From the NCBI GenBank assembly GCA_015488485.1, contig WFNR01000064.1, positions 6,916 through 70,915 on the forward strand: a stretch of DNA of 64,000 nucleotides. The letters run 5' to 3'. The position numbers were made by a program, and so were the translations under genes. This document shows, piece after piece, positions 1 to 64,000 of this stretch (positions are counted from its first letter, which is position 1; each line of letters starts with the position of its first letter). The notes below the pieces were generated by a model. The model saw only the letters and a program-made list of their open reading frames with translations. It was not told where the DNA came from and did not search any database. The stretch is from Cyclobacteriaceae bacterium (lineage in GTDB: Bacteria; Bacteroidota; Bacteroidia; Cytophagales; Cyclobacteriaceae).

Positions 1-626
1 TGTTCCGTGACTATCTGGCTGCCGATAAGTTGCCCGGCTTGTCCAAAGAGGAGTTTACCAGGGTGCTGGATCGCATCTTTGCCATACGCAGAAAACTGCC
101 CGAGCTGTACGAGCATATAAGCTTCGAACAGCTACGCGAGGCAGTATACGAACTGCTCTATGGCAAACAGGAGCCACACCTGCGCTTCCAGGCTTTTTGT
201 GAGCGCCTGGGCGAGCTGCCCGAGCCGCTGAAGTATGATGTGGCCGGGGAGTTCCTGCACTTCACTTTTCCGGAGAAATACTGGCTCTGGAGCCGCTGGA
301 TGTGGGACCCGAAAAACAAGACCGGAGCCCTGCCGTTGGTCACTACCGAAGACTTCGACCTGGCCGGCAACCACCTGGGCGAGGTGTACCTGAAAGTAGG
401 CAAGGCGGTGGCCTTTGTGCATTCGGTGGCCGAACCGGCTGAATTTCAGTTCATTCATCGCTCGCTCTTTGGCACCGATGTATATCTGAGTTGTGTGTAC
501 ATTATCTATTCGTACACCATTTTGCAGATGAAAATGACCAAGGAGTTTAACGAGGTGATGCCGGGTATCACGGAGTTTTCGCGCAGGTTGCTGGGGGTAT
601 ATGGCTTACAGGAAGCAACGGCTTGA
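1..626 (+). CDS. hypothetical protein, 5' end outside the window
   Basis: The frame is open from base 3 to the TGA at 624-626, so the TTG at 30 is probably not the true start. No motif recognised. It sits directly upstream of, and co-oriented with, the HdrD-like gene. Confidence 0.5.
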   Translation, partial: FRDYLAADKLPGLSKEEFTRVLDRIFAIRRKLPELYEHISFEQLREAVYELLYGKQEPHLRFQAFCERLGELPEPLKYDVAGEFLHFTFPEKYWLWSRWMWDPKNKTGALPLVTTEDFDLAGNHLGEVYLKVGKAVAFVHSVAEPAEFQFIHRSLFGTDVYLSCVYIIYSYTILQMKMTKEFNEVMPGITEFSRRLLGVYGLQEATA

Positions 627-668
627 TATTTTTAATGAAATTATGAAACTAATCTGAACCGATAGATT

Positions 669-1928
669 ATGCCAATTGATAAGAAACAAATCATCGAAAA
701 AGAAAGTGCCGTAGTAGATGGCATAGAGCTCACTGCCGACTGGAACCGGATGTTTGAGCAGCGGGTGATGCATTACGAAGACAGCGATGCCCTCGATAAG
801 GTACGGGATACTCCCGGTGCCGAGTCGATAGGCTATTGCTATCAGTGCGGCCAGTGTGTGCCGGTATGTCCGGTAGATGCCGTGGGCGAATACGGCCCTT
901 TCAGGGTGTACAAGGACTTGCTGATAGGTAAAGACCTGTTCAAGTCGCCCGAGTTGTGGAAGTGTACTACCTGTATGCAGTGTCTGCGGGTGTGCCCCAA
1001 GCAGGTGGATATGATCCAGATTATGCCGGCCGTACGCGAAGAGGCGGTGATGGAAGGCGATGTACCCGAAGAGCTGCAGGAGGCTTTTGAGAATACCTTT
1101 GAATACGGCAACCCGCTGGGTGAGTCGCAGCGCAAGCGGGCCGACTGGATACAGGAGACCGGCTCGAATGTGCCGATTATGAAAGAGAAAAAAGAAGCCG
1201 ATATCCTGTGGTTTGTGGAGTGCTATCCGTCATACCATGCGCGTGGCAAGGATGCCAGCGCGGCCCTGGCCAAGATTCTCAATGCCCTGGGTACCGACTT
1301 CGGTGTGCTGGGCACCGAAGAGAAGTGCTCCTGCGACTCGCAGCGCCTGGCCGGTGAGGTAGGGCTGTTCGAAGAGTTTGCCGAAGAGAACATCGCTACG
1401 CTTAAGAAGTATAAATTCAATCAGATACTGGTTACCGACCCGCATGCCTTGAATGCCATGCGCAAAAAATACCCTGAGTATGGTGGTAACTTCGATGTGA
1501 TTCACTACACCACTTACCTGGCGCCCTTGCTGGATAAACTGGATCTGAAGAACACCCTGAACTACAAGGTTACCTTCCACGATCCGTGCTATCTGGGCAG
1601 GCACAATGGCGAGTACGAGGCACCGCGTCAGATACTCAACGCCTTGCCGGGGGTTGAGCTGATTGAAATGGGCCGCTGCCGTGAGCAAAGCTACTGCTGC
1701 GGTGGTGGCGGTGGTGGCATGTGGCTCGATGGCTTCATGGCCGACCACGTAAGCGAGCGCCTGTCGGAAAACCGCATCAGGGAAGCTGTGGAAACCGGTG
1801 CAGACCTGCTGGTGGTTTGCTGTCCGTACGAGGTGTCGCGCTTCGAGGATGCCGTAAAATCAACCGGCAACGAAGGCAAGCTGCAGGTTAAGGATATTGC
1901 CGAGCTGATTGTGGAAGCAATGGGGTAA
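669..1928 (+). CDS. soluble HdrD/GlcF-like (Fe-S)-binding protein with two 4Fe-4S motifs and CCG cysteine-rich domains
   Basis: Ferredoxin-type motifs CYQCGQCVPVCP and CTTCMQCLRVCP. CCG-type motifs HDPCYLGR...CCGGGGG...CCPYE. The whole length aligns to the C-terminal half of the 7917..9995 product. Confidence 0.85.
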   Translation: MPIDKKQIIEKESAVVDGIELTADWNRMFEQRVMHYEDSDALDKVRDTPGAESIGYCYQCGQCVPVCPVDAVGEYGPFRVYKDLLIGKDLFKSPELWKCTTCMQCLRVCPKQVDMIQIMPAVREEAVMEGDVPEELQEAFENTFEYGNPLGESQRKRADWIQETGSNVPIMKEKKEADILWFVECYPSYHARGKDASAALAKILNALGTDFGVLGTEEKCSCDSQRLAGEVGLFEEFAEENIATLKKYKFNQILVTDPHALNAMRKKYPEYGGNFDVIHYTTYLAPLLDKLDLKNTLNYKVTFHDPCYLGRHNGEYEAPRQILNALPGVELIEMGRCREQSYCCGGGGGGMWLDGFMADHVSERLSENRIREAVETGADLLVVCCPYEVSRFEDAVKSTGNEGKLQVKDIAELIVEAMG

Positions 1929-1975
1929 GAATGGCAGATTGCAGATTGATGATTGATGAAGGATGATCTGTTTTT
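1927..1975. repeat. dispersed intergenic repeat, copy A (core AAGAATGGCAGATTGCAGATTGATGA), left flank of the four-helix-bundle gene
   Basis: Near-identical core found at 10686-10722 and 24511-24547, and a related one at 37935-37960. Confidence 0.7.
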
Positions 1976-2344
1976 ATGAATAATGTTGAACTTGAGCGCA
2001 GATTAATTGATTTTGCCCTTATGATAATAACCATTGTAAAATCGATGCCTGAAGATTTGGCTGCTAACCACCTGGCCAACCAGTTGGTGCGCTCCGGTAC
2101 ATCGGTGGCATTGAATTATGGCGAGGCACAAGGTGCAGAATCAAAAAGGGATTTTATTCATAAAATGCGGGTTATCCTTAAAGAATTACGTGAATCGTTG
2201 ATTTGCTTACAATTAATTTTAGGAGCAAAACTTTATGGAAACCAGGACAGCAAGTTGGTGAATCGAGCCAAAGACGAATGTAACCAGTTGGTTTCAATAT
2301 TTGTAGCAAGCATAAAAACAGCCGGGAAAAATCTAAATTCATAA
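1976..2344 (+). CDS. four-helix-bundle protein (23S rRNA intervening-sequence protein family)
   Basis: 122 aa. Family-typical stretch NQLVRSGTSVALNYGEAQGAESKRDFIHKMRVILKELRES. Visibly more AT-rich than its neighbours and flanked by repeat arms. Confidence 0.8.
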   Translation: MNNVELERRLIDFALMIITIVKSMPEDLAANHLANQLVRSGTSVALNYGEAQGAESKRDFIHKMRVILKELRESLICLQLILGAKLYGNQDSKLVNRAKDECNQLVSIFVASIKTAGKNLNS

Positions 2345-2370
2345 GTCTTACATCATAAATCATACATCAT

Positions 2371-2817
2371 ATGAAAAAAGTTGATAAGTACGAAGTAGAT
2401 ACCAGCCTGTTTTACGACCCACAGGCGCATTTTTGGGTTCGTATAGACGGCAATACGGCTCGTGTAGGGCTGAGCCCGCTCATCCAGGAGAGCAATGGCG
2501 CTTTTGTGGCCATTCAACTGGAAGGAGCCGGGAAAGAACTGGCCAAAGGGGAGTCTTTTGGCAGCATTGAGGCCGAAAAGCATGTCGGGCCGCTGAAAAT
2601 GCCGTTGTCGGGTAGGATTACCCGCTTTAATGAGGAGATAACCGAAAACCCGCGCCTGATCAACTATGATCCTTATGGTGACGGCTGGATCATGGAAATG
2701 GAGCTCACCAGGGCCGATGAAGAAGTGCCCGGTCTTATATTCGGAGATCATAATGTGGTACAATGGTTTGAACAGGAACTGAAAAAATTCTCTGATAAAG
2801 GATGGATAGCGCAGTAA
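2371..2817 (+). CDS. glycine-cleavage H-like lipoyl carrier protein (LbpA-like)
   Basis: GcvH-like layout: FGSIEAEKHVGPLKMPLSGRI lines up with the ESVKA lipoyl-lysine region, and NYDPYGDGWIMEMEL matches the GcvH C-terminal motif. Confidence 0.8.
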   Translation: MKKVDKYEVDTSLFYDPQAHFWVRIDGNTARVGLSPLIQESNGAFVAIQLEGAGKELAKGESFGSIEAEKHVGPLKMPLSGRITRFNEEITENPRLINYDPYGDGWIMEMELTRADEEVPGLIFGDHNVVQWFEQELKKFSDKGWIAQ

Positions 2818-3764
2818 TAGCCGGTCAGGAGCTGATGGAGCAGGCTTTTGCCGTTCGCAAGGCCAATTTTTGTGACGATATCAAATTTTATGCTCCGGGA
2901 TTGAAGTCGTATAATATTCCCGAATTCGAGCAGAAGAATCCGCGTGCTTTTTTGCCTATCAGCCTCACCGGCAACGCCTGTGCCCTCGACTGCGACCATT
3001 GCGATACCCGCATCCTCGATCCTATGATACCCCTCAACCACAAAGAAGGGGTGTTTGGTATGTGCCAGCGCATGAAAGAGGCCGGCACCGAATCGGTGTT
3101 GATAAGCGGGGGCTCAATGCGCAACGGTCAGGTGCCGTTTATGCGCCATATCGAGGATATTAAGCGGGTGAAAGACGAGCTGGGCATGAAGATAATCATG
3201 CACACCGGCCTGGTAAGTGAGGAGATGGCCGAAGGGCTGGCCTGGGCCGGAGTGGATGGCGTGGCGCTTGATATCATTGGCGCCCAGGAAACCATCGAGC
3301 AGGTGTATCATATGAATGCCACGGTGGCCGATTTTGATGCGGCCCTGGAGCGCCTGACCAGACACGGGTTGAGTATCCGGCCGCATATTATTCTGGGCTT
3401 GCATTACGGTAAGTTTCTGGGTGAATATCAGGCGCTGGAGATGATTAGCAAGTACCCGACTCATGCTCTGGTGATCGTCATCCTGACCCCGCTACAGGAT
3501 ACCCCCATGAAAGATGTGGAGCCGCCACCGGCTGAGGAGGTGGCTGAGTTTTTTGCCAAAGCCAGGATTGCCATGCCCGACACCAATGTGCTGGTAGGCT
3601 GTGCCCGCCCCGGGGGCGACTATAAGAAAGTGGTGGACCTGGCTGCCGTAGATGCCGGCCTCAATGGTCTGGCCTACCCGGCCGAAGGGGTGATAGACTA
3701 TGCCCGCAGCAAAGGCTTGCAACCGAGTTTTTACGAAAACTCCTGCTCCTGTGGTATTGAATGA
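2802..3764 (+). CDS. radical SAM protein, LipS1/LipS2-type lipoyl synthase candidate
   Basis: CX3CX2C motif CALDCDHC. Extra C-terminal cysteines (NSCSCG). Overlaps the gcvH-like stop by 16 nt, suggesting coupling. Lies directly upstream of the lipoate ligase gene. Confidence 0.75.
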   Translation: MDSAVIAGQELMEQAFAVRKANFCDDIKFYAPGLKSYNIPEFEQKNPRAFLPISLTGNACALDCDHCDTRILDPMIPLNHKEGVFGMCQRMKEAGTESVLISGGSMRNGQVPFMRHIEDIKRVKDELGMKIIMHTGLVSEEMAEGLAWAGVDGVALDIIGAQETIEQVYHMNATVADFDAALERLTRHGLSIRPHIILGLHYGKFLGEYQALEMISKYPTHALVIVILTPLQDTPMKDVEPPPAEEVAEFFAKARIAMPDTNVLVGCARPGGDYKKVVDLAAVDAGLNGLAYPAEGVIDYARSKGLQPSFYENSCSCGIE

Positions 3765-3814
3765 GAAATTTTAAAATGAAATAAAGTTAAAAATACGTAA
3801 ACATCGACCAAGCC

Positions 3815-4966
3815 TTGACCGCCTATCGCTACATCAACGAAACCGATACTTCTGCCAGCTACGGACTGGCGGCCGATGAGTATCTGCTCGACTACCACAG
3901 CGGGCAGAGCCAGCATCCGGCCACCTTGCGGCTGTACAATTATGCCGATTATGCTGTACTGTCGGGGCGTTTTCAGGCCCTGGAGGCCGAAATTGATGTA
4001 GAAGCCTGCCGGGCATTGGGCTTTGGCTACAGCCGCAGGCTTACCGGTGGGGGCGCCATCCTCATGGGCCGTGACCAACTCGGTATTTGCCTGGCCACCG
4101 CGGCCGACACCTTTTCCTGGGAGCATGTGCGCGACCTCTACCGGCTGTTTTCGCAACCGCTGATAGATGCCCTGGCGGAGCTGGGTATAACTGCTTCTTT
4201 CCGCTCCAAGAACGACCTGGAGGTAAACGGCAAAAAGATAGCCGGCCTGGGTGTGCATGTAAGTCCGTCAGGCAGCATACAGTTTCATACCAGCCTGCTC
4301 CTTGATCTGGATATCGATATTATGTTGCAGGTTCTGAAAATTCCGCTACAGAAGTTTTCCGACAAGCGCAAGATAGCCTCGGTGCGGCAGCGAATTACCA
4401 CCATCAGGCAGGAGTTGGGCAGCGCTCCGTCCATGCCTGAGTTAAAGGCGCTGATCAGCATGCACTTTGCCCGTGCTTTCGGGGCCAGGTTCGAAGAGAT
4501 ACCCTTTACCCCAAAAGAAAAAGAGGCCATTGCCCAACTGGAAACAAGCCGCTACAACAACGAGGAGTGGCTGTTTCAGCGCTCACCGCAAGCCGATATG
4601 AATGGCATGAGCCTGAAAAAGACACCGGCTGGCTTGCTGCGCACCTATATCGCCCTGAAAGGGGAGACGATTAAGAGTGTGATGATAACCGGTGACTTTT
4701 TTGAGCAGGCCGGACTGTTCAGCCGCATAGAGGCAGCCCTCAAATGGTCGGCCCTGGATAAGGAGCAGATAACCAAAAAGGTGGCAGCGGTATTTGCCGA
4801 AATGAACCGGGAAGAAGGGGCGGTTTACGGCCTTACGCCTGATATGGTAAGCCGCGCTATCTGGCTGGCGGCCCAGCGGGCTATGGCGGCACTGCGCTAT
4901 ACCTACAAGGGTTCGTGCTACTATCCCAAAGAAGACAAAAACCAAGTATTAACTGCAAACCAATAA
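3815..4966 (+). CDS. lipoate-protein ligase (LplA family, fused catalytic plus accessory domains)
   Basis: RRLTGGGAILMG and NDLEVNGKKIAGLG match the LplA/LipB BPL_LplA_LipB motifs, including the catalytic lysine. TTG start. Confidence 0.8.
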   Translation: MTAYRYINETDTSASYGLAADEYLLDYHSGQSQHPATLRLYNYADYAVLSGRFQALEAEIDVEACRALGFGYSRRLTGGGAILMGRDQLGICLATAADTFSWEHVRDLYRLFSQPLIDALAELGITASFRSKNDLEVNGKKIAGLGVHVSPSGSIQFHTSLLLDLDIDIMLQVLKIPLQKFSDKRKIASVRQRITTIRQELGSAPSMPELKALISMHFARAFGARFEEIPFTPKEKEAIAQLETSRYNNEEWLFQRSPQADMNGMSLKKTPAGLLRTYIALKGETIKSVMITGDFFEQAGLFSRIEAALKWSALDKEQITKKVAAVFAEMNREEGAVYGLTPDMVSRAIWLAAQRAMAALRYTYKGSCYYPKEDKNQVLTANQ

Positions 4967-4973
4967 AACGCTT

Positions 4974-6062
4974 ATGATTCCTTTGGAAGTAATCAACACC
5001 GAGACCGAAAAAAAGCAGATCAGTCCTGATTATGTGCGCATCAGCGCGGCCAGTGCTATGGCCCTGCGTATGCGCTCGGGGCGCTTTGCCAGGGATTTCG
5101 ATTTTGGCGGCATCAATATTTTGTTGAACTATGACAACGGCTGTCTGGCCGACTGCGGCTACTGCGGCCTGGCCCGTACGCGCCCGGGTGCCTATGAGGA
5201 TAAGTCGTTTATCAGGGTGGAATGGCCGCTGGTGAGCACCGATGAACTGGTGGACCGTATGGTAGAGCATGCCGACAAGATGACCCGCCTGTGCATCTCG
5301 CAGGTAACCCACGGCAGCGCCCATAAGGATACGATTGAAATCACCAAAAAGATTGTTTCCCGGCTGGATACGCCCTTATCCATCCTTTGCGCCCCACCGG
5401 TACTCAACCGCGAGCGCCTGCAGGAGTACAAAGACCTGGGAGTGGACATGATCGGGGTAGGGCTGGATGCGGTTACCGAAAAGGTATTCCGCCAGCATCG
5501 TACCGATGTGCCCAACGGCTCGCTGCGCTGGGATAACTACTGGGATATCATCCACCTGTCGCGCGAGATATTCGGCCCCTGGAAGGTGAACATACATACC
5601 GTGGTAGGCCTGGGTGAGACCGACAAGGATATGATGGATATCTTTTTCTATCTTTATGATAATCAGATACTTCCATATCTGTTTTCATTCAACCCGGAGC
5701 CGGACTCGCGCATGGCCAACTGGCCCAAAGCCGCTATCAAGCGCTGGAGGCGCATTCAGCTTATCAAGCATCTGATAGAAAAATATGAGTTGCAGCCTGA
5801 GGCGCTGGAATATGATGAAGCCGGCAACCTGACGCGCCTGAAAGTGGAAGACAGCACGATATCGGAGGTGATCGAGCATTTGGATGAGGGGATTCCGTTT
5901 ATGACCGATGGCTGTCCTTCGCCTGACGGTGAGGTAGGCTGTACGCGGCCGTATGGCAGCTACAAGCCCAGCGAGCAGTATCGCGATTTCCCTTTCAAAC
6001 CGGCATCGAATGATGTGGTGCAGATCAGGAAAGAGCTGGCGCTGGAAGAAATTATGTATTGA
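4974..6062 (+). CDS. radical SAM protein, second LipS-type lipoyl synthase candidate
   Basis: CX3CX2C motif CLADCGYC. C-terminal cysteines DGCPSPDGEVGC. Lies directly downstream of the ligase gene. Confidence 0.75.
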   Translation: MIPLEVINTETEKKQISPDYVRISAASAMALRMRSGRFARDFDFGGINILLNYDNGCLADCGYCGLARTRPGAYEDKSFIRVEWPLVSTDELVDRMVEHADKMTRLCISQVTHGSAHKDTIEITKKIVSRLDTPLSILCAPPVLNRERLQEYKDLGVDMIGVGLDAVTEKVFRQHRTDVPNGSLRWDNYWDIIHLSREIFGPWKVNIHTVVGLGETDKDMMDIFFYLYDNQILPYLFSFNPEPDSRMANWPKAAIKRWRRIQLIKHLIEKYELQPEALEYDEAGNLTRLKVEDSTISEVIEHLDEGIPFMTDGCPSPDGEVGCTRPYGSYKPSEQYRDFPFKPASNDVVQIRKELALEEIMY

Positions 6063-6094
6063 TTTTTTATTATGAATAACAAAACCAATTAATT

Positions 6095-6853
6095 ATGAAC
6101 ATTATCGTACCTATAAAACAGGTGCCCGATCTGGTGGAAGAGCTGGAGATCAACGCTGCGGGCACCGATCTTGACCGGGAGTGGCTCAAGATGAAGCTGA
6201 ACGAGTTTGACGACCATGCCCTGGAAGAAGCCTTGCTGCTCAAGGACGAGCAGGGCGCCCATGTGACGGCCATTGCCCTGGATGGCGATGACATTGACAA
6301 AGCGCTGTTTGCCGCGGCTGCCAAAGGTGCCGACCGCCTGGTAAAGGTAACCGGTGTGCAAGCCGGTAGTACGCACGAGGCGGCCCGCGCCATGGCCAAT
6401 GTATTAGGCGGCATGGAGTACGACCTGGTAATGACCGGGGTGCAATCGGTAGATGACCGTGACGGCCAGATGGCGGTATTGCTGGCCCACTATCTGGGCA
6501 TTCCGCACATTAGCGTAGTAACCGGAGTGCAGGCTGCCGGGGGCAGCATTACCGTACACAAGGAATACGGAGGTGGTATGGTGGCCGAATTTGAAGCCAG
6601 CCTGCCGGTAGCGCTGGGTATCCAGGCGGCTCGCGAAACACCGCGCTACGTGCCGGTAGCCAAGGTGCGCAGAGCCAGCCGCGATGCCAACATTGAGGAA
6701 ATAGCGGCCGGAGATGTTAGCGTGAGTGCCGGTTCTGCCGTAGCCAAAATGTATAAACCGGAAACCGGTGCTGGTGCCGAAATGATTGAAGGTTCGGCCG
6801 AAGAACAAGCAGCTAAAGTATTGGAGATTTTAAAACAAAAAGGAATAAAATGA
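6095..6853 (+). CDS. etfB: electron transfer flavoprotein subunit beta
   Basis: MNIIVPIKQVPD N-terminus and overall EtfB-like sequence. 4-nt overlap with etfA. Confidence 0.9.
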   Translation: MNIIVPIKQVPDLVEELEINAAGTDLDREWLKMKLNEFDDHALEEALLLKDEQGAHVTAIALDGDDIDKALFAAAAKGADRLVKVTGVQAGSTHEAARAMANVLGGMEYDLVMTGVQSVDDRDGQMAVLLAHYLGIPHISVVTGVQAAGGSITVHKEYGGGMVAEFEASLPVALGIQAARETPRYVPVAKVRRASRDANIEEIAAGDVSVSAGSAVAKMYKPETGAGAEMIEGSAEEQAAKVLEILKQKGIK

Positions 6854-7800
6854 GCAATCAGATATTTGTAATCGTAGAACACCTCAAGGGTAATATCGAA
6901 GACATCACCTTTGAGATGCTGGGTAAAGGCAAGGAAATTGCCGGCAATACCGGTGGCGAACTGGTAGCTGTTTTGCTGGGCAGCGGTGCCGATGGGCTGG
7001 CCTCGCAACTGGGCGCTGCCGACAAAGTAATTTATGTGGATGATGCCAACCTGGCGGAATTTAACCCGCAGGCTTATTGCAAGGCGGTGAGCAGTGTAAT
7101 CGGCCAGTATCAGCCCAAAATGGTGCTGGTAGGCAACACCTCTATGGGTATGGACATAGCCGGAGGCGCTTCGGTTGATCATAACATGCCGTATATCGCT
7201 TATGCGTCCAATATCTCGGCTGATGGCAGCACTATTACCAGCTCGTTGTATGGTGGTAAGATAAATGTCGATTCTACTCCGGAAGGTGACGGCTGTATCG
7301 TATCGGTAATTGCCGGCTCGTTTCCGGCCGATGCCGGCAAGGCTGATGGCAGCCCGGCAGTAGAGAACGCCAGTGTTGATTTGGGCGATCTGCAGGTGCA
7401 GTTCAAGCAACTGATAGAGCCCGAAGGTGGCGATGTGGATATCACTGCCCAGGAAATTCTGGTGAGTGTAGGCCGTGGTATCCAGAGCGATGAAAACCTG
7501 CCGATGGCCGAAGAGCTGGCTGCCAAGTTGGGTGGAGCAGTATCCTGCTCGCGTCCGATTGTAGATAGCAAGTGGCTGGCCAAGACCCGTCAGGTGGGTA
7601 AGTCGGGCCTCAAGGTGAAACCCAAGCTCTATCTGGCGCTGGGTATCAGCGGAGCTCCAGAGCATATCGAAGGTATGAAAGATGCCGACCTGATAATTGC
7701 CGTGAATACCGATCCGAAAGCGCCTATATTTGATTATGCGCATTACGGAGTGGTACAAGATCTGTTCGATTTCATTCCGGCACTGAGCAGTAAATTGTAA
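6850..7800 (+). CDS. etfA: electron transfer flavoprotein subunit alpha
   Basis: C-terminal FAD-binding region SRPIVDSKW...QVGKSGLKVKPKLYLALGISGAPEH is typical of EtfA. Confidence 0.9.
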   Translation: MSNQIFVIVEHLKGNIEDITFEMLGKGKEIAGNTGGELVAVLLGSGADGLASQLGAADKVIYVDDANLAEFNPQAYCKAVSSVIGQYQPKMVLVGNTSMGMDIAGGASVDHNMPYIAYASNISADGSTITSSLYGGKINVDSTPEGDGCIVSVIAGSFPADAGKADGSPAVENASVDLGDLQVQFKQLIEPEGGDVDITAQEILVSVGRGIQSDENLPMAEELAAKLGGAVSCSRPIVDSKWLAKTRQVGKSGLKVKPKLYLALGISGAPEHIEGMKDADLIIAVNTDPKAPIFDYAHYGVVQDLFDFIPALSSKL

Positions 7801-7811
7801 TAACAGATGGT

Positions 7812-7876
7812 TAAGGGGCTGAGTAAATGAAATATTTATTGACAAGAACTTTCATTTGCTACGGCCCCTTATTTTA
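7812..7876 (+). other. long intercistronic stem-loop between etfA and the membrane Fe-S oxidoreductase gene
   Basis: Outer stem AAGGGGC (7813-7819) pairs with GCCCCTT (7864-7870). Inner stem AAATGAAA pairs with TTTCATTT. Followed by ATTTT. Confidence 0.4.
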
Positions 7877-7916
7877 ACCTGCTTATAACCAACCTGATAA
7901 CCTAAACCTGTACACT

Positions 7917-9995
7917 ATGGAAACCCGAGAAATCTTTCGTCATTTCCCGTTGTTGCTGCAAATTATTTTTTATGTAGTAGCTTTCTCCACCATTGGGGTA
8001 TTTATTTATGGTTTTTACCGCAGATACAAAAAATACCGCAAGGGTCGCGATGCCGAGCGCTTTAACAACCTGCTGGCCCGCTTTGGCAAAGCGCTGGCTA
8101 TGATGGCCAGGCATTCTACCATTGCCAAGCGCGATAAATATGCCGGTTTTGCCCACTGGCTTATCTTCTGGGGCTTTGTGGTGTTGTTTATCGGTACGGT
8201 AATCGTAGCCCTCGATCATGATTTTTTACGTTTTCTGGGCATTCACCTGCTGCAAGGGAAATTCTACCTGGGTTTCTCGGTCTTCCTCGATGTCTTTGGG
8301 GTGCTGTTTATCCTGGGCTTGTTTATGATGATGTTCAGGCGCAGCAAGAAGCCCCCGCAGCTCGATTATACCCGGGCCGACAAGTCGGCTACCATAGACC
8401 GCAAGGGCTTTGTAACCGATGATAAGATATTTCTGTGGCTGTTGCTGCTCATTGGTATCACCGGTTTTATTATAGAAGGCGCCCGTATTGCTGCCGACCG
8501 CCAGGTGATGGATCTGTCGTTCGAGCGCTGGTCTCCGGTAGGCTGGGCCATTGCCGATGGCATCGACAAAGCCGGCCTAACTGCCTCGGCCAACAATATT
8601 CATTTGTACACCTGGTGGTTTCATGCGGTAATCGTGTTGTTTTTTATTGCCTATATTCCGTACTCTAAGGCCATGCACATGCTGGTGGACTTTGCCAACC
8701 TGATGTTTAAGGATGAGATGGCCGCCAAGCGCCTGCCACGCGTATCGGAAGAGCGCCAAAAGGTGGCGATGGGTTATCAGAAGCTGGAGGATTTTACCTG
8801 GAAAGAACTGCTCGATATGGATGCCTGTACCAAGTGCGGTCGCTGCCATGTGGCCTGTCCGGCCCAGAATGCCGGTACTCCGCTGTCACCGCGCGACCTT
8901 ATCCTTGACCTGCGCACCTATGCCAACGACACCAATGGCGTGGCCGAGTGGTTTGAGCAGAAAGATACCAGTGGCAAGCAGCCCAAGACATTGGCCGGTG
9001 GCGTTATCAGCCAGGATACGCTGTGGTCGTGTACCACTTGTATGGCTTGCGTAGAAGCCTGTCCGGTAGGTATTGAGCACCTCACTCATATTGTGAATAT
9101 GCGCAGAACGCTGGTAGAGGAGGGCGATATGGAAGATATGCTGATGGATACGCTGGCCAATATCGGTGACTACGGTAACTCCTTCGGTCAATCGGAGCGC
9201 ATGCGCGCCAAATGGACTAAGGAATTGGACTTCCAGATCAAGGATGTGCGCAAAGAAGAAGCCGAATACCTGTGGTTTGTGGGCGACTATGCCTCTTACG
9301 ATGCCCGCATTCAGGGGCTGTCACAGAAAGTGGCACGTATCTTCCGCAATATTGGCGTTGACTATGGCATCTTGTACGATGGCGAGCGCAATGCCGGCAA
9401 CGATGTGCGCAGGGTAGGGGAAGAAGGCCTCTATGAAATGCTGGTAGAAGACAACATGGCTGCTTTTGAAGAGGCCAATTTCAAGGAAATATTCACTACC
9501 GATCCGCATTCTTACAATACCATTAAAAACGAATATCCTGACTTCGGTGGTGAGTACAGCATATACCACTATACCGGTCTGCTTCTCAAGCTGCATAAGG
9601 AAGGCAAACTGAAGTTCAACAAAAAGCTGGACTATAAGGTAACCTACCATGATCCGTGCTACCTGGGACGCTATAACGGTGAGGTAGATGCACCGCGTCA
9701 GTTGCTCGAGGCTATGGGCGTAACCCTGGTGGATATGCCGCGCTGCAAGGAGAACTCCTTCTGCTGCGGTGCCGGTGGTGGCCGTATCTGGATGGACGAC
9801 TCCAAGATGGATAAGCGTCCCAGTGAGTTGCGTATCGAAGAAGCCTTGTCGCTGGGCAATGGCGTAGATCATTTTATTGTGGCCTGCCCGAAAGACTACG
9901 CCATGTTTACCGATGCCGTGAAGACCAGCGGCAACGAAGGCAAGATGGTGGTGAAGGACATCATTGAGCTGGTGGAAGAGGCCATGGGTGTGTAA
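7917..9995 (+). CDS. membrane-anchored Fe-S/CCG oxidoreductase (EMO-like ETF:quinone oxidoreductase, DsrMK/HmeCD-like fusion)
   Basis: The N-terminal ~270 aa has several hydrophobic helices. These are followed by [12 protein letters not shown] and [12 protein letters not shown], then CCG motifs HDPCYLGR...CCGAGGG...ACPKD. Confidence 0.85.
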   Translation: [692 protein letters not shown]

Positions 9996-10014
9996 GTATT
10001 TAGCTGGTTGGCTG

Positions 10015-10050
10015 AAAAGGCTGTCCTTGTGAGGACAGCCTTTTTGCTTT
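10015..10050 (+). terminator. intrinsic terminator after the Fe-S oxidoreductase gene
   Basis: AAAAGGCTGTCC-TTGTGA-GGACAGCCTTTT hairpin followed by TGCTTTT. Confidence 0.75.
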
Positions 10051-10157
10051 TACAGACAAAAAAGCATTTCCAATGGCAGACCCAGGATTTACTAGTTGAA
10101 AAATTGAGCTGATTGTACTGGCTGAATAGGATGTACTGCCTGTCCTGCCTGAATTTG

Positions 10158-10366
10158 CTGAGGCACTCGAAGCAAGGTTCTCGAAGGCAGGTTCTCGAAG
10201 CCAGTTGGCTGTGCTGGCTGAGGCACTCGAAGGCAGGTTCTCGAAGCCAGTTGGCTGTGCTGGCTGAGGCACTCGAAAGCAGGTTCTCGAAGCCAGTTGG
10301 CTGTGCTGGCTGAGGCACTCGAAGGCAGGTTCTCGAAGCCAGTTGGCTGAGGTTCTCGAAGCCAAC
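10158..10366. repeat. tandem repeat, 46-bp unit, about 4.5 copies
   Basis: The unit CTGAGGCACTCGAAGGCAGGTTCTCGAAGCCAGTTGGCTGTGCTGG starts at 10218, 10264 and 10310. A longer variant starts at 10158 and a partial copy follows 10349. Confidence 0.9.
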
Positions 10367-10528
10367 TGTAAGCCGAAATCCCCGGCCACCGCGTGACTGC
10401 CTTGTAGCAGACAGGCCTGCCTTGTAGCAGGCGGGTCACCCGCCTGACCCCATTCGGGCAGGGGGTCTCTATATTGCGCCAATGCCGTCTATTTACAGAC
10501 CCCTAGGCACAAATAGTAAAGAAGTTGT

Positions 10529-10679
10529 GGGCTAAAGCCCGTTTTTCTTTGGGCAATTTACTCCCTGCCCTAAAGGGCAGGGCGATAGATTGAATTTCCA
10601 GAGCATAAAATAACTTCACTCACTCCGTCCTTTAGGGCGGAGTGAGGCACAAAACCAACAAGTCCGGGGCTTTGGCCCC
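10529..10679. repeat. cluster of four GC-rich hairpins with TAAA/TTTA/TTTG-type loops
   Basis: GGGC-TAAA-GCCC (10529-10540); CCCTGCCC-TAAA-GGGCAGGG (10563-10582); CTCACTCCGTCC-TTTA-GGGCGGAGTGAG (10619-10646); GGGGC-TTTG-GCCCC (10666-10679). Confidence 0.6.
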
Positions 10680-10685
10680 ATTACA

Positions 10686-10757
10686 CCCTTGGCGGTTAAG
10701 ATGGCAGACTGCAGATTGATGACTGAATATTTCAGATTTTTGCGATTTCAGTCATCA
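10686..10757. repeat. dispersed intergenic repeat, copy B, with perfect 11-bp hairpin
   Basis: The core CCCTTGGCGGTTAAGATGGCAGACTGCAGATTGATGA matches 24511-24547 at 35 of 37 positions. TGATGACTGAA (10717-10727) is the inverted repeat of TTCAGTCATCA (10747-10757). Confidence 0.8.
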
Positions 10758-11228
10758 GCCCTCTGACCTCTGGCCACCGCGCCCCCTCGTTCCCCTAATC
10801 CGGAAAATTCAGATGAATTTTCCGCCTTACAGGCCGAAGAATGCCAAAATATATGTATTTGGCAATTTTTCCACATTTTCATAAGAAGACTATTGATATA
10901 AATATACTCAAAAATGAGTTGTGCAAATTTTGGCATTTTCGGGATTAGCCCTATTATAAATCATTAATAATCAGATATCAACAAGGTTATAAATCCATTC
11001 CTTATTAATCTATCATGAATAAATCGGGCTAAAGGGGGAGGCCCACCCGCTACCCGCTACCAGCTACCAGCCTGCCTGCGGCAAAGGCAGGCCTGCTCGC
11101 GATAGGCGGGCTAAAATCCTCATCTACGCATTCCCGCATAATCGCATTCCGCATTTCCGCTTCCCCGCATACACGCACACCCTCAGATTAAGCGCCTGCA
11201 TACCATTTATTTGAATTATCTTTACCCC

Positions 11229-12098
11229 ATGATACTGGCAGCTATTGATATCGGCTCCAACGCCATCCGCCTGCAGATTACCCGGGTTATCTGGCACAAA
11301 GAGCGCCAGCCGGCTTATAAGGTGCTGGAGTCCATCCGTTTTCCGTTGCGGTTAGGCAAGGATGCTTTTCGTACCGGTGAGATCACCTTTCGCAGTGAAA
11401 TCAAGTTTATCAACCTGATGATGGCCTTCCGCACGCTGATCGACCTCTATGAGGCCGATGATGCCTATGGCTGTGCTACCTCTGCTCTGCGCGATTCGGT
11501 AAATGGCGCCCGTATCGTGCAGCGCGCCTACGAGAAAAGCGGCCTGCATATCGAAATGATCTCCGGAGAAAAAGAAGCCGAACTGCTCGACCTGGCTGTG
11601 CATAAGGTAATTGATAACGGGTATTACATGCAGATAGACGTAGGGGGCGGCAGTACCGAAATCAATATGATTAGGGGCAAACAAAGCTATGCCCGCAAAT
11701 CCTTCAAGCTGGGCTCGGTGCGCAATATGCAAGGTCGCGACAAGCCCGCTGCCTGGGAGGCCATGGAAAGTTGGATAAAAGACCATGCCCAGGGGGCATT
11801 TGATGCCGTAGTGGCTACCGGGGGCAATATCCGCACGCTGTATAAGCTGTGGTTGAGTCAGGGCAAGGAGCTCACCACCCCGGAAGACCTGCAGCAGGCT
11901 GCCGACCTGGTGGCCCGCCATAGCTGGGAAGAGCGCATAGAGCTGCTGGGCCTGCGCGAAGACCGGGCCGATGTACTACCTTATGCGGCCGAAATATACA
12001 TCCGTGCCATTGCCGCCTCCGGTGCCGGAAAAATCATGGTGCCCGATGTAGGCCTTAAGGATGGTATCATAGAAATGCTCATTAAGCGTAACTTTTAG
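11229..12098 (+). CDS. Ppx/GppA family phosphatase (exopolyphosphatase-like)
   Basis: AAIDIGSNAIRLQI and DVGGGSTE motifs. ATG at 11229 preferred over the TTG at 11211. Confidence 0.85.
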   Translation: MILAAIDIGSNAIRLQITRVIWHKERQPAYKVLESIRFPLRLGKDAFRTGEITFRSEIKFINLMMAFRTLIDLYEADDAYGCATSALRDSVNGARIVQRAYEKSGLHIEMISGEKEAELLDLAVHKVIDNGYYMQIDVGGGSTEINMIRGKQSYARKSFKLGSVRNMQGRDKPAAWEAMESWIKDHAQGAFDAVVATGGNIRTLYKLWLSQGKELTTPEDLQQAADLVARHSWEERIELLGLREDRADVLPYAAEIYIRAIAASGAGKIMVPDVGLKDGIIEMLIKRNF

Positions 12099-12168
12099 CT
12101 ATAAGGTGCCATTAATCATTTTTTTGTTACCGGATAATCCTTAACTTGTCTGCCAAAAGAACATCGCC

Positions 12169-13029
12169 ATGAAAAAGATACTTGTTCCTACCGATTTTTC
12201 CCGCCCTGCCGAAAATGCCCTGCAAACCGCCCTGGCAGTGGCCAAAGCCTTCGGAGCTTCTATCGAGTTATTACATGTGCTGGAGATCAGCAGCGGTAGC
12301 AACATAGATATAACGGGCGGCCCCTCCAATGTTGAGAGTTTGACCGATTTTGTCGAAGTACACGAAGGCATTAAGCTAGCCAAAAAGCACCTCGATAGCA
12401 GCTTCAAGCTGCATGATGTGGCCAACAGTGGTGTACAGGTAGAGCAAAACATCCGGTTGGGCAGCGTACTCAGGCAGATAATTGAATTCGTTGAGACCAA
12501 TGGCGTAGATATGGTGATCATGGGTACCAATGGTGCCTCCGGCCTGGATGAATACCTGCTGGGTACCAATACCGACAAGCTGATACGCAGGGTAAATGTG
12601 CCCGTGCTGGCTGTACATGATCCGGTACCTGACCAACAATTCAAGAAGATTTTACTACCTACCACTACCTATGACAAGGAAGACAACCTGCTACGGGTAG
12701 TCAAAACCTTTCAGGAAAAGTTCAACAGCACCCTTTATTTGCTCAGAGTAAACACCCCGTTGCATTTCCTGCCAGACAAGCGCTCGCTCGAAATGCTGCG
12801 CGAATATGCCGTGCATCACAAGCTGACCAATTACGAGGTGCATGTATATAGCCATACCGAAGAAGAAGACGGTATCCAGGATTTTGCCGACATCATAGAA
12901 GCCGATATGATTGCCATGTCAACCTCTGCTACCAAAGGGCTGCGCAAAATAATAGGAGGGAGCGTAACCAAGGAGATTGTGAACCGCAGTCGCAGGCCGG
13001 TGTTTACCATGCGCATGGATGACCAGTAG
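12169..13029 (+). CDS. universal stress protein (tandem Usp domains)
   Basis: MKKILVPTDFS...LLHV N-terminus and a second repeat KKILLPTT...; G-x2-G-x9-GS-like segment IIGGSVTKEIV. Confidence 0.85.
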   Translation: MKKILVPTDFSRPAENALQTALAVAKAFGASIELLHVLEISSGSNIDITGGPSNVESLTDFVEVHEGIKLAKKHLDSSFKLHDVANSGVQVEQNIRLGSVLRQIIEFVETNGVDMVIMGTNGASGLDEYLLGTNTDKLIRRVNVPVLAVHDPVPDQQFKKILLPTTTYDKEDNLLRVVKTFQEKFNSTLYLLRVNTPLHFLPDKRSLEMLREYAVHHKLTNYEVHVYSHTEEEDGIQDFADIIEADMIAMSTSATKGLRKIIGGSVTKEIVNRSRRPVFTMRMDDQ

Positions 13030-13094
13030 CTTTTTGGGTGTTCGGCAGCCGGGTTTGCCGAATAAACGCTAAACTTGCAGGCAAATAATAAAAG

Positions 13095-13535
13095 ATGGCA
13101 GTTCGATTTTTTAATGGCCTGGCCTGGTTCGGCTTTTTGTTTGCCCTGGGGGCTTTCTTGTTGGCTTATGCCGGCTTCCCCGATGAGGTGCTGGTGCAAA
13201 CAAGTGCTACGGGCGAACCCATTACCTATATCGGCAAAGACACTTTGTTTTACAGTGCCCTGGCTTTTTATATGATTCTCAACATGGCCATGGTGCTTAT
13301 CCCCAAGCTGCAATTAGCTAAGGGCCTGCACCTGAATCTGGCTATGTCGCTGATGCACCTGGCCCGGTTGTTCTTCAACTTGTTCTTTGCCGCGGCTGTT
13401 TATTTTATTAGTATTTTAAATAGCCGGGAGGATTTTAGTTACAACCATTTCGGCTATATCATTTATGTAACCGGTGGCCTGCTGGCAGCCGTGGTGCTGT
13501 TCTACCCGGTAGCCCGTTATATTCTGAAAAAGTAA
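13095..13535 (+). CDS. hypothetical integral membrane protein
   Basis: 146 aa with four clearly hydrophobic segments. No recognised motif. Confidence 0.6.
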   Translation: MAVRFFNGLAWFGFLFALGAFLLAYAGFPDEVLVQTSATGEPITYIGKDTLFYSALAFYMILNMAMVLIPKLQLAKGLHLNLAMSLMHLARLFFNLFFAAAVYFISILNSREDFSYNHFGYIIYVTGGLLAAVVLFYPVARYILKK

Positions 13536-13709
13536 TGTTATTTTATTATTAAATTATTTACTGTTAAACAGCTAATTGTTAAATGTTTAACAGGGTTAAT
13601 CTCATTTAAAACTAAAAGTTCAGGGGTTTGGCATGTTTGGCAAAATGAGTAAAATAGGCTTTATTCACGCTTTGACAGGAAAAATTACGTTGTTGAAAGG
13701 AGAGGAGAA

Positions 13710-15569
13710 ATGACTACAGGAGTAGCAAGCTATACTGAAGAGAGCATCCGCTCGCTCGACTGGAAAGAACATATCCGCCTGCGGCCGGGTATGTACATTG
13801 GCAAGCTGGGCGATGGCTCGGCCGAAGATGACGGTATTTATGTGCTGGTAAAAGAGGTCATCGACAACAGCATCGATGAACACATGATGGGCTACGGCAA
13901 GACCATTGAGGTAAAGATTACCGACAAGCGGGTTGAAGTCAGGGACTATGGTCGGGGCATACCACTGGGCAAGGTGGTGGAATGTGTTTCCAAAATCAAT
14001 ACCGGAGGAAAATACGACTCAGGTGCTTTTCAGAAGTCGGTAGGCCTGAACGGGGTGGGTACCAAAGCGGTAAATGCCCTGTCCGATTATTTTAAGGTGG
14101 TGTCTTATCGCGATGGGCAGTGCAAGATAGCCGAGTTTAGCAAAGGCGAGCTGCTGCGCGATGAGCAGGTGAAGTCATGCAGCGGGCGCAACGGTACGCT
14201 GGTGGTCTTCGAGCCCGATGCTGAGGTATTCAAAAATTATCGCTTTATCCCCGAGTACCTCGAGGAGCTAATCTGGAACTACGTCTTCCTCAATGCCGGC
14301 CTTACCATTGTCTTCAATGGCAAGAAATACCATTCGGCCAACGGCCTGCACGACCTGTTGGAGCGCAAGGTAAATGTGGAGCAGCTTCGTTACCCCATCA
14401 TTCACTTGAAAGGCGAGGACATAGAGGTGGCCATGACCCACACCAATCAGTATGGCGAAGAGTATTACTCTTTTGTCAACGGCCAGTACACCACCCAGGG
14501 CGGCACTCACCAGGCAGCCTTTCGCGAAGCGGTGGTAAAGACGGTGCGCGAGTTTTATAAAAAGGATTTTGATGCGGCCGATATCCGGGCCAGCATTGTG
14601 GCGGCCATAGCCGTGCGCGTACAGGAGCCGGTGTTTGAGTCGCAGACCAAGACCAAGCTGGGCTCGCAGAATGTGGCGCCCGAGGGGCCGACCATGCGTA
14701 CCTTTGTCAATGATTTTGTCAAAAAGAACCTGGACAACTACCTGCATGAGCATGCCGAAGTGGCCGATGCCCTGCTCAAGCGCATTCTGCAATCGGAGCG
14801 CGAGCGCAAAGAGATAGCCGGTATCAAGAAACTGGCCAACGAGCGTGCCCGCAAAGCCAATCTGCACAACAAAAAGCTGCGCGACTGCCGCATCCACTAC
14901 AACGACAAGAAAGGTGAGGAACGTGAGAACACCATGATCTTCATAACCGAGGGTGATTCGGCCAGCGGCTCCATTACCAAATCGCGCAATGTGCAGACCC
15001 AGGCGGTATTCAGTCTGCGCGGCAAGCCCCTCAACTGCTTCGGGCTGACCAAAAAGGTAGTGTATGAAAACGAAGAATTTAACCTGCTGCAGCACGCCCT
15101 CGACATCGAAGACGGCATTGAAAACCTGCGCTACCGTAAGATTGTGATTGCCACCGATGCCGATGTGGACGGCATGCATATTCGCCTGCTTATCCTGACC
15201 TTCTTTCTGCAGTTCTTCCCCGATCTGGTCAAGCACGGCTACTTGTTTATTCTGGAAACACCGCTGTTCAGAGTACGCAACAAGAAAAAGACCATTTACT
15301 GCTATAACGAAGAGGAAAAACAGGCGGCCATTGCCGAACTGGGCGGCAAACCGGAAATCACCCGCTTTAAAGGGCTGGGAGAAATATCTCCGGAAGAGTT
15401 TGGCAAGTTTATCGGTGAGAATATCCGCCTGGAGCCGGTCATCATCAAGCAGGACACCGATATCAAAAAACTGCTGTCGTTTTACATGGGCAAGAACACC
15501 CCCGACCGGCAGAAATTCATTATCAACGAACTACGTATAGAGAAAGACCTGGTAGAGGAAGAGCTATGA
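13710..15569 (+). CDS. parE: DNA topoisomerase IV subunit B (type IIA topoisomerase B subunit)
   Basis: GHKL ATPase motifs ([14 protein letters not shown]) and Toprim motifs (ITEGDSA, DADVDG). The ~620 aa size and pairing with a ParC-like gene favour ParE over GyrB. Confidence 0.9.
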
Positions 15570-18313
15570 GCGAGCAAGATAAGATGAACGGTCAGCAGGA
15601 GGAGGGCCAGTTGCACGATGTGGTTACCCTGAGCGGGCTGTATGAAAACTGGTTTCTCGACTATGCCTCGTATGTAATCCTGGAGCGGGCGGTACCCGAT
15701 GTGCGCGATGGCCTCAAGCCCGTGCAGCGCAGGATTTTGCATGCCATGAAAGAGATGGATGACGGGCGCTTCAACAAGGTGGCCAACATCATCGGGCAGG
15801 CCATGCAGTATCATCCGCATGGCGATGCGGCCATTGGCGATGCCATTGTCAACCTGGGGCAGAAAGAGCTGCTTATTGACACCCAGGGCAACTGGGGTGA
15901 TATACGCACCGGTGACCGGGCCGCAGCCGCCCGCTACATCGAAGCCCGGTTGTCGAAATTCGCCCTGGAAGTGGTTTTCAATCCGCAAACCACCGAGTGG
16001 CAGCTTAGCTATGACGGCCGCAAGAAAGAGCCGGTAGCGTTGCCGGTAAAATTCCCGCTGCTGCTGGCTCAGGGCGTAGAGGGCATAGCCGTAGGCCTTT
16101 CTACCAAAATATTACCGCACAACTTCAACGAACTGATCAAGGCTTCGATAGATGTGCTCAAAGGGCGCACACCCAAGCTGTACCCCGATTTCCCTACCGG
16201 TGGCCTGTGCGATGTGAGTGAGTACAACCGCGGGCAGCGTGGCGGGCGCGTAAAGGTGCGGGCCAGAATAGAAACGGTGGACAAAAAGCAGGTGGTGATT
16301 CGCGATATTCCCTATGGCACTACCACTACCGGTCTTATCGAGTCGATTATCAAGGCCAATGACAAGGGCAAGATACGCATCAAAAAAGTGGTGGACAACA
16401 CCGCCAAGGATGTAGAAATAGTGGTGCACCTGGCACCCGGGGTATCACCCGAGATAACCATTGACGCCCTCTATGCCTTTACCGATTGCGAAATATCCAT
16501 ATCACCCAATGCTTGTGTGATTATGGATGACAAGCCGCAGTTTTTGAGCGTAATCGATATTTTGCGGCATAACACACAGCAAACCGTAGAGTTGCTGACC
16601 CGCGAATTGGAAATACGCCAGGGTGAGCTGAAAGAAAAGCTGTTGTTCGCTTCGCTGGAGAAAATATTTATCGAAAACCGCATTTACCGTGACATAGAGG
16701 AGTGCGAAACCTGGGAAGCGGTAATCAGCACGATTGATCAGGGCCTGGAGCCGTTTAAGAAACAATTTTATCGCCCTATTACCGAGGAAGATATTGTACG
16801 CTTGACCGAGATTAAAATCAAGCGGATAAGCAAGTACGACAGCTTCAAGGCTGATGAGTTGATGAAAAAGCTCACCGATGAGTTGGCTGAAGTAGAGCAT
16901 AACCTGGCCCATATTACCGATTATGCCATCGCTTATTTTCAGCAACTGCAGGAGAAATACGGCAAGGGCAAGGAGCGTAAGACCGAGCTTACCACCTTTG
17001 ATAGCATCAAGGCTACGGCTGTGGTTGCCAATAACCAAAAACTCTATGTCAATCGCAAGGACGGTTTCATTGGCTACGGCCTTAAAAAGGACGAGTTTGT
17101 GAGTGAATGCTCCGATATTGACGATATTTTCGTAATTCGCAAGGATGGTAAGTGCCTGGTTACCCGCATAGCCGACAAGGTGTATGTGGGTAAAAATATC
17201 CTCTATGCCGGGGTGTGGAAGAAGAATGACGAGCGTATGGTTTATAACCTCATCTACACCGATGGCAAGAGCGGCCGCACCTTTGTGAAGCGCTTTAACA
17301 TGCTGGCAGCCACGCGTGATAAGGAGTACGACCTGACTAAAGGCAACAAGGGCTCGCGAGTACTCTATGTAAGCGCCAATGCCAATGGCGAGGCCGAAAC
17401 GGTAACCATAAAACTGACCTCCGGCTGCAAGGCGCGTAAAAAAGTATTTGATTTTGATTTTGCCACCATAGATATCAAAGGCCGGGGAGCAGGGGGTAAC
17501 ACCCTAACCAAATACCCGGTGCGCAAAGTGGAGTTTAAAGCCGAAGGAGTATCAACCCTGGGTGGGGTGGATATTTGGTACGATAACGTAACCGGCCGCC
17601 TGAACCGCGATCAGCGCGGGCGTTACCTGGGCAACTTCAATGGCGAAGACAAGATAGTGGTACTCTACAAGACTGGTGAGTACGAAGTAACCGGCCATGA
17701 ACTTACCCACCGGTACGAAGCCGAGAAGGTAGTGGATATAGGCAAGCTCACCGACAACCTGGTGGTGTCGGCTGTGTATCAGGATGGCGACAGCAAGGTG
17801 CACTATGTAAAGCGCTTTCAGATTGAGACCAATACCCTCGAAAAGCGCTTCAGGTTTATTCCTGAAAGCAAGGGCACTACTCTAACAGTAGCTACCCTGG
17901 CACCCGAGCCGGTGGTAGAAGCCACTCTGGTGAAAGGTAAGAGCCGCGAAAAACAAGTAACCTCCATCAAGCTAAACGATTTGATTGATGTCAAGGGCTG
18001 GAAGGCGGTTGGCAACAAATTTTCTCCTCATAAAGTAAAGAAAATAAAGCTTTTAGAAGTTGAAGATTTAAGTAAAAATACCGATACAAAACCCTCCGGA
18101 AGCGCTGCTGTAAAGGATAACTCTACCGATGCTGCGCCTGCCGGGGTAGCCGTGCAGGCCAGCTTGTTTGGTGAGGAAGAGCTACCGCCAGCCAAATCCA
18201 CAAAAGCTGCTTCCAAAACTAAAAAGAAAGACACCAGGGCATCTGACAATGGCAAACGCAATGATGACGATGATGCCTTTGACATAGGGGCTATCATAGA
18301 ACTGGATTTGTAA
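15566..18313 (+). CDS. parC: DNA topoisomerase IV subunit A
   Basis: [11 protein letters not shown] and the [10 protein letters not shown] active-site Tyr region. 4-nt overlap with parE. Lys/Asp-rich low-complexity C-terminal tail. Confidence 0.9.
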
Positions 18314-18999
18314 TGGAGGCCACCTTGCAAGCGGAGCTGACCGCCTTTTTGGGTGGTTATATTACAGAACATAAGAAGCAACTGATGGAGCAGGTGCTGG
18401 CACAACGCACCCGTTTTATTACGGTAGCTTTGGAAGATATTTACCAACCGCAAAATGCCAGTGCCGTGGTGCGCACAGCCGACTGCTTTGGTATCCAGGA
18501 TATACACATTATTGAGGGTCGTAACCAATACAATATCAATCCGCAGGTAGTGCGTGGCTCCGAAAAATGGGTAAACCTGATTAAATACCAGGGGCAGGAA
18601 AACAATACGGCCACCTGTTTTACCGCCTTGCGGCAAAAGGGCTATACGTTGGTAGGCACCTCTCCGCACCGGCAAGGAGTAGATCTGCCCGACCTGCAGC
18701 CCGACAGACCGCTGGCACTGGTATTCGGTACCGAAGAAACCGGCCTGAGCGAATATGCTATGGAACAGGTAGATATGTATTTGCGTATTCCTATGTATGG
18801 TTTTACCGAGAGCTTCAATCTGTCTGTAAGCGCGGCTATTTGTCTGTACCAGCTTACCACCCGGCTGCGCCAATCGGGCACTAACTACCTTCTTAGCGAG
18901 GAAGAAAAAGCCGCTTTGCGCCTGCAGTGGTACCGCAGGGTGGTGCGCAGGGCAGCCGTGTTGGAAGAAGAATTTTTAAAGAATAAGCAAGCGAAATAA
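18313..18999 (+). CDS. SpoU/TrmH family RNA 2'-O-methyltransferase
   Basis: SpoU motifs NASAVVRTADCFG, LVFGTEETGLS and IPMYGFTESFNLSVSAAI. Confidence 0.85.
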   Translation: MEATLQAELTAFLGGYITEHKKQLMEQVLAQRTRFITVALEDIYQPQNASAVVRTADCFGIQDIHIIEGRNQYNINPQVVRGSEKWVNLIKYQGQENNTATCFTALRQKGYTLVGTSPHRQGVDLPDLQPDRPLALVFGTEETGLSEYAMEQVDMYLRIPMYGFTESFNLSVSAAICLYQLTTRLRQSGTNYLLSEEEKAALRLQWYRRVVRRAAVLEEEFLKNKQAK

Positions 19000-19002
19000 C
19001 CC

Positions 19003-19614
19003 TTGAGCAAATTAAAGATCATAGCCTATAATCTTTTAGCGGTTTTGCTGGTATTTACCCTATTCTGCAATGTGTGGATTGTAGGCAGTACGCGCCACCT
19101 GATTGTAACTCCCGAAGAACTGCCACCCGGCCACCGGGTGGTGCTGGTGTTGGGCACCAGCGCCAAAACGCATAAGGGGGGCGATAACCGTTTTTTCAGT
19201 GAACGTATGAGCACCGCAGCGGCCCTGTATAAGGCCGGCAAGGCCGACCGCATCATCCTGAGTGGTGATCATATTACCAAATACTATGATGAGCCCGAGG
19301 CCATGCGCATCGCCCTGCAGGCGCTGGGGGTACCCGACAGTGTGTTGCTCAGCGATGATGGCGGTGCCCGCACCATCGACTCCGTAATTCGCTGCAAGCA
19401 AGTGTTCGGCCAGGATAGCGTAGTCATTGTGACACAACGTTTTCATGCCTATCGCGCTTTGTTTATCAGTAGGATGCTGGGAGTAAATGCCCTGGCCGTG
19501 GCTACCCGTGAAATAGAAGGCCAGGCAGTCAGCGGGGTGCTGCTGCGCGAATTTTTCGCGCGCCCGAAGGCAATCATTGACCTCTTTTTTTGGCGGCTGA
19601 CCGGTAAGCAGTAA
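19003..19614 (+). CDS. SanA/YdcF (DUF218) family protein
   Basis: N-terminal TM helix, then VVLVLGTSA...RIILSGDH, typical of SanA-like proteins. Confidence 0.8.
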   Translation: MSKLKIIAYNLLAVLLVFTLFCNVWIVGSTRHLIVTPEELPPGHRVVLVLGTSAKTHKGGDNRFFSERMSTAAALYKAGKADRIILSGDHITKYYDEPEAMRIALQALGVPDSVLLSDDGGARTIDSVIRCKQVFGQDSVVIVTQRFHAYRALFISRMLGVNALAVATREIEGQAVSGVLLREFFARPKAIIDLFFWRLTGKQ

Positions 19615-19636
19615 TATTTGCTGAAATAGCTTTAAC

Positions 19637-22174
19637 TTGCAGGTTACGAATTCCGTATTTTACTTATTTAGAAAAGTGTTGGCAAAGGCGTTACATATCT
19701 TTTTGATAAGCATACTGGCAGTTGTTGCGGCTGTAGCCCAACAGACGGTGGTGTATGGTATTGTAAAAGATGCCGACACGGGCGATCCGGTACCGTTTGT
19801 AAATGTCTACATCAAAGGCACCACCATTGGTGTTACCACCGATTTTGACGGCCGCTATCGCCTGGAAACCGACCACCGGGGAGATACGCTGGTATTTGCT
19901 TATATGGGGTATGAAGAAAGGCTGGTAGCCATCCAACCCGGTATTACTCAGGAGAAAAATGTATTTCTGGCACCTTCGGTTATTCACCTGAAAGAGCTGG
20001 TGGTAGTACCGGGAGAAAATCCGGCTTTCCGGATAATGCGTGAGGTAATTAAGCGCAAAAAGCAGCATGATAAGCGCAGCCTGGAGGCCTACGAGTACGA
20101 AGCCTATACTAAAATAGAGGTTGATCTGGACAACCTGACCGAGCGCTTTAAGCGCAGTAAAGTAATACAGAAAGCGGCAGCCGTGTTGGATAGCATACAA
20201 ATAATTGCCGGAGAAAACGGCAGGCCAATTATGCCGGTGTTTTTTTCAGAGGCCCTTTCACGCTATTATGTAAAGAATAACCCATTTGTGCGGCACGAAT
20301 ATGTGATTAAAACGAAGGTTACCGGCCTCGGCCTAACCGATGGCACTTTCACCTCACAGCTTATCGGGGCCACCTACCAGGAATATAATTTTTACAAGAA
20401 TTTCCTCACCATTGTCAAGCAGGAATTTGCCTCACCTATAGCCAATTCATGGAAGAGTATTTACGAATACGACCTGATAGACAGTATGATGTTGGGAGAA
20501 GACTTTTGCTATCGCATTGACTTTTTCCCAAAGCGGAAGCATGACCTGGCTTTTACCGGCACTATGTGGATTACCAAAGACGGCTATGCTCTGAAGCAAA
20601 TAGACGCTACCATTGGCAAAAAAGCTAATCTGAACTTTATAGAAAAACTAAGGGTACAACAGGAGCTGATACCAACCGATGCTGGTCCGTGGCTGCCACG
20701 CAAAACGCGTGTTCTGATCGATGTAGCCCAGCCTGGTAGCGAAGCGGTAGGCTTGCTGGCCAAGTTTTATACCTCGGTGGATAAGGTAGTGGTAAACCAG
20801 CCCAAGCCCGAAGATTTCTACCGCTTACCGGTAGAAATGGATGAAGCCGTGCGCATGAGCGATGAGGATTACTGGCGACAGCACCGGCATGAACAACTAA
20901 GCCAGACGGAGATCAATGTCTATAATATGGTTGATACCCTAAAAAAGATACCGGTTATTAAAACCTACACCGATATTGCCAAACTGGCCTATTCGGGTTA
21001 CTACAAAGCCGGCCCCATAGATATTGGCCCTTATCCGCTGTTTTTGGCTTACAATGATGTAGAAGGCCTGCGTCTGGGCTTTGGGGCTGAAACCAATATT
21101 GATTTCAGCAATAAGTTTATTCTGCGCGGTTATGGTGCCTATGGCTTTCAGGACAATCGCTGGAAGTACAATTTTGGCCTGGCCTATATCATTTCACGTA
21201 AACCATGGGTCAAAACAGGTGTTGACGTAAGCCGTGAGGTAGATCCGGTATATCTGCTCAACGAGCCGATTCGTGGCCAGGTAGCCTTCTACAGCTTTGC
21301 TCGTATGGGCGCCATGCGTAGGCCTTTTTTGCATGATAAAGTAGAGGCCTGGTTGCTCAATCCGCTGGCCAAGGATGTAAATATGCGTATTTATGCCCGC
21401 TACAGCCATTTGCAGCCTTTGTTCGATTTCGAGTACTATACTACGGCAGATCGCGACCCCAACCGAACCCAGCGTAATCTGACCATTAGTGAGGCCGGAA
21501 TGGAAATTGTCTGGAGTAAAGACCGCAAATACCTGATCAACGACAACTACCGGGTGTCGGGCGGCTACAATCGCTACCCCACAATTACCCTGCGTTACGC
21601 CTTGGGTATGAAAGGAGTGCTTGACAGCGATTTCAACTATCATAAGGTGGGACTACGTCTGGTAAAAAAATTCAGAATGGGGCAGTTGGGTTTTGGTATG
21701 TTGTACCTGGATGGAGAATATGTGTTTGGTACAGTACCATATCCGATTCTAAGAAATCATTTGGGTAATGAAACACCTTTTTATTCACCCCGCGCATATA
21801 GCCTGATGAATTTCTTCGAGTTTGTCAGCGACCACTATGCCTCGGCCACTTACCGGCACCACTTCAATGGTGCTATTATGAATCGCGTACCCTTGTTTAA
21901 GTACCTGAAGCTACGCCTTTTTGGTGAGGCGCGTGTATTGTGGGGTGGTATGCGTCAGGAAAATATCGATATTATTGTGCCGGTTTATGATAGCAGTGGC
22001 AACCAGGTGCCGCCTTTTAAGTCTTTGGAAGAAAAACCCTATATCGAACTGGGTTATGGTGTAGAGAATATTCTCAAATTCATTCAGGTAAACTTCATTC
22101 ACCGCATCACCGGTTTCGACCAGCCCGATGCCCGCAGATTTGGTATCAAGATCGGCTTCTACCTGTCTTTCTAA
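19637..22174 (+). CDS. carboxypeptidase-regulatory-like domain plus DUF5686 outer-membrane-type protein
   Basis: GIVKDADTGDPVPFVNVYIKGTTIGVTTDFDGRY is a CarboxypepD_reg signature. The long beta-rich C-terminus ends in an aromatic residue (F). Start uncertain: TTG 19637 or GTG 19676. Confidence 0.8.
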   Translation: MQVTNSVFYLFRKVLAKALHIFLISILAVVAAVAQQTVVYGIVKDADTGDPVPFVNVYIKGTTIGVTTDFDGRYRLETDHRGDTLVFAYMGYEERLVAIQPGITQEKNVFLAPSVIHLKELVVVPGENPAFRIMREVIKRKKQHDKRSLEAYEYEAYTKIEVDLDNLTERFKRSKVIQKAAAVLDSIQIIAGENGRPIMPVFFSEALSRYYVKNNPFVRHEYVIKTKVTGLGLTDGTFTSQLIGATYQEYNFYKNFLTIVKQEFASPIANSWKSIYEYDLIDSMMLGEDFCYRIDFFPKRKHDLAFTGTMWITKDGYALKQIDATIGKKANLNFIEKLRVQQELIPTDAGPWLPRKTRVLIDVAQPGSEAVGLLAKFYTSVDKVVVNQPKPEDFYRLPVEMDEAVRMSDEDYWRQHRHEQLSQTEINVYNMVDTLKKIPVIKTYTDIAKLAYSGYYKAGPIDIGPYPLFLAYNDVEGLRLGFGAETNIDFSNKFILRGYGAYGFQDNRWKYNFGLAYIISRKPWVKTGVDVSREVDPVYLLNEPIRGQVAFYSFARMGAMRRPFLHDKVEAWLLNPLAKDVNMRIYARYSHLQPLFDFEYYTTADRDPNRTQRNLTISEAGMEIVWSKDRKYLINDNYRVSGGYNRYPTITLRYALGMKGVLDSDFNYHKVGLRLVKKFRMGQLGFGMLYLDGEYVFGTVPYPILRNHLGNETPFYSPRAYSLMNFFEFVSDHYASATYRHHFNGAIMNRVPLFKYLKLRLFGEARVLWGGMRQENIDIIVPVYDSSGNQVPPFKSLEEKPYIELGYGVENILKFIQVNFIHRITGFDQPDARRFGIKIGFYLSF

Positions 22175-22177
22175 AGC

Positions 22178-23338
22178 CTATACCTGGTTTTGCTGGCGCT
22201 TCAGTATGAGGTAGGTAATGACTACAGCCAGCACGATCATGGCGCCCATCACCGAGATGATTACCACAATACTGGTGGAGTCGCTTTTCAGGCGGTTTAG
22301 TTCGTGCTCCTTAGCCATAATGGCCAGTTGCTTGTCTTTTTCCATCAGCAACTGGGTCGATTCGCGTTGCGCCAGTTCCATCAGGTTGGCTTCCTGCTCA
22401 AGCAGGTCCCTGAAGGAAATGTATAATTTCAAGTGCTGATAAGCCAGATCCGTATTGCCTTGTTTCTCGTAGATACCGGCCAGGCTTTGATGGATATCAC
22501 GCAACAGGGTTTTATTAAGCACCTCCTGGGCTTTTTCCAATGCTTTTTGTTCGTAGGTAAGCGCCTGCGCCAGATTGTTCAGGGCCCGTGCCACGGCAGC
22601 CAGGTTATGATAGGCATAGGCAATGCCATTGGTATTATTATTTTGCTGATTATATTGTAACGATTTCTCGTAATAATTTTTGGCACGTTGCGGCTCGCCA
22701 TGCAGCAGGTAGGCCTGCCCGATGTTGGCATAGGGGTCAAAATGGCTGTCGGGGTATTTGTTGTGCAGGCGCATGGCCCTTTTGTAAAATCCTACCGCCC
22801 GGTAGTCTTCGCCTTTAGCCAGGTAGGTATTGCCCAGGTTGTTCAGCAAGCCGATCATGGCTTTTTCGTTGCCGATGGAGTCGAGCAGATGGTAGGCGTC
22901 CATAAAGTAGCGCAAGGCATTGTTATAATCATTCTTGAGGGAATAAACCGTACCGATATTACTGAGGGTATAGGCAATGCCCAATGGGTTGTTGATCTGG
23001 CGATTGAGGTTAAGCGACTTTAAATAATATGAAACCGCCTTGTCCAGCAAGCCCTGTGATTTATAAAAAAGGCCGATGTTGTTGTAAGAGGAAGCTTCGC
23101 CTTTGGCGTAGGACAATTGCTGTGCCAGCTCCAGGGCCCGCAGGGTGTATTCCAGCGCTTGCTTGGGGTCTTTTTCATAGAAATGCTTGAAGAGCTCGTT
23201 GTAGGCGCGCACGGCAGCGGTGTCAGCTTCCTTGGTGAGGGTGAGCAGGCTGTCGATATTTTGAGCAGACGCCAGTACGGTCGTCTGCAGTAAGAAGTAA
23301 ACAAGCAGTATTCGGAACATAGAGCAATAATACAACAT
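22178..23338 (-). CDS. tetratricopeptide-repeat protein with C-terminal coiled coil and TM helix
   Basis: Signal-like N-terminus. Repeated A..YYN.G..Y TPR units. C-terminal hydrophobic segment IVVIISVMGAMIVLAVVITYLIL. No kinase or DNA-binding domain. Confidence 0.8.
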   Translation of the reverse strand: MLYYCSMFRILLVYFLLQTTVLASAQNIDSLLTLTKEADTAAVRAYNELFKHFYEKDPKQALEYTLRALELAQQLSYAKGEASSYNNIGLFYKSQGLLDKAVSYYLKSLNLNRQINNPLGIAYTLSNIGTVYSLKNDYNNALRYFMDAYHLLDSIGNEKAMIGLLNNLGNTYLAKGEDYRAVGFYKRAMRLHNKYPDSHFDPYANIGQAYLLHGEPQRAKNYYEKSLQYNQQNNNTNGIAYAYHNLAAVARALNNLAQALTYEQKALEKAQEVLNKTLLRDIHQSLAGIYEKQGNTDLAYQHLKLYISFRDLLEQEANLMELAQRESTQLLMEKDKQLAIMAKEHELNRLKSDSTSIVVIISVMGAMIVLAVVITYLILKRQQNQV

Positions 23339-23389
23339 AATTCGAATCCGGCAGACTGCTTGCCAACCTTAATGATGTTAGCGTATGAG

Positions 23390-23418
23390 AAAGAAAAAAG
23401 GGCAGCGGATACTGCCCT
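23390..23418 (-). terminator. intrinsic terminator after the 80-aa ORF
   Basis: On the minus strand: AAGGGCAG-TATCCG-CTGCCCTT followed by TTTTTCTTTC. Confidence 0.65.
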
Positions 23419-23440
23419 TATATTGTTTGTGATGTTGTAC

Positions 23441-23683
23441 TTAAAGCTTTACATAAAACTGCAACTGAAATACCGGTTTGTTGCCGGCTGGTAGTGGCTT
23501 TAGAGCCACAATAGATTGGTTGTTGTAAGCTTTGATAAACTCATTACGTCCGATGCGGATACGGCCACCCTTACGGGTAAGGCGGTAATACTGCATACGA
23601 CCCGACTGGTTGGCGATAGCAGCATAGGCCACGTCATATTCAAACGGGATAGGGGAGGGGACGTAATTAAGCGTTTCCTGCAC
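23441..23683 (-). CDS. hypothetical small protein (80 aa, GTG start)
   Basis: The ORF is followed by a terminator and begins 13 nt after the stop of the upstream small ORF. No recognised motif. Confidence 0.45.
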   Translation of the reverse strand: MQETLNYVPSPIPFEYDVAYAAIANQSGRMQYYRLTRKGGRIRIGRNEFIKAYNNQSIVALKPLPAGNKPVFQLQFYVKL

Positions 23684-23696
23684 GTTTCAGGCTTTT

Positions 23697-23945
23697 TTAG
23701 CAATAGGCTTCTACAAAATTGCGATGTATTAGCTGCTTTTGCTCGGCATTATATTCGCTCAACAGCAGATAGGCTTTGTCCGGCACATAATTGAACGAAT
23801 CCCGGTATTGTTTAATCAGCTTACGTAGCTCATCCATGTAATAGCGTATCTGGCCGATACTGCGGCATTTACGCGGATTGTCAAAATGCCTGCGGATAAA
23901 CAGGTTGAACTCCAGATCGATTCTCTTTTTCTCAAAACGTGTCAT
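23697..23945 (-). CDS. hypothetical small basic protein (82 aa)
   Basis: ATG start downstream of an AT-rich region containing a long palindrome. No recognised motif. Confidence 0.5.
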   Translation of the reverse strand: MTRFEKKRIDLEFNLFIRRHFDNPRKCRSIGQIRYYMDELRKLIKQYRDSFNYVPDKAYLLLSEYNAEQKQLIHRNFVEAYC

Positions 23946-24510
23946 AATTGTGCAATTTTGTACAACATTTATTTTAATTATAAGGCAATAATAAAATATT
24001 CAGGAATATATACCAAATATTTTTGTGTAAAATTACACAAATATTTTAAAAACTTTGATCCCTTACTCAAATAGCGATAATTATGGTGGTTGAAAAGGGT
24101 GCAAAAATGTACCAGGACGAAGTGCAGCCGGCAGTTCGAAGATTGGACTCAGTATAGCGATAAATTTGATTTTATGGTTGCCAAAGAAATTACGTAAATT
24201 CCCAAAGCAGTAGGCTGAACTGATAAACCGGTCGAGTTGGCTGTAGTGGCTGAATTGACTGATGCTCTCGAAGGCAGGTAATAAAAATGACGAAATCCCC
24301 GGACTTGTTCCTGTTGGCAAAGGCAGGCCGGGGGCTATTGATACTACAGTGGTTACATGGGGCAGGTCCCCTGCCCGTTCCGTTCAGGCGGGCGGAATAA
24401 ATGCGGGGATCAATCACTTTTTACTTCGGGCTCATAACTCGCATCTACACTTCCCCGCATTTCCGCATCTACACATGCCCGCTTTTGCGTACTCCGCGTA
24501 ATTCTTGGCG

Positions 24511-24590
24511 CCCTTGGCGGTTAAGATTGCAGGCTGCAGATTGATGATTTAAGATTTTTCCGGCTTCAGTTATCAGATCTCAGTCACCTG
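24511..24590. repeat. dispersed intergenic repeat, copy C
   Basis: Core CCCTTGGCGGTTAAGATTGCAGGCTGCAGATTGATGA, then an AGATTTTT loop motif and a CTCAGTC...CTTCCG tail, as in copies B and D. Confidence 0.75.
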
Positions 24591-24621
24591 TCTTCCGAGT
24601 TCAATTTTCAGAGATATTAAG

Positions 24622-24695
<74 letters not shown>

Positions 24696-24787
24696 AATTC
24701 ACTTTTTTGTCTGTCATGCTACTTCCGGCAAGTGAAACCGGCTACTTTGCCAGGCCTATTTTTCCGGTCGTTTACCGGTAGGTTACG

Positions 24788-24860
24788 AGCCTCCCACGGG
24801 ACTCGAACCCGCGACCTGATCATTACGAGTGATCCGCTCTACCAGCTGAGCTAAGGAGGC
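24788..24860 (-). tRNA. tRNA-Thr (anticodon CGT)
   Basis: The reverse complement GCCTCCTTAGCTCAGCTGGTAGAGCGGATCACTCGTAATGATCAGGTCGCGGGTTCGAGTCCCGTGGGAGGCT folds as a cloverleaf. Anticodon loop CTCGTAA. Confidence 0.95.
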
Positions 24861-24893
24861 AACAGTGGTATTTAATCACCTGCAAAAGCGCGG

Positions 24894-24901
24894 CAAAGAT
24901 A
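24894..24901 (-). promoter_or_regulatory. possible Bacteroidota -7 promoter box (TATCTTTG) upstream of tRNA-Thr
   Basis: Matches TAnnTTTG on the minus strand about 30 nt upstream of the tRNA 5' end. No clear -33 TTG. Confidence 0.3.
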
Positions 24902-24940
24902 AAGATATTCTGCTGTTTATTGCGTGCCTTTGCCGGTAAA

Positions 24941-25777
24941 TTATAACTTAAGATGGGCATCCTGCTTTTTGGCCAGATGGTCGTAGTCGCGCATAAGTGT
25001 TTGCAGAAACTGTAGGGGTTTTTGCTGGCTCTCTACCTGTAAAATCTCACTGGCTTTGTCGGCCAGCTTTACGATGTACTCATAGTTGCGGGTTTTCTCC
25101 GCCTTGCGCAATGCATTCTTAATGATATTGATATCGCGATCGCTCAGTACCAATACATTCTTATAGACCGGTTCGTACTCTTCTTCGGTAGATTGCAGGA
25201 TGGTGTCGTCCAGCGAATAGCGCGGTTTGTTTTTGATAACTACCGTGCCGGCCACTATGTCGCCCACCCGCTGGCTGTGCCTGGTTTTGGCCATGGCCAG
25301 CAGGCCCACCACCGGTAAGGGCACAATCGAAAAAAATATCACAAAACCCAGAAATACCGCCTGTTCCTCTGACGAGGGAATACGTGGCACAAAAAAGATA
25401 AGAAGAAAGCCAAGCTTTACATCGATGGTACGCAACAGCCAGCGCAGGATATAATCGCCCAGGGAAGGAGCCGTGCCGTTTTCCCGTACCACCTTGAGCT
25501 TCATGATCTTTTTGCCCACCGTACGGCCATGCCAGAAGTACTCGCTCACTGGTAGATAAAACAATGTGGGTAACATGATCAAAAAGAAAGCCAGCAAGTT
25601 GACCCCTTGATCGATAATCGTAACATTGAGTACATTGTCAAACAAATAGACAACACCTATTATATACAGGATGACCACCACCAGGTCAATGACAGCCGCG
25701 ACCAGACGCTCACCGGCATTACCCAGTTCGTAGTCGATATCTACATTTTGTGCGGTATGGACTTTTAAAATAGCCAT
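24941..25777 (-). CDS. RDD family membrane protein
   Basis: The N-terminal AGERLVAAVIDLVVV region and multi-TM layout are typical of the RDD family. ATG at 25777 preferred over the TTG at 25798. Confidence 0.8.
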   Translation of the reverse strand: MAILKVHTAQNVDIDYELGNAGERLVAAVIDLVVVILYIIGVVYLFDNVLNVTIIDQGVNLLAFFLIMLPTLFYLPVSEYFWHGRTVGKKIMKLKVVRENGTAPSLGDYILRWLLRTIDVKLGFLLIFFVPRIPSSEEQAVFLGFVIFFSIVPLPVVGLLAMAKTRHSQRVGDIVAGTVVIKNKPRYSLDDTILQSTEEEYEPVYKNVLVLSDRDINIIKNALRKAEKTRNYEYIVKLADKASEILQVESQQKPLQFLQTLMRDYDHLAKKQDAHLKL

Positions 25778-25813
25778 AATTACTATAATATTCCGCAAGA
25801 TAAAATATTCCGC

Positions 25814-26776
25814 ATGAGAGAAGCATCATTTCTGGCACAAAATGAGCAAAAATGGCGTAAGGTAGAGGCCATTTTGCAAAAAAACAGCCAACTCAGCCCC
25901 GATGAAGCTGCTTCTCTGTTTACCGAGCTGGCCGATGATCTGGCCTATGCCCGCACCCATTATCCTTTAAGCGTGACCACCCGTTATCTGAACGGCTTGG
26001 CGGCCGGTATTTACCAAAAGCTCAATACCAGCCGCAGGCAGGGGCTGGGGCGATTGGTTGATTTCTGGCGCTATGGGGTGCCGCTGGCGGTAGGGCGGCA
26101 TCACCGCGAGATGCTTTTTGTGATGGTGTTCTTTCTGCTGTCGGTGCTGGTCGGGGTGGTCTCCACCCATTATGACGAGACCTTTCCGCGCATTGTACTG
26201 GGCGATGAATATGTGGAAATGACGCTAAAGAACATTGCCGAAGGCGACCCGATGGCAGTGTATAAGGGTAGCGATTCCAATAGCATGTTTCTAGGTATTA
26301 CGTACAACAACCTGCGGGTTGCCGGCTATATATTTATTGGCGGCCTGTTGTTTTCGCTGGGTAGCCTGTACTTTCTGTTTACCAATGGGGTTATGCTGGG
26401 TACTTTCCAGTATTTCTTCGTTACCAAAGGCCTGTTTCTTTATTCATTCCTGACCATCTGGATACATGGCGCCCTGGAAATATCATCCATAGTGATAGCC
26501 GGTACGGCCGGGGTGGTAATGGGCAACAGCTTGTTATTTCCCGGTACTTACCCACGTAAATACAGCTTGCTGCGCGGTGCCCGCGAAGCGCTGCATATCT
26601 TCTTAGGTATTACGCCACTTATTGTGCTGGCCGGCTTTCTGGAGAGTTTTATTACCCGCCTTACCGAAATGCCCGATTTTGTGAAGTGGTTTATAATTCT
26701 GGGCTCCTTTAGCTTTATTGGCTGGTACTTTGTGTATTATCCGCTAAAACTTAAAAAGGTACATGAAATACATTAG
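25814..26776 (+). CDS. stage II sporulation protein M-like membrane protein
   Basis: Soluble N-terminal ~90 aa, then TM helices including the IWIHGALEISSIVIAG motif typical of SpoIIM-like proteins. Confidence 0.8.
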   Translation: MREASFLAQNEQKWRKVEAILQKNSQLSPDEAASLFTELADDLAYARTHYPLSVTTRYLNGLAAGIYQKLNTSRRQGLGRLVDFWRYGVPLAVGRHHREMLFVMVFFLLSVLVGVVSTHYDETFPRIVLGDEYVEMTLKNIAEGDPMAVYKGSDSNSMFLGITYNNLRVAGYIFIGGLLFSLGSLYFLFTNGVMLGTFQYFFVTKGLFLYSFLTIWIHGALEISSIVIAGTAGVVMGNSLLFPGTYPRKYSLLRGAREALHIFLGITPLIVLAGFLESFITRLTEMPDFVKWFIILGSFSFIGWYFVYYPLKLKKVHEIH

Positions 26777-27443
26777 GCTGGTATTTATCGTTTGGCTGCT
26801 TATGGTAGTTATGCCTGGTTGCCGGCAATCGCAGCCAGACACCAGGCGCGGCTTCAACCGTGGGCAACTGGCGGCCTATAAACAAAACAAGGCTTTTGAT
26901 TATAACCGTGAAATAGTGCCCTGGGAAAACCCGCTGTTTGGCTGGCTGGGGTATGTGTTCCGCTTTGTAGCCTGGCTGTTCAATTCCTTGTTGGGATATG
27001 TGGTACTGGCTCTGTTGCTAATTGGGCTCGTCTATGTCATTTTTCGCTATACCAGATTCTCGGGCCGGCAGGAGCTGGCCGAGCAGCAGTCGTTGCGCCT
27101 GGTGCGGGAAGACAAGGTAGAGGATACCGATTTTCAACGCTTGCTAGCGCTGGCACTGGCTAAACAGGACTATCGCCTGGCTATTCGTTATGTTTTTCTT
27201 GATATCCTTAAAACACTGAGTCTACGCAAGTTAATCACCCTGCAAGAAGGTAAAACCAACTACCAATATTACTACGAAATGCCGGCAGTAAGCCGCTTGC
27301 CATTCCGGCAGGTATTGCAAATATTCGAGTACGTATGGTATGGTGAATTTCCGGCCACCGAAGCACTGTACAAGCAGGTGGCTGCGGCCCGCCAGCAATT
27401 GCAAAGCAGTCTGACACCAAAGGGGGGAGAGGCGGATGATTAA
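26763..27443 (+). CDS. DUF4129 domain protein
   Basis: Lipoprotein-like start (VVMPGC), a TM helix, and a C-terminal DYRLAIRYVFLDILK...YVWYGEFP segment typical of DUF4129. Confidence 0.75.
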   Translation: MKYIRLVFIVWLLMVVMPGCRQSQPDTRRGFNRGQLAAYKQNKAFDYNREIVPWENPLFGWLGYVFRFVAWLFNSLLGYVVLALLLIGLVYVIFRYTRFSGRQELAEQQSLRLVREDKVEDTDFQRLLALALAKQDYRLAIRYVFLDILKTLSLRKLITLQEGKTNYQYYYEMPAVSRLPFRQVLQIFEYVWYGEFPATEALYKQVAAARQQLQSSLTPKGGEADD

Positions 27444-28710
27444 AAAGATAGTGGCCATCATGTTATCGGCTCTGGTGCTGATGCTGGTACTTAGCGTGCT
27501 GTACAGCCTGTTTCAGCCGCGTCCTTATAGCTGGGATGTAACCCTCCATCGGCTTAGCAAGCAACCTTACGGGGGCTATATCCTGCACCGGGAGCTGCCT
27601 CATTTCTTTCCCGGCCAGCGGGTGCGTAAGCTCAGCGAGGATGACCTGTTGCCCTACCTGGAAAGCACCTATGGCTACCTGACAGATAGCCTGGATGAAG
27701 AAGGTGAATATGTATTGCCGGCCGACAGCCTGGGATTTCTTAAAGAATTGCCCGGTGTATCGCATTTTAATATTTTATTGATAAACAAATCGTTATGGAT
27801 TTCCGATCGATCGGTAGCGCCTTTTCTGCAACATTTATATCAGGGTAATAAGGCACTTATCACTACTGAAAGCAGCAGCAATCTATTGTTGCGGCTATTG
27901 GGATTGGAGATGACCAGGGTGTACTTCAGCAAGCAGCCGCAGCTCGACTCTACGGCTTACTACCAACTGCAGTTTGCCAATAGCGATACGACCATCCGGT
28001 TTAAGCCTTACCGCTATGCCGATTACTTCAGCAAGTACCCGCCACAGGCCAGGGTACTGATGCGCAACGGTACCGGCCAGGCGGTAGGCGTGGAGATACC
28101 GGTAGGCAAGGGGCGTGTTTTGCTGTTCAGCATGCCTATTATACTGAGTAACTATTACCTGCTGGAGCACGACCCCGTTTTTGCGGAGCAACTGCTTACC
28201 TGGCTACCCAACCGCACTACTTACTATGCCCAGGGTATAAATGTGTACCAGCCGGTATTTGACGAGCATTCCGGTCTGCTTAGCTATGTACATAGTCAGC
28301 CACCATTGGCATGGGCCTTTTATACCTTGCTGGTGGGTGTGCTGTTGTTTTTTGTACTGCAATTGCGCAGGGTAGAGCGTCCGGTGCCGGTAATACAACC
28401 ACCGCGCAACCTGAGCCTCGATTTCATCAGGCAGGTAAGCGCCTTGTTTTTTATGCACCGCGACAACAAAAGCCTGGTTAAGCGCAAGATGGAATACTTC
28501 CTCGACCAGGTGCGCAATCAGTATCATTTGCCCACCGGGCAGTACGATGAGCGGTTTTTTGAGCTGCTGGCCCATAAAACCGGGGTAAAGCGCACCTTTT
28601 TACAGCATATTTTCAGGCTGTACAACCAATATATGACCCAACCGGAAGTCAATGACGATGAGTTTATCCGCTTCAATAAACTGATGCAAACCTTTAAACA
28701 AACAAGCTAA
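27436..28710 (+). CDS. DUF4350-like membrane-anchored protein
   Basis: N-terminal TM helix, a large extracytoplasmic domain and a second TM near residue 290. Its position between DUF4129 and MoxR matches the conserved cluster. Confidence 0.7.
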   Translation: MIKKIVAIMLSALVLMLVLSVLYSLFQPRPYSWDVTLHRLSKQPYGGYILHRELPHFFPGQRVRKLSEDDLLPYLESTYGYLTDSLDEEGEYVLPADSLGFLKELPGVSHFNILLINKSLWISDRSVAPFLQHLYQGNKALITTESSSNLLLRLLGLEMTRVYFSKQPQLDSTAYYQLQFANSDTTIRFKPYRYADYFSKYPPQARVLMRNGTGQAVGVEIPVGKGRVLLFSMPIILSNYYLLEHDPVFAEQLLTWLPNRTTYYAQGINVYQPVFDEHSGLLSYVHSQPPLAWAFYTLLVGVLLFFVLQLRRVERPVPVIQPPRNLSLDFIRQVSALFFMHRDNKSLVKRKMEYFLDQVRNQYHLPTGQYDERFFELLAHKTGVKRTFLQHIFRLYNQYMTQPEVNDDEFIRFNKLMQTFKQTS

Positions 28711-29702
28711 TGGACAATAAAGAACAAGAGCAAACACCCTTTGAAAACCGTCTGGACCTGAGCGGTTTGCAAGAAAAATATGTAGCCGCCCTGGCTGAAA
28801 TAGGTAAAAAACTAGTCGGCCAGCAGCAAGCCGTAGAGTTGTTGTTTACCGCCATACTGGCTGACGGCCACGTGCTGATAGAAGGTGTGCCGGGGGTGGC
28901 CAAAACCTACATGGCCAAGCTGCTGGCCAGAGTACTCAATGCCGGCTTTTCGCGTATCCAGTTCACCCCCGACCTGATGCCTTCCGATGTTACCGGCACC
29001 AATATTTTCAACCCGCAAAACAACAGCTTTGAGTTTCGCAAGGGGCCTATCTTCGACAATGTGGTGCTGATAGATGAGATAAACCGGGCCCCGGCCAAAA
29101 CCCAGGCGGCCTTGTTTGAGTGTATGGAAGAGCGCCAGGTATCTGCCGATGGCCAAAACTACCCGCTGGAAGCGCCTTTTATCGTGCTGGCCACCCAGAA
29201 TCCGGTAGAGCATGAAGGCACCTACAAGCTGCCCGAAGCGCAGCTCGACCGCTTTTTGTTTAAAATAGAGGTGGACTATCCGGCTGCAGAAGAGGAGGTG
29301 AGCATTTTGCAGGGTGTGGCCAGCGGCCGCATAAACAACGACCTGGAGGATGTGCAGGCGGTTATCAACAAGCAGGAACTGGCCGCCTTCAGGGCGCTGG
29401 CCCGTCAGGTGATGGCCGAGTCGCATTTGCTGGAATATATTGTCAGGCTGGTGGAAAATACCCGGGAGAATGCCAGTCTCTTTTTAGGTGCATCGCCCCG
29501 CGCCTCCATTGGTATACTGAATGCCGCCAAGGCCCTGGCCGCTCTGCGTGGGCGCGACTTCATTACCCCCGATGATGTCCGTGAGGTAACCTTGCCGGTG
29601 CTGATACACCGCATCGTGCCTACGCCCGAGAAAGAAATGGAAGGGGTAGATACCCGTCAGATTATCAATGAAATTATCGAGCAGGTTGAAGTTCCTCGCT
29701 AA
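28710..29702 (+). CDS. MoxR-family AAA+ ATPase
   Basis: Walker A GVPGVAKT, Walker [11 protein letters not shown], and the [22 protein letters not shown] signature of MoxR. Confidence 0.9.
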
Positions 29703-31053
29703 CATATGGTCTGCGCTGTATCGTAAGCTGCCGGCTCTGTATCTGACACGCAGGGCGGTGTTGCTGATACTGGCTATCACCGGGATGTTTTTGCTGGGCT
29801 TCGGCTGGCCGTGGCTGTTTCCGGCCGGGCAGATGCTGCTTGGCCTGCTGGTAGTGGGTGTTGTGGCCGAAGTGACCATGCTGTATAGTATCAGGCAGCC
29901 CTTTAGCGGGGAGCGTATTCTTGAAGAAAAACTCTCAAATGGTGATTATAATCCGTTGATAATCAAGCTGCAATGTGTTTATCCTTTTAGTACGTTAGTA
30001 ACCGTAATAGATGAGTTTCCCGCGCAGTTGCAGTTGCGTGGTCAGTATTTCGAGCTGGGCCGCAACCGGCCGGCTTTTAAGCGCGATATTACCTATGAGA
30101 TACGCCCGGTAAATAGGGGTGATTATGAGTTTGGCGACCTGCATATCCTGGTAAGCAGTGTGCTGGGGCTGGTGCAGCGTAAGGTGACGCTACCGGCTGC
30201 ACAGACCGTGCCGGTATACCCGTCCTTTATCCAGTTGCGTAAATTTTCTTTTTATACCATTCACGACCGGCTCGATGAGTTGGGGGTTAAAAAAATTCGC
30301 AAGCTGGGCGCCAACAATGAGTTTGAGCAGATACGTGAGTATGTGCAGGGCGATGATTTTCGCAGGATAAACTGGGCCGCTACAGCCCGCAAGAACACCC
30401 TTATGGTAAACGAATACCAGGAGGAGAAAGCCCAGCAGGTGTACTGTGTGCTGGATAGCGGTCGCCATATGCAGATGCCTTTTGGCGGCTTGTCGTTGCT
30501 GGAGTATGCCGTGAACGCCACCCTGGTGATGTTGGGGGTTGCCCACGCCAAAGGCGATAAGCCGGGCCTGCTTAGCTTTGCCAAAAAAGTGGATTTTTAC
30601 CTGCCGGCCCATAGCAAAACCGGCCAGCTAAACCGCATAGCCGAGGGCCTGTACAGGGTAGTGCCGCAGAGCTACGAGCCCGATTTTTTGCGGCTGTACA
30701 AGCATGTCAAGACCAATATCCGCAAGCGCAGCCTGTTGTTGCTGTTTACCAATTTCGACACCTTGCCGGGGCTGAAGCGACAGTTACCTTATCTGCGGGC
30801 CTTGGCCCGCCAGCATTTGCTCTGTGTGGTTATTTTTGAAAATACCGAGGTGAGCAGGGTAGCCCAACGGGCCGTCAGCAGCCTGGCGGCAGCCTGCGAG
30901 CAAACCGTGGCCGAAAAGTACAGCCTGGAAAAGCGGCAAATTGTGGCCGAGCTAACCCGGTCCGGCATCTATAGCATTTATACAGCACCCGAACACCTGA
31001 CGGTAGATACCATCAACAAGTATCTTTATTTTAAGGCCAGGGGGGTGATATGA
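29668..31053 (+). CDS. DUF58 domain protein
   Basis: Two N-terminal TM helices and the EFEQIREYVQGDDFRRINWAATAR motif characteristic of DUF58. Start uncertain. Confidence 0.85.
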   Translation: MKLSSRLKFLANIWSALYRKLPALYLTRRAVLLILAITGMFLLGFGWPWLFPAGQMLLGLLVVGVVAEVTMLYSIRQPFSGERILEEKLSNGDYNPLIIKLQCVYPFSTLVTVIDEFPAQLQLRGQYFELGRNRPAFKRDITYEIRPVNRGDYEFGDLHILVSSVLGLVQRKVTLPAAQTVPVYPSFIQLRKFSFYTIHDRLDELGVKKIRKLGANNEFEQIREYVQGDDFRRINWAATARKNTLMVNEYQEEKAQQVYCVLDSGRHMQMPFGGLSLLEYAVNATLVMLGVAHAKGDKPGLLSFAKKVDFYLPAHSKTGQLNRIAEGLYRVVPQSYEPDFLRLYKHVKTNIRKRSLLLLFTNFDTLPGLKRQLPYLRALARQHLLCVVIFENTEVSRVAQRAVSSLAAACEQTVAEKYSLEKRQIVAELTRSGIYSIYTAPEHLTVDTINKYLYFKARGVI

Positions 31054-31120
31054 GCAAGGTGATTAAACTATTTACATCATGCAATTTAACTACCTTTCTT
31101 TTTGCAATATTCATCTTGGG

Positions 31121-31459
31121 TTATTGGCGTAAAAGCATTTTTACCTCAGACTTCAATTTAGGTAAATGATTAATAACAATGCTCCAAATCATGTGGTCAG
31201 ATACACTGTCATAACCATGGATAATTCTATTTCTTGTACCTATGATTTTTTCTGCGTTATTTAATCTAAAGGATTTGTCTTTTTTAAGTATTCTGTTTAC
31301 AGCTTCTCCTATTATTTCCAGGTCTCTTTCGATAGCCCTTTTTGTCTTAATATCTTCAAGAAATTCTTCATAGACCATAGGCTTGTTTTCATAATAACTT
31401 TCAACCTCGTTGATAGCCTGCAGAATATCAAATAACCATGTCTTTATTTCACGATCCAT
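31121..31459 (-). CDS. hepT: HepT-like (DUF86) RNase toxin
   Basis: RX4HXY motif RNRIIHGY near the C-terminus. ATG at 31459 (MDREIKTW) preferred; the longer ORF reaches 31480. Confidence 0.85.
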   Translation of the reverse strand: MDREIKTWLFDILQAINEVESYYENKPMVYEEFLEDIKTKRAIERDLEIIGEAVNRILKKDKSFRLNNAEKIIGTRNRIIHGYDSVSDHMIWSIVINHLPKLKSEVKMLLRQ

Positions 31460-31751
31460 AAACCAGTTGTTTGGTCGCATCTATTGACTGTCGCAGATAT
31501 GGATTTTTAATAGCGGGATCTTCCAGTAAGTCAATTTTCTTATTAAACAATATTTCCAGTGCTGACTTTAAATTATAATAATTATCAGCATAATCATATA
31601 AGCTGACATTCTTGAAATTTACGATAAAATCAATATCGCTTGATTTATCAAAATTTTCTGTTAAAACAGAGCCGAAAACATATAGCTTATCGACATTGTA
31701 TCTGTTGCACAATGCGAATAAGCTATCCATATTCTTGTCAATAATGCTCAT
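31449..31751 (-). CDS. mntA: MntA-type nucleotidyltransferase antitoxin
   Basis: The GSVLTENFDKSSDIDF motif (GS...DxD) of minimal nucleotidyltransferases. Overlaps the HepT gene. Confidence 0.85.
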   Translation of the reverse strand: MSIIDKNMDSLFALCNRYNVDKLYVFGSVLTENFDKSSDIDFIVNFKNVSLYDYADNYYNLKSALEILFNKKIDLLEDPAIKNPYLRQSIDATKQLVYGS

Positions 31752-31987
31752 ATTTCAAAAATACAATCATTTTATTGAAATTTAAATGATATCAAAATCT
31801 GGCTGCCAGTACAAAATAAGCAAGACATCACCATGTTTACAGTCTACCATAATATTCCGGTAAATAATCTGACAACCACAAATAGCCGTTTTGGCAAACC
31901 GACAAACAACTTTTCTTTTAACTTTATAATTACTAAGTTGCAGTTACCTTATTTGTGCTACAAACATTCAATCATAAACAGTTGTAT

Positions 31988-33118
31988 ATGAAGTATCTGT
32001 CATTTGCATTCCTGATTAGTTGGCTATTGGTATTACCGGCCTGTAAAAAACAGGTCAACACCCAGTTGTGCGACAACAAGGTTGCCGTACTGGACCTGAA
32101 CCTGCTGGAACAAAACATAGTGCAGAAAGTAGAGGCGGATAGCCCGATGGGCTATGCCTATGTCATAGCCAAAGACGGCCAGGTTGAGCGGCAGGGCGCT
32201 GGTGGTCTGGCACGTTCGGCAGCAGAGGGTAACCTGCCTATGACGACCAATAGCATTATGCACATTGCCAGTGTAAGCAAAACCATTACCACAGCAGCTG
32301 TATTAAAATTGCTTGAGGACAAAGACCTTGATATAAATGAACATATTTATCCATACCTACCGCCTGGATGGCAGGTGGCTGAAATTACTAAGGCCATTAC
32401 TTTCAGACAATTGCTTAGACATGAAGTTTCATATCCGATTAAGGGAGAGGGTTCTGTCAGCTACGATAGTTTGCAGGCCTATGCTGAGCGGGGGCTGTCT
32501 ATTTCTTTGGCCAGCTACAGCAATATCAATCATTCCTTCTTTAGAATTATCATACCACGGTTGTGGGATAAATATCGTCCTGCATCAGGTGGTGCCGGTT
32601 ATGACTCGGTTTTTACAGCCAGTGTGTATGAAAAATACATTCAGGAAGAGATGTTTCAACCGTTGGGTATAACCGGCACCCTTAACACCATGGGTAACAA
32701 TAATGTGGTATTGGCCTACTCCGGCACTAATGATAATACCGGCAAATTTGGCCCGGAAGACTACCGCTACCTTTCGGGGGCCTTTGGTTGGCAGATGTCG
32801 GCTTACGAAACAGCCAAATTTTGGGCCTACTTGTGGTTTAGTCATGATATCTTAAGCAATAGCATGCAAAAAAGCATGAAAACATTGGAGTTAGGGCTGT
32901 GGAATACCACCAGTGGTGAGCATGGCACCTATTATGGCAAACGGGGTGAATGGTTTAATAAGGATGGAAACAGCACAAAACGTGCTTATAATACTTTTGT
33001 AATCCTGTATCCCGATAATGTACAGGTTACGCTTTTTACCAACTCTCCCTTAAGCATCAGTATGTCGGGCCTGCTAAGAGATGCTTATGATGAAGCTTTT
33101 GTAAGCGAATGCCTTTAG
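31988..33118 (+). CDS. serine hydrolase, beta-lactamase (class C-related) family lipoprotein
   Basis: SxxK motif ASVSKTIT. Lipoprotein signal MKYLSFAFLISWLLVLPAC from the ATG at 31988. Confidence 0.85.
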   Translation: MKYLSFAFLISWLLVLPACKKQVNTQLCDNKVAVLDLNLLEQNIVQKVEADSPMGYAYVIAKDGQVERQGAGGLARSAAEGNLPMTTNSIMHIASVSKTITTAAVLKLLEDKDLDINEHIYPYLPPGWQVAEITKAITFRQLLRHEVSYPIKGEGSVSYDSLQAYAERGLSISLASYSNINHSFFRIIIPRLWDKYRPASGGAGYDSVFTASVYEKYIQEEMFQPLGITGTLNTMGNNNVVLAYSGTNDNTGKFGPEDYRYLSGAFGWQMSAYETAKFWAYLWFSHDILSNSMQKSMKTLELGLWNTTSGEHGTYYGKRGEWFNKDGNSTKRAYNTFVILYPDNVQVTLFTNSPLSISMSGLLRDAYDEAFVSECL

Positions 33119-33140
33119 GCCGCCAATAGTAAGGGGCAAT

Positions 33141-33178
33141 AAAAAAGCAACCACCGGCTTAGGTGGTTGCTTTTTTTT
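33141..33178. terminator. bidirectional intrinsic terminator between convergent genes
   Basis: AAAAAA-GCAACCACC-GGCTTA-GGTGGTTGC-TTTTTTTT. Confidence 0.8.
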
Positions 33179-33193
33179 AATAACGCTTATTTA

Positions 33194-33994
33194 TCATTCA
33201 GTTGCGTTACCGAATTCTTCCACCTGCCGGTCCATATCGCTGTCTTCAGCGCCTACCACTGTGTCATAGACAGCAAATAGGGTGGTGTAGGTAAAAGGTA
33301 CGGTTACCAGCAAGCCCAATCCGCAAGGAATGGCACTGATAATCATGATAATACCCAGGATGATAAACATAAACAGGAATGACAGAAAATTCTTACCTAC
33401 CAGCTTACGGCTGGCTTCCATGGCATCCCAGAAGCCCATATTGCGGTCCACAATAAAAATCAACGCCAGCGAGTACGACAAACCTATGTATAACAGATAG
33501 ATGGCCGCCAGAAGTATCCAGAGTATGGTAATACCGGAAATACTTGAGGACAAGTACTGCATTTCTTCTATAATCTGCTGCGGATCGCTGGAGCTGGTAA
33601 CCACATCAATAAAACCCTCTGGCAGTACGGCAAAGATTACCAACAGAAAAGCCGGCAGCATCAGCAATATATAAACAAGGCTGTACATAACGATTTCCTT
33701 GACATAATTGAAACCACCGAAGAAATCACCAAACTCCCCCTGACCATTGAGCATATTGCGGGTATAGATAAACACACCGGCTATTAAGATATAGTTGAGA
33801 ATACTGGTCAGGATATTGCCAATTATCGGTATAAGCCCCAGGGTAAAGCCGGCTACAATGCTGATAATCAAAAACACCAGCATAAAACCGATAAAGTTGC
33901 CAGCGCCTTTTTTGAAATAATCCCAGCCATCGCCCATGTATTTACCCATTTCAAAACGATAGCCTTCTGTGAGTGCTTGTTCAAGTTTGTCCAT
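33194..33994 (-). CDS. hypothetical multi-pass membrane protein
   Basis: Six or so hydrophobic helices. Start taken at MDKLEQ (33994), overlapping the upstream gene's stop. Confidence 0.7.
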   Translation of the reverse strand: MDKLEQALTEGYRFEMGKYMGDGWDYFKKGAGNFIGFMLVFLIISIVAGFTLGLIPIIGNILTSILNYILIAGVFIYTRNMLNGQGEFGDFFGGFNYVKEIVMYSLVYILLMLPAFLLVIFAVLPEGFIDVVTSSSDPQQIIEEMQYLSSSISGITILWILLAAIYLLYIGLSYSLALIFIVDRNMGFWDAMEASRKLVGKNFLSFLFMFIILGIIMIISAIPCGLGLLVTVPFTYTTLFAVYDTVVGAEDSDMDRQVEEFGNATE

Positions 33995-34310
33995 AATAGT
34001 TTTGGTTAGATTGTACATAAAATTTATAAAAATCGTAGGCGGCATAGCCTACAATCAGTGGCATATAGATAAAGATCAGCGCATTGATGCGGGCCGCTTC
34101 GGCCAGGTGGCCGCTGAGCAGGGCAATAGCCGCCCGGTTCAGGCCGCAGCCCCAGCATTCTATACCCAGGGTTGCCTTAAACGGGCAGCCCGGTAACCAA
34201 ACCGGCAATCCGGCAGCGTTAAGCAATAAGGCCGTCAAGTACAGCCCCAGTAGCCCATAGATGAGCCGGTTTTTGCGTAAATAGCTGGTTAGTATGCTAA
34301 GTAAAGTCAT
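33981..34310 (-). CDS. DUF2752 domain membrane protein
   Basis: CPFKATLGIECWGCGLNRA matches the DUF2752 Cys motif. Flanking TM helices. Confidence 0.75.
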   Translation of the reverse strand: MTLLSILTSYLRKNRLIYGLLGLYLTALLLNAAGLPVWLPGCPFKATLGIECWGCGLNRAAIALLSGHLAEAARINALIFIYMPLIVGYAAYDFYKFYVQSNQNYYGQT

Positions 34311-34396
34311 CGGTTAGCCAAATTTATGAATATTCGTCTTAATCAATGGTCATTCGCAAAAAATTATGAACTTTAGGTTTTCAACAACTGTGTGCT

Positions 34397-35221
34397 ATGG
34401 AATCATTCCTGAATTTCTTTGCCGATATGCCTGCCTGGCAGCGCTTTGTGTGGATTGTCATCTGCCTGCTTTTCTCCTGGGGGCTGGAAGCCCTGTGGCC
34501 GCTGCAAAAAATTGACTACCGCAAATGGCGCCATGCCGGGGTCAACTTCGTTTTTCTGGCTACCACCATGCTGATCAACATCGGCTTCGGGCTGGCTACG
34601 GTAGGGGTGTTTGCCTGGATAGAGCAGCATCATTTCGGGTTGCTGTATCTGGTGGATTGGCCTTTATGGGCGGAACTGCTGGTGGCTATCCTGATATTTG
34701 AGTTTTTCGCCCAGTACCTGGTGCACTACCTGCTGCATAAGGTGCCCTTGCTGTGGCGCGTGCATATGATACACCACAGCGATACCAAAGTAGATGCCAC
34801 CACCGGCACACGCCACCATCCGCTCGATTTTATGCTGCGCGAAACCTTTGCACTGGTTGCTGTCATCGTAAGCGGAGCGCCCATTGCCTTTTATTTCTTT
34901 TACCGTATCTGCACAGTCTTTTTCACCTATTTTACCCATGCCAATTTCTATCTGCCACAGTGGCTCGACAAGCCGCTGAGCTATGTGTTTATTACCCCCA
35001 ATATGCACAAATTTCATCACCACTACAAGCAGCCCTGGACCGACCGCAACTACGGCAACATCTTCAGTATCTGGGATCGCTTGTTCGGCACCCTCGTTTA
35101 TGACGACCCGCGTAAGGTACGCTTCGGGCTCGATATGCTCGATGACAGCACCGATGAAGATATTGCCTATCAGTTTAAATTGCCTTTTCGGAAAACCCAA
35201 AGACGAGATAATAAAGGTTAA
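34397..35221 (+). CDS. sterol desaturase / fatty acid hydroxylase family protein
   Basis: Histidine boxes HYLLH, HMIHHSD and HKFHHH, with N-terminal TM helices. Confidence 0.85.
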   Translation: MESFLNFFADMPAWQRFVWIVICLLFSWGLEALWPLQKIDYRKWRHAGVNFVFLATTMLINIGFGLATVGVFAWIEQHHFGLLYLVDWPLWAELLVAILIFEFFAQYLVHYLLHKVPLLWRVHMIHHSDTKVDATTGTRHHPLDFMLRETFALVAVIVSGAPIAFYFFYRICTVFFTYFTHANFYLPQWLDKPLSYVFITPNMHKFHHHYKQPWTDRNYGNIFSIWDRLFGTLVYDDPRKVRFGLDMLDDSTDEDIAYQFKLPFRKTQRRDNKG

Positions 35222-35232
35222 AATAGTTTTTT

Positions 35233-37401
35233 TTAAAGCCTGAAGGTATAACGTAGCTTCACGATCAACTGGCTGGTATGCAACTGCCAGTTTTCGTTCA
35301 TATCCTGCACAGTATTGTGATTGTACACAATATAAAAATCGCCCAGTGGCAGGAAGATATAATGCAGGCGGGTATTTACGCCAATCGATTCTGAATCGGT
35401 ATCATACTGCACAAAGCTGTTGAGTTGCAGGTCGGGGGTGATGTTGAAGCGTACCCGGCCGCCTACCAGTATCTGGTCGAAACTGCCCCACGGCAGGTCG
35501 CCTACATTGCGGATACCCGAAAATTCAAAGGTCAGCACTTTCAGGGGGTTCCAGTTGAGCTCCAGCTCGTAAGTATTGAGCAGGCCGTCATAAAAGGTGC
35601 CGAACCACCAGGTGGCCTGGCCGTTGAGCTTGCGTTTGGCGGCAAAGCCGGCCTCCAGGCGGTAGCGCATAAAGTGGTAAGCCCCGGCCGGAATTGTCAC
35701 CCCATCGGCAATTTCAAAATCATAAGGCAGGTTGTCACCGGTAGGCACGAAATTGGCCTCTACGCGGTCGCCACTCTCCAGGCGCCAGTTGATGGGTGCG
35801 GTAAACACCCGGTAGGTCTCCCAGTTGCCTTGAAGATCGGTAATGTACGAGACAAACAGCTCGTGAAACATCTGCCGCAACCAGGGCCACTCGGGCCGTG
35901 GGGCGTAGGTAAGGCCAAAGCGCAGGCTGTTCATTGCCTTGCGCGGTACAAAGCCTAGTGATGGGTCAAAGGCATCACCTATGCGGGTATATACAAAGGC
36001 TATGTCCCAAAGATCGTTAGGGTAGTCAATTTTGAGCGAGAAGGCCGTTTGGTCGCCACTCAGGTCCTGGCGGTCGGTGTACAGGTAAGAGGCCCCCACC
36101 AGAAAATTCTTATCGCCCTTGAAACTTGTCGTTTGGTAGGTAAAGTCGGCACCACCCATGTAGCTGCCCGGCCGCCCCAGCGGGTCGCCAAAGGTGGCAA
36201 TAACCCCGGCAGCGGATTCCTTAAGGATGTTCTGGCGGATGCGCACTACCCCCATCTGGGTCCGGGGAACATCTATATCGGTGGTAGTGAGGGCATCGGT
36301 GCCCACCACCAGGCCGCCAAAAGCGGTGCGGTTTATGCGGCCGTTGACCTTGCCACCCAGAATTATCGGTATCTGGTTGCCGGCATAGAGGCCGATCCTG
36401 CGGCTGTAAAAAGGGATGATGGTACGCCTGAGGCCGAGCCCAAACTCGAAAATATCGGCCCCTTCGAGGAAGAAAGTGCGTTTTTCGGGAAAAAACAGTG
36501 GAAAACGGGTGAGGTTGGTCTGGCGGCTGTCCACCTCGGTTTCGGCAAAATCGGTATTGGCAGTAAGCGAAGCGACAATATTGGGGCCGATGCGCTGATT
36601 GATATCCAGGCTGGGCTCAAAGTCAAAATGCTGGCTGGTACCCTCGTCCGAAGCCGGGCCCGTTTCGGTATAGCGCCCCACCACCGAAGGGCGTATGCTG
36701 GTGCCCCAACCATAATTGAAATCGGGCAGGCCGCTAAGCAGCCCCGCTTTGCTGGTTTGGGTAAACCACTGGTCGCGAATCACATTCGACCAGCGTATGG
36801 TTTCCTGCAGGCGTTGGATTCTGCGCTCCACATTAAAGCCCCATTCATGCAGGCCTTTTTTGTAGTTGATACTCTGAATCGGGATTTTGATTTCGGCCAC
36901 CCAGCCGCTGTCGCTGATATGCGCTTTGGCTTCCCATACGCCATCCCAATTTTTGTTTTCGCCCTCACCACGGTTACTTACCAGGGCATCGTAGCGGGCG
37001 CCATTGGGGTTTACGGCAAAAATATAACCCGATTGGCCGTCACGCATGGGGTCGAGCACAATGCGGATATGATCTTCGTAGCGCAGGTCGGCATCGCGTA
37101 GCTTCGAAAAGCTGACAATCTAATCGGGCTCCGGATCATAACATATAATGCCCAGATAGATATTCTTTGGCTCGGCCAGCACGCGTATTTCAGTTTTGCC
37201 GGCAGGCGTACCGCCCTCTACCGGTACGGTGGTGTGCAACCCGGTGAGCACCGGAGCCTGCTGCCAGCCAGGCTCATTGAGGTTGCCGTCTAACTTGATA
37301 GCGCCCTGTACCCGGCCGGCTTGCAGGGTAGGTGGCTCAAAATCCTGGCTCATAGCCAAAACCGGCAAAAGCACAAGCCAGACAAAAAAAATTGGCCGCA
37401 T
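35233..37401 (-). pseudogene. DUF5916 / CBM9-like domain protein interrupted by a single in-frame TAG
   Basis: The 93-aa ORF (signal peptide plus CBM9-like N-terminus, ending ...CYDPEPD) and the 608-aa ORF are in the same frame. They are separated only by a TAG at 37120-37122, and the reading continues IVSFSKLRDADLRYEDHIRIVLDPMRDG. Confidence 0.75.
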
Positions 37402-37467
37402 AAAATCATTTTTTTCTATAACAAAGTTAGCCGATAAAAGCGGTATAAGAAATGCTTTTTACACGAG

Positions 37468-37620
37468 CTACAGCAGATAAAAGAGAAGAAAGAGCAACAG
37501 CAAAAAAATGGCAATAAACTGGAATAAACGGTTGGGGCGGGGGAACTCATAGCCACATACCGGACAGGTTTTGGCCGCCTTATCGATCTTCATGGCGCAA
37601 GACGGGCACTCTTTTTTCAT
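37468..37620 (-). CDS. small zinc-ribbon plus TM protein (50 aa), not in the supplied ORF track
   Basis: Hand translation: MKKECPSCAMKIDKAAKTCPVCGYEFPRPNRLFQFIAIFLLLLFLLFYLL. It has two CxxC pairs and a C-terminal hydrophobic helix. Confidence 0.5.
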   Translation of the reverse strand: MKKECPSCAMKIDKAAKTCPVCGYEFPRPNRLFQFIAIFLLLLFLLFYLL

Positions 37621-37670
37621 GGCGGCAATTTAAACCAAAATTCTTAAATTTGATTGACAAATACACTGCT

Positions 37671-37907
37671 ATGGGTTGTCCGTCCGGAAAAAGGGGATAT
37701 TTCAGCGAGGGCGAAGTGCAGGAAGCGCTGATCCGTTCGCAGATAGGATTTGCCAGACCGGCTGTCAACTATTACCGCTGTGATGACTGTGGCGATTATC
37801 ACCTGACCTCGCAAGGGGAGCGGCACCCACTGCTGGACGAGCCTGATACCCGCGATCGCATTAAACGTGAGCAGTGGGAACAAGAATGGCACAATCGCTT
37901 TAAGTAA
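37671..37907 (+). CDS. small Cys-containing (zinc-ribbon-like) protein
   Basis: MGCPSGKRGYFSEGEVQEAL...YYRCDDCGDYHLTS, with a CP...K N-terminus and a CxxC knuckle. ATG at 37671. Confidence 0.55.
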   Translation: MGCPSGKRGYFSEGEVQEALIRSQIGFARPAVNYYRCDDCGDYHLTSQGERHPLLDEPDTRDRIKREQWEQEWHNRFK

Positions 37908-37934
37908 CAGAAGAGCGGGAAGGCTCCTGCGGTA

Positions 37935-38045
37935 TTAATGGCAGTTGAAAGATGTATGATTGCAGATTTTTGATTTTTCCAACTTCCATTATCATACATC
38001 TAACCTCAGTCTTCCGGCCTCAGACTTCAGTCCTCCGGCCTCAAT
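37935..38045. repeat. dispersed intergenic repeat, copy D, with perfect 11-bp hairpin and a duplicated 12-mer tail
   Basis: AGATGTATGAT (37950-37960) is the inverted repeat of ATCATACATCT (37991-38001). The loop contains CAGATTTTTG. The tail carries CTTCCGGCCTCA and CCTCCGGCCTCA. Confidence 0.7.
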
Positions 38046-38199
38046 CATCCTTATGCTCCAGGTACTTTTTGGTAATAAAGTAGCGGTAGGCAATAATCAC
38101 CTTGTCGAATTTGCTCAGCTTATTCAAATCACGCTGGCTATAGCGGGGTAGCAGGTATTTGTTGAGCCTGGCCAGTGCACGGAAGAAGATTTTTATCAT
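38041..38199 (-). CDS. possible small basic protein (52 aa), not in the ORF track
   Basis: Hand translation: MIKIFFRALARLNKYLLPRYSQRDLNKLSKFDKVIIAYRYFITKKYLEHKDD. Divergent from the 38294 gene. Its stop overlaps the tail of repeat copy D. Confidence 0.35.
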   Translation of the reverse strand: MIKIFFRALARLNKYLLPRYSQRDLNKLSKFDKVIIAYRYFITKKYLEHKDD

Positions 38200-38259
38200 C
38201 GCGAAGATTTTAACTGCAAAAATCCAAATCTTTTATTGAAAAAGCTCGTTATTCGTATG

Positions 38260-38267
38260 TAGGTTTG
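38260..38267 (+). promoter_or_regulatory. candidate Bacteroidota -7 box TAGGTTTG
   Basis: Matches TAnnTTTG 27 nt upstream of the ATG at 38294. A TTG lies about 21 nt further upstream. Confidence 0.3.
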
Positions 38268-38293
38268 TACGTTTAACAAGTTTTTTTAATTCT

Positions 38294-39202
38294 ATGTATA
38301 AGATAGATCCCGAGTATATTGCTTTCCTGGAAAGCTGGCATCAAATCATGTATATCCTGGCCGGTTTATCCCTGGCCATGTCATTAGGTATTTTTTTCTA
38401 CCACAAAATCAAAGTTGCCGCTATCAAAACCTACAAAGGCAAGTACGATTATATCCTCATGCACCAGGTAAGAGCCTATCAGTATGTAGTGTATGCCTTT
38501 GCAGCCGCCTTGTTTTTTTACGGCAATACCATAGGTGATGCATTTATCGTAAAGAGTATAGTTTATGTCTTTGTGCGGGCCTTTATCAGTTTGTGTGTGG
38601 CTACACTGGTGGCCTATGTTTCTTACCTTATTCTTAAATTCTACTACCCGGGTGTCATGGACAAGCAGTTGCGCAAGCTACGCTATGCCCCACGCATATC
38701 TTCGGCCGGCAATGAAATGCGTCTGCTTAGCGAGGAAGAAGAAGACGTGCACCTGGATGCCGGTATGCAGGCCGAGGAGAATGTGTTTTCAGTAGATTAC
38801 GATGTATGGGTAGATGAAAAAACCGGTGAGGTGAAAATCGAGAAATATGCTGGTTATCTGGAAGCGCTGGAATGCGGCTCGTGCGGCTTCAAAACACTTA
38901 CCCTGCAAAGCGAAGAGATTGTAAAACCGGCAACAGAGAAAGAAGAAGGCGAACTCATCAGGCACTATAAATGCAAGTATTGCGGGGCTGAACGCCATAC
39001 CAAATACCCCATCGCCCGTATTATCAAATCCGAGTCAGAATACAAACTACCCGATGATTATGTGCTGAAAGGACAGCGCAAGGTAAAGTCCATCATGATA
39101 GAGATTATCTCTACCAAAGGCGATAAAAAGGAGTATTTCTTCCAGAACACCAAGCAAGCCAGCGAATTCCTGGCTCAATTCGATTTCGACAAGGACGCTT
39201 AG
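38294..39202 (+). CDS. hypothetical membrane protein with C-terminal Cys4 zinc-ribbon-like domain
   Basis: Three N-terminal TM helices, an acidic linker, and the pairs CGSCG...CKYCG. Confidence 0.7.
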   Translation: MYKIDPEYIAFLESWHQIMYILAGLSLAMSLGIFFYHKIKVAAIKTYKGKYDYILMHQVRAYQYVVYAFAAALFFYGNTIGDAFIVKSIVYVFVRAFISLCVATLVAYVSYLILKFYYPGVMDKQLRKLRYAPRISSAGNEMRLLSEEEEDVHLDAGMQAEENVFSVDYDVWVDEKTGEVKIEKYAGYLEALECGSCGFKTLTLQSEEIVKPATEKEEGELIRHYKCKYCGAERHTKYPIARIIKSESEYKLPDDYVLKGQRKVKSIMIEIISTKGDKKEYFFQNTKQASEFLAQFDFDKDA

Positions 39203-39264
39203 GCGATTTTTTGGCCCGATTATGGTTATTTTTGTTAAAGCGTAGGCTTTGTTGTGCCTGATTT

Positions 39265-41397
39265 ATGAATAAACAAACCGTTGATATGATCAAGAAACAA
39301 TTGCTTTATATACTGCCGTTGGCATTGCTGGCAGCCGGTTTTGCTTTGTTGCCTTTTCGCTCCGATGAACTTAAGCCTATCGTGCCGGCTGTTGAAGAAC
39401 CTGCTTTCGAGCTGGCCTTCCCGGTCAATGATACCATCACCATTCTAAAGCCTGAGCGCAAAAACAAGGCCGAGACCCAAATGGTGGTACGCCTGCTGGA
39501 TGCCTACCACTACCGCAAGCTGCCGCTCAACGATTCGGTTTCCAATGTTGTCTATCAAAACTACCTGGATGCCCTGGACAATATGCGCCTCTACTTTACC
39601 GCTGCCGATATTGCCGCCTTCAAGCGCTACCAATACGAATTTGATGATTACCTGAAAGAAGGCGAGCTGGCAGCTCCTTATCAAATATTTGCCGTTTTCA
39701 AGGAGCGCTATTATCAGCGCCTGGCTTATGTAGATGAATTACTGGCGGCCAATAAGTTCGATTTTACCCTTGATGAAGAGTTCGTGTTCGACCGCGACAG
39801 CCTGCCCTGGCCGGCCGATGAAGCAGCCATGAACGAAGTGTGGCGCAAGTATATCAAAAACGAACTACTGAACCTGAAACTCACCGGCAAGACTACCGAA
39901 GAAGCCATAGAGGTGCTGCAAAAGCGCTACAAGCAATACAAGAAGGTGATAGCACAGTACAAGTCATCGGATGTGTATCAGGTGTTTATGAACAGCTATA
40001 CCGAGACCTACGATCCGCATACCAGCTATTTTAACCCCATTACGGCCGAGAATTTCGATATTGAAATGAGCAAATCGCTGGAAGGGATAGGTGCCCGCCT
40101 CAGCAAAGATGGCGATTACACGGTGGTAGTAGGGGTGATACCAGGTGGGCCGGCTTTTAAGAGTAATCAGATACACGAAAACGACAAGATTGTTGGCGTA
40201 GGCCAGGGCGAGGACGGAGAGATCGTAGATGTAGTGGGCTGGCGCAACGATGACGTGGTGCAATTGATCCGCGGTAAAAAGGGCACGGTGGTGCGCTTAA
40301 GCATCCTGAAGGCCACCGATGGACCGGGCGCAACGCCTACCATTGTTACCCTGGTGCGCGATAAGGTGAATATTGAAGATGCCCGTGCAGAAAGCAAGGT
40401 ATATGAGTTTCTTTATAATGACAAGGTTTTTAAACTGGGGGTAATCAATATCCCATCCTTTTACAAAGACTTTCAGGCCGCCCGCATGGGCAATGCCAAT
40501 TTCAACTCCACCACCCGGGATGTGCGCAAGTTGCTGGCCGACTTGAAAAAGCAACAGATAGACGGCCTGCTCATCGACCTGCGAAGAAATGGCGGAGGCG
40601 CCCTCGATGAAGCCGTAGAGCTTACCGGCCTGTTCATCAAAGACGGCCCTGTAGTGCAGGTGCGCGACTATCAGGGTCGCCTGAGTGTAGAGAAAGATCA
40701 GGATGATGGGGTGTACTTTGATGGCCCTCTGACCGTACTTACCAGCCGCCTGAGTGCCTCAGCTTCGGAAATCTTTGCGGCCGCTATTCAGGACTACCAG
40801 CGAGGCCTGGTAGTAGGTGAGCAGTCGTTTGGCAAAGGCACCGTGCAAAACCTCATAGGACTGCAACGCTATGTGCCGCAAGAGGAAGAAAAACTCGGCC
40901 AGCTTAAACTCACCATAGCCAAGTTTTACCGGGTAAGTGGCGGTAGCACCCAGCACAAAGGGGTAAGTCCCGACATAGAAATGCCATCACGCTATGACAA
41001 GTCGGTGGTGGGGGAGAGCGCCTATCCCAGTGCCCTGCCGTGGGATCATATTGCGCCCGGTAAGTACCGCCCGGTGAAAATTGTGGACAAGCAGTTGATT
41101 AACAAGTTGCGTAAGCAATACAAGCAACGCCTTAAAGATGACCCCGATTTGCAGCAATTGGTAAATGAAGCCGAGCGCATGCTGGCCAACCAACGCAAAA
41201 AGAGCGTATCGCTCAATGAGGCCAAACGTAAAGCCGAGCAGGAAGAGGAAAACAAACTGAAGCAACAAAAAGATGAGTCGGTTTATACCAAACCGGAACC
41301 TGACGATAGTCCGCCCAAAGAGCTAAAACTCAAAGATTTGTACCTGGAAGAGAGTTTGTTTATTTTGGCTGACATGGTGAACCAACTCAATGCCTGA
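39265..41397 (+). CDS. carboxy-terminal processing (tail-specific) protease, peptidase S41
   Basis: PDZ-like region (GARLSKDGDYTVVVGVIPGGPA). S41 catalytic region (LIDLRRNGGG, TSRLSASASEIFA, GKGTVQ). Long C-terminal extension as in Prc. Confidence 0.9.
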   Translation: MNKQTVDMIKKQLLYILPLALLAAGFALLPFRSDELKPIVPAVEEPAFELAFPVNDTITILKPERKNKAETQMVVRLLDAYHYRKLPLNDSVSNVVYQNYLDALDNMRLYFTAADIAAFKRYQYEFDDYLKEGELAAPYQIFAVFKERYYQRLAYVDELLAANKFDFTLDEEFVFDRDSLPWPADEAAMNEVWRKYIKNELLNLKLTGKTTEEAIEVLQKRYKQYKKVIAQYKSSDVYQVFMNSYTETYDPHTSYFNPITAENFDIEMSKSLEGIGARLSKDGDYTVVVGVIPGGPAFKSNQIHENDKIVGVGQGEDGEIVDVVGWRNDDVVQLIRGKKGTVVRLSILKATDGPGATPTIVTLVRDKVNIEDARAESKVYEFLYNDKVFKLGVINIPSFYKDFQAARMGNANFNSTTRDVRKLLADLKKQQIDGLLIDLRRNGGGALDEAVELTGLFIKDGPVVQVRDYQGRLSVEKDQDDGVYFDGPLTVLTSRLSASASEIFAAAIQDYQRGLVVGEQSFGKGTVQNLIGLQRYVPQEEEKLGQLKLTIAKFYRVSGGSTQHKGVSPDIEMPSRYDKSVVGESAYPSALPWDHIAPGKYRPVKIVDKQLINKLRKQYKQRLKDDPDLQQLVNEAERMLANQRKKSVSLNEAKRKAEQEEENKLKQQKDESVYTKPEPDDSPPKELKLKDLYLEESLFILADMVNQLNA

Positions 41398-41409
41398 TAA
41401 TTATGCCAC

Positions 41410-44400
41410 ATGAGTGAAGAGCTCCTAAAAGCGATCGTCAAGCTCTTTGCCATTGTGGCCAAAGAGCGCATCACTGATGCCGAGCGCAGCAATGTTCGCG
41501 ATTTTCTGGCGATTCATCTCAGTCACGAACTCATACCAGAGTATATGGAGCTGTTCGAACAGCTCATAAAAGAAACAGGTAGCGATTTTCTCGAAAATAT
41601 TGAACACCCCGATGCCGATACCAAAGAATTTGTTGGCGACTGGGCCAATATTATGGCTCTTTGTCGGCTCATTAACCAGGGGCTTACCAAGCAGCAGAAG
41701 ATCGTCCTGTTGCTTAAGCTGATTGAGCTTATGCTGCAAGACGGTAAGATATCCGAACGGCAGAGCAATCTGATCTTTTATATCGGCAGCACCATCAAGA
41801 TTACCCAGGAAGAGATAGACCTGATAATTGCTTTTCTGCAGGCCACTACACCGGCCGATTTGCGAGGCAATCATTTTCTGGTGGTGGACAACAACCAGGA
41901 AAAATATACATACCGCTGCAAGCATATTATCAGGCCACGGATTTTCGGCTACCTTTTCGTGTTACGGATACCGGGCGAAGAAACCTATTTTATCAAATAC
42001 CTGGGCAATATGGCCCTGACTCTCAACGGTCATCATTTCCGTAGCCATAAGACCTATGTTTTTCCTCCGGGCAGCACTATCCGCGGGCAGAATATGCGCC
42101 CCTTGTTTTACTCGGAGGTGGTCAGTGAATTTATCTACAACGAAGAGGCCAGCCGTCTTAGCTTTATCGCCCGCGATATCTCGCACACCTTTCGCTCCGG
42201 CTACAAAGCGCTGCACAAAATCAATATAGCGGAAGAAGGCGGCCGCCTGATCGGGCTGATGGGGGTGTCCGGCTCGGGCAAGTCCACCCTGATGAGCATC
42301 CTCAACGGCATGATTAAGCCCAGCTCGGGCCGGGTAACCATCAATGGCCTGGATGTACATACCCAGCAGGATGAATTGAATGGGGTTATCGGTTACGTGC
42401 CGCAAGACGACTATCTGATAGAAGAGCTGACCGTGTACGAGAACCTGTACTATGCGGCCCGCCTCACCTTTGCCAACCACAGCAAGGAGCAATCGCATCG
42501 CCTGGTGATGCAGACCCTGAAAAGCCTGGGGCTCACCGAAATCAAAGACCTGGTAGTGGGCAACCCCCTGAACAAAACCATTAGCGGAGGGCAGCGCAAG
42601 CGCATCAATATCGGCCTGGAGCTGCTGCGCAAGCCAGAGATTCTGTTTGTCGATGAGCCAACCTCCGGTCTGTCATCACGCGATTCGGTCAATATCATGG
42701 ACCTGCTCAAGGAGCTTTCGCTGCAGGGAAAAATGGTATTCGTGGTTATCCACCAGCCCTCATCCGATATCTACAAAATGTTTGATACGCTCATTATTCT
42801 GGATGTGGGCGGCTACCAGATATACTATGGCAACCCCGAAGAGGCGCTGGTGTACTTCAAGACCATGGTTAATATGGTGAACAAGGAGCAGGGTGCCTGT
42901 ACCCTGTGCGGCAATATCAACTCAGAATTGATTTTTGATATTATCGAGGCCCGCGTGGTGGATGAATACGGCAAGTTGACCGACAAGCGTAAAATACCTC
43001 CGGAACAGTGGTACGAACTGTTTTTGCAACACATAAAAAGGCCGCAAATACAGGAGCGCCATGATAAGCTCAACATAGCCCAGGCAATACCTTCACGATT
43101 CAAGCAGTTTTTGGTATTTGCCGCCCGTGATGTCAAAACCAAGCTCAAAAACAACCAGTACCTGTTGTTTACCTTTACCGAAGCACCCTTGCTGGGCTTT
43201 TTTCTGGCTTTTCTGGTTAAATATTACGAGACCATTGACGACCAGAAAGTCTATTTGTTTGTCCGCAATATGAATATTCCGGTGTACTTCTTTATGGCGG
43301 TGATTGTGGCTTTGTTTATGGGGCTTACCCTTAGTGCCGAGGAGCTGCTCAAAGACCGGATGATCCTGCAGCGCGAGCGCTTTTTGCACCTAAGCCGAAT
43401 GAGCTACCTGGTGTCCAAGATGGGCATCCTGCTGGTTATATCAGCCATACAAACCATTAGTTTTGTGTTGGTGGCGCATTATATTCTGGAAGTCAAAGGC
43501 ATGCATTTTACCACGTGGATGATGCTCTTCAGCCTGTCGTTTTATGCCAATGTGCTGGGGCTGATTATCTCTTCGGCCTTCAATTCGGCCGTCACCGTTT
43601 ATATCCTGATTCCTATTTTGATAATCCCGCAACTGATTCTGAGCGGTGTTATCATCAACTTTGAAAATTTTAACTACCGGGTAACCAGCGAAAAGCACAT
43701 TCCTTACAGTGGTGACCTGATCGCTTCACGCTGGGCCTACGAGGCGCTGGCCGTGGAGCAGTTTACCCAAAACCAATACAACAGGATTTTTTATCCCTAT
43801 GACCGGGAGATAAACCTGAGTAATTATAAACGCAACTATTACATTCCCGAACTGGAAAACCAACTGGGTAATGTATTCAACAATATCAACAACACCACCG
43901 ATCCGCAGGTAGTGGCCAGTGTAGATCGCAGCCTGCGTATCCTGCGCAACGAAATTATGCGCGAATTGCACAAGGTAGGCCATGAAGAGTTGCCTGAGTA
44001 TGTCAAGCTCACCCGCGAGTTGTTCGATGAACAAACCTACCGGGCTACCAAGGAATTTCTAACCGTGCTCAAGCAATTTTACGCTATCAAATCAAGCCGC
44101 TGGCTACAGAAAAAAGACAGCGTGATTAACCATTGGGTATCTCTACCCGGTGGTCAGCAAAAGCTGGAGGCTTTGCGCAATGCTTATCATAATGAAAAAA
44201 TGGCCGAAATGGTGGAAAACCGCTATGCCCAGGAGCGCGTGCAGGTACTCGATGACGGCTTACGCAGAAAAATATATCCGATCTACGATAAGCCGCGCAC
44301 CTATAAATATTTCGACATCGATACCAAATTCTACATGCCGGAAAAAGTAGCCTTCGGACAGGTATTTAGCACTTACTGGACCAATGTGGTGATTATCTGG

Positions 44401-44529
44401 ATCATGACGGTGTTCCTTGTGGTTATCTTGTATTTCGACTGGTTGCGCAAGCTTGTGGATGGCATTGCCGAATTCAGGGAATACCGGCTCAAAAAATTTC
44501 GCGCCATGCTATCCGCTGGTAAAAAATAA
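41410..44529 (+). CDS. fused ABC transporter (ATPase plus ABC-2/ABCG-type permease) with an extra ~270-aa N-terminal region
   Basis: Walker A GVSGSGKST, signature ISGGQRKR, Walker B ILFVDEPTSGL. Six or so C-terminal TM helices and one terminal TM. Confidence 0.85.
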   Translation: MSEELLKAIVKLFAIVAKERITDAERSNVRDFLAIHLSHELIPEYMELFEQLIKETGSDFLENIEHPDADTKEFVGDWANIMALCRLINQGLTKQQKIVLLLKLIELMLQDGKISERQSNLIFYIGSTIKITQEEIDLIIAFLQATTPADLRGNHFLVVDNNQEKYTYRCKHIIRPRIFGYLFVLRIPGEETYFIKYLGNMALTLNGHHFRSHKTYVFPPGSTIRGQNMRPLFYSEVVSEFIYNEEASRLSFIARDISHTFRSGYKALHKINIAEEGGRLIGLMGVSGSGKSTLMSILNGMIKPSSGRVTINGLDVHTQQDELNGVIGYVPQDDYLIEELTVYENLYYAARLTFANHSKEQSHRLVMQTLKSLGLTEIKDLVVGNPLNKTISGGQRKRINIGLELLRKPEILFVDEPTSGLSSRDSVNIMDLLKELSLQGKMVFVVIHQPSSDIYKMFDTLIILDVGGYQIYYGNPEEALVYFKTMVNMVNKEQGACTLCGNINSELIFDIIEARVVDEYGKLTDKRKIPPEQWYELFLQHIKRPQIQERHDKLNIAQAIPSRFKQFLVFAARDVKTKLKNNQYLLFTFTEAPLLGFFLAFLVKYYETIDDQKVYLFVRNMNIPVYFFMAVIVALFMGLTLSAEELLKDRMILQRERFLHLSRMSYLVSKMGILLVISAIQTISFVLVAHYILEVKGMHFTTWMMLFSLSFYANVLGLIISSAFNSAVTVYILIPILIIPQLILSGVIINFENFNYRVTSEKHIPYSGDLIASRWAYEALAVEQFTQNQYNRIFYPYDREINLSNYKRNYYIPELENQLGNVFNNINNTTDPQVVASVDRSLRILRNEIMRELHKVGHEELPEYVKLTRELFDEQTYRATKEFLTVLKQFYAIKSSRWLQKKDSVINHWVSLPGGQQKLEALRNAYHNEKMAEMVENRYAQERVQVLDDGLRRKIYPIYDKPRTYKYFDIDTKFYMPEKVAFGQVFSTYWTNVVIIWIMTVFLVVILYFDWLRKLVDGIAEFREYRLKKFRAMLSAGKK

Positions 44530-44541
44530 TGCCGGCCGGGC

Positions 44542-44571
44542 TTGTATAATTCCGAAACAGCTTTAGCTTTG
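44542..44571 (+). promoter_or_regulatory. candidate trp operon promoter (-33 TTG, 19-nt spacer, -7 TAGCTTTG)
   Basis: TTG at 44542-44544 and TAGCTTTG at 44564-44571, immediately upstream of the leader ORF. Confidence 0.4.
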
Positions 44572-44578
44572 CCGCATA

Positions 44579-44644
44579 ATGATGACACAAGCTATATACT
44601 GGTGGTGGTATGCTCCTTTTTCCCACAGGGAAGATAGGGCATAG
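44579..44644 (+). CDS. trpL: trp operon leader peptide (21 aa, three consecutive Trp codons)
   Basis: ATGATGACACAAGCTATATACTGGTGGTGGTATGCT... translates to MMTQAIYWWWYAPFSHREDRA. TGG codons at 44600-44608. Confidence 0.7.
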   Translation: MMTQAIYWWWYAPFSHREDRA

Positions 44645-44670
44645 CCCAGGTATATGGTAAAGCATACACG

Positions 44671-44706
44671 CGGCTTGTCGGACTTCCCGGCAAGCCGTTT
44701 TTTTTT
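44671..44706 (+). terminator. intrinsic terminator / attenuator upstream of trpE
   Basis: GGCTTGTCGG (44672-44681) pairs with CCGGCAAGCC (44687-44696), 10 bp including one G-U. Followed by a G and nine T. It lies 24 nt before the trpE ATG. Confidence 0.75.
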
Positions 44707-44729
44707 GACAGAATTATTAAAAACCAAAA

Positions 44730-46115
44730 ATGAAAATTCAAACACATATTCATCGCCAGCTCTCCGACACGCTTACTCCGGTCAATGCCCTGCTGGCCGT
44801 GCGTGAGCAATACCCGCTGGTGATGCTGCTCGAGAGCTCCGATTATCAGAGCAAAGAAAACAGCTACTCGTTTCTGGGGTTTGCCCCGCTGGCGTCAGCC
44901 CGGGTATCGAAGGGGCGTTTTAGCAGTACCCTTGGGCACGATTTCGACCTGCTGCATGGTGATACCGATCTGGTGGCGGCTATGGATGCTTTTCGTCAGT
45001 CGTTTACCTTGCTTAACGAGGATCAGGAAGTGCAGCGCTTTAATGGCCTGTTCGGTTACACCGGTTTCGAGGCCGTGGCCTGGTTTGATGAGCACAGTTT
45101 TACCGGACAGGAGGTAGCAGGACTGATACCCGACCTGCAATTTCATTTCTTTGCCTATCTGGTTGTTTTCGACCACTATAACAGCCGGCTTACCATTCTG
45201 GAAAACCAACTGGAAGACAGCCCTTCACAACTGGAAGAAGTTATTACCTTAATCAACAAGCCGGGGCGGCCGGTGTACCCGTTCCGGGCCGGGGCAGCCA
45301 CCGCCAATATGAGCGATGCCGACTATATGCAGTTGGTGAGCAAAGCCAAAGCGCATTGTCAGCGTGGTGATGTCTTCCAGTTGGTGTTGTCGAGGCGCTA
45401 CCGCCAGTCCTACCGGGGTGATGATATCAATGTGTACCGGGCGCTGCGGGCTATCAATCCATCGCCTTATCTGTTTTATTTCGATTATGGCGATTTTAAA
45501 ATCATGGGCTCCTCACCCGAGGCGCATTTGATCATCAAAGGCTGGCAGGCCGAGATACACCCCATTGCCGGTACGGTATTGCGCACTGGCGATAATGAAA
45601 CCGACCATGCAGCCGCTTTGCAACTGGTAGCTGATCCTAAGGAGAATGCCGAGCACAACATGCTGGTGGACCTGGCACGCAACGACCTGGCACGTCACTG
45701 CCGTAATGTGCGGGTGTCGCGTAACAAGGTGATCCAGTACTTCAGCCATGTAATTCATCTGGTGTCAAAAGTAGTGGCCGATAAGCCGCCAGCAGTCAGC
45801 TCTTTTCGCGTCTTTGCCGACACCTTTCCGGCCGGTACCCTCACCGGAGCCCCCAAGCACAAGGCCATTGAGCTCATTCATACCTATGAGCCGCAGCCAA
45901 GGGGTTTTTATGGTGGGGCAATCGGTTATATGAGCTTTAGCGGAGATATGAACATGGCCATTACCATCCGTACGGTGATGGCCAAAGACAACAATTTGTA
46001 CTACCAGGCAGGAGCCGGTATTGTAATCGACTCACAGGAAGAAAAAGAGCTGCTGGAAGTGCAAAATAAACTGGCGGCTATTCTGGCAGCTATTAAAATG
46101 GCCGAAGAACTATGA
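44730..46115 (+). CDS. trpE: anthranilate synthase component I
   Basis: Chorismate-binding signature GTLTGAPKHKAIELI...RGFYGGAIGY. Confidence 0.95.
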   Translation: MKIQTHIHRQLSDTLTPVNALLAVREQYPLVMLLESSDYQSKENSYSFLGFAPLASARVSKGRFSSTLGHDFDLLHGDTDLVAAMDAFRQSFTLLNEDQEVQRFNGLFGYTGFEAVAWFDEHSFTGQEVAGLIPDLQFHFFAYLVVFDHYNSRLTILENQLEDSPSQLEEVITLINKPGRPVYPFRAGAATANMSDADYMQLVSKAKAHCQRGDVFQLVLSRRYRQSYRGDDINVYRALRAINPSPYLFYFDYGDFKIMGSSPEAHLIIKGWQAEIHPIAGTVLRTGDNETDHAAALQLVADPKENAEHNMLVDLARNDLARHCRNVRVSRNKVIQYFSHVIHLVSKVVADKPPAVSSFRVFADTFPAGTLTGAPKHKAIELIHTYEPQPRGFYGGAIGYMSFSGDMNMAITIRTVMAKDNNLYYQAGAGIVIDSQEEKELLEVQNKLAAILAAIKMAEEL

Positions 46116-46684
46116 GCAGGGTACTGATTATCGATAATTTCGACTCGTTTACCTACAACCTGGTACACCTGGTTGAGCAGGTGAGTGGCGTGCGGCCCGA
46201 TGTGCTACGCAACAACAGCCGGGCGCTGGACGATCTCTCTGACTATACGCACCTCATTCTCTCGCCCGGCCCCGGCATTCCGCAGGAGGCCGGCCGCCTG
46301 CTGGAGGTAATCGGGCGTTATGCCAGCGAAAAAGCCATGCTGGGTGTGTGTCTGGGCCATCAGGCCATTGCCGAGGCCCTTGGCGGTAAACTGCGCAACC
46401 TGGACAAGGTGTATCATGGGGTAAGCGATACCATGAAGATTATCAAGCTGGACGAGCCCCTTTATGCCGGTATGCAGGACTTGTTTACGGCCGCCCGTTA
46501 CCACTCCTGGGTGGTGGATAAGCAGGCCTTACCGGCTGAATTTGACATCAATTGTATAGATGGCGAAGGTGAGATTATGGGCCTGAGCCACCGGCAATAC
46601 CGCCTGAAAGGGGTGCAATTTCATCCGGAAAGCTACTTGTCGGAGTTCGGTGACAAGATTATGCATAACTTTTTGAAAATGTGA
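46112..46684 (+). CDS. trpG: anthranilate synthase component II (glutamine amidotransferase)
   Basis: Class I GATase motifs GVCLGHQAI and GVQFHPES. Confidence 0.95.
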   Translation: MSRVLIIDNFDSFTYNLVHLVEQVSGVRPDVLRNNSRALDDLSDYTHLILSPGPGIPQEAGRLLEVIGRYASEKAMLGVCLGHQAIAEALGGKLRNLDKVYHGVSDTMKIIKLDEPLYAGMQDLFTAARYHSWVVDKQALPAEFDINCIDGEGEIMGLSHRQYRLKGVQFHPESYLSEFGDKIMHNFLKM

Positions 46685-46712
46685 TTATTAAAAATATTTA
46701 TTTAGAGTATCT

Positions 46713-47699
46713 ATGAAAGAAATAATCAACCTGTTGATCGAGCATAAACCGCTGAACAGCGCCCAGGCACGCGACACCATGATGCGCATCGCCAACGAGG
46801 AGTTTAGCGATGCCGAGATAGCCGCCTTTCTCACTACTTACCTGATGCGCGCCATTACCCTGGACGAGCTGGCCGGCTTTCGTGATGCCCTGATGGAGCT
46901 GGCCGTAAAGCCCGATCTGGGGCAGGAGCCGGCCATTGACCTGTGCGGAACCGGTGGCGATGGTAAAAACACCATTAATATCTCCACCTTAACGGCCCTG
47001 GTAGTGGCGGCAGCCGGCTACCGGGTCATCAAGCATGGCAATTATGGCGTTTCTTCAGTGTCCGGTTCATCCAATGTGCTTGAATACCTGGGTTACACCT
47101 TTACTGCCGATACCGGCCGGCTGCAGCGTCAGCTTGAAAAACACAATATTTGCTTCCTCCATGCCCCGCTATTTCATCCGGCTATGAAAGCCGTAGGGCC
47201 GGCCCGCAGAAGCCTGAAAGTAAAGACATTCTTTAATTTGCTTGGGCCTCTGGTTAATCCGGCCGCACCTTCGCATCAACTGGTGGGCGTGTATAGCTTG
47301 CAGGTAGCCCGTCTGTATCAAAACTTTTTGCCTTTGCTGAACAGGCAGTTTGCCATTGTGCACGCCCTCGATGGTTACGATGAAATCACCCTGACCGGTG
47401 CGGCCAAGGTAATTGGCAATGATAAGGAGCAAATGCTTAGCGCCAGCGATTTCGGCTATTCAACCACCCGTCCGGAAGACTTGTTTGGCGGTAATACGGT
47501 AGCCGAGGCGGCTGAAATATTTATACAGGTATTAAACGGCCGGGGCACTACCGCCCAACAACAGGTAATCACCGCTAATGCTGCCCTGGCCATCCAATGC
47601 TTCGAGCCGCAGCGCCCCTTGGCCGAATGTGTGGCGCAGGCCGAAGAGGCCTTGCAAAGCGGCCGTGCTTTACAGGTTTTTAAAGGATTAACACAATGA
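46713..47699 (+). CDS. trpD: anthranilate phosphoribosyltransferase
   Basis: DLCGTGGDGKNTINIST and KHGNYGVSS motifs. Confidence 0.95.
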   Translation: MKEIINLLIEHKPLNSAQARDTMMRIANEEFSDAEIAAFLTTYLMRAITLDELAGFRDALMELAVKPDLGQEPAIDLCGTGGDGKNTINISTLTALVVAAAGYRVIKHGNYGVSSVSGSSNVLEYLGYTFTADTGRLQRQLEKHNICFLHAPLFHPAMKAVGPARRSLKVKTFFNLLGPLVNPAAPSHQLVGVYSLQVARLYQNFLPLLNRQFAIVHALDGYDEITLTGAAKVIGNDKEQMLSASDFGYSTTRPEDLFGGNTVAEAAEIFIQVLNGRGTTAQQQVITANAALAIQCFEPQRPLAECVAQAEEALQSGRALQVFKGLTQ

Positions 47700-48493
47700 G
47701 CAATATCCTGGATACCATCATCGCCCATAAACGCACCGAGGTAGCGCAGACCCAAAAGCAAAAGCCCCTGACCGCCCTGATAAAGGAAGCAGGCCATAGG
47801 CCGGCCCCACGTAGCATGCGCAGCGCTATCCTCAACGGCAGCGGCCTGATAGCCGAGTTTAAGCGGGCTTCACCCTCCAAAGGTTTGATTCGTCCGCAGG
47901 CCGATCCGGCTGCCATAGCTGCCTCTTATGAAAAGGCAGGCGCCTCGGCCGTATCGGTGCTTACCGACCGCAAGTTTTTCCGGGCCCAAAACAGCGACCT
48001 GCCGGCTGTTGCAGACACTGTGGAATTGCCGGTCTTGCGCAAGGATTTTATAATTGATACCTATCAGGTTGCCGAAGCACGGGCCATGGGGGCCGACTGT
48101 ATCCTACTCATTGCATCCGTACTGACCAAAAGCCAGTTGGCCCAATTGCTGGACGTAGCCACCGACCTGGGACTGGAAGCGCTGGTAGAAGTGCACCGCC
48201 CCGAAGAACTTGATAAATTATGCGGCAGAGAGACACTGATAGGGGTGAACAACCGCAATCTGGATAATTTTACAGTAGATATACAGGTGTCGCTGGCACT
48301 GGCGCCCCTGCTGGGCGATACGGTGGTAAAAGTAACGGAAAGCGGACTGAGTAGTGCCAGTCACCTGCAAGAGTTGGTCAGAGCCGGCTTCAGCGGCTTT
48401 CTGGTGGGCGAGAACCTGATGCGTGCGGCTGACCCCGGAGCGGCCTGTGCTGATATGGTAGAAGCTATCAAACAAGCTAAAAATGCTGGTTAA
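47696..48493 (+). CDS. trpC: indole-3-glycerol phosphate synthase
   Basis: IAEFKRASPSKG, LRKDFIID and GVNNRNL motifs. Confidence 0.95.
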   Translation: MSNILDTIIAHKRTEVAQTQKQKPLTALIKEAGHRPAPRSMRSAILNGSGLIAEFKRASPSKGLIRPQADPAAIAASYEKAGASAVSVLTDRKFFRAQNSDLPAVADTVELPVLRKDFIIDTYQVAEARAMGADCILLIASVLTKSQLAQLLDVATDLGLEALVEVHRPEELDKLCGRETLIGVNNRNLDNFTVDIQVSLALAPLLGDTVVKVTESGLSSASHLQELVRAGFSGFLVGENLMRAADPGAACADMVEAIKQAKNAG

Positions 48494-49094
48494 AGTCTGT
48501 GGTATCACCGATCGGGAACAATACAGCCGGCTCGACAGCCTGGGGGTGGACATGCTGGGCCTAAACTTCTACCATGCCTCACCGCGTTATGTGGCGCCCG
48601 GAGATCCGGTAAGCCGCCTGTCCGGCAGGGCAAGCAAGGTGGGTATATTTGTCAACCCCTGTGTAGATCGCACGCTGGCTACTATCAAGGCCTGTGGTCT
48701 CGATTATGTGCAGTTGCATGGTGCCGAATCCGTGGCCTTTTGCAGGCAAATGAAAAAACATGCCGGTGTTATCAAAGCCTTTGGCATTAATGATGCCTTT
48801 GATTTTGCTGTGCTCAACGAGTACGCGACTACTGTTGACTACTTTCTTTTTGATACACGCAGCAGCCGCTATGGCGGCTCGGGGCGTAAGTTCAATTGGC
48901 AAAAACTGGCGGAGTATGATCTGGAGGTACCTTTCCTGCTAAGTGGCGGCCTGGCTCCTGACGACTGGCCGGCCTTGCGTGCTTTCAGTCATCCGCAATG
49001 GGCAGGCATAGATATTAACAGTGGTTTTGAGACAGGCCCCGGCAATAAAGACCTGGCAGCCGTGGCCGCTTTTTTAGAAAAGATAAAGTTATGA
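48483..49094 (+). CDS. trpF: phosphoribosylanthranilate isomerase
   Basis: MLVKVCGIT start, QLHG and LSGGL motifs. Confidence 0.9.
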   Translation: MLVKVCGITDREQYSRLDSLGVDMLGLNFYHASPRYVAPGDPVSRLSGRASKVGIFVNPCVDRTLATIKACGLDYVQLHGAESVAFCRQMKKHAGVIKAFGINDAFDFAVLNEYATTVDYFLFDTRSSRYGGSGRKFNWQKLAEYDLEVPFLLSGGLAPDDWPALRAFSHPQWAGIDINSGFETGPGNKDLAAVAAFLEKIKL

Positions 49095-50272
49095 AAAATC
49101 CTGACGAACAAGGTTTTTATGGTGAATACGGAGGCGCATTTGTACCGGAAATGCTTTACCCCAATGTAGCCGAATTACAGGCAAAATATCTGGAAATACT
49201 GGCACAAGCTGATTTCCAGCAGGAGTTGCAGCAGTTGTTGCATGCCTATGCCGGGCGGCCTAGTCCGTTGTATTATTCGGGCTATTTGTCTGCTAAATAT
49301 GGCGGTAAAATCTACCTCAAGCGCGAAGACCTGAATCACACCGGGGCGCACAAGATCAACAATGCCCTGGGTCAGATCCTGCTGGCGGCACGAATGGGTA
49401 AGCAAGAGATTATTGCCGAAACCGGTGCCGGACAGCATGGCGTGGCTACGGCTACCGCTGCCGCCCTGATGGGCATGCCCTGCAAGGTGTTTATGGGTGA
49501 GGTGGATATGGCCCGCCAGGCGCCCAACGTAGCACGCATGCGCATGCTGGGGGCCGAGGTGGTGGCCGCCACTTCGGGCAGTCGCACCCTTAAAGATGCC
49601 ACCAACGAGGCCATCCGCTACTGGATCAACAACCCGGAGGCCTACTACCTGATTGGCTCGGTGGTGGGGCCGCACCCGTACCCCGATCTGGTAGCGCGGC
49701 TGCAAGCTGTGATCAGCGCTGAACTGCTGGAGCAAGTGCCGGCACATTCCGGCCGGCCGCTACCCGATAAAGTGGTAGCCTGCATCGGGGGAGGTAGCAA
49801 TGCTGCCGGAGCCTTTTATCATTATATCGAACAGCCTGATGTGCAACTAATTGCCGTAGAAGCGGGAGGCAAGGGCATCGCCTCCGGGCAGTCGGCCGCC
49901 ACCAGCCAGTTGGGGAGTATAGGCATCATCCACGGTAGCCGCACCCTGTTGATGCAGGATGCAGACGGGCAGATTATTGAGCCGTATTCGATATCGGCCG
50001 GCCTTGACTATCCGGGAATCGGGCCTATGCATGCTCACCTGATCAGCAGCGGCCGGGCGCAGGTATATAGCATCAACGATGACCAGGCGCTGGCAGCCGG
50101 AGTGGCCTTGAGTCGCCATGAGGGTATCTTGCCTGCCCTGGAATCGGCTCATGCGCTGGCCGTATTGCCCGAGCTGGACATCCATCCCGATGACATAACC
50201 GTAGTGTGCCTTTCCGGCCGGGGCGACAAAGACTTACAGACTTATCTCGATTATTTACATATCAATGACTGA
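49091..50272 (+). CDS. trpB: tryptophan synthase beta chain
   Basis: LKREDLNHTGAHKINN PLP-lysine motif and GGGSNA. Confidence 0.95.
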   Translation: MKNPDEQGFYGEYGGAFVPEMLYPNVAELQAKYLEILAQADFQQELQQLLHAYAGRPSPLYYSGYLSAKYGGKIYLKREDLNHTGAHKINNALGQILLAARMGKQEIIAETGAGQHGVATATAAALMGMPCKVFMGEVDMARQAPNVARMRMLGAEVVAATSGSRTLKDATNEAIRYWINNPEAYYLIGSVVGPHPYPDLVARLQAVISAELLEQVPAHSGRPLPDKVVACIGGGSNAAGAFYHYIEQPDVQLIAVEAGGKGIASGQSAATSQLGSIGIIHGSRTLLMQDADGQIIEPYSISAGLDYPGIGPMHAHLISSGRAQVYSINDDQALAAGVALSRHEGILPALESAHALAVLPELDIHPDDITVVCLSGRGDKDLQTYLDYLHIND

Positions 50273-51044
50273 TTTACAGCAATTTATACAAAGTAAAAAA
50301 GAGGGTATTCTGAACATATTCTTTACAGCCGGTTACCCGCACCTGGACAGCACTTTGGTCATAGCCCGGCAGCTGGCTGCCGCGGGGGTAGAGCTGGTGG
50401 AAATCGGCATGCCCTATTCCGATCCGCTGGCTGATGGCGCCACCATTCAGCAAAGCAGCGAGCAGGCCTTGCGCAATGGCATGAATCTGGCAATCCTGTT
50501 TGAGCAGGTAAAGCAAATCAAAGAAGAAACAGGTTTACGCATCGTGCTGATGGGTTATCTGAATCAGATGCTGCGCATGGGTGAGGAGCGCTTTTTGCAA
50601 AATTGCCGGGATAGTGGCGTTGACGGACTGATAATCCCCGATTTACCGATGGAGGTCTATCAAAGTCAGTACCAGGAGTTGTTTGGCCGTTATCAGCAGG
50701 CCATTTCCTTTTTGATAACCCCACGCACATCCGTGGAGCGCATCAGGCTGGCCGACAGGCTGAGCAGCGGTTTTGTATATCTGGTAGCCGACAACAGTAT
50801 TACCGGAAAGATAACTGATGACTTTAGCCCGCGACAGGAAGCCTATTTCAAGCGAATCAGAGATATGCAACTGACATCACCGGTGCTGATTGGCTTCGGT
50901 ATTCGTACCGCCCGGCACTTCCGGGCAGCTTGTCGTTTTGCCCAGGGGGCTATTGTAGGCAGTGAATTTATCCGGCAACTCAGTGGTGGCGTGGACGATG
51001 AAAAAATCAGGCGATTTGTAAAAAATATTGGACGTAAACCATAA
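50265..51044 (+). CDS. trpA: tryptophan synthase alpha chain
   Basis: VELVEIGMPYSDPLADGATIQ motif. Confidence 0.95.
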   Translation: MTDLQQFIQSKKEGILNIFFTAGYPHLDSTLVIARQLAAAGVELVEIGMPYSDPLADGATIQQSSEQALRNGMNLAILFEQVKQIKEETGLRIVLMGYLNQMLRMGEERFLQNCRDSGVDGLIIPDLPMEVYQSQYQELFGRYQQAISFLITPRTSVERIRLADRLSSGFVYLVADNSITGKITDDFSPRQEAYFKRIRDMQLTSPVLIGFGIRTARHFRAACRFAQGAIVGSEFIRQLSGGVDDEKIRRFVKNIGRKP

Positions 51045-51133
51045 GAATGGAAGTGGCACTAGCGCCAAACAACCGGTTACATAAAGGGTCTGGCCGGGAG
51101 AGTTGGCAAGTCTTATTTTAGCAGAAAAAAACG

Positions 51134-52501
51134 ATGAATAAAACCATTACCTTTTTGTTTATGTTGACCACGGTGGCACAAGTTGTGGCCCAACCCGTGC
51201 CACCGGCTGCTGACAATCGGCTCTATGAGATGATTGAGGCCGTTTCGCCCGCCAGAATAGAACAGGATATCCGCAAGCTGGTTAGCTTCGGCACGCGTAA
51301 CACTCTCTCCGATACTGTTTCCGGCACCCGTGGTATTGGTGCAGCCCGCAGGTGGATAAAAAGTGAATTTGAACGGATAAGCCGGCAATGTGGCGGTTGT
51401 CTTACTGTATTCGAGCAACGCACCCTGGTGCCGGGCAATCCGGAGTCGCGCATCAAGGAGGATACCTGGGTGGTGAACATTATTGCTATACAAAAAGCCG
51501 CCAAGCCTGCAAACCGCTATGTGATTATAAGTGGTGATATCGACTCAAGGGCCTCAAATGCCAGCGATGGCCTTACCGATGCCCCTGGCGCCAACGACAA
51601 CGCCTCGGGGATGGCCGGTGTGTTGGAAGCCGCCCGGGTGTTAAGTCAATATACTTTTAACGCCAATATTGTTTATGCCGGCTTGTCGGGTGAGGAGCAG
51701 GGCTTGTATGGCGGCAAGCACCTGGCGCAAAAAGCTAAGGATGAAGGCTGGCAGATAATTGGTGTGCTGAATAACGATATGATTGGTAATATCGAAGGCA
51801 TAGACGGGGTAATAGCCAACAACTCCTTCCGTATTTTTTCAGAACCCACCCCTGTTACCGAAACGGAACGTCAAAGACGCATGCGCAGGTTTTACGGAGG
51901 TGAAGTAGATGGCATATCCCGCCAATTGGCACGTTATGTAGCCCGTCTAACCGACCAGTATATGGTAAATCTTGAGCCGATTATGATTTACCGGCTCGAT
52001 CGCTTCGGGCGTGGTGGCCACCACCGGCCGTTCAATGATTTGGGCTATGCCGGCATCCGTATTATGGAAACGCACGAGAACTACAACCGTCAACATCAGG
52101 ATATTAGAGTCGAAAACGGTATCAAATACGGAGATGTAATAGAAGGGGTAAACTTTGACTATGCTGCCAAGCTAACGGCCGTAAATGTAATTACTTTGGC
52201 CTCTCTTGCCTGGGCGCCTGCCGCTCCACGTCAGGTAAAGATAGGGGGGGCAGTGCAACCTCATACCACTCTTACCTGGGAGTCACCGGCCGATGACAGC
52301 CGGGTGGCCGGCTACAAAATATACTGGCGCGAAACTACCGCACCCCAATGGCAACATAGCCGGTTTGTTGGCAAGGTAAATGAATTTACCTTGCGCGGTC
52401 TCATAATCGACAACTATTTGTTTGGGGTGGCGTCTGTAGATGCCGAAGGCCATGAGAGTGTAGTGGTTTTCCCGTCAGGATTAATCCGTAACAAGCGGTA
52501 A
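51134..52501 (+). CDS. M28 family metallopeptidase with C-terminal fibronectin-III-like domain
   Basis: GANDNASGMAGVLE and SGEEQGLYG metal-ligand motifs. Signal peptide. C-terminal Y.IYWR... FN3-like segment. Confidence 0.85.
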   Translation: MNKTITFLFMLTTVAQVVAQPVPPAADNRLYEMIEAVSPARIEQDIRKLVSFGTRNTLSDTVSGTRGIGAARRWIKSEFERISRQCGGCLTVFEQRTLVPGNPESRIKEDTWVVNIIAIQKAAKPANRYVIISGDIDSRASNASDGLTDAPGANDNASGMAGVLEAARVLSQYTFNANIVYAGLSGEEQGLYGGKHLAQKAKDEGWQIIGVLNNDMIGNIEGIDGVIANNSFRIFSEPTPVTETERQRRMRRFYGGEVDGISRQLARYVARLTDQYMVNLEPIMIYRLDRFGRGGHHRPFNDLGYAGIRIMETHENYNRQHQDIRVENGIKYGDVIEGVNFDYAAKLTAVNVITLASLAWAPAAPRQVKIGGAVQPHTTLTWESPADDSRVAGYKIYWRETTAPQWQHSRFVGKVNEFTLRGLIIDNYLFGVASVDAEGHESVVVFPSGLIRNKR

Positions 52502-52530
52502 ATTTCCAGGCTTTTGCTATTTTAGCTTTT

Positions 52531-53082
52531 GTGAAAGCACGGCTGTTGTTTTTGTTCGTTATATTTTTTATCCGGCATTTGGCTTTAGCACAATCTTTGC
52601 CACAAGGCGACTACAACTGGCAGACGGAAGCCGATTACCGGCAGTACGAAGATGAAGTGCTGGCCACCATAGAATGGCTGGAAGAAAACCCCATTGCCAC
52701 CACCGATAACGATACCAAGGCCATGACGGCCTTTGTCCTTGCCTGGTTGGCAGGCGTGCCCTATATCACAGTTGCCTATAATGATATTTTTCTGGAAAGC
52801 ATTGCCAACAGCAAGAAGTACCGGTTTGCCGAAAAATTCCGGGTTACCTATTTGTTGGGAAAAGCCTATTACTATATCAAACATCCGGACAACCCTGATG
52901 AGGCGGAAGCTTGTGCCCGTGGCATAACCGGTATGGTGAAGGTTTATGAAGAACTGAAAAAAGTGGACCCTTCGGTACAACACTGGCGCCTGGAGAAGTA
53001 CAGTCGTCTATACCACAATGGCAAACTACTGACCTACGTAAGGCGCCAGTTATCCAAAGAAGAAAATCCGGTATTTTATTAA
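52531..53082 (+). CDS. hypothetical secreted protein
   Basis: GTG start and a signal-like N-terminus ending ALAQ. No recognised motif. Confidence 0.55.
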   Translation: MKARLLFLFVIFFIRHLALAQSLPQGDYNWQTEADYRQYEDEVLATIEWLEENPIATTDNDTKAMTAFVLAWLAGVPYITVAYNDIFLESIANSKKYRFAEKFRVTYLLGKAYYYIKHPDNPDEAEACARGITGMVKVYEELKKVDPSVQHWRLEKYSRLYHNGKLLTYVRRQLSKEENPVFY

Positions 53083-53088
53083 GACATT

Positions 53089-54069
53089 ATGGAGCAACTA
53101 GCGAAGAAAGTTTATCAGGCGGCCGAGTCGGCTGCTCAGCGCATTGCTCCTTACATTTATCCGACCCGGGTCATTTATTCACCTTATCTATCCGATCTGT
53201 GCAATGGCCGGGTATATCTGAAGCCCGAGTGCCTGCAAACAACGGGCTCTTTCAAGCTACGCGGGGCGCTTAATAAGGTGCTTTCATTAAAAAATTCCGG
53301 CTATCGCAAAGCGGTAGTCACGGCCTCTACCGGCAACCATGCCGCTGCGATGGCCTTTGCCTGCCGGCAGGCGGGCCTGCAAGCGATTATCTACATGCCG
53401 GAGACGGCCTCGCAGGTCAAAATCAACAACCTGCAGTCGTACCCCAATGTGGAGGTACGCCTTACCGGACAGGACTCGCTGGCCAGCGAGCTGGCGGCAC
53501 GCCAGGCAGCCGAACGGCAGGGATTGGCTTACATTTCTCCCTATAATGATGAAGCGATTATAGCCGGACAGGCTACGGTAGGGCTGGAATTACTGGCGGA
53601 GGTTGACCGGCCTGATGCTGTGTTGGTGCCGGTAGGAGGTGGCGGACTGGTATCCGGTATTGGCGGGGTGGTGAAGCATACTTCCCCGGCCTCACAAATC
53701 ATAGGTTGTCAACCAGAGCATTCGGCCGTCATGTATCATTCGGTGGTGGCCGGCCGGATACTCGATATACCCTCCAAACCTACGCTATCGGATGGCACAG
53801 CCGGTGGGCTGGAGCCGGATTCGCTTACCTTTACTTATGCACGTGCTTTTATAGATGATTTTGTTTTGCTCAGCGAACCGGCCATCAGGCAGGGTATAGC
53901 CACCACGCTGCAGTACCACCGCCTGGTGATAGAGGGGGCGGCCGCCCTGAGTGTAGCGGCTCTGCTGGCAAACCCTGGTCGGTTTGCCGGCCAGACTGTG
54001 GTGCTGGTGCTCAGCGGCAACAAACTGCCCTGGCCACTACTGCAGGAGATAAGTGCTGAGATGGGTTAA
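53089..54069 (+). CDS. PLP-dependent threonine/serine dehydratase family protein
   Basis: PLP-lysine motif TGSFKLRGA and glycine loop PVGGGGLVSG. Confidence 0.85.
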   Translation: MEQLAKKVYQAAESAAQRIAPYIYPTRVIYSPYLSDLCNGRVYLKPECLQTTGSFKLRGALNKVLSLKNSGYRKAVVTASTGNHAAAMAFACRQAGLQAIIYMPETASQVKINNLQSYPNVEVRLTGQDSLASELAARQAAERQGLAYISPYNDEAIIAGQATVGLELLAEVDRPDAVLVPVGGGGLVSGIGGVVKHTSPASQIIGCQPEHSAVMYHSVVAGRILDIPSKPTLSDGTAGGLEPDSLTFTYARAFIDDFVLLSEPAIRQGIATTLQYHRLVIEGAAALSVAALLANPGRFAGQTVVLVLSGNKLPWPLLQEISAEMG

Positions 54070-54075
54070 CCCGGG

Positions 54076-54441
54076 TTAATCATAAAGACCCAGTTTGTAC
54101 TGAAACACATTGGCAATGGTACTTGCCCGGTGTTTGGCTTCGTTGGCTACCGGCCCGGCAAACATTTCGTCAATAGTAGTGGTAAAGAGGGCCAGCCAAC
54201 GCTCGAAATGTGCGCGCTGCAGATTAAGCGCCAGATGTTTGCCAAAAGGATCACCCTGATAGGTTTGAGAGCCGAAGAGCACCGTATGCCAGAAATCAGC
54301 AATGGTCTGGATATGACTACTCATATCCAGATGGACAAATTTTTCACCGATTACAGGATCGGCCTGGGCCCGGCTGTAAAATACTTCCAAAAAATTCACC
54401 AGGTCGTCCCGGCTGGTGATATCTTTTAAATCCTGGGGCAT
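54076..54441 (-). CDS. group III truncated hemoglobin-like globin
   Basis: 121 aa. The FY.R...D..IG..F ... FW..VL.G...Y.G.P...H pattern is typical of this family. Confidence 0.7.
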   Translation of the reverse strand: MPQDLKDITSRDDLVNFLEVFYSRAQADPVIGEKFVHLDMSSHIQTIADFWHTVLFGSQTYQGDPFGKHLALNLQRAHFERWLALFTTTIDEMFAGPVANEAKHRASTIANVFQYKLGLYD

Positions 54442-54484
54442 AATGAACGATTAATCCGGTAATTTTGTTGACAGTGCAACAATA

Positions 54485-54871
54485 ATGAACCTGCAATTAA
54501 ATCAAGACGAATTTACCGGCAAAGTACTGGAAGAGCAAGAAAGACCGGTGCTGGTAGAGGTGTGGGCCAGTTGGTGTGGCAAATGCCGGGCCCTGGAGCC
54601 GGTAATAAAAGAAGTAGCCCGCGGACTTGACGGGGAGGCCAAGGTGTACCAATTGAAAGCCGATGACAACCAACAACTTGTAAAGCAATTGAGAATAATG
54701 GGTGTACCGGCCTTGTTGTATTACCGCCATGGGATGCTGGTCAGAAAGAAGCTGGGTGTCCAAAGCAGAAGGAAGATTGTAGAAACCCTGAGGGAGTTGG
54801 CCGGCTATGACCGGCAGCAGGCTAGCGAGCGACAGTATAAATCATGGTGGCAGCGGCTTTTTGGCAAATAG
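54485..54871 (+). CDS. thioredoxin family protein
   Basis: The WASWCGKC active site. Confidence 0.85.
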   Translation: MNLQLNQDEFTGKVLEEQERPVLVEVWASWCGKCRALEPVIKEVARGLDGEAKVYQLKADDNQQLVKQLRIMGVPALLYYRHGMLVRKKLGVQSRRKIVETLRELAGYDRQQASERQYKSWWQRLFGK

Positions 54872-54925
54872 CCTTAGGTGACCTGAAGCACGTAAGATAA
54901 GGCAGGAAAACTTATTTTTGTATCT

Positions 54926-55288
54926 ATGAAAATAGCAGTATCCAGTCAAAATTTACGCACCATATCGGCACATGCCGGTAAGGCATCGCGGTTTTATATT
55001 TATACCATTGATGAGCAAAACAAGCAAGTGACCAACCGGGAACTGCTGGAACTGTCCCCACCCGACATTCTGCATAACCGTTTTCACAAGTCGGACGACC
55101 CCTGGGCGCCCCATCCGCTGTTTGAGGTGGATGTGGTGATTACGGCCGGTGCCGGGCCCGGCTTTGTAAACCGGCTGGCCACACAAAACACCCGGGTGGT
55201 GATTACCCCTGAGCAGGATCCTGACATTGCCGTTGCCTTGTTTCTGGAAGGCAGCCTGCCGCAACTACCACCTGCTCATCATCATTAA
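54926..55288 (+). CDS. NifB/NifX-like (dinitrogenase Fe-Mo cofactor biosynthesis fold) protein
   Basis: The MKIAVSS...HAGKASRFYIY N-terminus and the VVITAGAGPG segment resemble the NifX/NifB C-terminal family. Confidence 0.65.
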   Translation: MKIAVSSQNLRTISAHAGKASRFYIYTIDEQNKQVTNRELLELSPPDILHNRFHKSDDPWAPHPLFEVDVVITAGAGPGFVNRLATQNTRVVITPEQDPDIAVALFLEGSLPQLPPAHHH

Positions 55289-55389
55289 TTATTTTGAAAG
55301 TTCAATCGGAAAAGGAAAAAAGAAGAGGAAAGGATTAATTATTAGCGCTGTTATCAACAGATATTAAACACAGGCTAGATTGACCCATT

Positions 55390-56247
55390 ATGGCTGGAAA
55401 GATATTCCACTCATTTATAATTATATTCTTTTTTTTACTGGGCGCTATTGGCTGCAAATTGCATACTATGGCTATTACCGATACCCCGGTGCTCGAAGAA
55501 CTGCAACAACAAGGTATTGTTGACGGCCGTCATTTTATGCCCTACCGGGACAGCCTGCAGATTCAATACGTCACTGCCGGCAATCCAGGCGCCTCTTTGC
55601 TGCTGCTGATTCACGGCTCACCGGGTAGCTGGAGCGACTGGCAGCATATTATTGCCAACGATACGGTAAGGCAGCGCTATTTTATCGTGGCGCTGACCCG
55701 CCCCGGTTATGAGTTTACCACTGTGCCACCACAAGCCTCACTAGAGGAACAAGCTGCCGTTGTCTGGCACCTGGTGACGCAGTTGGGCTATGATTCGGCC
55801 ATTACGGTAGTGGGCCATTCCTATGGCGGGGCAGTAGCCATGCAGTTACTGGCCTGGTATCCGGCAGCCTTTCGTCAGGGTATATTGGTGGCGCCCACCC
55901 TGGGCGCTGCGCTAATGGCACCCCGCTGGTACAACAAGGTGGCTGCCTGGCGCCCGGTAAACCATTGGCTGTCTGTTGACCTGCGCCATAGTAATATAGA
56001 GATGACTGGTCTGCCGGCCTCTTTGCGTAAACTGGAAAACAACTGGCAGGTTGTGCAGGCGCCTATCACCTACATACAGGGCGGGAGGGATATCCTGGTA
56101 TCTCCTAAAACGGTGGATTTCATGCGCAGCCATTACCCCGGACAGGTGCGCTATGTAGTAGTCAAGAAGATGAACCACTTCGTGCCCTGGTCGGACCCGC
56201 AACTGATTACCAAAGTGCTTTTGGAAACTGATCCGGGTGTTAAATAA
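55390..56247 (+). CDS. alpha/beta hydrolase, probable lipoprotein
   Basis: HGSPGSW oxyanion region, GHSYGG nucleophile elbow and LLGAIGC lipobox. Confidence 0.85.
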   Translation: MAGKIFHSFIIIFFFLLGAIGCKLHTMAITDTPVLEELQQQGIVDGRHFMPYRDSLQIQYVTAGNPGASLLLLIHGSPGSWSDWQHIIANDTVRQRYFIVALTRPGYEFTTVPPQASLEEQAAVVWHLVTQLGYDSAITVVGHSYGGAVAMQLLAWYPAAFRQGILVAPTLGAALMAPRWYNKVAAWRPVNHWLSVDLRHSNIEMTGLPASLRKLENNWQVVQAPITYIQGGRDILVSPKTVDFMRSHYPGQVRYVVVKKMNHFVPWSDPQLITKVLLETDPGVK

Positions 56248-56393
56248 GAAACTTCATCTACCCCACCGTCTCACCGTCTCTCATGATTTCGGGTGACAAA
56301 ATAATCAAACCTTCTGTCATATTTTTCTTTTGCTTGTGGCCGGATAGTACTAGTTTAACACGCGCATTTTTGTAATCATATTGACTTCTGACT

Positions 56394-57014
56394 ATGAGTG
56401 AATTTGACACCAAAGCCGCCACCTGGGATGACGACCCGCAGCGTGTAGCCCGGGCCAGTGAAATTGCCCGCCACCTGGCCGCACAGTTGGATTTATCCTC
56501 GATTAAAAAGGTGCTGGAATATGGTAGTGGCACCGGTTTGCTAAGCCTGGCCTTGCAAGACCAGTTAGCCGATGTAACGCTGATGGACGAATCGGTGGCT
56601 ATGACCGAAATAACGCAAAATAAGATTAAGCAAAAAGGTTTAAAAAATTGGCAAGCAATTACTTATGATTTGCTTAGGCAGCCCCTGCCGGGTGCTCGCT
56701 ACGACCTGATCTACACCATGCTCACCTTGCATCACATTGCCGATACAGCCGCTATCTTGCAGAAATTCTATCAGATTGCCCTACCGGGTGCCAAGCTCTG
56801 TATTATCGACCTGAAAAAGGAGGATGGCAGCTTTCATGAAGGTGACTTTCATGGGCATAAAGGCTTTGAGCGACAACAATTGGAAACTATCCTGCGTCAA
56901 ACAGGCTGGCAGCCGGCCAATTATTCCATTTGTTACACCATTACCAAACCCGATGAAGCCGGCCAATCAAAAGAATATCCGGTATTTATGCTGCTGGCCG
57001 ACCGGCAACCGTAA
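56394..57014 (+). CDS. class I SAM-dependent methyltransferase
   Basis: Motif I VLEYGSGTG. Confidence 0.85.
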   Translation: MSEFDTKAATWDDDPQRVARASEIARHLAAQLDLSSIKKVLEYGSGTGLLSLALQDQLADVTLMDESVAMTEITQNKIKQKGLKNWQAITYDLLRQPLPGARYDLIYTMLTLHHIADTAAILQKFYQIALPGAKLCIIDLKKEDGSFHEGDFHGHKGFERQQLETILRQTGWQPANYSICYTITKPDEAGQSKEYPVFMLLADRQP

Positions 57015-57109
57015 GTTTTCTTAATAAAAACAGCTTATTTTCATGTGGTAAGCAGGCCCATATCCAAAATCTTGTTTAATTTACAGCAGGAATCAAGCAC
57101 TGTTTCACT

Positions 57110-58144
57110 ATGACCAAAGAAGTCTATTATGGCGATTACCTGCAACTAGATAAAATTCTGCAAGCCCAGCAACCTGAGAGTGCTCTGGCCGGCCAGGAGG
57201 CGCACGATGAGATGCTGTTTATCATCGTCCACCAGGCCTATGAGCTGTGGTTTAAGCAAATAAGCCATGAAATGCGCTCAATATTGGCCATTCTTGGCAA
57301 GCCGCAGGTAGATGATAACTCGCCTGATATCTTTACGGTAGTGCACCGCCTCAAGCGCATTGCTACCATCTGGCAATTGGCTATCCAGCAGGTGGATGTA
57401 ATCGAAACCATGACGCCTCTGGATTTTCTTGATTTCCGCGATCAATTGCGGCCGGCTTCAGGATTTCAGAGCTACCAATTTAAAATGCTGGAAGCCATGA
57501 TGGGGCTTAAATTTGCCGATCGCCACGGCAAGGATTTCTACCAGCGCCATTTACGGCCGGAGCATATAGCCATGATCGATGCCATTGAGCAGCAGCCTTC
57601 GCTCATTGAGCTGGTAAATAAGTGGTTGGCGCGCATGCCTTTCTTCGACCTGGCTTATTGGCAGGGCGCTACCGTTGACAGCCGTGAGGAAGTAGCACGC
57701 CACCCTTTCTGGCAGGCTTACAGGCAAGCCTATCGCAACACCTTGCAGGAGCACGATCAGGCCAGCTTGGAAAGTTTTGAGCAGGTTTTCTTCAGTGGCG
57801 AGGCCACCGGGCGCCTGAGTGCAGCCGCCAACCGCTCGGCCTTATTCATTATGATTTATCGTGACTATCCTTTGCTGCAAATACCTTATCAACTCCTTGA
57901 TACCCTGATTGAGATAGATGAGCTAATGACCACCTGGCGCACCCGCCATATTGCCATGGTACGCAGAATGATTGGTGCCCGTAGCGGTACGGGTGGCAGT
58001 AGTGGCGCCCAATATCTGAAGGAATCGAGCGATAAACATGTGATCTTCAGCGAACTGGCTAGCCTGTCTTCATTCCTTGTACAGCGTACCCAGGTACCGG
58101 TACTGCCGGAAAAACTCCAACAAAAACTGGGTTATAATCTTTAA
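57110..58144 (+). CDS. kynA: tryptophan 2,3-dioxygenase
   Basis: YGDYLQLDKILQAQ, HDEMLFIIVHQAYELWFKQ and TGGSSG motifs typical of TDO. Confidence 0.9.
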   Translation: MTKEVYYGDYLQLDKILQAQQPESALAGQEAHDEMLFIIVHQAYELWFKQISHEMRSILAILGKPQVDDNSPDIFTVVHRLKRIATIWQLAIQQVDVIETMTPLDFLDFRDQLRPASGFQSYQFKMLEAMMGLKFADRHGKDFYQRHLRPEHIAMIDAIEQQPSLIELVNKWLARMPFFDLAYWQGATVDSREEVARHPFWQAYRQAYRNTLQEHDQASLESFEQVFFSGEATGRLSAAANRSALFIMIYRDYPLLQIPYQLLDTLIEIDELMTTWRTRHIAMVRRMIGARSGTGGSSGAQYLKESSDKHVIFSELASLSSFLVQRTQVPVLPEKLQQKLGYNL

Positions 58145-58159
58145 CCAAACAAAAAAATC

Positions 58160-59197
58160 ATGCTTAAGCGAATCATCATCCTGCTCATTCTGGTAATCGG
58201 CTTCTTCTTTCTGCAGCTTTTCATCAGGGCAGGGCAGTTCAAAACCATTGTCAACAAACCGGCCGGAGAGGTGGTGGCGGTTTATCGTAATTTGCCCGGG
58301 CCGGAAGACATGCAGGCCAATTATGTGCTGCATAAGATGTTCATCGCAGCCGCCAATCGCAGGCCGTCCAATAGCAATGCCAAACCGGATGGCATTTATT
58401 TGCTTGATCTTGCCTCTATGGCACCTCCGTATCTTTTGGCCACCACTTATACCAAAGACTTGCATCCGCACGGCCTTTCGCTATGGAGCGAAGACACCTT
58501 GATTTACCTCTATGTGGTCAACCACAACGAGGAGGGTGATTTTGTCGAGAAATTTTTATACACCGGGAGTGACACCCTGCAACACCTGGCTTCCTACAGC
58601 TCACCCTTGATGTGTTGCCTGAACGATGTAGCAGCCACCGGCCCAAGTAGCTTCTATGTCACCAACGACCACGGTTCGCGTGCAGGTTTCAGTCGCAAAG
58701 TGGAAGACTACCTCAATATCGGCCGGGCCTCGGTAGTGTATTTCGATGGTAGCCAATACCGCAAGGTAGCCAGGCATCTCAATTATGCCAATGGCATAAA
58801 TTACGACCGCAGGCACGACAAACTGTACGTGGCCACCACCACCGGCAAAGCTTTGTTGTCCTTTACCATTGAGGCTGACGGTGGCCTTATCCGCGAGCAT
58901 GTCGTTGACCTGGAAACCGGCCTCGACAACATCGATATCGACCGGCAGGGCAACCTGTGGATAGCTGCTCACCCCAAAATGCTTGATTTTCTCAAACATG
59001 CTGCCGACTCAACCAATTATTCCCCTTCGCAAGTAGTTAAACTTATGCCCACCAATGAAGGCTTTGATGTAGAAGATGTGTATATCAATGACGGTAGTGA
59101 GTTTTCGGCCTCCAGTGTGGCTGTAAGTACTGGTACAGAGTTGTTTATTGGGGGTGTATTCGACCATAAATTGCTACGCATCAAACTAAACCATTAA
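58160..59197 (+). CDS. arylesterase/paraoxonase-like six-bladed beta-propeller protein
   Basis: N-terminal TM anchor. LHPHGLSLW...LYVVNH and YVTNDH resemble PON/SMP-30-type propellers. Confidence 0.65.
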   Translation: MLKRIIILLILVIGFFFLQLFIRAGQFKTIVNKPAGEVVAVYRNLPGPEDMQANYVLHKMFIAAANRRPSNSNAKPDGIYLLDLASMAPPYLLATTYTKDLHPHGLSLWSEDTLIYLYVVNHNEEGDFVEKFLYTGSDTLQHLASYSSPLMCCLNDVAATGPSSFYVTNDHGSRAGFSRKVEDYLNIGRASVVYFDGSQYRKVARHLNYANGINYDRRHDKLYVATTTGKALLSFTIEADGGLIREHVVDLETGLDNIDIDRQGNLWIAAHPKMLDFLKHAADSTNYSPSQVVKLMPTNEGFDVEDVYINDGSEFSASSVAVSTGTELFIGGVFDHKLLRIKLNH

Positions 59198-59229
59198 ATC
59201 CATGAAAAAACTATTACTGGCTGTTATCA

Positions 59230-60537
59230 TTGGCACTCTTATGCGCTGTTGCAGTACGGGCACAGCACAAAAAAGCGCTGGTAGGGGGTACGCTTATTGA
59301 TGGCTACGGTGGTCAGCCGTTGCACAACAGCGTCATCCTTATAGAGGGTGAGAAGATTGTGGCAGTAGGGCAGGTAGGCTCGCTGGCCATACCGCCAGAT
59401 GCTGAAGTGATTTCTACCGAAGGAATGAGCGTGCTACCCGGCCTATGGGATATGCATGTACACCTGATGATCAACGGTCATAGTGATTATGCTTACTGGG
59501 ATAAAACCTATCCACCCTTGCTGGAGAAGGTCATTATGCCGGCCTCGGCCCATCAGTTGCTGATGGCAGGTATTACCAGCGCCCGCGACCTGGGAGGCCC
59601 GCTCAAAGAGAGCCTGGTCGTGCGCGATGCCACTAACCGGGGCGAACTACCCGGGCCTACCATGTACGTGTCGGGGCCGTTTATCCAACATAAGCCCTAT
59701 CCGGGTACGGAGGCTTTCCGCTGGGGGGTAAACGGAGAAAAAGATGCCCGCGCCAAAGTAAAGAAGCTGGCTGATGCCGGGGTAGATTGCATTAAGCTGA
59801 TTGACCAGGATCAGATGACCATGACCGAAGTGCTGGCAGTGGTGGATGAAGCCCATAAGCACAATCTGCCGGTTGTGGCCCACAGCCACCGGCCGGAAGA
59901 GATACGCAGAGGCCTGAAAGCCGGGGTGGATTGTTTTGAGCATACCGGCCTGTCGTCCGCCCCCGAGTACCCGCCTGATATTATTGCCATGATCAGGGAG
60001 CGCACCGCGCAGATGAACCTGGGGCCAATGTTCTGGACACCTACTGTAGAAGGGCTGTATAACTATGAATATGTGCGCGACAACCCCGAAGAGCTGGACA
60101 ATGACTCCTGGCATCTCGACCTGCCCGACAGCGTGATAGCCGATATCAAGGCCTCTATTGCCCACCCGGGGCAGTTGCCGTATTTTCAGCTTACACCAGT
60201 ACGCAAACCCACTTTGGAGCGTAAGGTAAAGCAACTCAAAGAAAGCGGGCTGGTGCTGCTTATCGGCACGGATAGTGGCATTCCTACCAAGTTCCACAGT
60301 CAGTCCACCTGGCATGAACTTGATGTGTGGGTCAATGAGTTCGGTTTTGATGCCATGTATGCCATTAAGGCGGCCACCTATTGGCCGGCAGTAGCCATGG
60401 GCGTAGAGCAGGAGGTAGGCACTATTACACCCGGCAAATATGCCGACATCATAGCCGTAAAAGGCGATGTGCTGCGCTATATCAACCTGCTAAGCGATGT
60501 GGATATTGTGATTAAGCACGGCAAGCGGTATAAGTAA
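59230..60537 (+). CDS. amidohydrolase family protein (metal-dependent hydrolase)
   Basis: The LWDMHVHL metal-binding HxH motif, VVAHSH and GTDSG. The start is problematic (TTG 59230); see the finding on an out-of-frame ATG at 59202. Confidence 0.85.
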   Translation: MALLCAVAVRAQHKKALVGGTLIDGYGGQPLHNSVILIEGEKIVAVGQVGSLAIPPDAEVISTEGMSVLPGLWDMHVHLMINGHSDYAYWDKTYPPLLEKVIMPASAHQLLMAGITSARDLGGPLKESLVVRDATNRGELPGPTMYVSGPFIQHKPYPGTEAFRWGVNGEKDARAKVKKLADAGVDCIKLIDQDQMTMTEVLAVVDEAHKHNLPVVAHSHRPEEIRRGLKAGVDCFEHTGLSSAPEYPPDIIAMIRERTAQMNLGPMFWTPTVEGLYNYEYVRDNPEELDNDSWHLDLPDSVIADIKASIAHPGQLPYFQLTPVRKPTLERKVKQLKESGLVLLIGTDSGIPTKFHSQSTWHELDVWVNEFGFDAMYAIKAATYWPAVAMGVEQEVGTITPGKYADIIAVKGDVLRYINLLSDVDIVIKHGKRYK

Positions 60538-60689
60538 GGAGTTTATTAAATTAACAGGAGTACGGAAGCATAAGGCATGAGGAAAGTTGAGCTAAGATGG
60601 GTATAATCTCAAACCTGCAAACCGGAGCATGCAATGTAATAAGCATAAAAGCTCAAAGCCCTATTATCAAAACGCCTTTTGCAGTAGGG

Positions 60690-62873
60690 CTACTCCGGAA
60701 GTATCAGGGTAAAAGTACTGCCTTGTCCCGGTTGTGATGCTACCTCTATACGGCCGCCTAGTTTCTTGGCGGTATCCTGCACAATATACAGGCCCAGGCC
60801 GGAGCCCTCAGAGGTTTCGGATGCCCGGTAAAACATATCGAAAATCTTTTGCAAATGCTCCGGAGCTATGCCGTGCCCGTTGTCCTGCACACTAATGTGT
60901 ACCTCATGGCCTTTTTTATAACTGGTCACTTTTATTGCCGGGTTGGCTTGTTCAGTATTGTGGTACTTGATGGCATTGGTGAGTAAATTACTCAGGATAA
61001 TCTTCAGGCGCTTCGGATCGGTATTAAGTTCTTTCTGCTGAAGATCGAGACTGATGCTTATGGCATGCCTTTTATCAAAATGCGACAACTCTTCCAAAAT
61101 TTCATTCAATACCACTTCCAGATCGGTAGTGGTATGAATACTATCGCTCTTGGCATTGATGGAATATTCCATAATATGGTTGATGAAGCGCTCCAGTCTC
61201 AGCACACTGGCCTCCATCATGTCGATGTACTTGTTTATGGTCTTGTCATCAGTTTCCAGACGGGTTACATTCATCAGGCCGCGCAGCGATTTGAGCGGAG
61301 CCATCAGGTCGTGTGAAGAACGATAGACAAAATTATCGAGTTCGGCATTGGCGGTACTTAGTTCTTCATTAAGTGCCTTAAGCTTTTCACGCTCATCGCG
61401 CAACTGTGCAGTGCGTTCATTTACTTTTACCTCCAGATCGGCATGGGCCTTTTTCAGCTCCAGATAACGCAATCTAAGCAACATGAAAGCAAGCAAACCC
61501 ATCAAAAGCAAGATTAGTGCAATTACTGCGGGCCTTTTGTATAGTGGCAAGGTTACACCAAATGCCAGGGAGGCCGGGGCAATTGCGTAACGGCCGTCAC
61601 GCGTACGTGCTTTTACATGAAAAATATAATCACCATGACCAAGCGAGGTATATTCCTTACGATTGGTTTGTTCCCAGGGAGTCCAGTCGTCATCATAGCC
61701 CTCCAGCCATACCGAATATTCCAGTTCTGCCTGTTCAAATCCTGGCGTAGCAAATTCTATTACCAGGTAATTGGGTTCAAATATTCTGTTAATCTGTGTA
61801 ATCGGGCCTAATTCACTGCTTATGCTCTTTATTTTAACAGCAGGTTTGAAGTTTTCGAGTAAGGTGTACTTATGCTCATATATGTGATAGATGCCATCTC
61901 CGGAAGTAATCCAGATTTGACGATGGTGGTCAAGCACTATTTCTCGCATGCCCAATTTGGGTAATTGACTGACTGGTATTTTCTTCTTCTGACCTTTTTT
62001 ATTAAAAACGTACAGGCCGTTTGTTTCGGTAGTACAGATAATCAGGCTATCCAGATAGGGCATAGCATGGTAAACATCATATTTTGCCAACTCAGCATTT
62101 ACAGGTACCTGCCAGGGCTTAATGGTTTGCGTGGTATGATCCAACACAAAAACACCATACATATCAGTAAACAGCAGATCACGATTGGCAGTGAGGGGCA
62201 CTACAGCATAGACCGCATCATCGTAAATGTCAGGCAAAGCCAGCCAGGGGGTTGCCTGACGATCTTTGATGCGCCAAAGCCTGCCGGTAAAATCGGACGC
62301 CAGGATAAAATCCTGTATTTTGAATATATGGGCATTAGGCACACCTATTTGATAAAATTTGCCACTTGGTTTAAGCAGGTAGATATCCTTATAAGACTGA
62401 AAGTAAAGCCCGTCTTTTGTCTCGATTATCTGCCAGATATCACCAGGTTTTTCCTGCAACCGGCCAAAAAATTTGAAAGGATGAATAATGGCATTGCCTC
62501 TTGGGTCAAACGTAATATAACCGGCCACATTATAGCCACCATAGTAGAGCTTGTTATCTTTTAACAGCAAAGCAGTCACCCCATACTGGTCAGCTACTTT
62601 ATAGAGTTTCCACTCGAGACCATCATAGCTCAAGACACCCTCGCTATTGCCAAAATACAACATACCATCAGGTGCGGCTACCCCGCAGTAATTGCCGGAG
62701 CCAGCCTTGTATTCACCATAGCTATAATGCCTTACTACCAGCGAATCGAACAAAGGTTGCTGAGCAGGAGGAACTGCATAACCATATCCGGGCAGATAAG
62801 ATAAAACAAAAAATAGGAGCCTGCACAGGCGCATATCAAGAAAAGATTTAAATACAAAGTAAAGACTATTCAT
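60690..62873 (-). CDS. sensor histidine kinase with periplasmic two-component-regulator propeller and Y_Y_Y-type domains
   Basis: Beta-propeller-like N-terminal ~400 aa, one TM helix and a coiled coil. HisKA H-box (SSHDLMAPL). HATPase N and G boxes (LLTNAIKY, DNGHGI, GSGLGL). Confidence 0.9.
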   Translation of the reverse strand: MNSLYFVFKSFLDMRLCRLLFFVLSYLPGYGYAVPPAQQPLFDSLVVRHYSYGEYKAGSGNYCGVAAPDGMLYFGNSEGVLSYDGLEWKLYKVADQYGVTALLLKDNKLYYGGYNVAGYITFDPRGNAIIHPFKFFGRLQEKPGDIWQIIETKDGLYFQSYKDIYLLKPSGKFYQIGVPNAHIFKIQDFILASDFTGRLWRIKDRQATPWLALPDIYDDAVYAVVPLTANRDLLFTDMYGVFVLDHTTQTIKPWQVPVNAELAKYDVYHAMPYLDSLIICTTETNGLYVFNKKGQKKKIPVSQLPKLGMREIVLDHHRQIWITSGDGIYHIYEHKYTLLENFKPAVKIKSISSELGPITQINRIFEPNYLVIEFATPGFEQAELEYSVWLEGYDDDWTPWEQTNRKEYTSLGHGDYIFHVKARTRDGRYAIAPASLAFGVTLPLYKRPAVIALILLLMGLLAFMLLRLRYLELKKAHADLEVKVNERTAQLRDEREKLKALNEELSTANAELDNFVYRSSHDLMAPLKSLRGLMNVTRLETDDKTINKYIDMMEASVLRLERFINHIMEYSINAKSDSIHTTTDLEVVLNEILEELSHFDKRHAISISLDLQQKELNTDPKRLKIILSNLLTNAIKYHNTEQANPAIKVTSYKKGHEVHISVQDNGHGIAPEHLQKIFDMFYRASETSEGSGLGLYIVQDTAKKLGGRIEVASQPGQGSTFTLILPE

Positions 62874-62952
62874 CCTTTTTTACGTCCATTTTTATAAAAA
62901 CAGTTTAAAAGCTGCCGAATTCTTCGTAGCTTGTTCAGCGAATTGTTGGAAC

Positions 62953-64000
62953 ATGTATTCACGAAGAAAATTTTTGCGCTCATCGTTGTTGGGTAGCCTG
63001 GCGGCCGGCACTTTAAGTAGTGCCCTGGCCAATGATGCCACCAACCTAAGCACAGCCGCTCTCAGTCGACTGGCGGCCAATTCTGACAGCGACAGTGATT
63101 ATTGGCAGGCTATCCGTATGCAGTTTCCACTCAAAGAGGGGCAGACCTACTTCAACAACGGCACCCTGGGGCCTATGCCCAACTCCACCCTTAACGCCAT
63201 CACCGATAACTTACGATATAATGCCGTGCAAGCAGCCGAAACAGACTATAAGGGCAACGGCCCGCAACTGCTCACCGGTTATTTCAAATACGAAGACACC
63301 CGCAAGCGTATCGGAGCGCTGATCAATGCTGACTATGATGAAATAGCCCTGACGCAAAACGCCACTTTCGGAATGAATTATGTAGCCAACGGTCTGGATT
63401 TGGGCAAGGGCGATGAGATTATCAACACCAATCAGGAGCATGGCGGTGGCTTTGCTGCCTGGCAACTGCTGGCCAAAAGGCGTGGTTGCGGCTACAAGCA
63501 AGCCATTATGCCGGTACCGGCTAATGATCCGCAACAAATTGTAGAGGCCATTTTCAAAGAAGTTACCCCCAGAACAAAAGTTATTGCCATCCCGCATATC
63601 GTATCGGTGTATGGGGTGGTTATGCCGGTAAAAGAAATCTGTGAGCGTGCGCGCGACAAAGGTATTTTTACCATTATTGATGGAGCCCAGGCAGTAGGGC
63701 AGGTAAAGGTGGATATGCGGGATATAGGCTGTGATGCTTATTACTCCAGCCTGCACAAATGGCTGTTGGCTCCAGCCGGAAGCGGCATCCTGTATGTGCG
63801 CAAGGAGCGCATGCCGGAGATTTGGGCCACTATTGCCAGCTATAATTGGGACAACCAGGAAGACCACGGCTTCCGGCTGATGCAAAACGGCACCGGCAAT
63901 ACCGCCCTGCTGGCCGGACTGAATGCCGCCCTCGATTTTTACGAAGCCATAGGCGAGGAGCGTTGGCTGGGGCGCATCAAGCAACTGGGCGACTACCTGC
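62953..64000 (+). CDS. class V aminotransferase (cysteine desulfurase / isopenicillin-N epimerase-like) with Tat signal, 3' end outside the window
   Basis: Hand translation from the ATG at 62953: MYSRRKFLRSSLLGSLAAGTLSSALA..., then YFNNGTLGPMP, DGAQAVG and the SSLHKW PLP-lysine motif. The frame stays open to base 64000. It is absent from the ORF track because it has no stop codon. Confidence 0.85.
   Translation, partial: MYSRRKFLRSSLLGSLAAGTLSSALANDATNLSTAALSRLAANSDSDSDYWQAIRMQFPLKEGQTYFNNGTLGPMPNSTLNAITDNLRYNAVQAAETDYKGNGPQLLTGYFKYEDTRKRIGALINADYDEIALTQNATFGMNYVANGLDLGKGDEIINTNQEHGGGFAAWQLLAKRRGCGYKQAIMPVPANDPQQIVEAIFKEVTPRTKVIAIPHIVSVYGVVMPVKEICERARDKGIFTIIDGAQAVGQVKVDMRDIGCDAYYSSLHKWLLAPAGSGILYVRKERMPEIWATIASYNWDNQEDHGFRLMQNGTGNTALLAGLNAALDFYEAIGEERWLGRIKQLGDYL

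Follow-up and report, generated by a model that had tools for sequence, protein, structure and literature searches.

A probable ribosome-mediated attenuator of trpEGDCFBA in a Cyclobacteriaceae bacterium, a divergent member of the Bacteroid-trp family

The region immediately upstream of trpE in the stretch of DNA analysed here (64,000 nucleotides, hereafter the window) very probably holds a ribosome-mediated leader-peptide transcription attenuator of trpEGDCFBA, a divergent member of the Bacteroid-trp family. The basis is computed, namely sequence features, alternative folds with their energies, and conservation and covariation in relatives, from which we infer translation of the leader, the start site, stalling of the ribosome and the response to tryptophan. 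A joint, more specific proposal, on which we consider the odds about even, is that the Trp leader is translated from a truly leaderless transcript in the Cytophagales-like clade and the Spirosomataceae and that, Bacteroidota-wide, the antiterminator is centred on the leader stop codon, spans the terminator loop and enters the 3' arm. A WW(W) leader upstream of trpE is in itself not new for Bacteroidota, being already the Rfam family Bacteroid-trp, RF01692.

The trp operon, its leader and its promoter

The features that frame the attenuator are the following:

44542-44571, + strand: Bacteroidota sigma-A-type promoter, with -33 element TTG (44542-44544), 19-nt spacer and -7 box TAGCTTTG (44564-44571)
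44579-44644, + strand: trpL-like leader ORF of 21 amino acids, MMTQAIYWWWYAPFSHREDRA, from the sequence and the ORF list, putatively translated
44600-44608, + strand: three consecutive Trp codons, UGG UGG UGG, from the sequence, the predicted sensing site
44642-44644, + strand: leader stop codon UAG
44670-44706, + strand: intrinsic terminator (segments 3:4), with 12-bp stem 44670-44681/44687-44698, loop ACUUC and T9 at 44698-44706
44730-46115, + strand: trpE (Pfam)
46112-46684, + strand: trpG (Pfam)
46713-47699, + strand: trpD (Pfam)
47696-48493, + strand: trpC (Pfam)
48483-49094, + strand: trpF (Pfam)
49091-50272, + strand: trpB (Pfam)
50265-51044, + strand: trpA (Pfam)

Every gene of trpEGDCFBA (44730-51044) has a Pfam match, with E-values from 1e-35 to 1e-79, and the genes are tightly packed, their start and stop codons overlapping or nearly so. 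The gene 5' of the leader, identified by Pfam, encodes an ABC transporter (41410-44529) of 1039 aa with ABC_tran and ABC2_membrane domains, whose N-terminal 140 residues gave a weak, sub-threshold TerB-like match. At the other end of the operon, between 51044 and 51134, there is no convincing intrinsic terminator, and an M28 peptidase gene with an fn3 domain (51134-52501) lies on the same strand 90 nt past trpA and might be co-transcribed; in F. psychrophilum an elastinolytic protease has been reported to be co-transcribed with the trp genes (PMC6414381). Another observation on this stretch is that TGGTGGTGG is present five times in the window, where shuffles predict 0.47; the other four copies are at 25675-25683(-), 36303-36311(-), 41879-41887(+) and 58833-58841(-), the copy at 41879 being inside the span of the ABC-transporter ORF.

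The leader ORF reads ATG ATG ACA CAA GCT ATA TAC TGG TGG TGG TAT GCT CCT TTT TCC CAC AGG GAA GAT AGG GCA TAG, and the hairpin of the terminator begins 25 nt past its stop codon. Eight of the 12 pairs of the terminator stem are G-C, and the energy of the hairpin is -22.3 kcal/mol; no other terminator-like site in 36000-55900 comes close to it in strength. From the end of the T tract to the trpE ATG (44730) there are 23 nt. The initial annotation, made by eye, had described a 21-codon ORF with three consecutive TGG codons, which the sequence and the ORF list bear out. It had also given a GC-rich hairpin with a T9 tract, correctly, with a stem of 10 bp and a gap of 24 nt to trpE, which need to be amended to 12 bp and 23 nt, and a TTG-N19 promoter element, which is present and ends 7 nt, not 8, before the leader ATG.

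This promoter element, TTG-N19-TAnnTTTG, has a single match in the 64-kb window on both strands, where 0.88 would be expected by chance, and a sigma-70 promoter scan, whose model is irrelevant for Bacteroidota, found nothing upstream of the leader. In Flavobacterium (F. psychrophilum), the sigma-A -7 box TAnnTTTG occupies positions -12 to -5 (PMC9723704), and because of this placement, transcription in the window is predicted to start at about A44576, 3 nt before the ATG, the box TAGCTTTG ending 7 nt 5' of that codon. In six clade relatives a script placed the end of the TAnnTTTG box 5-6 nt before the leader ATG, for a predicted 5' UTR of 1-2 nt, and the box was also recognised by eye before the leader ATG in two loci, L001 and L002. 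The suggestion in the initial annotation that the leader mRNA may be nearly leaderless thus gains support from the published position of the box and from these six relatives, and a predicted 5' UTR of 0-3 nt, with the -7 box ending 4-7 nt before the leader ATG, is supported as a conserved, clade-specific feature; in other clades, Flavobacterium members included, the predicted 5' UTR is 12-18 nt. In four Spirosomataceae loci (L177, L197, L215, L221) exactly 4 nt separate the -7 box TACATTTG from the leader ATG, for a predicted 5' UTR of 0 nt. L002 (at about 395-420) has GTG as the homologous start codon at this near-leaderless site, an unusual codon for leaderless initiation. Leaderless mRNAs make up about 5.5% of the 890 F. 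psychrophilum mRNAs with a mapped 5' UTR (PMC9723704). F. psychrophilum RNA-seq runs, available as assembled contigs only, had flat depth and were uninformative on transcript starts and ends; the window sequence itself occurs only in hydrothermal-vent metagenomes, and a search for it in RNA runs returned no match.

Alternative folds of the leader and the proposed mechanism

Besides the terminator, folding of the leader RNA gave the following elements:

44591-44658, + strand: large hairpin P1 (segments 1:2), from the MFE fold, with the Trp codons and the bases that follow them in its 5' strand and the purine tract and stop-codon region in its 3' strand
44628-44646, + strand: antiterminator 5' strands (segment 2), from the masked, truncated MFE fold, consisting of GGGAAG (44628-44633), GGCA (44638-44641) and AGCC (44643-44646)
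44672-44688, + strand: antiterminator 3' strands (segment 3), consisting of GGCUUGUC (44672-44679, terminator 5' arm) and CUUCCC (44683-44688, loop and first 2 nt of the 3' arm)

The leader is strongly folded, with z = -4.9 for the region 44570-44712 and none of 200 shuffles as stable. P1, at -34.8 kcal/mol, corresponds to the hairpin of Rfam RF01692, and its helices are retained in the RNAalifold consensus of the clade. In our model P1 is the anti-antiterminator, because the antiterminator 5' strands are its 3' strand, and it is possible that it also serves as a pause hairpin.

In the antiterminator GGGAAG pairs with CUUCCC, and GGCA and AGCC pair with GGCUUGUC, leaving a small local hairpin at 44650-44669; its energy, this hairpin included, is -23.4 kcal/mol, comparable with the -22.3 kcal/mol of the terminator. 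It was obtained by folding the stretch of RNA that a ribosome halted at the Trp codons would leave exposed on its 3' side, from 44617-44622 to about 44689; with 44617, 44620 or 44622 as the first base and 44689 as the last, it is the MFE structure. In these folds it forms only when the stalled ribosome masks the 5' half of P1. Masked and truncated folding thus recovered a pairing that the initial annotation had not been able to see by eye, and the search for alternative structures that it had proposed yields P1, terminator and antiterminator (-34.8, -22.3 and -23.4 kcal/mol, respectively). Since they share strands, the three constitute mutually exclusive 1:2, 2:3 and 3:4 pairings. Two narrower or competing pairings were set aside. 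The helix between GGGAAG and the terminator loop is too narrow to be the whole antiterminator, the larger part of which is GGCA/AGCC with GGCUUGUC, and a pairing of 44571-44575 (GCCGC) with 44670-44674, seen in some folds, was rejected for involving bases upstream of the predicted start site.

For the full-length leader, plain MFE folding with a ribosome mask never gave the antiterminator, the complete terminator always winning; once the terminator is fully transcribed, its state has an advantage of about 15 kcal/mol, the mask notwithstanding. Because the completed terminator state is the more stable one, antitermination must be kinetic, as in E. coli. The leader stop codon (44642-44644) is located within the antiterminator 5' strand (44628-44646), and a ribosome at this codon would have a footprint of about 44627-44654; with this footprint masked the terminator folds. 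Because the footprint covers the antiterminator 5' strands, a ribosome at the stop codon is predicted to block the antiterminator. The inner 7-bp part of P1 (44618-44634, -6.7 kcal/mol), which begins 10 nt downstream of the last Trp codon, may stay paired during a stall, in which case it would impede helix a, the terminator-loop helix of the antiterminator.

We envisage that transcription would start at about 44576 and that a ribosome would translate the 21-codon leader while RNA polymerase moves on downstream. With charged tRNA-Trp plentiful, the ribosome would reach the UAG at 44642-44644, its footprint (about 44627-44654) covering the antiterminator 5' strands; after its release P1 (44591-44658) would re-form, the terminator (44670-44698 and T9) would fold, and transcription would stop before trpE. 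When tryptophan is scarce, the ribosome would stall on UGG UGG UGG (44600-44608), holding the 5' strand of P1, and 44628-44646 would be freed to pair with the emerging 44672-44688, that is, with the terminator 5' arm, the loop and the first two bases of the 3' arm. With this antiterminator formed, the terminator could not close in time and the polymerase would read into trpE. If the leader were left untranslated, P1 would form and termination would be the default.

Conservation and covariation among relatives

For the comparison, trpE loci were taken from representative genomes and metagenomes, 63 of them from Bacteroidota, of which two (L028 and L059) come without upstream sequence. A survey of related genomes for WW(W) mini-ORFs upstream of trpE had been suggested in the initial annotation, and it returned one in 60 of the 61 Bacteroidota loci with upstream sequence and in 8/8 Planctomycetota loci. 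In the Planctomycetota MAGs (L064-L071) a WWW mini-ORF lies about 90-200 nt upstream of trpE (e.g., MIIRAGQNRWWWCSLKGWHAA), followed in 6/8 by a GC-rich terminator according to the terminator scan (L064-L067, L069, L070). The nearest TrpE relatives (L001-L003, L081-L086; 60-67% TrpE identity) are mostly labelled Cyclobacteriaceae, with other Bacteroidota MAGs among them, and in these relatives the layout is that of the window, base for base and with the same spacing. In the clade the order is -7 box, ATG and about eight codons, WWW, pyrimidine tract, purine tract, UAG and terminator, the latter of the form CGGCUUGYUG-loop-CAGCAAGCCG followed by a T run, with a stem that is conserved in relatives with compensatory changes. 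A DNA pattern of TGGTGG and the clade terminator retrieved the same design from Saprospiraceae, Prolixibacteraceae, Spirosomataceae and Bacteroidales, and removal of duplicates and filtering left 169 leader-plus-terminator units.

The Prolixibacteraceae have two leader-peptide/terminator units in tandem before trpE, as in L145 (6198-6327 and 6345-6477) and also in L166, L171, L179, L184, L198, L204, L214 and L256. The first unit has a distinct peptide, M..NT.W.PWWGLL..., and its own terminator, GGCCTGCTT...AAGCGGGCT-T6, the second being the usual ...NWWWR.NFSQ.RG... leader; these may be tandem attenuators.

A simpler reading would be that the hairpin and T9 are the terminator of the upstream ABC-transporter gene and that the WWW mini-ORF is a chance occurrence with no regulatory role. 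Short ORFs by chance are indeed many, no other terminator is present between the end of that gene (44529) and 44670, and the hairpin probably also stops read-through from upstream. Nevertheless, in more than 100 other genomes trpE is preceded by mini-ORF and terminator together, whichever gene is upstream, and a promoter-like element separates the ABC-transporter gene from the leader. The clade alignment has invariant or near-invariant Trp codon columns amid variable flanking codons, and the 3' end of the leader can pair with the terminator, the two changing in concert. We regard this reading as very improbable and retain attenuation as the probable function of the unit.

The complementarity between leader and terminator was followed at three levels. 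First, the three-part antiterminator is the masked, truncated MFE structure in six of the seven clade leaders folded, the window included, and purine tract and terminator loop change together, from GGGAAG/CUUCCC in the window to GAGAAGAA/UUCUUCUC in L001 and L085, GAGAAAA/UUUUCUC in L003 and GAGAGA/UCUCUC in L086. Helix a is interrupted by a central mismatch in L081, L082 and L083; in L083 (858-984), moreover, there are only two Trp codons (TGG TGG CAG), against three in all others, and its purine tract is the least complementary to the terminator loop. On the nine-sequence clade alignment, A1, 82% of the antiterminator cells are paired, against 41-61% with the partners slid by 1-3 columns, and four antiterminator pairs have changed on both sides, a number reached by 25/500 shuffles; covariation within this clade is modest. 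Second, 44 sequences were aligned by a covariance model, R1, built from eight clade relatives with the window excluded; this alignment is independent of the antiterminator, none of whose pairs R1 contains. Here 64% of the antiterminator cells are paired, against 37-57% when slid, with 35 double-change cells against 16.6±4.5 in shuffles (0/500), the shuffle controls for covariation being ones that ignore phylogeny. Third, across 91 distinct terminator-apex types the duplex of a leader with its own apex has a mean energy of -10.6 kcal/mol, against -7.3 kcal/mol with the apices of other genomes (permutation p<5e-5), and masked, truncated folds of 93 distinct types have 12.8 nt of terminator arm and loop paired with the leader, whereas shuffled leaders reach 7.9 nt (Wilcoxon 3e-15). 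On the leader side, the bases involved cluster around the stop codon, within about 15 nt, with a median span of -10 to +2 nt in most lineages.

These data also bear on the possibility that the nascent peptide itself acts, in a tnaC-like manner, its C-terminal R-E-E/D-R-G/A tail stalling the ribosome at the stop codon on free Trp. Within the clade the C-terminal end of the peptide is indeed conserved (REDRA, REERG, REEKV, REERR, REGRG). This conservation is explained by RNA pairing, because the tail codons are the purine tract that pairs and covaries with the terminator loop; the tail is entirely different in other clades of the same architecture, and a ribosome halted at the stop codon would cover the antiterminator, with no gain for a biosynthetic operon. 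We therefore give an acting peptide hardly any credence, and favour a ribosome that would sense tryptophan through its codons.

A further alternative is an attenuator mediated by RNA only or by a protein, such as T-box-like tRNA sensing, a TRAP-like protein or a Trp riboswitch, with the ORF untranslated. In principle, some other factor could switch between the alternative structures, and translation of the leader is a prediction of our model. Nevertheless, Rfam scans of the leader region (E<=10) and of the whole window (at the gathering threshold) gave no relevant family, with neither T-box, riboswitch nor any other family matching the leader region; two tRNA genes on the minus strand (24622-24695 and 24788-24860) are the only gathering-level matches in the whole window. 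Most leaders have an in-frame start 7-11 codons before the UGG run and 2-4 in-frame UGG codons, and the stop codon is found inside the antiterminator 5' strand in most lineages, while the peptide sequence varies freely between clades, so that the conserved features are those that a ribosome reads. Such an attenuator is accordingly quite unlikely in our judgement, if a little less so than the two preceding alternatives, and control by a translating ribosome is the reading that we carry into the comparison with known systems.

Comparison with known attenuators

In Bacillus subtilis the trp genes are controlled through the TRAP protein or T-box (uncharged tRNA) sensors. The window shares with these systems the alternative terminator and antiterminator structures ahead of trpE, and differs from them in the sensor, which is a protein or an uncharged tRNA in B. 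subtilis and is proposed to be a translating ribosome here; in the leader region the Rfam scans revealed neither a (G/U)AG repeat array nor a T-box motif.

Mycobacterial poly-Cys uORFs, which are translated from leaderless transcripts, are also involved in amino-acid sensing. Together with the trp attenuators described for Actinobacteria, those of Streptomyces venezuelae trpEG and Corynebacterium trp (cited in PMC4833913), they have in common with the window element a small regulatory reading frame in which runs of codons serve to sense an amino acid. The differences are in phylum, promoter type and RNA sequences, and the leaderless start of the Bacteroidota attenuator is a prediction.

The E. 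coli trpL attenuator, in the Yanofsky model, has tandem Trp codons, the pairings 1:2, 2:3 and 3:4, a kinetic choice between them, and a terminator before trpE. The initial annotation had called the window a trpL-type architecture, and this description holds well, since an intrinsic terminator between leader and trpE, exclusive pairings and a stop codon so placed that a ribosome terminating there would mask segment 2 were all found. Also shared are a short ORF with Trp codons and a terminator state that is thermodynamically favoured. On the other hand, the window has three Trp codons, where E. coli has two, no Shine-Dalgarno sequence and probably no 5' UTR; its antiterminator 5' strand contains the stop codon, whereas in E. 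coli it follows the stop; and its antiterminator extends through the loop into the 3' arm, whereas E. coli uses the 5' arm alone. The model of the enterobacterial Trp_leader family (RF00513) gave no match at E<=10 and there is no sequence similarity to it, so the window element works like that family and is not a member of it.

The closest known relative is Bacteroid-trp (RF01692), the 'Bacteroidete tryptophan peptide leader RNA' (Weinberg et al. 2010, Genome Biol 11:R31), whose motif is characterised in supplementary file 1 of that work as 'a loosely conserved hairpin'. The family has been mentioned for F. psychrophilum in later papers (PMC9723704 among them); there is a 2019 mention, and a 2021 transcriptome paper sees 'strong clues' for leader-peptide attenuation. 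Our literature search, which traced the family to its prediction in 2010, found no published experimental test of it. The likeness is extensive. The RF01692 consensus has UGGuGGUG, with the UGG codons in the 5' strand of its hairpin, and ends 3' with AAAGGCUUGUC; the window likewise has consecutive UGG codons (three) in a short ORF, a long, loosely conserved hairpin with UGG in the 5' strand (P1, kept in the clade consensus), the block GGCTTGTC at 44672-44679, matching the conserved 3' block AAAGGCUUGUC of Rfam, and a position immediately 5' of trpE (44730) in a Bacteroidota genome, the family being one that precedes trpE or trpB. In addition, the original seed of the family includes a Cyclobacteriaceae-type sequence, UUCUUUCC..GGAAG..UAG..AGCCCC.

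The RF01692 model gave no match to the window at E<=10 in scans of 601 and 146 nt, nor in the whole window at its gathering threshold (49 bits). Because it also misses six of the eight relatives tested (L001, L085, L140, L145, L157, L162), this threshold is best read as an operational limit of the 2010 model; two of the fetched loci do match it, one from Flavobacterium (L011, 72 bits) and one from Bacteroidales (L186, 53 bits). The model R1, in turn, matches the window at 44579-44705 (61.9 bits, E of about 2e-8), its sole match in the 64 kb; both Rfam-positive loci are recovered as well, with scores of 59.6 bits (L186) and 31 bits (L011), in the positions that Rfam gives for them. Judged from these sequence models, the window element is a divergent member of Bacteroid-trp that falls below the operational threshold of Rfam. 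The 200 nt 5' of trpE can be annotated as a Bacteroid-trp-type Trp leader/attenuator, though missed by the Rfam model, and the same annotation applies to many genomes of Cytophagales, Saprospiraceae and Prolixibacteraceae, which a model rebuilt from the sequences gathered here would recover.

What sets the present description apart from the family as deposited is the extent of the structure and the start of the transcript. The Rfam model covers only the first hairpin, stopping at the terminator 5' arm with no antiterminator annotated, and the leader of the window clade is predicted to be almost leaderless (0-3 nt), whereas Flavobacterium members have about 12-18 nt. General knowledge of trp regulation is unchanged by this work, its added value being a specific, testable antiterminator model and the prediction of a leaderless start. 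If true, these would give a phylum without Shine-Dalgarno initiation its first mechanistic model of attenuation by the ribosome, and a natural reporter for the coupling of leaderless translation to transcription, by way of a stop-codon-centred antiterminator mechanism so far undescribed for the Bacteroid-trp family.
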